Position numbers and translations under genes: made by a program
Notes under the pieces: generated by a model
Told to the model about the DNA's origin: nothing
Database searches by the model: none
What the model saw: only the letters and a program-made list of their open reading frames with translations
Part shown: positions 1 to 42,947 of the stretch, piece by piece
Numbering within the stretch: the first letter of the stretch is position 1
How the letters are laid out: the number at the start of each line of letters is the position of its first letter
Virus record (IMG/VR): IMGVR_UViG_3300048878_000193
Coordinates: 1-42,947 of that record
Direction: 5' to 3' (one strand)
Origin: a virus
Taxonomy: Duplodnaviria > Caudoviricetes
DNA: 42,947 nucleotides

Positions 1-99
1 ACGAAGTTTCCTGGTAGCTTCTCTCTGGACCCGGACTGCCTCATCGCCAGTAAAAACATCCGTCTGTTCTGTCGTGCCATCAATAGGGCGACGTGCTGC
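1..99. repeat. 99-bp overlap identical to 42739-42837 (circularity/assembly overlap)
   Basis: Direct comparison; identity ends at base 100. Confidence 0.95.
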
Positions 100-3000
100 C
101 TCAACACCACCGTCCGCAGCACGCACAGGCGGCGGGGCGGGGGTGGCGTCAAGTTCACGCAGCCTTGCCCGAAGCCGAATTAGTTCATCGGGTTCCACTG
201 AACCAGTAGGGAGAGCACTCTCAAGTTCTTCGATACGCCTTGTCACGGCCCACCATTCAGAAGAACCCCTCCCCGCAACCTCGTCCGCAGCACGCACAGG
301 CGGCGTGGCGGGGGCGGCGGGGGGTACGGGGCGTACCGATGGAGTTTCTTGGGATGTGAGCGGGATAATCTCTTCAGGAGCGCGTGATCCGGTTTGTATG
401 CGCGTCTGAACAGGGTAAATCGTAGAGTTATCAAACGCCACAACTTCCCAGATATCGCCGTCTCGGTCGATGTTTACAAATCCGTCGAACCCATCAGCCT
501 TTAACCGTGCAACATCAAAGTCCCGCGCCGCAGCATCTCGGAACGTGGCAGGGTTCTGGAAGTTGACGTATGCCTCAATCGTCCGAATAGGACCGCGACT
601 TCGGGGAAGGACATCTCCAAACTCAAAAGCCGTTCCTCGCTCTGGTGAGAAGAAAATCCCTTCTACAACATTAGCATCGCCCCCGAAATTGGCTCCAGGA
701 TCAGGGCGAAGTTGATCGACCGGGAAATCCCCTCGTGTTCCGTGGAACACGCGAAGTGGCTTACCAGCAACGTCTACAACTTGAGTTCCCTCTATTTCTC
801 CAGAAATGTTCGCAGGAACGGGGTCTGCGTTCCGTCGAGCAAATGTGAACTCGCCCGTGTCGAAGTTGAACCCACTCTTAATCGACCTGTCTCGAACGGC
901 GTTACCAGCAGCATCTACACGATAGACATTTGACCCAGCGACATGAATCCCTGGCGCAAGCGGTCCAACTTCTCTTGGATTCTCTACTGCGCTTATAAAG
1001 TCCGAAGGACTGGAATGTTCTTGAACCACATCGCTGTGACGTGGCAAACCCTCCGCAACCTCGTCCGCAGCACTCACAGGCGGCGTTACGTCGTCGATAG
1101 CCTCGCCAGCTTGGAACCGATCCCATTCGTCCTGTGTAAGACGCCGCTGCGAACCGTCGGCTTTTCGTAGAAGAATCGACCCTCCTACGCGGTCCCTACC
1201 CGTTGGCGTCTTGAGACTATCTCGAACGATTGTGACTAGCTCGCCCGGAGTAAGAGGTGCCTGATTCGGACGCTTTCGTGGTGGCAAACCTTGAAGTTCA
1301 CGAAGATTAGCCCGAGCCTGGACTAACTGCTCCCCCAGTGCACTACGTCCGGGTGCGCTTGATCCAAACCCCGAATTAGGGTGTACGGCAAAATCAGAAA
1401 TCGCTACCGAGTCGAGTTCGTCCCACCACTCGTTTCCGAGAAATGGGTCACGTTCTTGAGATCGAGCAAACGCGATGATCTTATCGTCTGACCACCCAGC
1501 GAAAATACCTCGTCGGACACTACTAGGAATATCTAAGGCTGTATCTCGTGCTGCACTAACCTCTGTCTCAAGTCGAGCGATTTCGTTTTGCTGTCGAAGG
1601 ATGTCCTGCGCTTTAGGATCATCACCAGTACGCATCAAGGTTTCGAGTTCTTCGTTAAGTCGAGAAATTTCCGCATAGTCATTGACAGATTCGGCATACT
1701 CGATGTCGTCTTGAAGATCATCTAGTTGCTTTTGAAAAGCGTCATCTAGCCCACCAGCACGCGCAACAGGAGCTACGTCGTCCGCCACCTGACCGCCTCG
1801 CTGGGCAAGTTCGGCAGCAATCGCCGCATCTTGAGTCGTCTGACCGCCAGTAGCTATGTCGTCGGCGAATCCTGTCTGACCCGGAACTACCTCACCCGCA
1901 GCGCGAGGAGCATCCCCCATGAACGACGCTTGCGCCATCCCAGGTTGTTCGGCTGTTGGCCGTGCTACATCACCAGCGATACCCTCCAAGCCGCCTTGTA
2001 CGGGACGCACAGGCGGCGTTACGTCGGGGGCGGCGGGACGTGCAGGGGGAGTGAGAATATCCCGTATTGAAGGTGCGTCGGCGGCAGCGAACGGATTTGG
2101 CGGCGGTGGGCGTGTGCCGTCATACATGAAGCCCGTGCGATCGATGATCTTGCCGAAAGTAGTGGTGTTGAATAAATCGATTGTCGGTGGGTAGTGGATG
2201 AAGTCGAGATCACCTTCGGGGGTAATCCTATCCAAATCCACGAGATGACCATCGATGTGGCTGACCCGGAACGGCTCTTCATCGATGTAGATGACTTCGC
2301 CAATCTCAAGGTCCGATGCGTCGGCGGTTCTCGACGGATTTGGATTGGTGGCTCGCCTCCCGACATAGCCACCTCCAGGCGTGACGCCGCCGCCAACTTC
2401 ATCGGCCAGGTTGAACGGGCCGGCTACTCGTGGTTGGTCTGCCGCCTGTGGGCCGACACGACGGATGGTTCCAGAGATTAAGTCTTGGTAGACACGCTCT
2501 GCTGCGTCTGGACGGTTACTGCGTAGCAGAATGTTACGAACGCCGATAGCGAAGCTGTTGACGAGATCGATTGCCCGACGGAAAGCATTACGAGATACTT
2601 CTGGGAAGGCTTCCTTGTAGAAGTCACGAAGAGCCTTGTCTGAGAGAACTTCGGCGAACCACTCGTTGAAGTTAGTAAACCTATATGTATTGCGGAGCCG
2701 TTCTGCAAGGTCTGGCGTAAGTTTCCCTCCACCCAAGCCTCTAGTGGCTAACTGGTCTTGGAATAACAGCAAGTCTCCGCCATCAGCCAAGACACGCCTG
2801 TATTGTTCCTGAAGTGCGCGGAACGCGTCATTACCGAGGAATCGCTGAATATGATGAGCGACTTCATGGATGATAAGACGATTGGGATCAACGGAATTAT
2901 CAAGTGCGCCGAGGGCTATGTTGGCAAGGCTGTCCTCAGTGTTATAAAACCCTGAGACTGTTCGACCCCCACCAGCAGGACCGAAGCTACGCACGTTCCT

Positions 3001-4530
3001 GAAAGAAAGCGCACCACCTTCAAGAACATCTTCAGGCATTGACCTTATAAACGTAATCGCTGCATCAGCAACTTCCGAATCTATACGTCCAACATTACGT
3101 TCTAACTCAATGCGTTGTACTAGAGCATCTGCGCCACGGTTGACGCTACGACCTGCTTCAAGTGCTTCTGCTGATCCCTCACCTACGCGGGGGCCACGGA
3201 ATGTCGTTTGCTCGCGTACACCTCGAACTCCTTCAGGAATGATTTCTCCACGAGGCCCAATACGTCCGATTAACGAACCACCTGATTCTGTCTCATATCG
3301 AACCCACGCCCCACGCGGCCTACCTGCCGCAAACTCTTGCATCCATCCCGGCTGCTCAGACGCAACTGCAATACGTGGATCGCTGAGATCAACGATGTCC
3401 TCTCGCCCGAGTTGCACCTCTCCTGCTCCAGGGCGCTGACGAACAGGAGATTCAGGAAGTGTGTCTAGTTGGCGAATGTCCGTGCCAGCGACGGGAGGTA
3501 TGTCGGCGGCAATATCAGCAGCAGCACGTTCACCGGCGCCAACACTTGCTCCGGGAGTACGCCTGAGAGTCTCCCGTACAGGATCAATTAGTCTTTTAAC
3601 AAAGCGACCTGTACCAACAACACCTTTGAGCCCAATACGTTCTGCGGCCGTAAGTGGAAGCAGTAGCGTTGGGTCGGTGAAGGTTTCAGCAAGCGTGAGC
3701 GTACTGAGAGATGGGCCGATGTCGGGAACGATATCGAGGCCACGGTCGGTTCCGGGCGGGTCTAGGATATTTAATGCGGCACCTGGAAGTCCCGGCAAAA
3801 GCCTCGTGAGATCACCGATGTTTACTGACGGATAGGCATCACGCGTCTCGGAAATCGCTTGACGACCTGCTTGCCACTGAGTCAATCCCTGAGCTTCAAG
3901 TTCAGCACTTCGTTCTCTTACAGCTTTAGGAGCCATACCTGCTTGCAAAGCGAGTTCGGGATTTTCTCTAGCGATTTGTTCGCCCATGCGCAAAATCGGG
4001 CCGAGACTTCCGCTCCAACCGGGCGTCCTGCCCCAGTCAGGTGCCGGTCTACCTTGAGGCGTCAGCCCCAGGAATTTCGCTACTGGACCTATGGGAATCT
4101 CCGGTAACGGTGGAATCGGGCCAGGAAATAGGTCGCGAGGATCCAGATCTTGTTGACGTTCTGATCGATAGTCCCGCTCGTCGCGCTGGCCTTCCAGGTA
4201 GGCGATGAAGTTCTCGGCCGACGCGAGTTCGTCACGCATCCCGATGTTCTCACGCTCGGCTGCGACGAACTCTTCAAGCATCTGCGTCCCACGGATATTC
4301 TCGATCTCACCGATCAATCCATCCGCCAATGACGAGAGTTGCCGGTTTTCTTCCTGAAGTTGAGTCGTGCGCGGGTCGTTACCGAATTGAGGTACAGGTG
4401 GTCGTGGGGGCGTCGAAGGTTGCCGAGGCGGTGTTGGTCCGGGACGCGGGTTCGCTATCTGGAATTGATTAGATAGCCGGTGTCTCGACTCGGTAAAGGA
4501 TCCCGCAACGGCGTCATATCCCGAAGCCAT
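1..4530 (-). CDS. Giant polyvalent (probable internal virion/ejected) protein, N-terminal part; continues across the circular junction into 42738->39220
   Basis: Hand translation shows no stop in this minus frame from ATG 4530 (MASGYDAVAG..., GAGGT RBS) to base 1. It is the same frame as ORF 39220..42867 via the 1-99 = 42739-42837 overlap. Contains HEVAH...EWFAE and VVDVAGKPLRVFHGT motifs. Missing from the ORF track because it runs off the edge. Confidence 0.9.
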   Translation of the reverse strand, partial: MASGYDAVAGSFTESRHRLSNQFQIANPRPGPTPPRQPSTPPRPPVPQFGNDPRTTQLQEENRQLSSLADGLIGEIENIRGTQMLEEFVAAERENIGMRDELASAENFIAYLEGQRDERDYRSERQQDLDPRDLFPGPIPPLPEIPIGPVAKFLGLTPQGRPAPDWGRTPGWSGSLGPILRMGEQIARENPELALQAGMAPKAVRERSAELEAQGLTQWQAGRQAISETRDAYPSVNIGDLTRLLPGLPGAALNILDPPGTDRGLDIVPDIGPSLSTLTLAETFTDPTLLLPLTAAERIGLKGVVGTGRFVKRLIDPVRETLRRTPGASVGAGERAAADIAADIPPVAGTDIRQLDTLPESPVRQRPGAGEVQLGREDIVDLSDPRIAVASEQPGWMQEFAAGRPRGAWVRYETESGGSLIGRIGPRGEIIPEGVRGVREQTTFRGPRVGEGSAEALEAGRSVNRGADALVQRIELERNVGRIDSEVADAAITFIRSMPEDVLEGGALSFRNVRSFGPAGGGRTVSGFYNTEDSLANIALGALDNSVDPNRLIIHEVAHHIQRFLGNDAFRALQEQYRRVLADGGDLLLFQDQLATRGLGGGKLTPDLAERLRNTYRFTNFNEWFAEVLSDKALRDFYKEAFPEVSRNAFRRAIDLVNSFAIGVRNILLRSNRPDAAERVYQDLISGTIRRVGPQAADQPRVAGPFNLADEVGGGVTPGGGYVGRRATNPNPSRTADASDLEIGEVIYIDEEPFRVSHIDGHLVDLDRITPEGDLDFIHYPPTIDLFNTTTFGKIIDRTGFMYDGTRPPPPNPFAAADAPSIRDILTPPARPAAPDVTPPVRPVQGGLEGIAGDVARPTAEQPGMAQASFMGDAPRAAGEVVPGQTGFADDIATGGQTTQDAAIAAELAQRGGQVADDVAPVARAGGLDDAFQKQLDDLQDDIEYAESVNDYAEISRLNEELETLMRTGDDPKAQDILRQQNEIARLETEVSAARDTALDIPSSVRRGIFAGWSDDKIIAFARSQERDPFLGNEWWDELDSVAISDFAVHPNSGFGSSAPGRSALGEQLVQARANLRELQGLPPRKRPNQAPLTPGELVTIVRDSLKTPTGRDRVGGSILLRKADGSQRRLTQDEWDRFQAGEAIDDVTPPVSAADEVAEGLPRHSDVVQEHSSPSDFISAVENPREVGPLAPGIHVAGSNVYRVDAAGNAVRDRSIKSGFNFDTGEFTFARRNADPVPANISGEIEGTQVVDVAGKPLRVFHGTRGDFPVDQLRPDPGANFGGDANVVEGIFFSPERGTAFEFGDVLPRSRGPIRTIEAYVNFQNPATFRDAAARDFDVARLKADGFDGFVNIDRDGDIWEVVAFDNSTIYPVQTRIQTGSRAPEEIIPLTSQETPSVRPVPPAAPATPPVRAADEVAGRGSSEWWAVTRRIEELESALPTGSVEPDELIRLRARLRELDATPAPPPVRAADGGVEAARRPIDGTTEQTDVFTGDEAVRVQREATRKLR
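279..377. repeat. 99-bp overlap identical to 42849-42947
   Basis: Direct comparison with the contig end. Confidence 0.95.
415..780 (-). other. ADP-ribosyltransferase-like domain (ART-PolyVal type) within giant protein
   Basis: VVDVAGKPLRVFHGT...GIFFSP...AYVNFQNP...LKADGFDG...WEVVAF matches the remembered ART-PolyVal pattern (HGT, aromatic-FS/T, terminal E). Confidence 0.8.
2470..3060 (-). other. Zincin-like metallopeptidase domain within giant protein (boundaries approximate)
   Basis: GFYN...IIHEVAHH (HExxH at 2854-2868) followed by NEWFAE (EWFAE at 2650-2664). Confidence 0.75.
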
Positions 4531-4536
4531 GCGGTA

Positions 4537-4881
4537 CTACCTCACGTTTGATTGAAAACTTAGAGACGGTGTTATGAGACGCGAACTAAAGTCGCCGCGT
4601 CTTTCAGGTGAAGCTCCGAGTAGCCGGCGTGTGAAAAACCCCGGAGTTGACAGGAACTCTGTTAGAGATTGTGTCGGCAGTTCCCCACCACGTAAGCTCC
4701 GGCCGACTCCACCCTCAAACTCACGAAAGATATCTTCCTGCATCGAGTTAAAGAAGTCTCGCGATCGGTTAGATCCGCCAAAGCGATTGTCAAACGATTG
4801 GAACGCAGCAACCGGATTATCGCCTAGGATCTCAGACAGAAACGAATCTCCGAATCCGAAGTGGCCGAACTCGTGTGCCAT
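4537..4881 (-). CDS. Hypothetical protein, probable internal virion protein
   Basis: 114 aa, tightly packed in the late operon between portal-downstream gene and giant protein. Confidence 0.7.
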   Translation of the reverse strand: MAHEFGHFGFGDSFLSEILGDNPVAAFQSFDNRFGGSNRSRDFFNSMQEDIFREFEGGVGRSLRGGELPTQSLTEFLSTPGFFTRRLLGASPERRGDFSSRLITPSLSFQSNVR

Positions 4882-5748
4882 TTAGAGCCTGAAACCACGG
4901 TCTACGAATGTTCCAAGAACGTTGCCGCCCGGATTCGCAAATGTCTCTTGACTGATACGCCTGTTCAGGGCTGTACCGAACGCGTTACGAAGGAAGCCAG
5001 GGAGTTGCCGTGCACCTCCTGATGCACGGATCAAACGGTTCTGCAAATCACTCGACTCTAGGGCAGTCAGGGCCGCACCGGACAGAGAACCAGATCGACC
5101 CGTTAATTCGGCACCCGGGTCTTGTCCAATCCTCTGACGGCGAACCAAGTCTTTCAGGAGATTACGAATACTGTCGAGTGATGGGATGCCACCCATATCG
5201 CTGGCAAAGGTATTGAACTCTGGAAGATCAATAGCTTGATCGCCCTCTTGTGCTCCAAGAAGTGAGGTGAGTTCAAAGGCGGCATTGGTGGGATCGAAAC
5301 CTCTGGCGAGATTGCGCCGTAGCGACGAACTTCCACGCCCGCGTACCTGTGGATCTACGAAACGAGCATCGAAGAAATTACCTCTTCCCTCAACACCTGA
5401 GAGAAGCTCGGCAAGGATGTCTTGTTCACCTGCTGTTGGCGGGTCGAATACCAGATTACCGTCGCCATTGGTGTCCTCGGGGGGAAATTCTTGCTCGCCC
5501 TCGGCGGCAGAGGTAATTGCGGCGTTGCCTTGCTGAACTATCGAGTCGTAGTCATCGTGATCGAATCGAATTACTCGGGCATTTGGAGAGGTGTGTTCTG
5601 AGCTTTCAAGTTGTCGAATCGAGGTAATTACGCCTGGATTACCTGAGATAAATGCTAGAGCTCGTGCATCGGATTCAGACGCAGCGTGGACAGTAAGAAG
5701 AACATCGCCAACTCGAATCTCGAATCGTATAAAAGCTGCATGTGCCAT
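4882..5748 (-). CDS. Hypothetical protein, probable internal virion protein
   Basis: 288 aa, operon packing directly after portal. Confidence 0.75.
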   Translation of the reverse strand: MAHAAFIRFEIRVGDVLLTVHAASESDARALAFISGNPGVITSIRQLESSEHTSPNARVIRFDHDDYDSIVQQGNAAITSAAEGEQEFPPEDTNGDGNLVFDPPTAGEQDILAELLSGVEGRGNFFDARFVDPQVRGRGSSSLRRNLARGFDPTNAAFELTSLLGAQEGDQAIDLPEFNTFASDMGGIPSLDSIRNLLKDLVRRQRIGQDPGAELTGRSGSLSGAALTALESSDLQNRLIRASGGARQLPGFLRNAFGTALNRRISQETFANPGGNVLGTFVDRGFRL

Positions 5749-5757
5749 TGATTTGTC

Positions 5758-7716
5758 CTATCCCGGGGTTCCCGGTTGCGCCGGTACTGCGCCCATCGCT
5801 TGAAGTAACTGTATCAGCCTTTGAGCAAGTTCCTGTGCGCCCATCTGTTGTAGCGCCTGAACAAGTTGTCCGATTACATCTTCGGGCGGTGTCGTCCCGC
5901 CGTCAATCATCGCAACGAACGGCCCGAGTATTTGTTCGAGGTCGGCCTCTTGTGCGCCACCTTGCATAAGAACCTGTGCGATTTCATCAAGAAGCGCGGC
6001 TAATTCTGCCATCCCCTGTTGGTCGCCTCCACCACCAGTGGGCGTTGCTTCGCCGCTGGGCGTTGCCTCACCGCCTCGATCCGCTGGATCTCTCTCAGGT
6101 TCAGGCCGAGGAAGTGCGCCCTGCTCGACACCGTACTGAAGCACAATCTGTGCGCCCTCGGAGTCACCAGCTTCTAGCAGAGCATTAGCAAGCCCTGTGA
6201 TTTGGATTGGCGGTAATCGTTCTGCTTTTTCTCGAACAACTTTATCGTGCTCTGCGGCCGGGTTACGCAGTTTCAAGATATCTTCACGAGCTGTCTCGTA
6301 GGACAAGAGAGCTTCGCCACCTTGCGGTTCAAGTGTTGCAAGTTGCGCTCGTTGCATTTCCTCGGCTTCATCACGCGGCAATCTGGGTTCTACCCGGACG
6401 TCAAAGAACCACTCGGCATCCAACTTTTGCGGGGTAGTCGTGATCCTGAAGAACTTGCCTTGATCGTTAAATCCAGCGAGCTTCATCTGTTTTTTGCCAG
6501 CCTTCGCCTTTGTTTGGAGGACTAACTCGCGGCAGAGCCAGGTGTAAATTCGGGCCAATCCCTCTGTACGAGGTGAGTAGACCGATCGGGTCTGATCGAT
6601 ACGGACGGCCAGAGCGATACCGGATTCAGGTGCGTTCGTTCCGCCGTGCGAAATCGGTTGTGGGAGGGTGGCCTCAAGTCGGCCGCGCTCGATGATATCG
6701 ATAGTTGCCGCACTCTCTGGTGGTGCGTGCGGAAGTTCTATCGGCGCCAAACTCTCGCCGGTCTTGAGGCGGATTACTTTGAACTCGCCATAGGGATCCT
6801 CAATCGTTTTGGTTCCCTCGGCTGTCGTATAGACCAGGCCAGCGTCTCGGGCGCGCCGAGCGATGTCCATGATGAACGACACCTCTTCGTTGTGTGACCC
6901 GATCGTGTGACGCCATGCGGCAAGTATTGATTCGCCACGATGCTTGATCGTATTCCCAGTGGTATTCGCCACACTGGTATTTTGTTCAAGAATGGTTGGC
7001 ATCGATCCGACCGGAACGATAGCGGCAGGTACATGGTCAAGACCATGCTTGACGTTTTCCTTGAGAAAATTTCCGCCGACAATAATCGAGTTGCCTTCTC
7101 GGTCCCAGAAGTCGATCGCGATAGCACCGTTCTTATCAACAGAGTTAGCGATCTCTTCGCCATATTCCGTGAATACCTGTGCGCGCGTAAGCCATCGTTT
7201 GTTTGCCGCCCAGATCAAGCCGTCGGAACCACTCTCCCAGGTCATGTGCATGGGATCCCACATCGCACAATCGAATTTCACATTTTTCTCGCCGTCTGGA
7301 ATGTGAACAATCAGACGTAGGCCCATCCAACCACGGACGTTTTCGTGCCATGCGAGCCCCTCACGAAGAGGTGGTTCCTGCATATTGACCAGTTGTTGAT
7401 CGATTGCGTGCAGGGCGCCGAAGATGAACAGTTCACCGTCTGAGGCAGCATCCTTATCTGAATCAGAGGCATCTTCGGGCAGTTTGATCGCAATTCGGAT
7501 AAGCGCCCGGTTCGTACCATCTAGTATCTTGCGATGGAAGTTCCCAGGTGCAGGGTCTATGTATTCGTGGTAGTCGTCGCCCTTTACCGTGAACCCTGAT
7601 ATTTCATTATGGATGTAATCAAAATCATCCTCCATCTGCGACCGCGTGTCTTTGAGGATGGTTTCTTGATCGTTAATCGCCTTTTCAATCTCGGCGATGG
7701 TATTAAACAGGGGCAT
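5758..7716 (-). CDS. Portal (head-tail connector) protein
   Basis: 652 aa directly after terL (TAATG overlap); ESGIAL motif near the crown region; low-complexity helical C-terminal extension. Confidence 0.8.
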   Translation of the reverse strand: MPLFNTIAEIEKAINDQETILKDTRSQMEDDFDYIHNEISGFTVKGDDYHEYIDPAPGNFHRKILDGTNRALIRIAIKLPEDASDSDKDAASDGELFIFGALHAIDQQLVNMQEPPLREGLAWHENVRGWMGLRLIVHIPDGEKNVKFDCAMWDPMHMTWESGSDGLIWAANKRWLTRAQVFTEYGEEIANSVDKNGAIAIDFWDREGNSIIVGGNFLKENVKHGLDHVPAAIVPVGSMPTILEQNTSVANTTGNTIKHRGESILAAWRHTIGSHNEEVSFIMDIARRARDAGLVYTTAEGTKTIEDPYGEFKVIRLKTGESLAPIELPHAPPESAATIDIIERGRLEATLPQPISHGGTNAPESGIALAVRIDQTRSVYSPRTEGLARIYTWLCRELVLQTKAKAGKKQMKLAGFNDQGKFFRITTTPQKLDAEWFFDVRVEPRLPRDEAEEMQRAQLATLEPQGGEALLSYETAREDILKLRNPAAEHDKVVREKAERLPPIQITGLANALLEAGDSEGAQIVLQYGVEQGALPRPEPERDPADRGGEATPSGEATPTGGGGDQQGMAELAALLDEIAQVLMQGGAQEADLEQILGPFVAMIDGGTTPPEDVIGQLVQALQQMGAQELAQRLIQLLQAMGAVPAQPGTPG

Positions 7717-9239
7717 TAACGATGTCTCCGTCGTAATCGTCGGGCTATTCGCACATCGTCAACCTGATTGGATCGGCTTCTCGGCGTGATGATATCAACT
7801 TGTGCTTTCTGCGCGTCCCACGCTCGATCTCGACTATTCCATGCCAAGCCTACCGCAGTCGGGTAGTCGTCGTGAGATCCCTCAAGTGCCTCAATCCTAC
7901 CTCCCTTGTTCGGGTTTCGGATCAAATCTCCAAACTGATTAAGTCCATCCTCGTTTGGAATCGTAATGTGTCGAGTCTTTGTTGCTTCCATCAGATCGCC
8001 CCACATTATCGTTCGGGTTGGATTCGTAGCGTGCCAACCAACCTGATCTTTGCCTCGCTCCCAGAGTCGGGGATATTCAAGCGTCTGAGCCATACGGATT
8101 GTAAGGATGCCCCATTCGTTATCTTCAATCGTCCAGATTGGAGATTCGTACCGTTTGAGCATCTTCACGCTTTGAGCTGCAAGTTCTTCCGGTGATATCG
8201 TGCGATTCAGAATATCGGCAACTACCATCCCAGTAATCACGTTTACGATAGCGGTTACTGACCAGTCGTGACCTGTACCTAATCCGTGTGCTGTGTCGGT
8301 GCCGGCAGAATATCGGCCACCGATCTGTGGTAACTGGTAGTAGTTAATAATTCCATCTGTCTCGATCGGTGTTCTTAGATCCTCACGCATCGATTCAAGA
8401 ATATCTGGATCAAATGCTGCCAGAGCTCGTGATGGCCGCAACGCTTCTGCTTCTGTACGCGGGTATGCGGACTCCATGTAGAGATCGGCCGACATTTCAG
8501 CCGTATCGGAAGTCTCACTACGAACTCGGTCGTACCATGCCTGATCTCGGGATGGTCGTACATCCCATCCGTAGAACCGCTTGGTAAAGCCATTCTCGGG
8601 TGCGGCCCGGTAGTTGGCTTTGAAGAGCGTGACGGCTTTGCGTTTGTTGACCGTAGAACACTGGATAAGTTGACCGCCAGCGTCCAGGGTCGGCTTCAGA
8701 GCTTCCGTATTCGCCTCTGCATTGTCGTGGAAGTCGGCCTCGTCCTGAATCGCTAGAGTAGCTGTCTCGCCACGTCCTGCGTCCTCTGTCGAGGGAAAAG
8801 CCATGATCCGAGATCCGTTGGCGAACTCGAAGAGCTTGACGTTGACCCGGTTGGTCTTACTGACGATGCCTTTCAGATGTTTCGGCAAGTATTGGTGGAT
8901 AGTCTTGCACTTTTGGAGTAACGCTCCGGCCTCAAGTTCTCCTTGTGAGAACAACAGAACGACGGCGCCATCGTGATATGCGGCCGTCCAGTACGCATAG
9001 GAAGCAAGTAACCAGGAGAACCCGATCTGTCGGGACTTGAGAACAGTAATCAAGCGATCGGCACCGAATACGGCAACCGCATCCATCAAGTGTTCCCACT
9101 TCGCAAACTTAATCAGACCACCACCCGGCGGCGGCTCTAGGATCTGAACGTAATCGAGGAAGTGCTCGAACGAATCTTGCGATATCTGCCGTTCAAGTTT
9201 GGGGATCGTGACAACTTGATCGTCGGCTATGGTCGTCAT
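7716..9239 (-). CDS. terL: Terminase large subunit
   Basis: KSRQIGFSW Walker A, AIQDEADF Walker B, RNase-H-like GTDTAHG and HDDYPTA. Confidence 0.95.
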   Translation of the reverse strand: MTTIADDQVVTIPKLERQISQDSFEHFLDYVQILEPPPGGGLIKFAKWEHLMDAVAVFGADRLITVLKSRQIGFSWLLASYAYWTAAYHDGAVVLLFSQGELEAGALLQKCKTIHQYLPKHLKGIVSKTNRVNVKLFEFANGSRIMAFPSTEDAGRGETATLAIQDEADFHDNAEANTEALKPTLDAGGQLIQCSTVNKRKAVTLFKANYRAAPENGFTKRFYGWDVRPSRDQAWYDRVRSETSDTAEMSADLYMESAYPRTEAEALRPSRALAAFDPDILESMREDLRTPIETDGIINYYQLPQIGGRYSAGTDTAHGLGTGHDWSVTAIVNVITGMVVADILNRTISPEELAAQSVKMLKRYESPIWTIEDNEWGILTIRMAQTLEYPRLWERGKDQVGWHATNPTRTIMWGDLMEATKTRHITIPNEDGLNQFGDLIRNPNKGGRIEALEGSHDDYPTAVGLAWNSRDRAWDAQKAQVDIITPRSRSNQVDDVRIARRLRRRHR

Positions 9240-9703
9240 TACAGGGTGGGAACGGCGCCGTATAAGGTGGCCTTACAGCCTATGGTCGGGCAGAGTGCTT
9301 TGGGTCGATCATCCTCGTCTAAATCTGACGGACTGATAACCATTCCTTTTTGTCCACACCATCCACAATTCGACACAAAAGTGCCGAGTAATGGCATAAC
9401 AGAATCGCGAAGAGCCTTCTGGTCGGCCTCTGCTCTATCAGATAGCGACTCAGGCTCGCCCTCGTACTCCTTGATCGCAGCGTCCAGCGCACCGATCGGG
9501 CAAGTGTAGTGATCGCCGTAACGCGTCGCACCCTCGAAGTGGCCGAAGAGCTGTCCCTGAGACGCCTGGCAATCGGCACAACGGATCTCGCCGGTTGTGC
9601 CGAGTTGAGTGAGTTTACGGGAGACAACGAGCTTTGCGGCCTCAATGACAGAACCGATGTCGATAGCAGGTTCCGCAGGTTCCACAAGGTGGAAAGTCGT
9701 CAT
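9239..9703 (-). CDS. Hypothetical Cys-rich protein
   Basis: 154 aa, AGGAG RBS, stop overlaps terL start, CxxC motifs. Confidence 0.75.
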   Translation of the reverse strand: MTTFHLVEPAEPAIDIGSVIEAAKLVVSRKLTQLGTTGEIRCADCQASQGQLFGHFEGATRYGDHYTCPIGALDAAIKEYEGEPESLSDRAEADQKALRDSVMPLLGTFVSNCGWCGQKGMVISPSDLDEDDRPKALCPTIGCKATLYGAVPTL

Positions 9704-10082
9704 TGGATCTCCTTTTTCCTTGCCGCAGCCAGCAAACTCACTCTATCACGAGCGCCTTTTTACGCGAGAAAGCGGCCCTTTAACGCCGATCGTCCTGCAC
9801 CGGATTACAGCTACAAGCCGCTTTCTCTACCCAGAGGGGGGCCAAATAAAGTACCAGACTATCACCATACCCCCCCCTGCACAGATCGACGGCGGCGGAG
9901 CATACTAGAACTCTCTCCATATACCCCCCCCGCGCAGCTGGCTTTGCCGTCTGGGACGATTCCCACTCCCGACGGTGCCGCGTGTCTCAAGTGGTAGGTC
10001 GCCCAGCGTTCAGACGCGGCCAATAAATAACGCTCGGGTCGGTGCTACGGCTAACCACGCCCAAACTATCAACTAACGAGGC

Positions 10083-10364
10083 TTAGGATACGGCTTCGGA
10101 CGTGGCTTCTTCTTCAAATACATCGGAATCCCCCTTCCCACATAAAACACAATCAATACGCCGAACACGCTGCTGCTTCTTACTTTGCATCCCCGGATAA
10201 TGACCCTCACAAACCCCAAAACACCCACAAACATGACAAATCTCTCGCGTAGGACGCCAACCACAAAAACAACCAAGCTCACCCTCAATATCTACACGTA
10301 AAGTAAAACCCGTATGGCAACGGGGACACAAATCCAAATTTACCATCACGATTTTTCTACCCAC
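10083..10364 (-). CDS. Small Zn-finger-like hypothetical protein
   Basis: 93 aa with CxxC pairs (CPRC, CHVC, CVLC); lies in a compositionally skewed region, so it may be spurious. Confidence 0.5.
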   Translation of the reverse strand: MGRKIVMVNLDLCPRCHTGFTLRVDIEGELGCFCGWRPTREICHVCGCFGVCEGHYPGMQSKKQQRVRRIDCVLCGKGDSDVFEEEATSEAVS

Positions 10365-10461
10365 TAAATCCCCATTTTGTAGTCCGCATCATCCCTCGGT
10401 CCTAGTACCTACCCCACCGCCGCCGCTCCCCCCGCGGGCACCCCCCCTCGCGCACGCTCCT

Positions 10462-10986
10462 TTATCCCGCCGCCGATCGCTCGCTTCCATCGCTCACCTC
10501 GGCGGGATCGCTCACCACCGCGGCCACGTCTACCACCGCCCCCCCTGATGCGTCGCCCCGTAGCAGCGCCAACGCCGCGGCCAACTGTGGGACCGTCAAC
10601 GACCGCACCGCTGCGGTATCGGGTACATCATCCGCGGCGCGGTCATCGCGGTCCGACCATAGCCCCAGCCGCCGGCCTAGCAGATCGAGCGCCCTTATAC
10701 GGTCGCTATGCCGCGATGCCTCGCCGACTGATTCGACGAGCTTCGCAACGATCCACCCCTCGGTCGCCTCATTAGCCTCGCGTCGCGCTGCCTCTGCCTC
10801 GGTGAGGGCGTCGGTAAAGCGATCAGACGCGACCAGCCGCGCCGCGTTGGTGTGAACACTCCGCCGCTTGCCCTGATCCCCGTATCCCGCGGCGTATGCG
10901 TCGCTTTGGGATAGGCCGCGGAGTAGGCCGTCGAGGGTTGCGCGTTGGCGTAGTGGTAGGGCGTCGCGCTTTGGCGTGTTTGTCAT
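10462..10986 (-). CDS. terS: Terminase small subunit
   Basis: N-terminal HTH (GLSQSDAYAAGY...NAARL) and DRIRALDLLGRRLGLW motif typical of TerS; upstream of terL. Confidence 0.85.
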   Translation of the reverse strand: MTNTPKRDALPLRQRATLDGLLRGLSQSDAYAAGYGDQGKRRSVHTNAARLVASDRFTDALTEAEAARREANEATEGWIVAKLVESVGEASRHSDRIRALDLLGRRLGLWSDRDDRAADDVPDTAAVRSLTVPQLAAALALLRGDASGGAVVDVAAVVSDPAEVSDGSERSAAG

Positions 10987-10992
10987 GGGTTC

Positions 10993-11001
10993 AGGTTATC
11001 A
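10993..11001 (-). promoter_or_regulatory. Extended -10 promoter (TGATAACCT), probably giving a leaderless terS mRNA
   Basis: TGn-TAnnnT ends 6 nt before the terS ATG; no SD sequence present. Confidence 0.55.
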
Positions 11002-11022
11002 CGGCCTGAATTTACGATTAGC

Positions 11023-11052
11023 TTGACCGCCCGAAAGCCTATGTGTTACGCT
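11023..11052 (+). promoter_or_regulatory. Sigma70-like early promoter TTGACC-N18-TACGCT
   Basis: -35/-10 match with a TGn extension, at the head of the plus-strand arm and divergent from terS. Confidence 0.55.
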
Positions 11053-11102
11053 CGTTCGAGCGGTTGACCTACCGACCGCAACACAACCTACGGAGGGATC
11101 TA

Positions 11103-11423
11103 ATGATCCAAACTCAACGCATCGGCCAGTCGAAAGGCAAGCGACGCGTAACGCTTTGGAACCGTGCGCTAAACGATGCCGGCTTTCCCGCAGGAACTCG
11201 CATCGCAATCATCGCCGATCCTGTCGCGCACGATCTTACGATATTGCCAGACCTGGACGGTTTGCGCCGCGTGTCCGCGGTCAAGAATCACGGGAACGAC
11301 TTGCCCGTTATCGACTTGAAAGAAACCGGGAAACTGGACTTGTCTCACTTGGGCGACATTGGCGGGAACGTTACCGTTTCCATCCAGCCCGGGATTATCA
11401 CCATTACCCGAAAGGTTAATTAG
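11103..11423 (+). CDS. AbrB/SymE-fold-like hypothetical protein
   Basis: ATG after GGAGGG RBS; LWNRALNDAGFPAGTRI and PVIDL...VTV...GIITI resemble a tandem AbrB-type fold. Confidence 0.6.
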   Translation: MIQTQRIGQSKGKRRVTLWNRALNDAGFPAGTRIAIIADPVAHDLTILPDLDGLRRVSAVKNHGNDLPVIDLKETGKLDLSHLGDIGGNVTVSIQPGIITITRKVN

Positions 11424-11425
11424 AT

Positions 11426-11959
11426 ATGACAACCGCAACGACCGAACACCGCGTATATATCGCGAGTCTCGCGGACTATAACGCGGGCCGCTTGCATGGC
11501 CGATGGATTGACGCCACGCTAGGCGCGGAACACATCCAGACCGAAACCGCCGCCATGCTTGCCGAGTCCCGCGAACCGTTCGCCGAGGAATGGGCAATTC
11601 ACGACTATGAGGGATTCGAGGGGTGGAAGCTCGGCGAGTGGGAATCATTCGACACCGTGGCCGAAGTCGCCGAAGCGATGGAAGCCGCCGACGATCCCGC
11701 CGCGGTGGGCGCATGGATCGCGAACCAACCGGAATACAACGTTCAGAACCTTGACGGATTCGCGGACGAGTACCGCGGGGAATGGTCGAGCGGCGCGGAG
11801 TACGCCGAGCAGTTTTACGAGGAAACGGTAGGCGCGGAAGCGCTGGGACCGCTGGCCCTGTACATCGATTGGGCGCACGTATGGCGCGATAAGTTCGAGT
11901 ACGCCAACACATGGAGCGCGAACAGCGCCGGCGGTATCTACGTTTTCGAGGGATCCTAG
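11426..11959 (+). CDS. ardA: ArdA antirestriction protein (DNA mimic)
   Basis: VYIASLADYNAGRLHGRWID...EEWAIHDYEGF...GEWES; highly acidic. Confidence 0.93.
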   Translation: MTTATTEHRVYIASLADYNAGRLHGRWIDATLGAEHIQTETAAMLAESREPFAEEWAIHDYEGFEGWKLGEWESFDTVAEVAEAMEAADDPAAVGAWIANQPEYNVQNLDGFADEYRGEWSSGAEYAEQFYEETVGAEALGPLALYIDWAHVWRDKFEYANTWSANSAGGIYVFEGS

Positions 11960-11969
11960 ATCCCCCAAC

Positions 11970-12046
11970 GCTTGACCGCTGCCGCGGGTCGCAACCTGTA
12001 ACGGGTTGCCTCCCGCATCGGCGAACCTAGCCGAATCACAACCTAC
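11970..12046 (+). repeat. Intergenic two-hairpin element, copy A
   Basis: GCTTGACCGCTG - stem-loop - TCGGC GAACCTA GCCGA - ACAACCTA. Confidence 0.9.
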
Positions 12047-12058
12047 CGGAGATTGACC

Positions 12059-12307
12059 ATGCTGCTACCGAAATGCACACAGCCCAGCGATTTTCAGGTT
12101 GACGACGGGCTGCATCACAGCGGAACCAACGTCGGCCCTGAGGGTTGGCTTTGCATCGATTGTGCGCTACGTGAGCGTGACGTATTGATTGAAGCCTTAC
12201 AGGGCATCGTTTCCTATATGCACGGGCGACCAGACATCAAACTGGCGATGCGAGAGGAAGTGTTCGCAGTCGAGGCCGCACTAGCAACAGCGACCGTACG
12301 CGCCTAA
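12059..12307 (+). CDS. Hypothetical protein
   Basis: ATG 7 nt after GGAG; flanked by repeat elements. Confidence 0.7.
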   Translation: MLLPKCTQPSDFQVDDGLHHSGTNVGPEGWLCIDCALRERDVLIEALQGIVSYMHGRPDIKLAMREEVFAVEAALATATVRA

Positions 12308-12310
12308 CGC

Positions 12311-12382
12311 GCTTGACCGCTGCCGCGGGTCGCAACGCTTGACCGCTTGCCTCCCGCTTCGGCGAACCTAGCCGACAACCTA
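12311..12382 (+). repeat. Intergenic two-hairpin element, copy B
   Basis: Same consensus as copy A; loop of hairpin 1 contains a second GCTTGACCGC. Confidence 0.9.
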
Positions 12383-12424
12383 ACGCCCGGTATGAGTACC
12401 GGGACAGTCCAGGAGTACGACGCG

Positions 12425-12625
12425 ATGCCCAACCTACGCGAGAGAACTACCGACCGACTGAATAACACCCCGCGAAAACTAGAGATACGGGCAGCGAATC
12501 AGGACATGGAAAGACTTAGGGCGCAAGCGCGGCAGACCTGTCTCGAGTGCGGGCGCATCTTCAACCTGTGGGCCGAAGTAGACGCGCAGGAATGGGCCTA
12601 CGGCCACGATTGCGAAGTTACCTAA
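12425..12625 (+). CDS. Hypothetical protein with CxxC...HDC metal-binding motif
   Basis: AGGAG RBS; CLECGRIFNL...EWAYGHDCE. Confidence 0.7.
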   Translation: MPNLRERTTDRLNNTPRKLEIRAANQDMERLRAQARQTCLECGRIFNLWAEVDAQEWAYGHDCEVT

Positions 12626-12648
12626 CCGCTAACCGTTTGTACGCCCAT

Positions 12649-12678
12649 CCGCCCGCGAGCTTCACCGCTCGCGGGCGG
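12649..12678. other. Perfect 12-bp GC-rich intergenic hairpin
   Basis: CCGCCCGCGAGC-TTCACC-GCTCGCGGGCGG; no U-tract; CAACCTA follows at 12701. Confidence 0.75.
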
Positions 12679-12729
12679 TCACGGTTGCACAAGCATCCGA
12701 CAACCTACGAGCCCCGGAGCGAACGACCT

Positions 12730-13200
12730 ATGACGACCGAAACGGTTAACTTCACAATCAGGTACGACGCGGGCAACCTCGCCGGCCTGGACATTCCGCA
12801 AACCGTAACCGTGCCGAACCACGGGGAAGCGTTGCGGTACGTGCGATTCTACGAGGGCGTGCGATTTACGAACGACTTTATCCGAGCGGTAGGCACGGGC
12901 CACAAGTACCGGATCATCGGCCCGGTAACGATCACCGAAGCGCGCCGCCTAGTATCGAGCTCATGCGGAACGGGCGCGCACGGCGGTTGCTTTGGGAATC
13001 TTTGCCCGTGCAACTGCCACCGGATCGATCTTAACGGTTGCACTTGCCCGTTGACTCTGGCCGCCATTGAGGAACACGGGCATATGACCGACTGCCCCCG
13101 ATCCGCCGCCGCGTGGCGCATAGCCGAACGTGACGCAGCGATTAAGGCCCGCGGCGGTATCGCATGGGGCGCGCCGGCGCAACCGGGCGAGTTTTCCTAA
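12730..13200 (+). CDS. Hypothetical protein, Cys/His-rich C-terminus
   Basis: ATG after GGAG; stop overlaps next ATG. Confidence 0.7.
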   Translation: MTTETVNFTIRYDAGNLAGLDIPQTVTVPNHGEALRYVRFYEGVRFTNDFIRAVGTGHKYRIIGPVTITEARRLVSSSCGTGAHGGCFGNLCPCNCHRIDLNGCTCPLTLAAIEEHGHMTDCPRSAAAWRIAERDAAIKARGGIAWGAPAQPGEFS

Positions 13201-13601
13201 TGATCGCCTGTAACCGATGCGGCCACGAATGGGCGACCGATCCCGCATACGCGGCACCCTGTAACGAGTGCAACGCGGGATCGGGGAAGCCGTGCGGGAA
13301 CCTAGCGCCGAGCGAACACCGGAAAAACGCGAAGTTTGCACCGATAAAAGGTTTCCCGTTCCACGCCGCCCGCGACATGGGATCGGCGGCCCTGGGCGCC
13401 TACTGTCACCCGTGCGACGGCAAGAGGCACGGCAAATGCTCGACCTACTGCCCCTATCAGGGCGACGGCGCGAGCTCACCCGAGCCCCGGCAAGCGCATC
13501 AAATAGGCTTCGGCACTATCGACCCGGACGCGGGGCCGCGTGAGGGCGCGGTAAAGAGTGAGAACGCCGATAGTCGATATGGCACGGTGCCGATGTTTTA
13601 G
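13200..13601 (+). CDS. Zn-finger protein
   Basis: TAATG coupling; CNRCGHEW...CNECNAGSGKPC...H. Confidence 0.7.
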   Translation: MIACNRCGHEWATDPAYAAPCNECNAGSGKPCGNLAPSEHRKNAKFAPIKGFPFHAARDMGSAALGAYCHPCDGKRHGKCSTYCPYQGDGASSPEPRQAHQIGFGTIDPDAGPREGAVKSENADSRYGTVPMF

Positions 13602-13613
13602 CGCCTAACCTTA

Positions 13614-13686
13614 GCTTGACCGCTGCCCCTGGACGCGAACGTAGCGAGTCGCGTCTAGGATCGGCGAACCTAGCCGAACAACCTAC
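13614..13686 (+). repeat. Intergenic two-hairpin element, copy C
   Basis: Conserved ends; hairpin 1 has a different sequence but still pairs (CCTGGACGCGA/TCGCGTCTAGG). Confidence 0.9.
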
Positions 13687-13707
13687 CGCCCGAGAGGATA
13701 TCGACCA

Positions 13708-14046
13708 ATGGCCTCCCCCTATCAATTCATTAGCACGCCGTCACACGGCTACCTCATGGTTCCCGAGGTTAAGTATCGGGCCAGCGGTTACAAGGCAAGC
13801 CGGTTCAGCTACCGCGGCAACGGCTACGTTTATCTTGAAGAAGATTGCGACGCGACCGGGTTTATGAAAGCCGCGGGCGTTACTTCCGATCACTTCGCCG
13901 ACGTTCACGTTGAACGCGACATAACTTTGAAACTCACCCCAATGAGCGGCGCCGGATTCGTGAGCCCGTACGCGGACGCAGCGTGGCGCATAGCCGAACG
14001 CGAGGGCCACCCGCCGGCGTGGCTCGCTAACAACCGTAACGCTTGA
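13708..14046 (+). CDS. Hypothetical protein with STPSHG...LEEDCD motif (DUF7007-like from memory)
   Basis: GAGG RBS; motif recalled from small phage/plasmid early proteins. Confidence 0.7.
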   Translation: MASPYQFISTPSHGYLMVPEVKYRASGYKASRFSYRGNGYVYLEEDCDATGFMKAAGVTSDHFADVHVERDITLKLTPMSGAGFVSPYADAAWRIAEREGHPPAWLANNRNA

Positions 14047-14113
14047 CCGCTGATTCCGGGCGCAACTCTTACGGGTTGCGTTCGGGCGCGGCGAACCTAG
14101 CCGAACAACCTAC
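14041..14113 (+). repeat. Intergenic two-hairpin element, copy D
   Basis: Conserved ends; hairpin 1 has several G-U pairs; its TGA is the upstream gene's stop codon. Confidence 0.9.
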
Positions 14114-14133
14114 ATGCGAAAGGATCACAACCT

Positions 14134-14349
14134 ATGCCCCATAGCACGACCACATTCGACACCCGGAAACAGGCGCTACATTTTGTCCGCTTGCTGGCCG
14201 AGAGGCGCGGCACACGCGCCGCTCACGGTGTCGCGAACACCTACGCACCCGAATCTCTTAACTACCGGGAATTACACCGGAGCGTTTACGTTTGGACCGG
14301 CGACAAGTCGGAAACGTGGACGCTTAACTTCAACATGATCGGAGCCTAA
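14134..14349 (+). CDS. Hypothetical protein
   Basis: AAGGA RBS, operon packing. Confidence 0.65.
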   Translation: MPHSTTTFDTRKQALHFVRLLAERRGTRAAHGVANTYAPESLNYRELHRSVYVWTGDKSETWTLNFNMIGA

Positions 14350-14351
14350 CC

Positions 14352-14762
14352 GTGACCACGAAAGCGCAAGCGATGAAACAGTGGGCCGACCTGGAACCGG
14401 GCGCGGACCCGCTCGCGGTTATGGCCCCGATTCCGTACAAGGCCAGCGGGTCGAAGTACGGCACCGATTCGATCAGGATTGGCGGGTCGCCCGAGTTTAT
14501 CGACGCCGTTATGTCGAACCTGAAACCCCTGCTGGACGGTGAGAATCACGCGACCCGGCTCACCCTATCGCGGGCCGAAGTGAAGCCGACCGAGATTAAC
14601 GGCGAGCGTCGCAGTTTCCAGAACGCAGCACCGGGCGCGGAAGTCGTATACATCGCCCTGAATATGCGCGGCGACGAGGGCGCAATCGCGAGCGGGATGC
14701 TCGACCGCAACCTGGACGGCGCAACCGAACGGTTCGCGGACACGAACAGGTACGCACGATGA
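14352..14762 (+). CDS. Hypothetical protein
   Basis: GGAG RBS, ATGA overlap with next gene. Confidence 0.75.
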   Translation: MTTKAQAMKQWADLEPGADPLAVMAPIPYKASGSKYGTDSIRIGGSPEFIDAVMSNLKPLLDGENHATRLTLSRAEVKPTEINGERRSFQNAAPGAEVVYIALNMRGDEGAIASGMLDRNLDGATERFADTNRYAR

Positions 14763-15157
14763 TCGGCCCGTACCCGCTGACCTACACCCGTGACGGCGAC
14801 GGCGGGGTTTTGAGTCTCGCCGGCGACGGCGGTTTGAGTTACTTCGGATCAGTCAGCTACGGGTGCCGCAACTACGCGGACGAGGTTGTGAAGCGGCACA
14901 ACGCATACAAGGCCAATCAGGAGCTGATCCTGCGCCTGTCCGGGCAGCTCAGTGAGGCGCACGAGGTACTGCGGGAGGGCGCGGTGTCGCTCGAAAACTC
15001 ATTAAAGCGGATCACGCTGATTGACGGCGGGATCACCGACGAAAACGAGGAATTATATTACCTCGGGATTGCCGCGCTGGACAATATGACCGACCTCGAT
15101 CCAACGACCTACACCCTCACCGACCGCGGCAGGGCCGCATTGGAGGCGACGCGATGA
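14759..15157 (+). CDS. Hypothetical protein
   Basis: ATGA overlaps at both ends. Confidence 0.75.
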   Translation: MIGPYPLTYTRDGDGGVLSLAGDGGLSYFGSVSYGCRNYADEVVKRHNAYKANQELILRLSGQLSEAHEVLREGAVSLENSLKRITLIDGGITDENEELYYLGIAALDNMTDLDPTTYTLTDRGRAALEATR

Positions 15158-15351
15158 CCACGACCGAAACAAAATACTACGTCACGGCAATAGCCGACGA
15201 GGACGGCCACGAGTGCGACAGTTGCGGGGTAGTCCCCGAATGGTTCACCGGATGGTACGGCCTAGTCGGTGAGGATGAGGGAGGCTTTATCGCCTACTTC
15301 TCAACGCTGGAAGCCGCCAACGCAGCCGCGATAGCGGCAGAGGGGAAGTAA
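15154..15351 (+). CDS. Small acidic hypothetical protein
   Basis: GGAGG RBS, operon packing. Confidence 0.7.
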   Translation: MTTTETKYYVTAIADEDGHECDSCGVVPEWFTGWYGLVGEDEGGFIAYFSTLEAANAAAIAAEGK

Positions 15352-15353
15352 CA

Positions 15354-15812
15354 ATGGACTCGAAACAGTTTTACACCGACTACTACGCCTCACTGAAAGG
15401 CGCGCGGATCACCAAAGTCGAGTTAATCCCCGACGAGGAATGGCCCGACCACTTCTGGCCGACCTTCACCGTCAAGACCAAAGCAATTCGCAAGACCAAG
15501 ACCCGCGACGCTGTACCCGCCCAGACCCTCACCATTGAGGTGAGCCAGGACGAGGAAGGCAACGGGCCGGGGTTCCTGTTCGGACTGCCGAATCCAAAGC
15601 AACCCGAGCAGGTAATCACCGACATCGCGGAAGTTGATCCACGGCTGGACGAGAAGCGCGCAGCCGCGCAGCGGGTCAACACAGGTAACGATCCCGACTG
15701 TCTGCTATGCGTCAAGAAACTCACGCACGGCGTTCACTTCTACAACCAAGAGGGCGAGAACAATCGCGAGGCGCGGTTGGCCTACGTCGAGAAATACGGG
15801 AGCAAAAAATGA
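15354..15812 (+). CDS. Hypothetical protein
   Basis: 152 aa, SQDEEGNGPGFLF motif, operon packing. Confidence 0.75.
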   Translation: MDSKQFYTDYYASLKGARITKVELIPDEEWPDHFWPTFTVKTKAIRKTKTRDAVPAQTLTIEVSQDEEGNGPGFLFGLPNPKQPEQVITDIAEVDPRLDEKRAAAQRVNTGNDPDCLLCVKKLTHGVHFYNQEGENNREARLAYVEKYGSKK

Positions 15813-16156
15813 ACATGCAACAGGCGCACGAACACGCCGACGAGCACACTCAGACGTGCAACGATCCGAATTGCCAAACTTGCAACCCGGGCGTGTACGA
15901 CTCGATCCTGCTATCGCAACTGATCGAGCAACTACAAGCGATCACGCCGCTCTGCGTCGTGTGCAACATGCCGAACCACGACGACCTCGAACCCGAGCTC
16001 AAACACGATTTCGACCCTGCGGGCGATCCACTTGTGACGGTATACGTCGAGGATTGGTACAGGCATATCGAATCGGTCACGGTGCCAGATCAGATGAGCG
16101 GCCCGTGGACGGTCGTGCTACGACTCGGGCGGTCGTTTGATCCGAGGGAAATCTAA
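15809..16156 (+). CDS. Hypothetical Cys/His-rich protein
   Basis: ATGA overlap, GGAG RBS. Confidence 0.65.
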   Translation: MNMQQAHEHADEHTQTCNDPNCQTCNPGVYDSILLSQLIEQLQAITPLCVVCNMPNHDDLEPELKHDFDPAGDPLVTVYVEDWYRHIESVTVPDQMSGPWTVVLRLGRSFDPREI

Positions 16157-16449
16157 TGGCCGACCGACACCACTTCGAGCCCGGGCCGAACGAACGGTGC
16201 CGGGAGTGCAAGGCCGAGGAATGGGAAAACCAACCGTGGAAGCCTCAACACTTCCCGGGACTACTGCGCGGCGACTACTCGACCGACTGCCCGGTGTGCA
16301 GCGCCAGCGCAGAGGGAACGGCCACGTACGCGACCGGCGAGAAACTTGATTGGGGTAACGATCGGGGATCTTACACGCCGTATGAGGGCGAGGTTATGAA
16401 GATCGTGTACGTTCAGTGTGCCGCGTGCGGTTGGGATCAAGCGTCTTGA
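16156..16449 (+). CDS. Hypothetical Zn-ribbon protein
   Basis: Three CxxC motifs; TAATG coupling. Confidence 0.7.
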   Translation: MADRHHFEPGPNERCRECKAEEWENQPWKPQHFPGLLRGDYSTDCPVCSASAEGTATYATGEKLDWGNDRGSYTPYEGEVMKIVYVQCAACGWDQAS

Positions 16450-17255
16450 TAAAGCTCAAAACGCACCGACCGGATTCGATGTGGTCAACGCTGGAACTGG
16501 CTGAGTCTTTGGGCTGGATCGACGAGAACATCGAGCCGTGGACTCCCGCCGCCGCTGACGCAACCGAAGCCTCTGCCGAGGACTGGCTGAAAGACCACGA
16601 TTACCTGATCCTGCCGATGGAAGGCGATGCCCTACGCATAGCCGATCTCTACTGCGGGGCCGGTGGCGCAGGGATGGGCTTGCACAGAGCCGGGTTCGAC
16701 GTAGTTGGCTACGACATTAACCGCCAGCCCGACTACCCGTTCGAGTTCCACCGGACCGATGCGCTAGGCGTAGACCTGTCAGGATTCGATGCGGTATGGG
16801 CCAGCCCACCCTGCCAGGCGTACACCCGCAAGTCTGCAACGTGGGGCCGTCCGAGGGTCAACGATATCCAACACCCCGACCTCGTGGGGCCTACCCGCCA
16901 ACTCCTGGTCGAGTCAGGGTTGCCATACGTTATCGAGAACGTCGTGGGCGCACCGCTGGACGCATCGCTAATGCTGTGCGGGACGATGTTCGGGTTGCGG
17001 CTAATCAAGCACCGAATCTTTGAGTCCAACATATCGCTGGGGATGTCACCGGCAGCTTGCGATCACAGTGATGTGTATAACCCGTGGCAGGGCAAAGGCC
17101 GCAACGCAGAGAAGTTTCGCGAGGCGCAGGGAACGCCGTGGATTCCGAGTCCCGGCGGAGCGTCCCGCAAGGCCGGGTACACCGGCGATCTAAGCAACGC
17201 TATCCCACCAGCCTACTCAAAACACTTGGGAGATATGCTAAGTGACGCTTGCTAA
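16446..17255 (+). CDS. DNA (cytosine-5) methyltransferase
   Basis: DLYCGAGG (motif I), ASPPCQ (catalytic PC), IENV (motif VI), LCGTMFGL; start codon uncertain. Confidence 0.9.
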   Translation: MIKLKTHRPDSMWSTLELAESLGWIDENIEPWTPAAADATEASAEDWLKDHDYLILPMEGDALRIADLYCGAGGAGMGLHRAGFDVVGYDINRQPDYPFEFHRTDALGVDLSGFDAVWASPPCQAYTRKSATWGRPRVNDIQHPDLVGPTRQLLVESGLPYVIENVVGAPLDASLMLCGTMFGLRLIKHRIFESNISLGMSPAACDHSDVYNPWQGKGRNAEKFREAQGTPWIPSPGGASRKAGYTGDLSNAIPPAYSKHLGDMLSDAC

Positions 17256-17282
17256 TAGTAATCACAACCTTGAGGTAAACCA

Positions 17283-17573
17283 ATGAATCGACAAGACATG
17301 ATCGGAGTGCTAGGCGCGATGCCGCACCTTGACGTCCCGGTGAGGATCAAGAAGGGTCCGACCGGCCAGATCGCAGACGTAGGGCAAATCACTTACGACC
17401 CCGAGGCCGGCGTAATCCTGATCGTCGCAGCCGGCAGCGTTGGCGGCCGGCCACGCGCAGAGCTCACGACCGAGCAAGCGCACGCGGCAGTCGAAAAACA
17501 CGGGTCGATAAGTGCTGCGGCGCGCGAGTTAAACGTGCCTCGCAGCACCTTACAGGGGCGGTTGAACCGATGA
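17283..17573 (+). CDS. Protein with C-terminal Fis-like HTH
   Basis: HGSISAAARELNVPRSTLQGRL; GAGGT RBS. Confidence 0.8.
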   Translation: MNRQDMIGVLGAMPHLDVPVRIKKGPTGQIADVGQITYDPEAGVILIVAAGSVGGRPRAELTTEQAHAAVEKHGSISAAARELNVPRSTLQGRLNR

Positions 17574-17725
17574 GCATGACAAGCCTGGGCTACTCACTGG
17601 AACCGCCCGACAACGATCACGTTGCCGAGTGCGAGGACGCTCCTGGAACCGAGTGCATCTGCGAGGAACTGCTCGATGTTTGCGCCGGATGCCAACTGCC
17701 AGGACGTTACTGCGTTTGCCCGTGA
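17570..17725 (+). CDS. Small Cys-rich protein (51 aa, below track cutoff)
   Basis: MSMTSLGYSLEPPDNDHVAECEDAPGTECICEELLDVCAGCQLPGRYCVCP; ATGA overlap. Confidence 0.55.
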   Translation: MSMTSLGYSLEPPDNDHVAECEDAPGTECICEELLDVCAGCQLPGRYCVCP

Positions 17726-17869
17726 TAGACTTCAAGTAAGTCAGATGTGCGCCTGCGATTTCGTAGGTTGTTTGAGCGTGGCGCTGCTGGCTTCCGGGGC
17801 GGGTCGCTTTATAACCGACCCTCACCCCGGAACAAACCTATCAACCTACAACGCGAGAGGAACCTACGC

Positions 17870-18085
17870 ATGGCCGAGCAACCTACCCTTAGCCACCCCA
17901 ACCCCTACGACCCCGAAGCCGATCACCGCGTCAAGGCGTGCGTGCTGATGGACGCGCTTCACATCTACCTCGACGAGAACCCCGAACGTGCTCGCCTGAT
18001 GATCGACGCCGCGGCGGTATCTATCCAGATCGCAGACCACTATCAGCGTGTCTACACGCGCATTGAACGTGCCAAACACGAATGA
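17870..18085 (+). CDS. Hypothetical protein
   Basis: GAGG RBS then ATG. Confidence 0.65.
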   Translation: MAEQPTLSHPNPYDPEADHRVKACVLMDALHIYLDENPERARLMIDAAAVSIQIADHYQRVYTRIERAKHE

Positions 18086-18098
18086 GTACGAGCCCACG

Positions 18099-18524
18099 AT
18101 GCCGAGCTTACGGAACTACCGGCGCGGCTGGTGGGCGACCGTGTTCGCCGACTTCGAGGCCGCTGTTAGATGGTGGGCGATGTTCAACACCGAGGTGGGA
18201 TATACAACCGACGAGGCAATCGAGCTCGCCGTGTCCTGGGCGACCAAACACGGCTATCACCCGGAGGGCTACCAACCAGTGACGTATTCAGGCAGCAAGA
18301 TAAAAGATATCAAGGCGCAGAACCGCATCGAGGATGTGGCGGCGCGACTCACCGAACTCCGCGGGAACGGCAAGGCGATGCGCGGGAAATGTCCGATCCA
18401 CAAAGGGAATAACCCCGGCGCGTTCGTTGTCTGGCCTGAAATCCAGCGTGCCAAATGCTACAACTGCGGCTTCAGCGGCGACGTTATCGACCTGATGAAA
18501 GTATCGGGAATAGATGCCAAATAA
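18099..18524 (+). CDS. CHC2 (DnaG-type) zinc-finger protein
   Basis: IEDVAARLTEL...GKCPIH...F...CYNCGFSGDVIDL; start uncertain (18048-18099). Confidence 0.85.
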   Translation: MPSLRNYRRGWWATVFADFEAAVRWWAMFNTEVGYTTDEAIELAVSWATKHGYHPEGYQPVTYSGSKIKDIKAQNRIEDVAARLTELRGNGKAMRGKCPIHKGNNPGAFVVWPEIQRAKCYNCGFSGDVIDLMKVSGIDAK

Positions 18525-19977
18525 ATCTCTGAATGAAATGATGAAAGACAACGGCTATCAGTCGGACGAGGCACCGACGAATGAGCCGGAAGTAGACGTA
18601 GCTTCCAACGGTGATATCAACATCACCTACCCCGATCGATTCATTCGGTTCAACGTCACATCGATCACGAAACAGCGGCGCCGGTACGATGCGTTCGTAT
18701 CAGTGTTGTTCAAGCCCATCCCTGACCGTCCAGCGCGTCGCCTGATCGCTGACACCCACGTCGATTTATCATCGACTAACAGCAAAGCCGGGGTAGTCCG
18801 GTCGCTCAAAAACCTGCGTCAAGAAGAATGGGCGACCATGATCGAGCAGGTCGCCTCGGCGGTTCAAGATAACTGGCAGAACGGTGAAACAGCGATACGG
18901 CTCGCAGATGTGCCGAACCCAGGCGAGATTGATTACCTCGTTCGGCCACTCTTACAAACCGATGAGCATACGGTGATCTTCGGGCCGGGTGGATCCGGTA
19001 AGTCCATCACCGTGCTAGGAATCGGCCTAACCGTGGCAACTCAGGCCGTCATTGTCCCGAAGCTCGTCCCGCATCATCAGGGGCCAGTTCTGTATCTCGA
19101 TTGGGAGCGATCATCCCGACCGCACCGTTTCCGATTCTCTCAACTCGCAGCCGGCGCTGGATTAGAGCTCACGCGAGATTTGCATTACAAGCGCATGGTC
19201 GGATCATTGGCTGATGCTGGCGAGGAAATTAAACACTACTGCGGCGAGCACGGAATCATCCTGTGCATCGCGGACTCGGTAGGCATGGCTGTCGGTGGTG
19301 AGATATCCGATGAAGCCGCCGTGATGGGGTACTTCAACGCCGCCCGGTATGTTGGCGGAACCTGGCTGTCCATCGCCCACGTCCCAAAAGAGGAATCCCG
19401 CGGTAAGCCGATCGGTTCGCAATACTGGTACACGCAGCCGCAAGGCGGAACCTACGAAATCTTAGGCGACACGCCCGAGGGCTCCAACATTCTGAGCTTG
19501 ACCATGATTCACCAGAAAACAAATGACGAGCGGAATCCGACGCTCGGGTGGAATGTGGAATTTAGCAACGGGTCTGTGAGATATCACGACGCGGACCCAA
19601 TGGACACGACAACGGATATGACCAAAATCCCAGCGACCGTTCGGATCGAGGCGGTACTGGATAAGCCTATGACCGCCGCGGAAATCGCCTCCGAAACCGG
19701 CATCGCCGCGGCGCAAGTGACCAACTCCCTGAAGCGTAATTCCAGTCGTTTTGTCAAATATGGTTCAGGCCGACCCCAAAGATGGGCCAAAGCAACCCGA
19801 TTTGAACCTGAATTGTCAGACAATAAAAGACAATTGTCACCGGATACCGGGGGTGAAATTGTCAACACCCCCCCTAAAGGGGGTGGGTTAAATGACAATA
19901 TCCCCCGAACCAGCCATGTACCCAGAGAAGAGATAGAACCGACCCCACCAATCAATGACGAGGTACTACCGTGGTGA
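18514..19977 (+). CDS. AAA/RecA-like (RepA-type) replicative helicase with probable C-terminal HTH
   Basis: GPGGSGKS Walker A, VLYLDWE, IADS Walker B; follows the primase Zn-finger gene. Confidence 0.85.
   Translation: MPNKSLNEMMKDNGYQSDEAPTNEPEVDVASNGDINITYPDRFIRFNVTSITKQRRRYDAFVSVLFKPIPDRPARRLIADTHVDLSSTNSKAGVVRSLKNLRQEEWATMIEQVASAVQDNWQNGETAIRLADVPNPGEIDYLVRPLLQTDEHTVIFGPGGSGKSITVLGIGLTVATQAVIVPKLVPHHQGPVLYLDWERSSRPHRFRFSQLAAGAGLELTRDLHYKRMVGSLADAGEEIKHYCGEHGIILCIADSVGMAVGGEISDEAAVMGYFNAARYVGGTWLSIAHVPKEESRGKPIGSQYWYTQPQGGTYEILGDTPEGSNILSLTMIHQKTNDERNPTLGWNVEFSNGSVRYHDADPMDTTTDMTKIPATVRIEAVLDKPMTAAEIASETGIAAAQVTNSLKRNSSRFVKYGSGRPQRWAKATRFEPELSDNKRQLSPDTGGEIVNTPPKGGGLNDNIPRTSHVPREEIEPTPPINDEVLPW
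19811..19900. other. Putative replication origin (ATTGTC/GACAAT iteron cluster)
   Basis: Six ATTGTC/GACAAT copies plus a C-run/G-run inverted repeat in 90 bp at the 3' end of the helicase gene. Confidence 0.5.
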
Positions 19978-20252
19978 CGACCGCCAACGACCGCTACGGA
20001 ACCGCAGAGGGTGTAGCCGCAGACCTCAAGTGGATCTACCTCGCGTGGGAAAAAATCAGAGACACGCCGTTCAACATGGTCGATAACACCAGCGACAAGG
20101 ACGTGGCCGCTTGGGACCGGTTCGAGGCGAGGTGGACAGCCGTTGAGCACAGCGAGGCGGCGCTACGGCTGATCGGCTTTGAGGGGTGCGTGTTCAGCCC
20201 TCGCCGGTGCCGAAAAGAACAGCCGATTTTGTGTCAGGCGTGCCAAAGCTAA
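19971..20252 (+). CDS. Hypothetical protein
   Basis: GAGGT RBS; C-terminal Cys cluster. Confidence 0.7.
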   Translation: MVTTANDRYGTAEGVAADLKWIYLAWEKIRDTPFNMVDNTSDKDVAAWDRFEARWTAVEHSEAALRLIGFEGCVFSPRRCRKEQPILCQACQS

Positions 20253-20327
20253 CTTGACATCCATGTTATGATGATGATGAGCGTTTAGCTCAACAACCTA
20301 CCCAGAAACCTCGAGGAACCTACCCTC

Positions 20328-20549
20328 ATGGCGCACAAGAAACACAGTTGGACGTTCTGGAGTGTGGAACTCGAACCCGGTCGCAATCGCATCAATGCCG
20401 CGCATGTTCATTGGACGTGTCGGTGTGGGAAAGCGACAGAGCGCACATACAACTTCCGCAAGCCATCACCGACCGCTGAGACTGCCGGTACGCGTGAGCG
20501 GACGTTGTTGCAAAAAGAGTTGGCTGAATGGCCTAATCAGGAAGGGTAA
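20328..20549 (+). CDS. Hypothetical protein
   Basis: GAGGA RBS. Confidence 0.65.
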   Translation: MAHKKHSWTFWSVELEPGRNRINAAHVHWTCRCGKATERTYNFRKPSPTAETAGTRERTLLQKELAEWPNQEG

Positions 20550-20558
20550 GGACAACCT

Positions 20559-20747
20559 ATGAAGATCACGATTGAACTCGAGCCCGAAGTCGCGGAACAC
20601 CTCATCGGAGATTTGTGCGAGGCCGGCGAAATGAAGCCTTGCGGAGTTTCTGAAATAGTCATGTGGGCTGTTCGGGAGGCAGTACGTGAAGAGATTGTGC
20701 CGATCGAAGTGGTCCGCGCCATCCAGGAGGGTAAGAACAACCTATGA
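20559..20747 (+). CDS. Small hypothetical protein (possible ribbon-helix-helix)
   Basis: MKITIELEPEV beta-strand start followed by helices. Confidence 0.6.
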   Translation: MKITIELEPEVAEHLIGDLCEAGEMKPCGVSEIVMWAVREAVREEIVPIEVVRAIQEGKNNL

Positions 20748-20938
20748 AAGTTCTCTGTTGGGGCTGCGCTTCTGGGCGCAATCATTCGTGGGACCGTCGC
20801 AATCGCAAGAAAGACCCGTACCTTTGCCCGCGCAAGATTAAACAGTTCGTGAGCGCAACAGGCCCGAACGCGGGATATCTGATCTATGACTGCGAGTGCA
20901 TTTGCGTCAAGCCGAAAAAGGTGCCGAATGAAACATAG
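20744..20938 (+). CDS. Small Cys-rich hypothetical protein
   Basis: GGAGG upstream, ATGA overlap. Confidence 0.6.
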   Translation: MKVLCWGCASGRNHSWDRRNRKKDPYLCPRKIKQFVSATGPNAGYLIYDCECICVKPKKVPNET

Positions 20939-21047
20939 TGAAGTGAAGTGCCACCTATGCGGACACGTTTGGTGTCCGCGCAAACCAAACCCCGTAAGCT
21001 GCCCGAAATGCAAGCGTTACGACTGGAATGAGGACAAGTCCAAATGA
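20928..21047 (+). CDS. 39-aa Zn-ribbon protein (below track cutoff)
   Basis: MKHSEVKCHLCGHVWCPRKPNPVSCPKCKRYDWNEDKSK; stop overlaps next ATG. Confidence 0.7.
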   Translation: MKHSEVKCHLCGHVWCPRKPNPVSCPKCKRYDWNEDKSK

Positions 21048-21301
21048 CAATGTTAGAGCAACTTCTGGAACAGCAATCTCGACAAGACCAGACTGGCGCA
21101 GCATCCAGTGTCGAAATCGCGACCAACGCTAAAGGGCTCGCTCAGGTCAAAGTCAAGGTGTACAACCCGTTCAGCGACGTTGAAAGCATGGAAGAGTTCG
21201 AGATCCAACTCGGCAACCTCGCTGACATCGCTGTACGGCTGCGGCAGTACGCCATCGAGAAGGTCCGCGAAGAGGGCGGCAAGGTGGTGGGCGACGAATG
21301 A
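21044..21301 (+). CDS. Hypothetical protein
   Basis: GAGGA RBS, overlaps at both ends. Confidence 0.7.
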   Translation: MTMLEQLLEQQSRQDQTGAASSVEIATNAKGLAQVKVKVYNPFSDVESMEEFEIQLGNLADIAVRLRQYAIEKVREEGGKVVGDE

Positions 21302-22200
21302 GCCTCGCACACGAGCGCACACGCGAGCGGGACAAATCCACCGACGACTCCCAAACACACCGATACATGACCGGCCAGCCAGTGGCGGCAGCGATCGACA
21401 CGCACATGCGCCGGCAGTACGGCGAAAGGAAAGCCATGACTCAAGAAGTAGGAATCGTCACCCGGGAAGATGCCCAAATAGCACAGAACGACTGGGGCAA
21501 ATCTTTCGGCCCACTGTTCAACCAGCAGTCAACGGCCTTGCAGCTAGCCCACCTGCACAAGACCGGATTCAACCCCGGACACATCGACCTGGTTCACGGC
21601 AACCTGTTCGTCAACATCAAGGGGCTGGAGTGGCACGCACGCCAGAAACTCGGCAATACGTTTGGCGCCGTCGCGCAGCCGATTGTCCTGGAGGGCGCAG
21701 AGAAAACCGCACGCGGCGGCAAGGATCACGAGATCGCCGTACTCGTCAACTACTACGGGCGACACCCAGCCACCGGCAACCTTGAGCTTGAAATGGAAGC
21801 CGCCCAGGGATTCGGGCGAGCCTCTACGGTCAAGGGCAAAGAGGTGATCGCAGGATCCTCGGTCGAGGCGCAGCACCCGTACAAAATGGCGGTCAAGCGC
21901 GCCAAAGCAGAGCTCTACCGGGAGATCGCTCCAATCGGCATCGACATAGGTGTTGCCGATGAGGGCTACGAGATTGCGCCGGCCAGCGTCACAGTCGAGG
22001 AAACACCGCGCATCCAACTGGAAGAGCCCGAAGCCGAAGAGGTGTTCGGCTGTTCTACCGAGGACTGTGACGAAATTGCGGTCACGAACATCGACGGTAT
22101 GCACTACTGCTCGGAACACTCCGCTGCGGTGATCGCATCGACCACGGAAGAGGACGCAACACCTGACATCGACGACGGCCAGAAAACATTGGAGTGGTAA
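21298..22200 (+). CDS. Probable single-strand annealing recombinase (RecT/Bet-like)
   Basis: LFVNIKGL...GFGRAS...PYKMAVKRAKAELYR pattern, acidic tail, adjacent to sbcCD; could start at 21436. Confidence 0.6.
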   Translation: MSLAHERTRERDKSTDDSQTHRYMTGQPVAAAIDTHMRRQYGERKAMTQEVGIVTREDAQIAQNDWGKSFGPLFNQQSTALQLAHLHKTGFNPGHIDLVHGNLFVNIKGLEWHARQKLGNTFGAVAQPIVLEGAEKTARGGKDHEIAVLVNYYGRHPATGNLELEMEAAQGFGRASTVKGKEVIAGSSVEAQHPYKMAVKRAKAELYREIAPIGIDIGVADEGYEIAPASVTVEETPRIQLEEPEAEEVFGCSTEDCDEIAVTNIDGMHYCSEHSAAVIASTTEEDATPDIDDGQKTLEW

Positions 22201-24225
22201 ATGAAAATCACCCGCATCCGGGCGCACAACCTACGGCAACTCAGGGACGTGGACGTAACAATCCCTGACGGACTCAGCCTAGTTGTGGGACCGAACGACA
22301 CCGGTAAGACGACCCTGCTCTGCATCGCCTCACGCTGGGCGCTCTGGGGCGCTCACGCGGTGCCGTCACAAAACAGACAGGTCACATACGGCGAGTCCGA
22401 TATGGAAGTCGATGCTTACTTCCTGCTGAACGGACTGCACTACCACGTCAAGCGCCGACTACATCTGACCGACAGTGGCCGACCAACCGTGGCCCTGCAC
22501 TTTGAGCAGGTTGGAGAAAATCTCACTCAAGGCACGATCCGAGAAACACAAGCCAGCATCGACAGCCTCATCGGGACATACGAGACGTTCCGCATGACGG
22601 CCTACGTCGATCAGGTCGAGGGGCCAGGTGACTTTCTCAAGCGCACACCCGCAGATCAGCGCGAGGTGCTGCGTGAACTACTAGCCCTGGGCGACTGGGA
22701 CGCGTGGCACGAGGATGCGAAAGAGAACGCTGCCGCACTCGGGCTGGCCGTCAGCATGGGCGAGTCACGCCTTGAGGTAATGCGCGCCGATATCGAGAAC
22801 ATCCCAGGCGCACGCAGAAATCTCGCGACGGCTGAAGTGTCCGTTACCAACGCAGAAACGGCTCTCCGTGTCTCTGAGGCCGCTAAAACAAAGGCTGACA
22901 GGGCAGTTGACGAGCTCTTCCGACAGCACCTCGCACATGAACAGGCGATTCGCTCCATCGAGCAGGTTGGTGCGCGGCTTGTCACGCTGGACGAGTTGCA
23001 TCGTAAAGCGAACAACCTTGTGGCCGCGGACAACGCGCTGATTGAAGCCAACGACGAGATTAAGCGTGCGTGGGAAGAGCAGGAGGAAGAGCAGGATGAA
23101 TGGGAGGTTGAACGAGATAACGTAGCCTTCCGTAACCAACAAATCCAGAAGCGCAACCGTGAAGCTCGCGACGATTACAGCAAGCGTGCTAACGCCGTAT
23201 CCACCGAAGTCTCGCGAATCCAGAAAGAACATTCCGGCCGTGAGGCAGTACGCAAGGCCGCGGCGAAGTGTCCCGAGTGTGGTCAACCGATCAACGCGCC
23301 TGACGCGCTCGCCCCGATCATGCCCGAACCGGCCAAGCTCGCCGACACTGAGGAACTGCTACCGGTCCCGCCGCAGCCGACCATCATGGGCGACATCATC
23401 ACCCTGCACGACCAGTGGCTACGCGTAGGCGAGCGTTCGCAGGAACACGCGGAGGATCTGCACAAGGTTCTGAGCGAGGTAGAAGAGGCAACCGCTGACC
23501 GGCAGGTACTTGAGGACGAAATGCCAGAGGACACCGACCCTGACGTGGCAGAACAGGGGCGAGGATTCGCACGAGAACTTGCACGGAAACAGATATGGCA
23601 AAGGGAAGATCTCAACGATGCGAACGTCGAAAAGGGCAAGGCAGGGTCGGTTCTGGCGCAGTTACTCAAGATCGAAGAGGACACCGGCTACCTAGCAGAC
23701 GAGATCGAACAGGATCGGGAGGCGCTACGCCTTGCCGAACTCCTGGCCGAAGCGTTCTCCCCCGGTGGCACACGTCAACTCATGCTGGATCAGGCACTCC
23801 ACGAGCTTGAGGCGGCGGCGAACATCGCTCTCGCTACTCTCATGCCTGGGTTCTCCGTACACAGTGGTACGCAATCCGAGACAGGCGTTGAAACTCTTGA
23901 GTTTATGATCCGCACACCTGCGGGTCTGCTGACGTGGGCTGATCTGGGCGGAGCTGCATCGGTGGCCGTGGCCCTTGCAGTACGCATCGGGCTAATGGAT
24001 TTACTCGCGAAGTATCGAGGCGTGCGCTATGAGCACATGATCCTCGATGAAGCGGACTCGTGGCTCGTGGGCGAGCGTCAAGACGGCTACGTGCGGTTGC
24101 TTCAACGACTCGTTGAGTCTCGGGGTATGACCGTCACGGCTATTTCACACATCGCAAGCGTTCAGGAGACGATCGGACAACAGATCGTGCTCACCCCGGG
24201 CGCAGAGGGAACGGTGGTCGTGTGA
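22201..24225 (+). CDS. sbcC: SbcC/Rad50-like SMC ATPase
   Basis: GPNDTGKTT, coiled coils, CPECGQ Zn hook, ILDEAD, ISH. Confidence 0.92.
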   Translation: MKITRIRAHNLRQLRDVDVTIPDGLSLVVGPNDTGKTTLLCIASRWALWGAHAVPSQNRQVTYGESDMEVDAYFLLNGLHYHVKRRLHLTDSGRPTVALHFEQVGENLTQGTIRETQASIDSLIGTYETFRMTAYVDQVEGPGDFLKRTPADQREVLRELLALGDWDAWHEDAKENAAALGLAVSMGESRLEVMRADIENIPGARRNLATAEVSVTNAETALRVSEAAKTKADRAVDELFRQHLAHEQAIRSIEQVGARLVTLDELHRKANNLVAADNALIEANDEIKRAWEEQEEEQDEWEVERDNVAFRNQQIQKRNREARDDYSKRANAVSTEVSRIQKEHSGREAVRKAAAKCPECGQPINAPDALAPIMPEPAKLADTEELLPVPPQPTIMGDIITLHDQWLRVGERSQEHAEDLHKVLSEVEEATADRQVLEDEMPEDTDPDVAEQGRGFARELARKQIWQREDLNDANVEKGKAGSVLAQLLKIEEDTGYLADEIEQDREALRLAELLAEAFSPGGTRQLMLDQALHELEAAANIALATLMPGFSVHSGTQSETGVETLEFMIRTPAGLLTWADLGGAASVAVALAVRIGLMDLLAKYRGVRYEHMILDEADSWLVGERQDGYVRLLQRLVESRGMTVTAISHIASVQETIGQQIVLTPGAEGTVVV

Positions 24226-24629
24226 CACATGACCACGAGTTCCGAGGGTATCCAACCTGCTACTGCGGCGAAGCTAATCCTGAGTGGGTCGAAGAGTTAA
24301 CAGCAGATCTTGACAGTATCAGCCTTACGAATGTTCCAGAGACGTACGCTGCCGGCCTACGGGACACGTCAAGAATTGCGTTTCACTCAACGGATCGGAA
24401 GTCAATGCGTGCCAACGTCTACCGGTTCTTTCTTGAGTGCGGGTACACCGGCGCAACTGCGGATGAGGTTGTCGTGAAATTCGATCCATCAATGACGCTC
24501 ACCACCTCCTATGCTCCCCGAGTAACCGAGTTAATGCGTGAGGGATTATTGATACGAACGGAGCGGCGACGAAAGACAACAAAGGGCCGACCTGCAATCG
24601 TTTACCGAGCTATCACAAAGGAACAATGA
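24222..24629 (+). CDS. Winged-HTH protein
   Basis: GATADEV...PRVTELMREGLL...RRKT..GRPAIVY. Confidence 0.75.
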   Translation: MTHDHEFRGYPTCYCGEANPEWVEELTADLDSISLTNVPETYAAGLRDTSRIAFHSTDRKSMRANVYRFFLECGYTGATADEVVVKFDPSMTLTTSYAPRVTELMREGLLIRTERRRKTTKGRPAIVYRAITKEQ

Positions 24630-25834
24630 TGAAAGACCACTACCGAATCCTGATCGTCGCAGACACGCACATCGGCGCCGAGCGCCGGCCCTGGCTGCGA
24701 AAGGTAGGCGTGACACCCGAGCAGTACGACGCGCCGCTGCGTGAGGCGGTCAAATGGTTCAGGGACAACGCTGCCGATATGTTGATCGTCGCTGGCGATG
24801 TGTTCGATCAGCGCAACCCGCTCCCGGGCGACTACGCACGAGCGCAGAAGATATACCCAGCAAACACGGTCTACGTCGCCGGCAACCACGACATTTCAGC
24901 GCAGGGCGACGTCAACGCGCTCTGGTGGAGCGACGGATACGCCATGAGCGGTCGGCCGAGTTTGATTGAGCCGTACGGAACGGCGAGGAACCCAGGCGTG
25001 CAGATCGTGTGCCTACCGTGGCCGCGACCGTCCGATTACAACGCTGACAAGATTACCGGATGGACGATCAGGGAAGAGATCGCCCGAACCAGACAAGCGA
25101 TTCTTGAAGATTTGAATGACATCGCTGTTAACGACATCGACCAGACACGCCCTGCGATCCTCGTAGGCCACGCGATGGTGAGCTATGGCAACACGACACC
25201 GGACGACCCCGGCCTCATGCTGGGCAAGGATGTGGTGCTGCCGTACGAGTCGCTGACGAGTCTCCCGAACATCGGTGGCGTCTACCTGGGCCACGTCCAC
25301 GACCCGAGCTCTCCCGCTTACGTGGGCAGCACGCAGCCGACGGACTGGGGCGAGGCCGATCAGGTCAAGAGCTTCACGGTGGTGGACATCACAAAGGTGG
25401 ACCCTGACAGCCTGTTCATTCAGTCTGCGGCAGATCTAATACAAGAAGTTGGAGAGCCAATCATCGTCAACGGTTGGCGATACATCACCCGCCAGATCCC
25501 GTACACAACGTCGCTCAAACTGGCAACTGTCAGTAATGAGGACTACGAATTGGCCGGCGACTACGATGGCGTGCGTTTGACGTGGACGGTGCGTGAGGGC
25601 GACGACCCTGAACAACTCGCTATCGCCGAACGAGCTCTGCGGGATCAGCACCCCTACGTCGAGGTGATCGTGGAGCACGAGGTCAAGCGTGCGGCAAGGG
25701 TCGAGACGATCGAGCCACTAGCGAAGATGAGCCCTATGGACGCGCTTGGCGTATGGCTTGAGCAACGCGAGACACCCGGCGACGACCACAGGGCTGTCGA
25801 AATGATGGCGCACGAGATCATCAGCGATCAATAA
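24626..25834 (+). CDS. sbcD: SbcD/Mre11-like metallophosphoesterase nuclease
   Basis: ADTH, AGDVFD, GNHD, LVGH, LGHVH, YVGS. Confidence 0.92.
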   Translation: MMKDHYRILIVADTHIGAERRPWLRKVGVTPEQYDAPLREAVKWFRDNAADMLIVAGDVFDQRNPLPGDYARAQKIYPANTVYVAGNHDISAQGDVNALWWSDGYAMSGRPSLIEPYGTARNPGVQIVCLPWPRPSDYNADKITGWTIREEIARTRQAILEDLNDIAVNDIDQTRPAILVGHAMVSYGNTTPDDPGLMLGKDVVLPYESLTSLPNIGGVYLGHVHDPSSPAYVGSTQPTDWGEADQVKSFTVVDITKVDPDSLFIQSAADLIQEVGEPIIVNGWRYITRQIPYTTSLKLATVSNEDYELAGDYDGVRLTWTVREGDDPEQLAIAERALRDQHPYVEVIVEHEVKRAARVETIEPLAKMSPMDALGVWLEQRETPGDDHRAVEMMAHEIISDQ

Positions 25835-25850
25835 CGGATAGGAGTAGAGA

Positions 25851-26411
25851 ATGAGAGTATTCGCCATCGACCCCGGCCCTACGAAGTCTGGCTGGGTTTC
25901 TCTCGTGAACGGAGTCCCTGCCCTGTGGGGCTGGGAAGATAACGACGTTCTTATCGAGAAGCTGCAAGTGGCATGGGTGCAAGAGTCCACCCTTGTGATC
26001 GAGGACATCGGGAACTACGGCATGGCCGTCGGTCGAGATACGTTCGATACGTGCAAGTGGATGGGCCGGTTCGACCAGGCTCACGTAACCGACGCTATCT
26101 TCATCCCTCGCCCTACAATCAAGACGCACCTGTGCGGCGTGGCCTCTGCGAAAGACGGCAACGTGCGCCAAGCACTGATCGACCGCTTCGGCGGTGACGA
26201 GGTAGCGGTCGGCGGGAAGAAGTGTCACTCCTGTAAGGGGAAGGGCTGGAGGGGGGCTGGTCGCCCCGTATGCGAAGAGTGCAACGGCGACAAGTACGAG
26301 ACACCGCCGGGGATCCTGCACGGCGTCTCAGGCCACGCATGGAGCGCGCTAGCGGTCGGCGTTACTTACCTCGATCAGATATCCGTAGCAGTCAGCACCG
26401 ATGCCACTTAG
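25851..26411 (+). CDS. RuvC-like Holliday junction resolvase with Zn-finger insertion
   Basis: FAIDPG, VIE, K...K.NV, WSALAV; CHSCKGKG...CEECNG insert. Confidence 0.8.
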   Translation: MRVFAIDPGPTKSGWVSLVNGVPALWGWEDNDVLIEKLQVAWVQESTLVIEDIGNYGMAVGRDTFDTCKWMGRFDQAHVTDAIFIPRPTIKTHLCGVASAKDGNVRQALIDRFGGDEVAVGGKKCHSCKGKGWRGAGRPVCEECNGDKYETPPGILHGVSGHAWSALAVGVTYLDQISVAVSTDAT

Positions 26412-26417
26412 TCGTCG

Positions 26418-26744
26418 CTATTCGAGTGTGAACACCACGTCAGCCGAGTCACCGTCTGTATCTGCGTCCATATAAATATCAGCTACGTTAATGGCGCCGG
26501 TGTCGAAGTCGATCTTTTTTGCTACCCCTTTGGGCATCCTGTCGCTATACGCACGAGTCATATTACTGCGCCCCCAATACATAGCCGTGCCTGTATTGTC
26601 GGACCTGGGAGTGATCTCGATTGTGGTGATTCGGGAAGTCGCACCGCTCGCACGAACGAACGAATTGGCCGCGAGGCTGGCGGAGAGCTGTTGCGGCGTG
26701 CCGGCCGATGCAATCACGATGCTCATTACGTCGAAGTTAGCCAT
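26418..26744 (-). CDS. Hypothetical beta-rich protein, last gene of the late arm
   Basis: 108 aa directly after tatC. Confidence 0.7.
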   Translation of the reverse strand: MANFDVMSIVIASAGTPQQLSASLAANSFVRASGATSRITTIEITPRSDNTGTAMYWGRSNMTRAYSDRMPKGVAKKIDFDTGAINVADIYMDADTDGDSADVVFTLE

Positions 26745-26747
26745 TAC

Positions 26748-27698
26748 TTAGTCCTTCCTAGAGAGCTTCGCCGCCCTCGCAATCAGCGCGAGTAACCTAC
26801 TGTACGCCTTGTCCAGCTTTGTTCTGGCCCTCGATGGTGTGCCGGTAGACAGGTCGCCGTCCCAGACGAACACAAAGCACAGAGCAACCACGAAAAGCAC
26901 CCCGACTAAGAGTGACGGTACAAGTACCAGAACGACGGCGGCTCGCCGCAAGATTCCGACCAGCACCGCTTTGATTCTACGGATCACAAGTCTCCCCTTT
27001 CCAGGCTGGGCCAGCCATGCAAGCAGCAACCCAACCTCGTACAAAATTATGATGGGTATGGCGACCATCAATTGGTTCACGATATCAAACGTCGGAGTAA
27101 TTATTGCAGAGAGAATAATGGCTACGGGCGGGACGAACTTCCGCACTCGTCTGAACCGCTGGTACGAAATGAGTCGCAGCTTCGCCAGTAGGAACATCAA
27201 GAGCGGCAACTCGAAGATCACTCCGAGCCAGAATAAAAGGACGATAGCCAGACCCAGATACTCAGATATCCTGATGGTGGGTACGGCGATGCCCTCCCCA
27301 AAGTGCAGCAGAAATGCAATCCCCACCGGCAGCATCACGTAATATGCGAACGACACCCCAGCGAGGTAGCACAGGAGGATCGCTGGCAGGAAAAGGGCAA
27401 CAAGCCGTCGCTCGTGCCGGGAGATTAACGGGCTCACCAGGTAGAAAATAGTGAGTACGAGAACGGGGATCGCGAGGACCACGCCGCCCGTTAGCGACAG
27501 GCGTATGGTCACAGACAGAATCTCAGTCGGCGAGGTATATATGGGCAGCCCATAATGGGGAGAGAGCTGGCCGTCAGCCGGGGCGATTAACCAACCGAAA
27601 ATCACGACGCGGAAATACCACGTAAGGCCAGCGCCGACCCCGAACGCTAAGAATGTCCCGAGAAGTCCGAACCGGACTCTACGGGCGAACCGCCTCAT
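26748..27698 (-). CDS. tatC: TatC (twin-arginine translocase) homolog, divergent
   Basis: YTSPTE, P...ERR, FAYYVMLP, GVIFELP, AIITPTFD..NQ..VAIPIIILYE; six TatC-like TM helices plus an extra C-terminal hydrophobic segment. Confidence 0.92.
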   Translation of the reverse strand: MRRFARRVRFGLLGTFLAFGVGAGLTWYFRVVIFGWLIAPADGQLSPHYGLPIYTSPTEILSVTIRLSLTGGVVLAIPVLVLTIFYLVSPLISRHERRLVALFLPAILLCYLAGVSFAYYVMLPVGIAFLLHFGEGIAVPTIRISEYLGLAIVLLFWLGVIFELPLLMFLLAKLRLISYQRFRRVRKFVPPVAIILSAIITPTFDIVNQLMVAIPIIILYEVGLLLAWLAQPGKGRLVIRRIKAVLVGILRRAAVVLVLVPSLLVGVLFVVALCFVFVWDGDLSTGTPSRARTKLDKAYSRLLALIARAAKLSRKD

Positions 27699-27700
27699 CT

Positions 27701-27868
27701 TTAGGAGGCTGCTTTAGCCTTCTTTGCGACCGTCTCTACGGCAGCAGCCACCGGAGAGTTACTGGAGCTACGAGCGCGGTTTGTCGCGACCCGCCAGAGC
27801 CAACTTCCACCGCCCAGCATGATGACAATGGCACCAACAGCGATTGCACCGAGCATCCATTCATTCAT
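27701..27868 (-). CDS. 55-aa single-TM protein, TatA-like topology (below track cutoff)
   Basis: MNEWMLGAIAVGAIVIMLGGGSWLWRVATNRARSSSNSPVAAAVETVAKKAKAAS; AGGAG RBS; ends 2 bp before tatC. Confidence 0.7.
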   Translation of the reverse strand: MNEWMLGAIAVGAIVIMLGGGSWLWRVATNRARSSSNSPVAAAVETVAKKAKAAS

Positions 27869-27886
27869 ATCTGTCTCTCCTGAAAC

Positions 27887-28150
27887 TTATTTCCGTTCAC
27901 GTTTCGTGTTGGTGATGGAGTCTAACTGATCCTCAATAGCAACAGAACCTCGCTGGAACTTTCGCACGAGTGAGGTGAACTTGCCCATTCCCGACTGCGT
28001 TGTAACCGCCGTCACCGTGCTGACAAAAAATATGGGTCGGATAACACTCATCACGCCACTGGATACCCCGCCCAAGAGGAACTCTAAGATACGGACTACG
28101 ACGATCCCACCCAGTACGCCCCCAAGCAAGGGGCCAAGCAGCCATCCCAT
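27887..28150 (-). CDS. Small membrane protein, possibly TatA/B-like or holin-like
   Basis: Gly-rich hydrophobic N-terminus, then amphipathic GKFTSLVRKFQRG and a charged tail; AAGGAG RBS. Confidence 0.7.
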   Translation of the reverse strand: MGWLLGPLLGGVLGGIVVVRILEFLLGGVSSGVMSVIRPIFFVSTVTAVTTQSGMGKFTSLVRKFQRGSVAIEDQLDSITNTKRERK

Positions 28151-28153
28151 AAG

Positions 28154-28393
28154 TTACTCCTTCGGCGGTCGCTTCTCTTTGTCTCCAGCGAGGGCGCCAA
28201 AAAATCCTTCGAGCGCAGCGAATCCACGGCTCGTAACGGTCGCTATCCCTGCGGCCCTGGCGTTGTCCACAATACCGATAAACCGATCCTTCACATCGTT
28301 GAGGGACATGAGGGCTTCCTCTGCTACCTCAACGATCGCTTCCTTTTCCTCGACCTTCTCTTCCACCGGCTCCGGTGTCTTGTTCTCGCTCAC
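28154..28393 (-). CDS. Hypothetical protein
   Basis: Acidic N-terminus, amphipathic C-terminus, operon packing. Confidence 0.7.
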   Translation of the reverse strand: MSENKTPEPVEEKVEEKEAIVEVAEEALMSLNDVKDRFIGIVDNARAAGIATVTSRGFAALEGFFGALAGDKEKRPPKE

Positions 28394-28405
28394 TTTGTCA
28401 GCCCC

Positions 28406-28609
28406 TTACGACGTTGTAAAACTGTCCGCAGTCTCTGGCTCAAAATCAGACGAGTCCTTCTGGCAGTCACATGCAGGAGCAGCTTCCGCAGCCGCTTCCA
28501 GTTCGTCTACCCGGCGGCTCAATGCCGCTGCGGATACAGCCTGTGCGAACGCAGGACTCGCGCTTAGTACGGTATTGATGTCTGCCATTTCGATTGCTAC
28601 TTCTGCCAT
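28406..28609 (-). CDS. Small helical hypothetical protein
   Basis: AGGAG RBS, operon packing. Confidence 0.7.
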   Translation of the reverse strand: MAEVAIEMADINTVLSASPAFAQAVSAAALSRRVDELEAAAEAAPACDCQKDSSDFEPETADSFTTS

Positions 28610-28618
28610 AGATATCTC

Positions 28619-29020
28619 CTATTCGGGTGGGGGGAGAGTATGTACCGTTCTATTCACCCACGATGTTGAGCCTTCGTCCCAATCGTAGCTTACAAACTCA
28701 GTTGGGTTATCGGCATCGTCAGCCCCCACATCGCTGGGTAATGCAACAGGGGCATCCCATTCCCATGTAGAAGTATTTAACACCCACGATGGGTAAGGCT
28801 CAGGACGATAAAAGACATCGTTAGTTGCATCATAGGTATAGCTTATGCCAGCGTACCTGACTCTCGCACCATCATCGAAGGTCTGAACCCAGTTAGTATC
28901 ATCACCGAGTAATGCCTTGCAGAAAGCGATACCTGCTGCTTCGTTAGCGGCATCACCATCAGCAACCACTATTACATTGGTAACAATATTGCTGCCATTT
29001 ATCTGTGCGAAATAAGCCAT
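28619..29020 (-). CDS. Tail-fibre-associated conserved phage protein
   Basis: MAYFAQI...WVQT...YAGI.YTYD...PYPSW.LN...WDE, a pattern recalled downstream of Gly-rich tail proteins. Confidence 0.75.
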   Translation of the reverse strand: MAYFAQINGSNIVTNVIVVADGDAANEAAGIAFCKALLGDDTNWVQTFDDGARVRYAGISYTYDATNDVFYRPEPYPSWVLNTSTWEWDAPVALPSDVGADDADNPTEFVSYDWDEGSTSWVNRTVHTLPPPE

Positions 29021-30063
29021 TATTGAAACTGATACTTAATAATTACTACGGAAGCAGAACCGTTGCCACCGGCCATATACCCGGCTGCTGGGTAAAACCA
29101 CGCAGGTGCATAGAAACCAATTCCACCACCGCCTCCACCATAGCCAACTCCGTTCCCGCTACCGCCGCCGCCTCCTGAACCGTTATTGAAGGCCCGACCG
29201 TAGGCTCCCCACATTCCACCGTTGGGAAGTCCTCCGTCGTGGGGACCAGATGCTGACCAACCAGAAAATTGACCGTTGCCACCACCTCCGCCACCACGCG
29301 CATACGCTACGGAACTGCCTGATATTGAATTAGATGTGGCTGCTCCACCTGTACCACCTGAGTAAGAAGAGTTTCCCGAAGTTCCCTGTGCGCCAGCGCC
29401 TCCTGCTCCGCCACCTCCACTCGATCCATAGTTACCGGACCCATTACTCCCACCGGCGTTCCCATAAGTCCCACCGGCTCCACCACTGGAATTGTCATAA
29501 GTACCACCGCCTCCAGACGCATTTCCATTAGCCGATCCGTTTCCGCCTTGTGCGTATCCGCCGCCACCACCACCATTAGAAGTTATGGAGGACATTACGG
29601 CATCACTTCCATTGCTTCCCGGTGATGGGCCACCAGTAGCCGGACCTCCTGCTCCACCAGCACCAATCGTGATCGCAAAACTTGCCGCAGCAAAAGAAAA
29701 ACCTGATGCGGCTCGGTAGGCTCCTGCACCTCCGCCACCGCAAGACCCTTGTCTACCACTGTGTCCGCCACCTCCAGCGCCTCCGCCAACGACTAGGTAC
29801 TCAGCAGTTCCCGGTGACGATACAGCAAAGGTCGCAGAACTTGTAAACGTATGAATCTTGTAGTCACCGGAAGTAACAATAGAACCGCCTGTTGCAGCCA
29901 TGAACGTAACGTCGGAAGTGCCGTAGAAATCGGAAGCCTTAATCTCGCCACTTCCGGGGAGTGTTGACTTGCCGTAATACTCAGCGAGTGTGATCGGGTA
30001 TGAACCACCAAACTCAGTCTGGAAGTCCGACCACTGTAATTCACCTGATGATGGAACAGGCAT
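29020..30063 (-). CDS. Glycine-rich tail/receptor-binding protein
   Basis: Start MPVPSSG after GGAGG; ATGG...YKIHTFTSS...YLVVGGG, poly-Gly, terminal SVVIIKY. Confidence 0.85.
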   Translation of the reverse strand: MPVPSSGELQWSDFQTEFGGSYPITLAEYYGKSTLPGSGEIKASDFYGTSDVTFMAATGGSIVTSGDYKIHTFTSSATFAVSSPGTAEYLVVGGGAGGGGHSGRQGSCGGGGAGAYRAASGFSFAAASFAITIGAGGAGGPATGGPSPGSNGSDAVMSSITSNGGGGGGYAQGGNGSANGNASGGGGTYDNSSGGAGGTYGNAGGSNGSGNYGSSGGGGAGGAGAQGTSGNSSYSGGTGGAATSNSISGSSVAYARGGGGGGNGQFSGWSASGPHDGGLPNGGMWGAYGRAFNNGSGGGGGSGNGVGYGGGGGGIGFYAPAWFYPAAGYMAGGNGSASVVIIKYQFQ

Positions 30064-30064
30064 A

Positions 30065-33000
30065 TTACTTAGCCTCCACCTTCTCGGTGAGTTCAATAAC
30101 GGCTGCGACAAGGAGTCCGACTACCCCGTCGTAGTTCAGGTTCAGGTGAGTGCCAGTATTGTCTCCCATGTTAGGAGCTTCCTTGACCAACTCAGGCAAG
30201 ATAGCTTGTACGTCCTGGGCAATCAGCCCGGCGCTTGACCCACGTTCAGCATCCTTCCAATCAAACGTGACTCCCTCTAGGGTCAACACCTTATCCAGTG
30301 CGTTCTCTATGGGCTGAATGTTTGTCTTTAGCTTGCGGTCAGATGAAGTAGTAGTTGAGAAGGCATACACATCGCCGTCGAAGTGGCCGACACCGCCAGC
30401 AAGGAACGCTATTTCATGGTCTACGTTTGCAATCTGGAAACGAATCTCGTTGTCAGTTGTGAAGTAGATCGTGTTATCGGCATCCCTGCCTACGTGCAAC
30501 GATGTGCTGTACATAGAGGTTATGCCGGTCTGTCCTGAATCGACGCTCAGACTATGTGCAATACCCTCTCCGCTTGTTGCACCTGATGAGGTAAGTCCTG
30601 TACCCGCAGTAACAGTCCCAACGTAATTCCCGGTAGTGTGGGTAGTAAGTGCGATCAGGTTATCAAGGCTTGTCGCCCCTGTACCACCTTGCGCCACCGC
30701 TACGGTATCGCCTTCCCACGTACCCGAAGCGATAGTGCCAACAGCATCAATGCTGCTTTCGATAGCAGCCGCTACCTCCGCTGCACTTAACCCCTCGACA
30801 GCCGTACCGTTTATCCGCAGGAAATCGGCGTTTGCAACGCTGGCTGCGTACTGAGCGATGTCATGCTCGGCGATGCCCGTAGCTACTTGCAGCTCACCGA
30901 GAACAAACTCTAGTCCACCGCTGGCAACTAGATCAACGGCTATGGCATCAGTGGCTACGGTGATACCGTCTCCGCCAATTACATCAAGCGTGGCATCCCC
31001 TGTCGTAGCCCCTCCAGTCATACCTGCACCTGCCACCACGCTGGTTATGTCACCAGTGACAGCCGCAGCCCATGTGGGGTCTGAACCTGAACCTCCAGAT
31101 ATCAGCACATAACCGGCAGTACCCGCAGCCGTGACAGATACAGCAGCAGTCCCTGATCCAAGCATTACGCCGTGGTCAGTAAATGTTGATGCACCAGTAC
31201 CACCCTGAGCCACGGTTATGTCTGTGCCAGCAGCAACAGCCGCAAGAACTGACGAGTAAGCCTGAACATCAGACCCGATTGCAACACCCAGGTTGGTTCG
31301 GGACGTACCTGCATTGGCAACATCTGACAGGTTGCTCGTTGACAACAAGTCGCCACCACCACTATCAAGAGTGGCATCTGAAATAGCTGTGTTCAACTGG
31401 GCAAGAGTAAATGCGCCTAGTGACGTTGCATTTCCTGACGAAGTAATGTGGCCTGTCAGATTTGCGTTGGTCGTGACATTCCCAGCGGTCAGTGATGCCG
31501 CTGTCCCTGTCAGGTTAGTCGCTACACCGCTGGACGGAGTACCAAGAATAGGAGTTACAAAGGTTGGTGAGGTAGCGAATACCGCTGCACCAGAACCCGT
31601 TTCGTCGGATAATGCCGACTTTAGTTGTAGTGATGTAAATGAGCCAAGCGAAGCAGCGTTACCTGATGAGGTGATGTGACCAGTAAGGTTTGCGTTAGTC
31701 GTTACGGTGTCAGCGTTACCCGTAACGTCACCAGTAATGTCGCCCTCAAACGCACTAGCAACCAGGGTTCCTAATGTGAAACCAGAGGTTGTATTTACTG
31801 TGGTTGTAGGTGCTGCGTGGCTACCTCCAGTTGTTGCAAACAACTTCCATTTATCTGAATCACTGGCATCTCTAAACAGCCCAGAATATTTAACGCCAGT
31901 AGCCGTATATTTGGCATAGAAACCAACATCAACACTGTCTGCGCCATTCCCTGTTGCCAAAGCGATCAAGGGATCTTCGACAGCTAGCGTTGCTGTATTA
32001 ACAGTTATCGTATCTCCGCTAACAATTAGATCCCCAGTGACAGTTACGTCAGCAGCAAGCGACAGGCCGGTTGAGTCAGTAATAACACCATCAGTTATTA
32101 CCGTGTTGCCAAGAGTGAAGTTGGTTGTAGCCGTAAGTACCGTTCCGGTAATAGCGGCAGCGTTGTTGATCGTGCCGAAGTTGCCCGTGATGGAGCCAGC
32201 GTCAAGTATCCCGACCGTCGTGAGAGACGACGTGACGACGGCTGTACCGAGAGTTGTGGCGTTCAGCACGTCCGTTCCAGCGATGGCGTAGGTATCAGTG
32301 GAGGCGATGTCCATGCCACCCGCGTCCCACGTACCAGAGGGGCCGGTGATAGTTCCCGTTGCGGTTAGCGCGTCAGAGCCGATGTCGATGGCACCGAACC
32401 CAGATGCGATAGAGCCAGAGAGAAGCGCACCGACCGTCGTCACAGACGTGGTAACTACATTCGAGGCCAGGGTTGTGCCACTGATGTCAGCCGCAGCGTT
32501 GACCGTGAGTGTTGCGTCGGGGAAGGTGATCGTGCGGTCTGCCGTCGGGTCGGTGATAGCGAACGATGTCTCGTGATCGTTGTCGCCCCCGGCGTTAGCA
32601 CCCTCAAAGATAAGAGGCGTGGCTCCCTGCAAGGTGGCTCCGATTGTCAACGTATCGGCAGCGGCGTCACCTAGTATCAGGCTCCCGTTAAGAGTCGTAG
32701 TCCCGTTGAGAACCGTAGCGCCAGTCACAGTAACATCGCCACCGACAGTCAGGTCGTCTGCAACGGCGACGGTAGACGTGCCGTGTCCTAATGTTACGGT
32801 TGAGCCTGAAATGCCCGTGCCGATAGATACAGACTCACTACTGTTAGCAGTATCAATAATGAGGTAGGCATCGGAGCCTTGCAGGATCTGAAAAGCTGTT
32901 GCGGAGTTGTCGGCAACCTTGAGACTTCCTGCGTCGGTGAGAGTGATGTCCCCCTCAAGGAACAGGTCTTGCCATGCGAATGACGCAGAGCCCAGGTCAT

Positions 33001-33394
33001 GGGTATCGTCTAACGCGGGTAGTAAAGCGCCACCAGCCGTGACAATGCCATCTTTGATTAAAACGCCGTCGATCGTCACGCCGGACCCGGACGTGTGTTC
33101 GTAGATCGTATCGACTTTCATTTCGGTGATGATGTCCAGATTCGTCAACTGGAGCTCATTCCGAGCGTCGATTATGTACTTCTTCGTGCCTTCCGTGACG
33201 ACAACGAGCCAAACCTTCGTGATGTCCTGGGTACTGAACGCCCATAGGCCATCAGAGTCGGTCGTGGTTGTGGCCGTGGTTGATCCCGCAGCTTCCCATG
33301 TAGCAGCTTCGTATAGTGAGACAGTCAAGCCGACTTTAGGGGCTCCGCCTCCGTCAATTACTTTTCCGCCTAGTTCAACTGAACCTGCTGCCAT
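30065..33394 (-). CDS. Tail fibre/spike with C-terminal peptidase S74 intramolecular chaperone
   Basis: 1109 aa T/G/A/S-rich; SDRKLKTNI...GLIAQDV...LNYDGVVGLLV. Confidence 0.9.
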   Translation of the reverse strand: MAAGSVELGGKVIDGGGAPKVGLTVSLYEAATWEAAGSTTATTTTDSDGLWAFSTQDITKVWLVVVTEGTKKYIIDARNELQLTNLDIITEMKVDTIYEHTSGSGVTIDGVLIKDGIVTAGGALLPALDDTHDLGSASFAWQDLFLEGDITLTDAGSLKVADNSATAFQILQGSDAYLIIDTANSSESVSIGTGISGSTVTLGHGTSTVAVADDLTVGGDVTVTGATVLNGTTTLNGSLILGDAAADTLTIGATLQGATPLIFEGANAGGDNDHETSFAITDPTADRTITFPDATLTVNAAADISGTTLASNVVTTSVTTVGALLSGSIASGFGAIDIGSDALTATGTITGPSGTWDAGGMDIASTDTYAIAGTDVLNATTLGTAVVTSSLTTVGILDAGSITGNFGTINNAAAITGTVLTATTNFTLGNTVITDGVITDSTGLSLAADVTVTGDLIVSGDTITVNTATLAVEDPLIALATGNGADSVDVGFYAKYTATGVKYSGLFRDASDSDKWKLFATTGGSHAAPTTTVNTTSGFTLGTLVASAFEGDITGDVTGNADTVTTNANLTGHITSSGNAASLGSFTSLQLKSALSDETGSGAAVFATSPTFVTPILGTPSSGVATNLTGTAASLTAGNVTTNANLTGHITSSGNATSLGAFTLAQLNTAISDATLDSGGGDLLSTSNLSDVANAGTSRTNLGVAIGSDVQAYSSVLAAVAAGTDITVAQGGTGASTFTDHGVMLGSGTAAVSVTAAGTAGYVLISGGSGSDPTWAAAVTGDITSVVAGAGMTGGATTGDATLDVIGGDGITVATDAIAVDLVASGGLEFVLGELQVATGIAEHDIAQYAASVANADFLRINGTAVEGLSAAEVAAAIESSIDAVGTIASGTWEGDTVAVAQGGTGATSLDNLIALTTHTTGNYVGTVTAGTGLTSSGATSGEGIAHSLSVDSGQTGITSMYSTSLHVGRDADNTIYFTTDNEIRFQIANVDHEIAFLAGGVGHFDGDVYAFSTTTSSDRKLKTNIQPIENALDKVLTLEGVTFDWKDAERGSSAGLIAQDVQAILPELVKEAPNMGDNTGTHLNLNYDGVVGLLVAAVIELTEKVEAK

Positions 33395-33404
33395 GAGTGT
33401 TCTC

Positions 33405-35306
33405 CTATGGGGCTAACAACAGCAAATCATACACGCCTTGAGAATAGCGACCGCCAAACTCAACGCCTTCGTATTCCTGCACGCGCACACGGAATGTTTC
33501 GGACTCTCCGGCGTTCATAAACGCGAATTGCCCAAGCGTCTTAGTTAAGTTGGCAGTTTTGAGCGCAGCCCTGCGACTCTTTCCGGTGCTGTTCCGGTAG
33601 TTTCGCTGGGCATCTACTCGAACGCGGTAGCCGTATACCGGATCCCGCTGTTTCAAATACTCCAACCGGGCGTAACGAAGGTCTGGTGAGAGCGTATTTG
33701 AACCGCTATATAGTTCAACTTTGAATTGGATCGAATCGAACTCCGCACCGGCTTCGTCCTCAAAGTCCATCGAGAACTCACCATCGGCATCTATCTGGCC
33801 GTCCGTGTACGTGTCACTCGTCATTTTCGTCCACGTCGTATCGGCATTGATTCGGTAGTAAATAATCACATACTCAGTCGTAGTGCAGTTTTCTACACGG
33901 CCTCGTACTCGTCGGGCGGTCTTGCTCGTAGTGGCCTTATCTGCATCGAACCGAGACGTAAGGTGTTCGCCACCTCGGGCAGCATCAAATAGAAAGCCGT
34001 CGATCTCTAGCGGATTATTGATGTCACGTTGAAGTGAAATGTACTTCATCGTCTCTTCGATCCCGAACCAGAGACGGTAGAACCCATCAGAAGTTGAGAC
34101 AGCCATACATTTTGCTGGCAAGCCGGCCGTATCAGCCGTATAGATCACAGACCAGGCTCCGTCACGGTTAGGGTCGTTTAGCGGCGGGACACGTCTGTAA
34201 CGGGCAACCAAAGAGGCGCCTACGTTGTCGTAGATCTGTACGTCACCTGACGTGAATCCCTGGCTACCCGGGAAAAGATTCTGAGTGTCGGCCGAAGTAG
34301 CGTCAACGAGGTTATAGAGCTCACGGTGGCCGGGAACGAGTGCAATCGTATTCCCACGCTGCGCTTCAGGAGTACCGTCGTCTCGGTCAAGACCGACATC
34401 GATAACACGGCGATCACCCGGACGATACTTGTTGATCTTCATGCCGCTGGGGATGTACGTTGCATCCTCGAACTGTGTTGAGCCCTGACCGCCAAACTCG
34501 TGCTGCGGCCAAGTCAACTGAGTCGCAAGCCATTTGTTGCCGTCGAAGTCCAGCCCGAACGTGCCAAACTGCGTATTCATGTAAATGATTAGGTCGCCGG
34601 CAGCGTTCTCACCTACGAATAGGCCAGTGAATGAAGCAGTCGGCAAATCCGTTGTTGCGCTGGCATACCAGGTGGCACCTTCATCATGGGTCCACTCAAA
34701 GGTGCCGTCATTCGCAAGTCTGAAGAGTTTATCGTCCCACTCAACGAAGAACCTCGCAGCCTTCGCTGATCCCGCGAGAGTTGCCCCGGTCGTCAAAGTT
34801 GATCCGTCGTAACGGTTGAAGTCGGTGCCGCTGGCGAAATAAATCTTGTTCTTGTGAAGAATCACATCAGTCGGGACTTGGACAAGAGCGCCGATGCTAG
34901 TTCCCCAGGATGCCGAACCTTCGGACCATTGGTGCAAAGCAGTCCCGAACGCACAGTATTGAGCGTTGACGTACTCGATCGTGACTTCTGGCTCTGAGTC
35001 AGACGTGGGATTGGTAGTGCTTGTAACTAGCGCACCGAGCAACAAGTGGCCGTTGGTCTGGATCCAGCAGGTTGAGAAGAAACACCGATCAGTGTCCCTT
35101 TTTTCCAGCATTTCTAATACGCCGATGCCACCGGTCTGATTGCCGACGAACACCCACGTCGAGTCAACTACCGAGTCCTCTTTGGAGATATCACCAGTGA
35201 CCTGTTTCTCGGCGAAATCAGGAATACGGACGGACTTAACGGTCCCGATCATCGGGTACCGCGTGCCGAATAGCGAGATCTCGTTAGGGCGGTGGACTGT
35301 GACCAT
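33405..35306 (-). CDS. Probable tail nozzle / tubular protein B
   Basis: 633 aa beta-rich, between adaptor and fibre; call is positional. Confidence 0.6.
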   Translation of the reverse strand: MVTVHRPNEISLFGTRYPMIGTVKSVRIPDFAEKQVTGDISKEDSVVDSTWVFVGNQTGGIGVLEMLEKRDTDRCFFSTCWIQTNGHLLLGALVTSTTNPTSDSEPEVTIEYVNAQYCAFGTALHQWSEGSASWGTSIGALVQVPTDVILHKNKIYFASGTDFNRYDGSTLTTGATLAGSAKAARFFVEWDDKLFRLANDGTFEWTHDEGATWYASATTDLPTASFTGLFVGENAAGDLIIYMNTQFGTFGLDFDGNKWLATQLTWPQHEFGGQGSTQFEDATYIPSGMKINKYRPGDRRVIDVGLDRDDGTPEAQRGNTIALVPGHRELYNLVDATSADTQNLFPGSQGFTSGDVQIYDNVGASLVARYRRVPPLNDPNRDGAWSVIYTADTAGLPAKCMAVSTSDGFYRLWFGIEETMKYISLQRDINNPLEIDGFLFDAARGGEHLTSRFDADKATTSKTARRVRGRVENCTTTEYVIIYYRINADTTWTKMTSDTYTDGQIDADGEFSMDFEDEAGAEFDSIQFKVELYSGSNTLSPDLRYARLEYLKQRDPVYGYRVRVDAQRNYRNSTGKSRRAALKTANLTKTLGQFAFMNAGESETFRVRVQEYEGVEFGGRYSQGVYDLLLLAP

Positions 35307-36118
35307 TAAATGTCACGCCCACGGGGAGTTATCGAGATCCGACCAAGCAATCCTTCGGCCATAGATTGTGCGAGTAGCATCTGAGTACGATGCTCTTCCG
35401 CGTCGGCGCCCTCACCCCGAATCCTGCTCTGATGCAGGAACGCTTTGGCCTGTTGAACCATGAATGTCGGATTGACGTTGCACACGTCGGCATCCAGAAT
35501 CAGGCGATCAGGTCGCTTTTGACCCACTAGACGCAACTTACGGCCGGTAGTGAGATTTACATAGTTATCATCCAGCCAGAGTTTCGGTGACGGTCCTCTG
35601 ATGATGTCCCAGTGTCGATACGGGAGCGGATCGTCCTGCGAGCTGAACCGGCCAGCATTAGCCGACTCGTGGTAGACGCTCTCAAGGTGCTGAAATTTTG
35701 GAGGAAGATTATATTCGTAGACGTTCGCCACGATTAGGAGCGTTTCGTCAAAGAGATCTTCCAGCGCCAGCGTTCCGACCATATCGAGAGCCGAGTTCAT
35801 GGAGGCGATGAGCTCTTCGGCCTCAAACTCCATCGACAGGTAGAACAAGTCGGTGGTATCTACGGCTTCTTCTTCGTCCAGCGCCGGGATGAAGTCGACC
35901 TGGCCGTTGTCACCATTAAAGCTCGACACGTCAAACGACGTATCTCGGTGTTTACCATCGTAGAAGCGGCCGTACCAATCGTCATAGTAGCCATCAGACC
36001 GGCGCGTGAGAGGTGTGGATATAAATGAGGATTGGCCCCCGCCACTTGGCGTGCCGAGAACCTGCTCGCCCATCGCTTTGGCGAGGTCTGCACAAAGTAG
36101 CCCGAGGGTACGTCCCAC
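35306..36118 (-). CDS. Probable head-tail adaptor / tubular protein A
   Basis: 270 aa, YEYNLP motif, position. Confidence 0.55.
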   Translation of the reverse strand: MGRTLGLLCADLAKAMGEQVLGTPSGGGQSSFISTPLTRRSDGYYDDWYGRFYDGKHRDTSFDVSSFNGDNGQVDFIPALDEEEAVDTTDLFYLSMEFEAEELIASMNSALDMVGTLALEDLFDETLLIVANVYEYNLPPKFQHLESVYHESANAGRFSSQDDPLPYRHWDIIRGPSPKLWLDDNYVNLTTGRKLRLVGQKRPDRLILDADVCNVNPTFMVQQAKAFLHQSRIRGEGADAEEHRTQMLLAQSMAEGLLGRISITPRGRDI

Positions 36119-36120
36119 AG

Positions 36121-36606
36121 CTACGTTCCTGCTATGAAGTATTCAACGTCAACCGGCGCGGTATCAGCAATCGCTGAGATCGTCACGATGTCACCAACTG
36201 CCACGGCTGACGTAACGGTAGTAATGGCCGCTGCCTTCGCAATCATTATGTCGGCCACGCCACCGGAGTTATCACCAAAGAACACGAGAGAGTTGCCAGC
36301 ATCAACTTTCCAGGCGAACTCTGTTGCACTATCGTCTGTGATTACAAATACGACATGGTTGGTGGCATCACGGTTAGACAGACGGACATACTTCACGTCC
36401 GCTTCGTCAAATGTACCGGCACCAGGATTAGTTGCCTGGAACTTCGCAATCTCAATCTCGGTGATCGGGACTTCCATGACCCGTTTTGCGATCTCGGTAA
36501 CGCTGGCGATGGTCTGAACCATCGTGCCACCACGCGCTTCACCGTCGAGCGTGATCGTTTCAGTAATCGTAACTGTCAGCGTTGCCGGGGTGATTTCAGT
36601 AGCCAC
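36121..36606 (-). CDS. Hypothetical virion protein
   Basis: 161 aa beta-rich, GGAGG RBS. Confidence 0.7.
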   Translation of the reverse strand: MATEITPATLTVTITETITLDGEARGGTMVQTIASVTEIAKRVMEVPITEIEIAKFQATNPGAGTFDEADVKYVRLSNRDATNHVVFVITDDSATEFAWKVDAGNSLVFFGDNSGGVADIMIAKAAAITTVTSAVAVGDIVTISAIADTAPVDVEYFIAGT

Positions 36607-36609
36607 AGA

Positions 36610-36783
36610 TTACCTCCGGCGCTTCGGGCAAATGGGGTCGTGTCTCGTTCCGTTCTCGTTACGGTACGTCTGTCCGAGCTCTATGTCCATGCCGCAGTTC
36701 GAGCATGACATTATTCCACCGTGCGCGCCAGTTAGAACCTTTATATGTTCTCTGAACTCTTTGCTTTCAGGTGCTTCCGCCAT
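36610..36783 (-). CDS. 57-aa hypothetical protein (CxxC...H...C; below track cutoff)
   Basis: MAEAPESKEF...SCSNCG...RHDPICPKRRR; GGAG RBS; fills the gap in the operon. Confidence 0.6.
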   Translation of the reverse strand: MAEAPESKEFREHIKVLTGAHGGIMSCSNCGMDIELGQTYRNENGTRHDPICPKRRR

Positions 36784-36803
36784 AAGAATCTCCGGTCGCT
36801 AAG

Positions 36804-36830
36804 AGGGGCGAGGCGTTGAGCCTCGCCCCT
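36804..36830 (-). terminator. Hairpin after capsid/cement genes (weak terminator or mRNA stabiliser)
   Basis: AGGGGCGAGGC-N5-GCCTCGCCCCT 11-bp stem; only a short U tail. Confidence 0.6.
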
Positions 36831-36868
36831 TTAATCAGGTCGCTTTTTTTTACTTATTGAATAAGCGC

Positions 36869-37300
36869 CTACCAGCCAATGATTTCAGCGTGCGGCGTGA
36901 TGTTGAGCCAGACGTTTGCAACCGTGAAGTCGGAACCGGAAGCATCCGTAGCATCAATCTTCCCGCGCACGTACTGTGCCGTAGCTCCATTTGCCATTCG
37001 GTTTGACCCGAATCGGACAATGTAGGTTCCCGGCATCCCGGTTCCTTTCGTCAAGAGCGGGAATCGGGCCACTTCCTCGTATCCAGAGCCCGCAGAGGCG
37101 CTGTGTTCGATCGTGACTTGTAGCGTGTCCGATGATGCACCGAGATCGGCGCCCATGATTAGAACTGCGTACAGACCCGTTGCTGGCGTCTTTTTCAGGT
37201 TGATTACTGCCGACCCGCTCGAACGAGTCGTTGAGGTAGGTGTGATATCAGCCGTGATGGTGGTGCCATCATGGAGTACCAAATTGTTATCGTTGGGCAT
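36869..37300 (-). CDS. Probable capsid cement/decoration protein (Bbp16-like)
   Basis: 143 aa beta-sandwich pattern (SAVINL...TLQVTIEHS...YVR) downstream of MCP. Confidence 0.6.
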   Translation of the reverse strand: MPNDNNLVLHDGTTITADITPTSTTRSSGSAVINLKKTPATGLYAVLIMGADLGASSDTLQVTIEHSASAGSGYEEVARFPLLTKGTGMPGTYIVRFGSNRMANGATAQYVRGKIDATDASGSDFTVANVWLNITPHAEIIGW

Positions 37301-37302
37301 AT

Positions 37303-37485
37303 CTATTTTTCCTCGTAGCTACCGTCTTGGTGAAACAGCGGGTTTGCGAACCTAAAACCGGAGAATCCATACCTACGCCGAGCCGAAGATCCACAGGTCG
37401 GGCAAGTCGTTTCGTGAACCTGATTGATAGGCTCTCGCGTCTCAAACGTCCCGTGGATTCCGCACTCGTATTCGTAGGTATTCAT
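37303..37485 (-). CDS. FmdB-like zinc-ribbon protein
   Basis: YEYEC..HG.FE...CPTCG...RR. Confidence 0.75.
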   Translation of the reverse strand: MNTYEYECGIHGTFETREPINQVHETTCPTCGSSARRRYGFSGFRFANPLFHQDGSYEEK

Positions 37486-37488
37486 GGT

Positions 37489-38466
37489 TTAGGTACTTGC
37501 GTTCGGAATGACTGCGTAGAGACGAGCGATCGAGTACGGATCCGACTGCGCCAGTCCAAGCGGCCAATCAACTTCCGTCCTGAATACCGGGGAGCCCTCA
37601 AGCCGCCCAACGTCCTCGACTTCCATTTCGTACGCCTGGATGCCCCAGAAGAACTCACCGATCCCGTACTTGCAGAAATATATCGACGTGCTTTCGGCAG
37701 AGCCGGCATCCTCAAGTGTTTCGGTGTTCGGCAGGATCTCGGTGGTCTGGTCGGCCTTTACACCGATGTCCGAGAGCTTGGTTGAGCCGTACATATTGAC
37801 CACACGATCGAACTGGTCTTTGGTCGTGTCGAGCAGCCCTTCACGTCGGAGGACGGAACGCGTAGCTCGCAGCGTGGTGTTGTTCATATACGCCCACTCA
37901 GGGTTGTGGCCCTTGATGGCGTATTGCGCTTGCTCAAACTTGTCCAGGAAGTTGTTGCGTTCAGCGGAGTTGAGCAGAATACCGTCGCCAGAAGTTCCAC
38001 CGTTGTCGATGTATTGACCGGTGAATCCAGCAGCGTTCAAGTCGCCTACTCGTTGTTCCAGGCCCTTGAACTCGTCCGGGTCTGTCTCAGGATCTCCGTT
38101 GATGAATTTGTCGTTGAAGTTGTACGACATCGCCTTGACCATCATCTGTTGCTGAATGGCCCGAGCTTCGCCAATGGTGTTCTTGGTCTTGGCGATCACC
38201 TTATCAACGTCCGAGTACATGCCCATCAGGGAAACCGTCTCGACGTTCTGTTCGAGTGACCCATCGCCCGATGAGTACCCTTCGTTGACCTTACGGAAGC
38301 CCACACTGGGCAAATCCTGAATCCGAATGACTGTGGTAGAAAGTGTCCCGAGCGTTTCCCACGGGATGTCCTGTAAGACATCTGATTCCATGAGAAGTGT
38401 ATCCATTACGGACTTGCGGAGCGTATCTTTCTCGATCTTTGCAAGATCCGCCAGTGTGAAAGCCAC
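37489..38466 (-). CDS. Major capsid protein
   Basis: 325 aa, TLADLAK...LPSVGFRKVNEG...FINGD...EFKGL..R pattern; follows scaffold. Confidence 0.88.
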   Translation of the reverse strand: MAFTLADLAKIEKDTLRKSVMDTLLMESDVLQDIPWETLGTLSTTVIRIQDLPSVGFRKVNEGYSSGDGSLEQNVETVSLMGMYSDVDKVIAKTKNTIGEARAIQQQMMVKAMSYNFNDKFINGDPETDPDEFKGLEQRVGDLNAAGFTGQYIDNGGTSGDGILLNSAERNNFLDKFEQAQYAIKGHNPEWAYMNNTTLRATRSVLRREGLLDTTKDQFDRVVNMYGSTKLSDIGVKADQTTEILPNTETLEDAGSAESTSIYFCKYGIGEFFWGIQAYEMEVEDVGRLEGSPVFRTEVDWPLGLAQSDPYSIARLYAVIPNAST

Positions 38467-38472
38467 GGTTGA

Positions 38473-39204
38473 TTACCCCCGATTGGCTCTATTACGTCGA
38501 TTGGTTTCACCTTCGGAATACGCGAGGTTGGCTAATTCCAATCCGTGTAGTCCATCAGTGTTCGGTGGTGCCACCCTGCCGGTCACGCCACCATCAAATT
38601 TCTCTGTACCTTCCCGGTTTGATTCCGCGATCTCTTGAGCTTTTTGCTCCATCGTGGCTGAATCAGGAATTGAGGTGTCCATCAAAGGCCGGAGATCTGG
38701 CAGATTGTATTTATCTGCAAGTTCTGAAGCTGCCTGATATCTAGCACCAAGATCGATGGCCGGCATGACCTTATCGAGCGTGGCTTCAACAGTGGCATCT
38801 TCAGTGACCGATCTATCAGACTCTTCTCTACGTTTATTAGACGCATCAAGAGCTTCTTGAGCGGTCATATCGCCGGATTCGACGGCTTCAGCATCCTGCG
38901 CCTGGTGCGTCCGCTCTTGAGTTTCACGAGCTTCGGCAGCTTTAGTAAGTACCTCTGCCGCTCGCTCTTCACGGACTTTCCCGAGCGCGATATCGGATGC
39001 TTTGGCGGCTTCTCTTGCCTCTGTTAGCTGAGTTTGCAATCCAGCTAATGTCGGCTCAACCGCTCCCTCTGACTCAGGCTTCTGTTCCCCAGGAGATGAG
39101 TTTGCCAACCGATCAGATTCAGAACTGCCGTCCTGATTCTGAGAGTTTTGATTCTCATTCTCGACCGAAGAAGAGCTCTCTTGATTCAGAGTGTCTTGTT
39201 GCAT
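38473..39204 (-). CDS. Capsid scaffolding protein
   Basis: Acidic low-complexity N-terminus, coiled coil, directly before MCP. Confidence 0.7.
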   Translation of the reverse strand: MQQDTLNQESSSSVENENQNSQNQDGSSESDRLANSSPGEQKPESEGAVEPTLAGLQTQLTEAREAAKASDIALGKVREERAAEVLTKAAEARETQERTHQAQDAEAVESGDMTAQEALDASNKRREESDRSVTEDATVEATLDKVMPAIDLGARYQAASELADKYNLPDLRPLMDTSIPDSATMEQKAQEIAESNREGTEKFDGGVTGRVAPPNTDGLHGLELANLAYSEGETNRRNRANRG

Positions 39205-39219
39205 AATACCCGATTCTCC

Positions 39220-42200
39220 TTAGACCTGCACCGCGACGTTCGCAGCATTGGTCTGGATTTGTCTCAATGTTTGCTTGAGCCAAGTCTGATAGTTGGGCTG
39301 TCCGAACGGGAATTGTTCATGGATAGCCCGTAGTTTGGTTTCCTGTTCTGGCAATATTTCACCCCCCTCACGCCAGAAGCTATTAAGCGTACGCAAATCA
39401 GATCCACTCAGTTGCGCGCTGACCTGTTCCCATCGGTCCACATTGTTGACGTTCTGCGCCACGGGGATATCTCCTTCAGCGGGTAGTAATGACCCTCTTA
39501 GTTTGATTGGAGGAATTGACGGGGCTGGCCCTGTGTCGAATGAAGGTGGTGCCGGGATTGTGCTGGGGTCCCTGATCGTATCAAATCCAGTATCGCCCTC
39601 TTGGTCACTAGGATCTAAGTCGATTGATCCATCTACCCATCGATCAGTAAGAGCTTTTCTAAAACTCTCCATCCGAGTGCTGTCTGCTTCAAGCAAGTTA
39701 AGTAGCCCAGCGCCGATAATCAATTCTTTAGCTCTACTTATCCCGGCGGATGATTGCAAGGTGCTGACTCGACCGATTATAAACAAATGTGCATCCACGT
39801 CTGGATGCCCTTCTCTGTATTCAGTCCTAGCCTTTCCTGGCTCAACGGCTTCATAGCCCACTATCAGGGACAGGGATGCTTCCTTGATTGGTGCCAGCGC
39901 CTCCGTAAGCTCAACCGCCCGAATACTCTCGGCTGACCGGTCCTCAAACTCGCTGAAGTCGATGTCGAGATCTTCCTGTTGCTCGACAACCTCATCCACC
40001 ATCAAGGCTCTTTGAGCGATAGTCGTCATTAGCGCATTGAGCTCGTCCAACTTGTCCCGTTTTTCTTGTGGAGACAGTGATCGAGAATCCCAGATATCTC
40101 GCTGTGCCTTACGGATACCCGACATCTGGGCAGCGATCGTGCGATAGGCACGGGCCTGTTTAGAGAAAAAGTCGTTGCTGCTGTTGTCGTAGAAGAATAG
40201 GGCTTCAGGATGATCGGCCAGATACTTCTTGAACTTAGCCTCTTCGCCTTTTTGCAGGTACTCTTTGAGCGCTTTTTCAACACCTTCGGATTTCTGAAAC
40301 GCATTATAGAAATCATCAACAGACTTGCTTGATGATCCTGTCGGATCCCGGGCGATGAATGACTTGAGCACCGGATAATCAGCCGCCGTCCGAGAAGGAT
40401 CTGGTGCCGGATTCGTAATCCCTGTTCCCTCTAAGACCTCATCGAGAATCTGGACAGCGTAGTTTCCAAGACTGGCTGTGTAGCCGCTAATGATGTTGTC
40501 GATCTTTGCTGGGGAGAAGTCCAATGCTCCACCAAGTAGCTTTGCCGACTCTGACGTACTACCCGAGTATTGCATTTCGTCAGGGAAGTCCTCTCGACCT
40601 CGTGAAACGATTGGAGTGCCACGGAAGAAACTGTGATTAGCCTGTGTCTCAATCACTGGAAGCAGAGCTGTCGGTACATATCCAGGAGTTCCCATTTCGA
40701 GCGCACTCCCAAACACACCCTTTAGGATCTCAGGATCTTTGGTGTCCAAATATTCTAAGAACCGTTCCGGGACTGATCCAAATAAGATGCCAAGTGTGAA
40801 AGGTTTGGGGATACGAACGATCGGGCCATTTGGAGGAATAATGACCCAGAACAAATCTTTTTGCCATTGAGGGAGTTCCTGATATCGCGGATTATCGCGA
40901 TTGACGTAGTACAAAGCGATCGACGGAAGTGTGATCCCGGTGAATACCTTGAACGACGTTTTCACAGGATTAGTCTTGAACGACGTAATCATGCGGTCCC
41001 AGTCACGGATGTTTGCGTTAAAGAACGCAATCAAGCGATTCATAGTCCGAGCAGACGTTCCCATTTTTGCGAAGTCCAATGTCACCTCGCGTGATGAAAA
41101 TGCGGCGTCCATAGGTGAGGCGCCACGCCGAACACCACGTACAAACTCTCCCATGCGAGTACCTTTTTCGGTGAACTCACTAAGGATCTGAAGGTACTCA
41201 AGCGGACTTTTCTTGTAGTCCGTGAACTTGTGCTCGTCTACGACCTGCTGAAAGCTCTTCTGAAGGTACTCACGGTCCATCGAAACCAACGTCGATCGCT
41301 CACCGCCAGATAGTTTCCATAATGTGTACTCATCTGTCTTACCGAGTACCTGGGCTACCCCTCTGACCCAATCGACCCCCGGAAGAAATCCATATTTGGA
41401 ATACGTGTAAGCAGTTAGTTGGTCCCTGATCGGGTTACGGATCATAAAGTCCGGGCTGAGAGTTGCGCCGGCACGCAGGATACGAGCAGGAAGTCCTAAC
41501 CATTTAATCGCCATGCCTACGGATTCGGTATCCATAGACAGAAGTCCACGGTATAGATCAGGGTCTACCTCATAGAAAGTCTTTTTCCCCTTGTCCATAA
41601 CGGTGACAACATTTTCACTCGTGTACTGAGAGGGCCGGAATATATCAAAGATCTGCTCTGCTTCTCGTTCGGTTAATCCCTCAAGTGAAATTCCTAACTC
41701 TTTAGCTGTCGTTCGTGCTACGAGAGCGGTTTTCTGCGGAACCTTGCGGAAGAGTGGTTCCAACGCCGGATCACGAGCAACCATATTCGCCATGAGTCGG
41801 CCAACTTGATTCCGGTCGGCCGCCTCTACGATCAAGTAAGTGTTTTTGACAATGCTCTCTAGGGGATTGACAATTTCCCGCTCAGACCCCTTGATGCGCC
41901 GAATAGGTGATCGGACATCCGCCATTTTCTTGCCCATGAACCCACCTGCTTGGAGTTCTTCAAAGACGCGCAGGAACGGAACATAGTCTTTCGTTTTCTT
42001 TAACTTCGCAACGAGGTCGGGTGCCAGAAGCCCCATTTCCTCACCGTAATCAAGCAGCTCGTTCTGATACTTGTAAACAGCGGCAGCGGTCTTTCTGAAC
42101 TCTGGATATTTTGCTTCGAGTTCGCGTATTGCCTGTCTCGCATCTTCTGGCGGAATCCCAGTCAGGATCTTGCGACGGTTAAGATCGACAGCGCGTCTTG

Positions 42201-42947
42201 CTGTCACATATGTAGCAAAGTCACGCCACTCTTCTGGCTTACTTACCGGTTTTAAGATTTCTTCAAGACTTGGACCGCGGAGGTTTGGAACCGCACCTTT
42301 CGGACCTTGTTTCCAATACTTCGCTCCAAACGTGCCTTCCTCAATCATCACCCTCGCTTTGCCGCCAGTTCCGGGCAACATCCGAGCCCATAAATACGGG
42401 TTCTCTTCCATAGAAAGTTGCATACCGCCCTTTTTGGCAGCGCGTACAAACTCGTCGAGAGGGTGCAGCTCATCGACCATCTGACGAAGAAAACTGTGCC
42501 AGCCCGAACGTAACCGCTCTACAATATTCAACCCACCATCTTCGAGAGAAATCCGGTCGAATACTCGCCCTGTTGCTGAACCGCCCGGTGGCGGTGGCGC
42601 CGGGGGTGACGGACCATCTGGCGGTCGTACTGGCGGTCGTCCACCCGCATTTATCTCGGCTACATCAGCCTGATAGGTAATCTCAGCCAAATCTGTGTCG
42701 GGTGGTAGATCTCCACGGGCAGCGGCCTCTTCAGCCTCACGAAGTTTCCTGGTAGCTTCTCTCTGGACCCGGACTGCCTCATCGCCAGTAAAAACATCCG
42801 TCTGTTCTGTCGTGCCATCAATAGGGCGACGTGCTGCTTCTGCACCGGCCTCGTCCGCAGCACGCACAGGCGGCGTGGCGGGGGCGGCGGGGGGTACGGG
42901 GCGTACCGATGGAGTTTCTTGGGATGTGAGCGGGATAATCTCTTCAG
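39220..42947 (-). CDS. Giant polyvalent protein, C-terminal part with LPD38-like domain (~40350-40910)
   Basis: Frame is open to the window end; YQELPQWQKDLFW...RIPKPF.LG..FG..PER...N.SFF.G.PIV...TSE.AK...SPAKID matches remembered LPD38. Confidence 0.9.
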   Translation of the reverse strand, partial: EEIIPLTSQETPSVRPVPPAAPATPPVRAADEAGAEAARRPIDGTTEQTDVFTGDEAVRVQREATRKLREAEEAAARGDLPPDTDLAEITYQADVAEINAGGRPPVRPPDGPSPPAPPPPGGSATGRVFDRISLEDGGLNIVERLRSGWHSFLRQMVDELHPLDEFVRAAKKGGMQLSMEENPYLWARMLPGTGGKARVMIEEGTFGAKYWKQGPKGAVPNLRGPSLEEILKPVSKPEEWRDFATYVTARRAVDLNRRKILTGIPPEDARQAIRELEAKYPEFRKTAAAVYKYQNELLDYGEEMGLLAPDLVAKLKKTKDYVPFLRVFEELQAGGFMGKKMADVRSPIRRIKGSEREIVNPLESIVKNTYLIVEAADRNQVGRLMANMVARDPALEPLFRKVPQKTALVARTTAKELGISLEGLTEREAEQIFDIFRPSQYTSENVVTVMDKGKKTFYEVDPDLYRGLLSMDTESVGMAIKWLGLPARILRAGATLSPDFMIRNPIRDQLTAYTYSKYGFLPGVDWVRGVAQVLGKTDEYTLWKLSGGERSTLVSMDREYLQKSFQQVVDEHKFTDYKKSPLEYLQILSEFTEKGTRMGEFVRGVRRGASPMDAAFSSREVTLDFAKMGTSARTMNRLIAFFNANIRDWDRMITSFKTNPVKTSFKVFTGITLPSIALYYVNRDNPRYQELPQWQKDLFWVIIPPNGPIVRIPKPFTLGILFGSVPERFLEYLDTKDPEILKGVFGSALEMGTPGYVPTALLPVIETQANHSFFRGTPIVSRGREDFPDEMQYSGSTSESAKLLGGALDFSPAKIDNIISGYTASLGNYAVQILDEVLEGTGITNPAPDPSRTAADYPVLKSFIARDPTGSSSKSVDDFYNAFQKSEGVEKALKEYLQKGEEAKFKKYLADHPEALFFYDNSSNDFFSKQARAYRTIAAQMSGIRKAQRDIWDSRSLSPQEKRDKLDELNALMTTIAQRALMVDEVVEQQEDLDIDFSEFEDRSAESIRAVELTEALAPIKEASLSLIVGYEAVEPGKARTEYREGHPDVDAHLFIIGRVSTLQSSAGISRAKELIIGAGLLNLLEADSTRMESFRKALTDRWVDGSIDLDPSDQEGDTGFDTIRDPSTIPAPPSFDTGPAPSIPPIKLRGSLLPAEGDIPVAQNVNNVDRWEQVSAQLSGSDLRTLNSFWREGGEILPEQETKLRAIHEQFPFGQPNYQTWLKQTLRQIQTNAANVAVQV

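Follow-up and report, generated by a model that had tools for sequence, protein, structure and literature searches.

Polyvalent proteins are known for bewildering combinations of domains, and the papers that we searched give no route by which such combinations are assembled at the level of DNA. How, then, could a phage gene of this kind gain, lose or reorder a domain without losing its reading frame? The question is raised by the window (the whole stretch of 42,947 nucleotides analysed here), a complete virus record of 42.9 kb in the Caudoviricetes, in which one giant gene carries four copies of an in-frame repeat of about 43 nt, encoding a peptide of about PATPPVRAADEV. The repeat proves to be a DNA seam shared with other giant phage genes, modules have recently been exchanged between divergent genes of this kind, and the presence or absence of one module is a natural polymorphism. 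We read the repeat as a homologous-recombination joint through which co-infecting phages gain, lose and reorder modules in frame, and put the probability of this reading at roughly two in three (0.68).

The giant gene and its setting

The record encodes a terminase, major head protein, tail fibre, ArdA, primase/helicase, SbcCD-like nuclease, resolvase and TatC. Its DNA is found in hydrothermal-vent and seawater metagenomes, with at least half of its words in 8 of the 24 listed runs; two runs are possible sources. It has no match in GenBank phages, and for the head protein identities reach 33% at most. The giant gene spans the contig join, with the terminase block (7716-9239) on one side and the major head gene (37489-38466) on the other; a 652-aa ORF is, by its position, a putative portal. 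The contig must walk both sides of an assembly bubble because its ends match internal positions exactly over 99 nt (1-99 = 42739-42837; 279-377 = 42849-42947). From these overlaps, the whole protein is calculated at 2682 aa in a long allele and 2626 aa in a short one.

Because it combines a zincin-like HExxH module with an ART-PolyVal match (32 bits against a Pfam cut-off of 31.2) and an LPD38 domain, the product is a polyvalent protein of phage type in the sense of the main text of Iyer et al. (2017; PMC5512222). The position of its gene, together with the fact that LPD38 proteins are found in virions or needed for infection, suggests by analogy that it is packaged in the virion and delivered to the host. 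The features discussed below are collected in Table 1.

Table 1. Positions in the window of the giant gene, its linkers and modules, and candidate recombination genes
Feature	Position	Strand	Remark
Giant polyvalent gene, 5' part (P0001, 1510 aa)	1-4530	−	exits contig start into bubble
Giant gene, 3' part (P0002)	39220-42945	−	short-allele junction and C-terminal core
LPD38 domain, C-terminal core	40366-40890	−	E 1e-40, 140 bits
Short (major) allele	junction 42838-42848 (11 nt), single linker copy 42849-42889	−	
Linker copy 1	108-148	−	long allele only; 36.8 bits
Linker copy 2	277-319	−	best fit to family profile; 45.9 bits
Linker copy 3	1057-1093	−	39.7 bits
Linker copy 4, partial	2004-2032	−	24.8 bits
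Half-linker (ADEVGG)	2389-2406	−	end of MPTase-like module common to window, L088 and P0012
Helical-hairpin module (57-codon unit with its linker)	149-276	−	minor allele
ART module: small beta domain and ART-PolyVal	320-1056	−	Pfam match at about 496-774
311-codon composite stretch	1094-2003	−	no Pfam or PHROG match
Small module, family not named	2038-2394	−	part 48% identical to a stretch of L001
Zincin-like (MPTase-type) module	2428-3483	−	HEVAH at 2854-2868; no Pfam match
Candidate recombination genes: RecT-like lead (21298-22200), SbcC-like, SbcD-like, Holliday-junction resolvase	21298-26411	+	

Several features outside the giant gene deserve mention. A full TatC (149 bits) is encoded at 26748-27698 on the minus strand, at the end of the tail block; its best matches in the phage collection are about 30% identical, the annotated ones lying on long Salmonella and Acinetobacter records, and this comparison yielded no clue to the host. 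Additional counter-defence functions are an ArdA anti-restriction gene (11426-11959, plus strand) and a C5 methyltransferase-like ORF (16416-17255). Five intergenic repeats occur on the plus strand of the early region (11021, 11970, 12311, 13614 and 14041), each shortly 5' of a small gene. Four of them have in common a conserved decamer on the 5' side, a stem-loop that varies and a second hairpin that is conserved, while at 11021 the 5' part alone is clear; two copies fold with z of -2.7 and -3.1, and none has a sigma-70 consensus promoter. They recall PeSL cassettes and are a possible second repeat-based shuffling system. When a further phage, L092 (4912-5481), is set beside the window (4882-5748), the portal-like and terminase genes are 91-95% identical, the 288-aa gene upstream of the giant gene 37% and the next gene, of 114 aa, 96%, a contrast which indicates that neighbouring putative ejection genes are swapped too.

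The linker repeat and the modules it borders

All four copies lie in frame in the minus-strand ORF, as the initial annotation had claimed. They match one another pairwise over 22-38 nt at 88-97%, with longest exact runs of 12-24 nt. The peptide had been given as PPV[RS]AAD; this does not extend to copy 4, which encodes PPVRP. A profile of the linker finds 23 matches of at least 20 bits in 48,180 nt (11 gene pieces) whereas 963,600 nt of codon-shuffled copies yield no match. As most of these genes went into the profile, this control speaks for specificity rather than independent discovery. Over 21 copies there is an invariant pattern of eight bases, mostly within the PVRA codons; in the peptide, V is invariant and P-P-V-R-A-A nearly so. 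Neither strand forms a significant hairpin (z -1.6 to +1.0 in five folds of four copies), and a reading of the linker as a hairpin or attC site was dropped, as the folds are no better than those of shuffles.

From start to start, copies 1, 2 and 3 are 171 and 780 nt apart, and copy 4 matches copy 3 at an offset of 933 nt, corresponding to 57, 260 and 311 codons. The initial annotation had taken these for three modules. The spacing stands and the ART domain does lie in the 260-codon stretch, but neither of the longer stretches is a single module: the first is a small beta domain plus the ART domain, and the second is a composite of at least two pieces, with a degenerate linker at 1755-1782. The ART match falls wholly inside its module, whose sequence has HGT, FFS and a late Glu, which would make up the ART triad. 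In the zincin-like module a downstream Glu is found in NEWFAE (2650-2667).

When 133-1086 was modelled from the single sequence, only two parts came out with confidence: the beta domain that directly follows linker 3, and the helical hairpin flanked by linkers 2 and 1, whose fold matches are all generic hairpins (Z at most 7.7). The linkers are modelled as low-confidence coil, and the ART part has a pLDDT below 50. Structure prediction had been proposed as a check on module borders, and in the model the linkers do appear to fall between domains, although a module may hold more than one. Beside the small beta domain, the ART module contains a weak internal repeat (78%; 752-778 and 893-919, 141 nt apart), possibly an old duplication. 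In one related protein, P0007, the module that follows the ART module (345-476) resembles the C-terminal half of ART (29% over 108 columns) and may be a second, divergent ART in tandem.

Silent sites of the linker

A linker may be conserved for the sake of its peptide or of its DNA, and here the silent sites are informative. Linker codons agree with the consensus in 115 of 127 cases (33 expected), and the Val codon is GTG in 24 of 24. When linkers with unrelated sequence on both flanks are paired, 826 of 1011 same-residue codons are identical (82%, against 25% expected); elsewhere, the corresponding value is 15-31% for the N-terminus and divergent cores, and modules that were shared recently reach 74-94%. 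Since the loci had been found by a DNA pattern, the count was repeated for the five copies that match no scan pattern, in which 21 of 25 codons are those of the consensus (6.5 expected). Where PVRA-like peptides occur inside cores, in three cases, their codons are mostly different ones. The earlier statement that identity extends to synonymous positions is therefore borne out, the silent sites being nearly fixed.

These counts bear on an explanation at the level of the peptide, in which the linker matters as a polyprotein protease site or spacer and its DNA is alike through copying along with recently moved domains. The near-invariance of the peptide agrees with this, as does the fact that codon identity in linkers is no higher than in recently shared modules; autoprocessing by MPTase domains has also been proposed for polyvalent proteins in the main text of PMC5512222. 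However, the silent sites are fixed between copies whose flanks are unrelated on both sides, and a related gene, L001, agrees with the window at 39 of 40 linker bases yet has no high-identity module in common with it. The motif is missing from 15 of the 16 other minus-strand ORFs tested (the small terminase, the exception, has a weak RAAD), just 3 of 20 sequences, several of them partial, contain a true HExxH module, and many joints are half-linkers that lack PPVRA. The peptide explanation is the main rival to our reading, and we consider it unlikely.

Relatives with unrelated cores

Exact-pattern scans recovered nine further giant ORFs with the in-frame repeat (L001, L011, L024, L063, L085, L088, L089, L093 and L113). 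A 16-nt scan of viral contigs gave 74 stretches, four of which extended into true linkers (L001, L011, L024 and L063). True linkers made up three of eight matches in a 21-nt metagenome scan, three of five distinct loci (one new) and 3 of 17 (none new) in two further pattern scans, and one of two in a genome scan (L113). The remaining matches did not pass checks of profile and frame and were discarded as fortuitous. When 20 aligned linker peptides served as the query, 11 proteins emerged from 8000 scored candidates, four of them already known from these loci, and their clusters contributed further members; a homolog search with the helix and its linkers returned only the protein of L088 among 1213 candidates. 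All of these relatives were found through the linker and are thus selected for having it.

The C-terminal cores of the relatives fall into nine types, with no BLASTP match in 27 of 36 pairs and 41% identity in the best pair; no type aligns with the window core, and the cores have no LPD38 match. The domains of these proteins include GNAT, ParB-like and DdrB-ParB. A point against our reading is that the five closest relatives of the LPD38 core (56-59%) have short N-termini without a linker match; the linker system is therefore not a property of the core. Where flanks are present, gene context is as in the window, with a terminase and a portal-like gene upstream in L001 and L063/L108 and two head-sized genes downstream of the linker gene in L011, L024, L085, L088, L093 and L113. 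The 294-aa downstream genes of L113 and L088 neither align with the window head protein nor have a PHROG match.

Seven proteins (P0005, P0008-P0012 and P0014; residues 1-105) with five core types are nearly identical over their first 75-105 aa, which may be a leader for packaging or sorting and would itself be exchangeable; the window and L001 share a different N-terminal stretch. L113, a phage-like 29-kb contig, comes from a genome bin labelled Planctomycetaceae, and proteins nearly identical to its own occur on 35-40 kb contigs elsewhere. The label may reflect faulty binning or hint at the host, and we do not take it as evidence of a host.

Modules in traffic

Between unrelated cores, modules are shared at 76-98% nucleotide identity. 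The ART module of the window recurs linker to linker in P0007 (93% of residues over 247), and parts of it are found in P0010 and also in P0030, where a third core type follows. The helical module recurs in L088 at 95% (98%, or 125 of 127 bases, outside masked linkers), where it is placed after the MPTase-like module; the latter is itself common to the window, L088 (87% of nucleotides) and P0012. The last third of the 311-codon stretch (1087-1407) is found again in P0013 (79% of residues), before a linker and another core. Among the relatives, a Pfam GNAT module occupies differing places in four, a PHROG ParB-like module is common to L011 and L113 (85% of nucleotides), and another module to L024 and L093 (90%). 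Across 19 proteins we count 21 shared and 28 unique module pieces, core and N-terminal pieces included, most of them without a Pfam name.

The domain content of homologs, which had been suggested as a check, is not fixed. P0008 and P0009 share N-terminus and core (97.5%), as do P0011 and P0014 (95%), and the middle modules of each pair differ. In P0037, two modules are inserted exactly linker to linker relative to P0013, the left flank (which ends in a linker) and the right flank being identical. The position of such changes was tested with the motifs masked: among high-identity blocks of 20 proteins, 66 of 115 internal ends have no continuing homology and reduce to 28 unique content switches. 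Seventeen of the 28 lie within 10 aa of a consensus-derived motif set, where a generous null gives 4.8 (P ~2e-7). A broader motif set, tuned afterwards, captures 21 of 28 (6.2 expected), and the excess is weaker for all block ends (17 of 55 against 8.9). A DNA-level endpoint test (10 of 19) was set aside, as two ends fall at the contig edge of L085 and masking can cut alignments.

The proposal of the initial annotation, that recombination at the linkers swaps domains in frame, is thus supported in the clustering of switches at the motif; the crossover itself we infer. Exchange is not confined to the repeat, because the switches that miss it include the N-terminal 100-350 aa. The peptide explanation would account for the clustering in another way, with switches gathering at the linker since only crossovers at domain borders survive selection, and both this and the recombination joint can be true.

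Long and short alleles

In the window itself, the alleles differ by 168 nt (56 codons), with 179 nt in the long form replaced by 11 nt in the short. The absence of one module from an alternative allele had been noted before and is real and natural, although it amounts to 168 rather than 171 nt and is no clean excision. The junction of the short allele reads ADEAGAEAARR, where excision between copies 1 and 2 would give ADGGVEAARR; because it has its own junction letters, it is not the crossover product of these copies. Alleles and joints were compared in contigs rather than raw reads, over 1-2700, for 4 of the 24 listed runs. Contigs bridge the short allele in all four (depth 22, 41, 40 and 7.9), and pieces of the long allele are seen only in X2 (162-302, depth 4.4), a possible source run of the window, and X5 (70-148, depth 9). 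The long allele is therefore a minority strain form. Most simply, it would have been imported from a third phage, because L088 has the same helical module. As strain alleles rather than an excision pair, the two forms are weaker evidence than had been thought.

A search for joints between other linker pairs, such as a loss of 780 nt, had been proposed as a check. Over window 1-2700, the contigs of the four runs show neither a 780- nor a 933-nt loss; a backward joint, as expected of a module mini-circle, is likewise absent from them, though contigs alone show little here. In X5, two contigs depart from the window at the edges of linker 3 (1049) and linker 4 (2043) and continue into other sequence in frame, as judged by hand translation. 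The one joint between non-adjacent positions is a 76-nt contig (depth 3) that connects 322 to 2006, a distance of 561 codons.

Mosaics of this kind might instead have arisen in metagenome assembly, as chimeras of phages that occur together and have long modules in common. The window does traverse a bubble, the comparison rests on contigs, and P0007, P0010 and P0030 are fragments that look frameshifted. Against this, single contigs in X3 and X4 span 279-2700 unchanged, distinct architectures recur as 90% clusters of 7, 8, 9 and 16 members from several sources, and exact repeats in the window do not exceed 24 nt, far under the 99-nt overlaps. We find the chimera explanation scarcely credible.

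A possible route for exchange

If the repeat is a recombination joint, co-infecting phages could recombine at 20-40 nt of shared repeat and thereby swap or move modules in frame, either by a double crossover between different repeat pairs or by way of a looped-out small circle that re-enters at another copy. Catalysis would fall to a short-homology single-strand annealing recombinase. Enzymes of the Red-beta type need 23-27 bp of identity compared with 31-34 bp for RecA, according to the accessible part of PMC3945230. The longest exact runs in the window repeat (up to 24 nt) are within this quoted range for Red-beta and below that for RecA, and most runs between window copies (12-21 nt) are under the quoted Red-beta minimum. 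The product of 21298-22200 is a candidate only: a RecT-like lead came from Atlas (0.91, with only 151 shared features), and four tests did not confirm it, there being no Pfam or PDB match, a model pLDDT of 40 and no fold match. The traffic of exchange could itself homogenise the repeat. The giant protein would be packaged and then ejected into the host, where its modules may act on host targets by NAD-dependent ADP-ribosylation, acetylation, proteolysis or nuclease activity, and the Pro/Ala linker peptide would serve as a flexible spacer that lets any module order fold.

A dedicated site-specific recombinase, integron- or shufflon-like and of phage or host origin, could also insert and excise cassettes at the repeat. 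The eight-base invariant pattern, the clean two-module difference between P0013 and P0037 and the changes in module order are what such an enzyme would leave. Yet Pfam and PHROG scans of 36 + 17 ORFs have no integrase, invertase or reverse transcriptase match (an integron-type tyrosine integrase among them, with remote or host enzymes outside the reach of these scans of 53 ORFs), the linker has no significant hairpin, and the joints vary from full to half and doubled linkers, with switch points scattered across and beyond the motif. We consider a dedicated recombinase very improbable.

Exchange through a homologous joint may extend beyond one phage lineage, the sharers of the repeat having unrelated ejection-protein cores and head-gene neighbours that cannot be aligned. 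It is an even wager, in our estimate, that the repeat is an integrase-free, in-frame cassette system, a community-wide standard of about 43 nt by which marine phages pool injected enzyme domains in any order, possibly as excised module circles. Seams, modules in mid-traffic and a natural allele together make the assembly of multi-effector virion proteins directly testable, and the linkers offer an objective criterion for delimiting candidate anti-defence domains.

Comparison with known systems

In polymorphic toxin cassettes and integrons, an effector module is replaced by recombination at a conserved stretch. The modules of the window protein are instead internal, several per protein, and stand before a long constant C-terminal core; we noticed no orphan cassette or immunity array, and the linker lacks the folded site that is attC in integrons. 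With regard to a diversity-generating retroelement, the ORFs scanned have no reverse transcriptase match, and the variation is of whole modules and not of point changes.

The closest class is that of the polyvalent proteins (Iyer et al., 2017; PMC5512222), which likewise are giant and multidomain, with ART-PolyVal, LPD38 and zincin-like modules encoded in a virion gene block. As far as its main text goes, that work explains architectures by domain accretion and describes no in-frame DNA joint; the words 'linker' and 'shuffl' do not occur in it, and the one case for which it considers cassette recombination is a kinase locus near small ORFs. No description of an in-frame DNA joint in polyvalent proteins was found in the available parts of the literature searched outside subscription journals. 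Two LPD38 proteins of comparable size (2.2-2.8 kaa) provide the analogy for packaging: phi24B gp47, a virion component for which a role in ejection is proposed (bioRxiv 10.64898/2026.04.10.717836), and PTXU04_00025, required for infection (10.1101/2023.09.18.558157). Unlike the window, neither is said to have repeat-delimited modules in the portions of these reports available to us.

For the mode of exchange, the nearest likenesses lie in other phages. The PeSL cassettes of T4-type phages (Arbiol et al., 2010; PMC2839356) also combine short dispersed repeats with modular gain, loss and replacement, and mini-circles are considered as possible vectors. In the accessible part of that report, these are intergenic promoter/terminator cassettes with a stem-loop that move whole genes; the window repeat is in-frame coding sequence without a stable hairpin, and what it moves are domains within a single protein. 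The conserved motifs (GRMs) of the T-even gp38 adhesin are within a gene, and its variable segments (HVSs) are exchanged at or near them as here (Trojet et al., 2011; PMC3157838). As far as the excerpt of that paper extends, the GRMs are strictly fixed in order and number and make up a structural core around short loops, whereas the window system varies the number and order of entire globular domains, which also pass between backbones that cannot be aligned. We therefore place the window system as a member of the polyvalent class that works like an intragenic PeSL or gp38-GRM system.

Follow-up and report, generated by a model that had tools for sequence, protein, structure and literature searches.

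Why would a tailed phage keep a gene for TatC, a component of the Tat system for the export of folded proteins, at the very end of its late operon, that is, where a lysis cassette is expected? The question was raised by a first-pass annotation of the stretch of DNA analysed here (the window, 42,947 nucleotides, whose minus strand carries terminase, major capsid and tail-fibre genes), which proposed that the phage might have co-opted Tat parts for membrane disruption or egress, for the export of a folded phage protein, or for the poisoning of the host Tat system. The window is a virus record in full, and its CheckV completeness of 100% agrees with the apparently complete genome of that annotation, although the record is linear and its ends break a giant head gene. 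This gene, encoding a polyvalent protein (ART-PolyVal, LPD38), occupies positions 1-4530 and 39220-42867 on the minus strand and is split within an internal repeat. Circular permutation, with a small gap, is probable for this genome. The plus strand also carries an ArdA anti-restriction gene (11426-11959) and SbcCD-like genes (22201-25834), common to the tatC-less relative G309. The ORFs at the end of the late operon are the following:

26418..26744, minus strand: 108-aa ORF, within the limits of the first-pass module, not a cassette member
26748..27698, minus strand: TatC-derived membrane protein of 316 aa (PF00902, TIGR00945, TatC fold), last gene of the cassette
27701..27868, minus strand: A55, 55 aa, with an N-terminal Glu, a single TM helix, a Gly run and a short basic tail
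27887..28150, minus strand: B87, 87 aa, with two hydrophobic segments and a basic amphipathic helix
28154..28393, minus strand: C79, 79 aa, with an acidic low-complexity N-terminus, two conserved helices and no TM segment, first cassette gene
28406..28609, minus strand: 67-aa ORF upstream of the cassette, not a cassette member

The 55-, 87- and 79-aa ORFs are co-oriented with tatC, separated by gaps of 2-18 nt and preceded by purine-rich sites, and both small membrane ORFs of the first-pass annotation (the single-TM one and that with the basic amphipathic helix) are present as described. The limits drawn for the module, 26418..28393, hold in part: tatC and these two ORFs belong to it, as does the acidic 79-aa ORF, but the 108-aa ORF is excluded, since its 12 homologues sit upstream among tail genes. 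The 67-aa ORF was also considered as a member and rejected, its position being variable and the ORF being present in tatC-less phages too. The possibility of a chimeric host insert was checked through assemblies of three runs (X2-X4) other than the possible source run, and no chimera was seen: identical overlapping contigs join the cassette to the RuvC gene and further contigs extend the link from the cassette to the tail genes, all at even depth, the full stretch being in no single contig. In a further run (X5), one contig joins 26227 to 28394, skipping the cassette.

Is this arrangement a peculiarity of one genome? Across 89 phage-type loci, which are partly redundant and were picked by their TatC match, the 55-aa family was found in 74 of the 80 loci with enough upstream DNA (five of the six misses carry a divergent single-TM ORF there), the 87-aa family in 68/68 and the 79-aa family in 57/58. 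The order 79-87-55-tatC is kept in 57 of the 58 informative loci (46 distinct TatCs), so the same synteny recurs in relatives, though some close relatives lack tatC; it is also found in L001, where visual inspection suggests tape-measure-like tail genes. In pairwise comparisons with nine relatives overall, dN/dS was 0.12-0.23 for tatC (six pairs, one more being saturated), which gives no sign of relaxed selection, 0.11-0.39 for the 55-aa gene, 0.04-0.17 for the 87-aa gene and 0.10-0.48 for the 79-aa gene. The four-gene cassette is real, conserved in a widespread phage family and under purifying selection. Promoter and terminator scans stayed at chance level, no gene for a folded cargo travels with the cassette in the examined loci, and the 633-aa tail protein had no match in a viral scan.

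The last gene of the cassette is, as first described, a clear TatC homolog, co-oriented and tightly packed at the late-operon end, which is borne out by the gene gaps, by its matches to PF00902 (E 2e-43) and TIGR00945 (132.9 bits for a cut-off of 132.7, under which three relatives score), and by an AlphaFold model (pLDDT 71) whose 7 Foldseek matches at E<=0.001 are all TatC structures. Among 8000 scored candidates, 393 are TatC relatives at E<=1e-30, cellular ones possibly included, and the window TatC shares 36-44% identity with the best Chloroflexota TatCs. The TatC phylogeny that the first-pass annotation had suggested, a quick tree of 89 subsampled rows, groups the phage TatCs in a single clade (SH-aLRT 100, stem 0.84) that sits inside a group of small-genome Chloroflexota TatCs with moderate support (SH-aLRT 83-89, the stem being long). 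GenBank phage records gave 14 weak TatC matches of about 30% identity, the annotated ones being ordinary tatC genes on bacterial-looking contigs.

The distinctive features of these proteins lie in the residues that were lost, kept and added. Positions were mapped by alignment to the Aquifex structure and followed through 75 phage and 108 cellular rows aligned together, with what we take to be the corresponding E. coli TatC residue numbering. According to passages of PMC13323110, the signal peptide contacts H12, E15, F94, Y100 and E103 of TatC, and the polar-cluster site for TatA/B consists of M205, T208 and Q215. H12 is found in 107/107 cellular vs 2/51 phage rows, E15 in 97/107 vs 0/51 (with Arg in 42 phage rows), F94 in 107/108 vs 4/73 and E103 in 102/108 vs 17/73; the four are all intact in 96/107 cellular rows and in 0/51 phage rows (the 24 without the N-terminus being left out of this test), and the window TatC retains only E103 among them. 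The G98 equivalent is mostly Leu in phage TatCs, and the net charge of the N-terminal site moves from +0.3 to +4.9, making the cargo site basic. The TM5/6 docking site for TatA/B is retained (T208 in 73/75 phage rows, P209 in 75/75 and Q215 in 64/75), together with D211 (75/75), G166 (75/75) and E170 (61/75). The C-terminal tail has a median of 58 aa and a charge of +10 in phages, compared with 7 aa and +1 in cellular TatCs; it contains an extra hydrophobic helix in 34 of 75 phage TatCs, and its hydrophobic moment exceeds the 95th percentile of its own shuffles, as in an amphipathic segment, in 34 of 68. The loss of F94/E103 is treated as an inactive site in the consulted parts of PMC13673990, where haloarchaeal TatCt is the only such case named and the second TatCs of Chloroflexota and Bacillota are said to retain the cargo site. 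As the cargo residues have been lost and the others kept, the phage TatC is selected for a role other than twin-arginine cargo binding, and the export of such a cargo, one of the options initially considered, is disfavoured by the disappearance of the binding site. Taken alone, the phage TatC is a new form within its family.

The small proteins resemble Tat components to a lesser extent. The 55-aa protein shares with TatA/TatB/TatE (PF02416) an N-terminal Glu, one TM helix and a Gly hinge, some members even starting like TatA (L012, L008, L010, L169), and the 87-aa protein shares the basic amphipathic helix. Against this, neither PF02416 nor the TIGR TatA/B profiles matched any of 34 members of the 55-aa family or 28 of the 87-aa family, while a host control matched, and hhalign comparisons with TatA/TatB profiles (from 36 TatA-sized and 82 TatB-sized proteins of cellular, mostly Chloroflexota, loci) gave 29% and 5.5% for the former and 2-14% for the latter, which has two hydrophobic segments. 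Therefore, the initial description of the small ORFs as Tat-like stands for their architecture and not for TatA/B homology, although a remote TatA/B descent of the 55-aa ORF is possible. The spacing from Glu to Gly is 16 in 50 of 60 55-aa proteins, three residues more than the 13 of all 115 parsed host proteins, and the amphipathic helix of TatA with its Phe motif is missing in 60/60. In what bioRxiv 10.1101/2021.05.26.445883 reports in part, a longer TatA helix lowers activity and a shorter one harms membrane integrity; since the helix of the 55-aa protein is longer and shortening is what harms membranes, a TatA-style thinning by this protein is unlikely, and the weakening of membranes by TatA oligomers, brought up in the first-pass annotation, does not transfer to the phage's own small proteins. 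The 55-aa protein, which resembles TatA only in outline, is instead a candidate for docking onto the phage TatC; the predicted complex of the two scored 0.00, which is uninformative in either direction. One of 34 members of its family matched the holin profile PF07332 at noise level (E 0.046), and in L143 the gene is tandemly duplicated (494-601 and 614-760).

The 87-aa protein is a candidate holin-like effector, its family having no holin family match. This family is closed, with 125 clusters at 50% identity, all of 36-103 aa, and its alignment varies too much to allow a pattern scan; in G308, the 87-aa gene is divergent and was recognised by eye and at E 0.05. One subclade has eight loci (L142:418-689, L148:5205-5476, L150, L153, L159, L162, L164 and L167) in which the gene is split; in each of the eight, codon 28-29 carries a heptamer of the form X XXY YYZ and the conserved second half lies in the -1 frame, which suggests two products from one gene; the heptamer occurs within codons 18-45 in 0/54 intact genes. 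A programmed -1 frameshift, giving a 49-aa TM-plus-amphipathic form and the full form, is thus probable in these loci. In L154 and L301, the gene is split by +1, with no heptamer. Finally, the 79-aa protein, with a median charge of -8, is a candidate cytoplasmic regulator. That it might be the N-terminus of TatC split off was rejected (0.2%), and a charge-swapped signal within it is a speculation that its composition invites.

What, then, is the position occupied by this cassette? It follows the tail genes at the late-operon end, and, in 34 of 42 loci, the longest ORF downstream of it is encoded by the other strand. No endolysin, holin or spanin had been recognised in the window, and scans of its 65 ORFs (52 plus 13 more) returned no lysis family either. 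The same result was obtained for 142 ORFs of at least 95 aa from the near-complete, tatC-bearing genomes G303, G305 and G307 (PHROGs, 118 of them also with Pfam; G304, G306 and G308 were not among the genomes scanned), for 145 ORFs of the tatC-less G309-G312, and for the prophage contig of G598, the scanned ORFs of relatives being those of at least about 90-95 aa. These scans have a limited sensitivity for lysis genes, given that most structural genes of these phages also have no profile match, and divergent enzymes may escape. Regarding membrane proteins, 18 window ORFs have a TM-like segment, of which three belong to the cassette, 14 are opposite to or inside other genes and one is ambiguous: a hydrophobic ORF of 71 aa (10073-10288, minus) on the late strand near the terminase genes, with no family match, which may be a gene or noise. 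Save for this ORF, the cassette holds the only clear membrane genes of the window. In one subclade (eight loci: L207:12244-12807 on the plus strand, L146, L155-L158, L165 and L168), a VTT/DedA-family membrane gene is convergent with tatC.

Relatives that lack tatC show what else the slot can hold. The cassette is present in one of five long terminase relatives, and the other four have no tatC; three of the latter (G310, G311 and G312) have an unrelated membrane cassette behind the last tail gene, in which a protein of 310-450 aa, hydrophobic and basic in its N-terminal part, is accompanied by two small ORFs, one with a single TM segment and the other hydrophobic:

L307:1800-2901, strand not given: alternative cassette in the slot of a tatC-less relative
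L308:12165-13796, strand not given: alternative cassette in the slot of a tatC-less relative
L311:13803-15897, strand not given: alternative cassette in the slot of a tatC-less relative

This alternative cassette is absent from all tatC loci examined, that is, the two never occur together. Its small ORFs have weak holin matches (phrog_785 at E 0.004 and 0.033, phrog_689 at E 0.009 and PF05106 at E 0.015), all under the curated cut-offs, and its large protein, with 1664 relatives among 8000 scored, has no family name; this second cassette is a candidate lysis module in its own right. Homology of the phage TatC tail to this large protein was considered and rejected (0.4%). The slot of G309, the closest tatC-less relative (terminase identity 50%, genome 90% complete), holds neither cassette and, together with the contig that skips the cassette, this indicates that closely related phages may not need it or may have it at another site, and disfavours an essential role.

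The host is most probably a wall-less member of the Dehalococcoidia. This rests on the TatC tree, on the missing FtsW/RodA and PBP transpeptidase, on a related prophage (although that link comes from a phage lacking the cassette) and on reported peptidoglycan loss. FtsW/RodA was not found in 8/9 genomes nearest in the TatC tree, G111 being the one that has it, and another genome of the nearest group (G035) has 28 reductive-dehalogenase matches in 1.4 Mb; so many of these enzymes in a small genome are what we take to be the Dehalococcoides pattern. The best cellular TatC match among 301 Chloroflexota genomes is in G001, a bin that also contains a contig with a phage-type cassette; nonetheless, binning is weak host evidence, because another cassette contig (L013) sits in a Planctomycete bin. 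One of 401 genomes in the class of G001 (G598) has an integrated prophage with integrase and host flanks (C13, about 5400-48600; L316-L318), whose capsid and terminase are 52% and 39% identical to those of the window and which has no cassette; it also encodes an MqsR-type toxin and ArdC. Its late operon ends in an 87-aa single-TM, coiled-coil-looking ORF (L316:13681-13944, minus). The PBP transpeptidase was found in 1/61 genomes of the order of G001 and 1/28 of that of G598, vs 10/14 controls (the genomes may be incomplete), and was not found in the genome of G598 itself. The loss of peptidoglycan in Dehalococcoidales and SAR202 is described in passages of PMC10284905 and PMC11994032. The tatC-bearing G305 has NeuB, cytidylyltransferase, epimerase and sialyltransferase-like genes (L210:5866-8957), which would fit a host with a sialylated S-layer.

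We consider that the cassette, built around a cargo-blind TatC, has an even chance of being an endolysin-free lysis device for this probably wall-less, Dehalococcoidia-type host. Late in infection, the phage TatC would assemble, with no need of a substrate, as a membrane-thinning scaffold; the retained TM5/6 site would receive the 55-aa protein (or the host TatA/B); the breach of the bilayer, once thinned, would fall to the 87-aa protein and the TatC tail, and its timing to the acidic 79-aa protein together with the voltage-linked D211; and, in a cell devoid of peptidoglycan, a membrane breach could suffice for release. The proposal draws on the Tat literature: in simulation, TatBC reduces the thickness of bilayers from 38 to 26 A (PMC13323110), Tat can assemble without a substrate even with substrate binding blocked (PMC10092561), and, in a current model, TM5/6 together with D211 contributes in a voltage-linked manner to a transient disruption of the membrane (PMC13673990). 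Of the options initially offered, the co-option of TatC by a phage is supported, and that for disruption or egress gains from the slot and from the host. The broader version, in which phages of wall-less Dehalococcoidia/SAR202 turned the host TatC, with three new partners, into a machine that ruptures membranes without regard to cargo, is timed by voltage and, in one lineage, is tuned by frameshifting, is conceivable but somewhat short of probable. Four genes look excessive for lysis, given that the slot of the G598 prophage seems to be taken by one small gene.

Other explanations deserve to be weighed against the lysis device. The loss of the cargo site with the docking site retained is also the pattern expected of a dominant negative, so that the phage TatC might sabotage or retune the host Tat by titrating its TatA/B or by joining mixed trimers with its TatC, the long-helix 55-aa protein being a dead TatA mimic and the export of folded redox proteins being shut late in infection. 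Haloarchaeal TatCt sets a precedent for a cargo-blind TatC in mixed complexes (PMC13673990, in the part consulted), and a TatA of altered length can be inactive or dominant negative (bioRxiv 10.1101/2021.05.26.445883, likewise). Nevertheless, we regard this as rather unlikely: it leaves unexplained the fixed late position in the virion operon, the swap with a holin-like cassette, the added amphipathic tail and the very lysis of these phages, and, for inhibition, a small peptide would cost less than a conserved protein of 316 aa. The retained mechanical core (equivalents of G166, E170, T208, P209, D211 and Q215) could alternatively serve a private translocase, in which TatC and the 55- and 87-aa proteins export a phage protein (an S-layer-opening factor, for instance, or the 79-aa protein) by means of a non-arginine, perhaps acidic, signal. 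The basic N-terminal site and the acidic, co-conserved 79-aa protein would suit such a system, but the F94 pocket has gone as well as the charges, the cassette has neither a bona fide TatA/B nor an accompanying folded cargo gene, and an RR-type signal is borne by no real gene of the window (the sole match being a shadow ORF), which makes it quite improbable.

A comparably low probability corresponds to an accessory set of membrane genes that would exclude superinfecting phages or remodel the surface and would not be needed for release. This reading would agree with the close relatives devoid of the cassette, with the contig that joins across it and with the other envelope genes of relatives (VTT/DedA and the sialic-acid-type genes mentioned above), whereas the tight packing at the late-operon end and the absence of a promoter-like site of its own upstream (a weak test) speak against it, and it would leave the window without any other clear membrane gene. 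The remaining reading, namely that tatC is an ordinary auxiliary gene enhancing export by the host, or else a piece of host DNA or a chimera of the assembly, can claim a TIGR00945 cut-off that is barely passed; a cargo site intact in no phage row, a single phage clade with a long stem, dN/dS values of 0.04-0.48 over four genes, flanks without host genes and the contigs of three runs in which the cassette is joined to RuvC and tail genes make it extremely unlikely.

How does the cassette compare with known systems? With the TatC of TatABC, the phage protein shares the family, the six-helix fold, the TM5/6 polar-cluster site and the equivalents of E170 and D211, and it differs in the cargo residues and the basic amphipathic tail described above and in having no recognisable tatA or tatB adjacent. 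Haloarchaeal TatCt is likewise a conserved TatC despite the loss of F94/E103 but, as far as the consulted part of PMC13673990 goes, it is a cellular fusion subunit with 14 TM segments, partnered by a functional TatCo, unlike the single phage TatC with three novel partners. A different kind of comparison is that with lysis genes. Holin-endolysin(-spanin) cassettes are found at the late-operon end and include small membrane proteins. The phage cassette has the same position, small membrane proteins, a swap with holin-like genes in relatives and possibly two products from one gene, whereas no endolysin or spanin and no holin match above noise were found, and its core is a captured transporter subunit. 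Since neither the TatA/B-family partner of a Tat translocase nor the peptidoglycan hydrolase of a holin-endolysin system was found, the cassette is best seen as a new kind of system with a predicted function. A literature search covering few subscription papers found no report of a phage tatC clade, and the phage passages of a Tat review do not deal with phage tatC.

We know of no answer to how tailed phages leave bacteria without peptidoglycan, and cells of the SAR202 type abound in the dark ocean. The cassette and its exchangeable alternative are testable candidates for phage release from wall-less cells and, if the lysis reading is true, they would reveal a new exit route for phages, that is, lysis without an endolysin, as well as a natural uncoupling of the “membrane disruption” step of Tat from transport. 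For the TatC family, the phage clade represents a natural separation-of-function variant over hundreds of sequences, in which the cargo site has gone and the docking site and D211 are retained. It could thereby directly address an open point of the Tat mechanism, namely whether TatC complexes thin or rupture membranes without a substrate.
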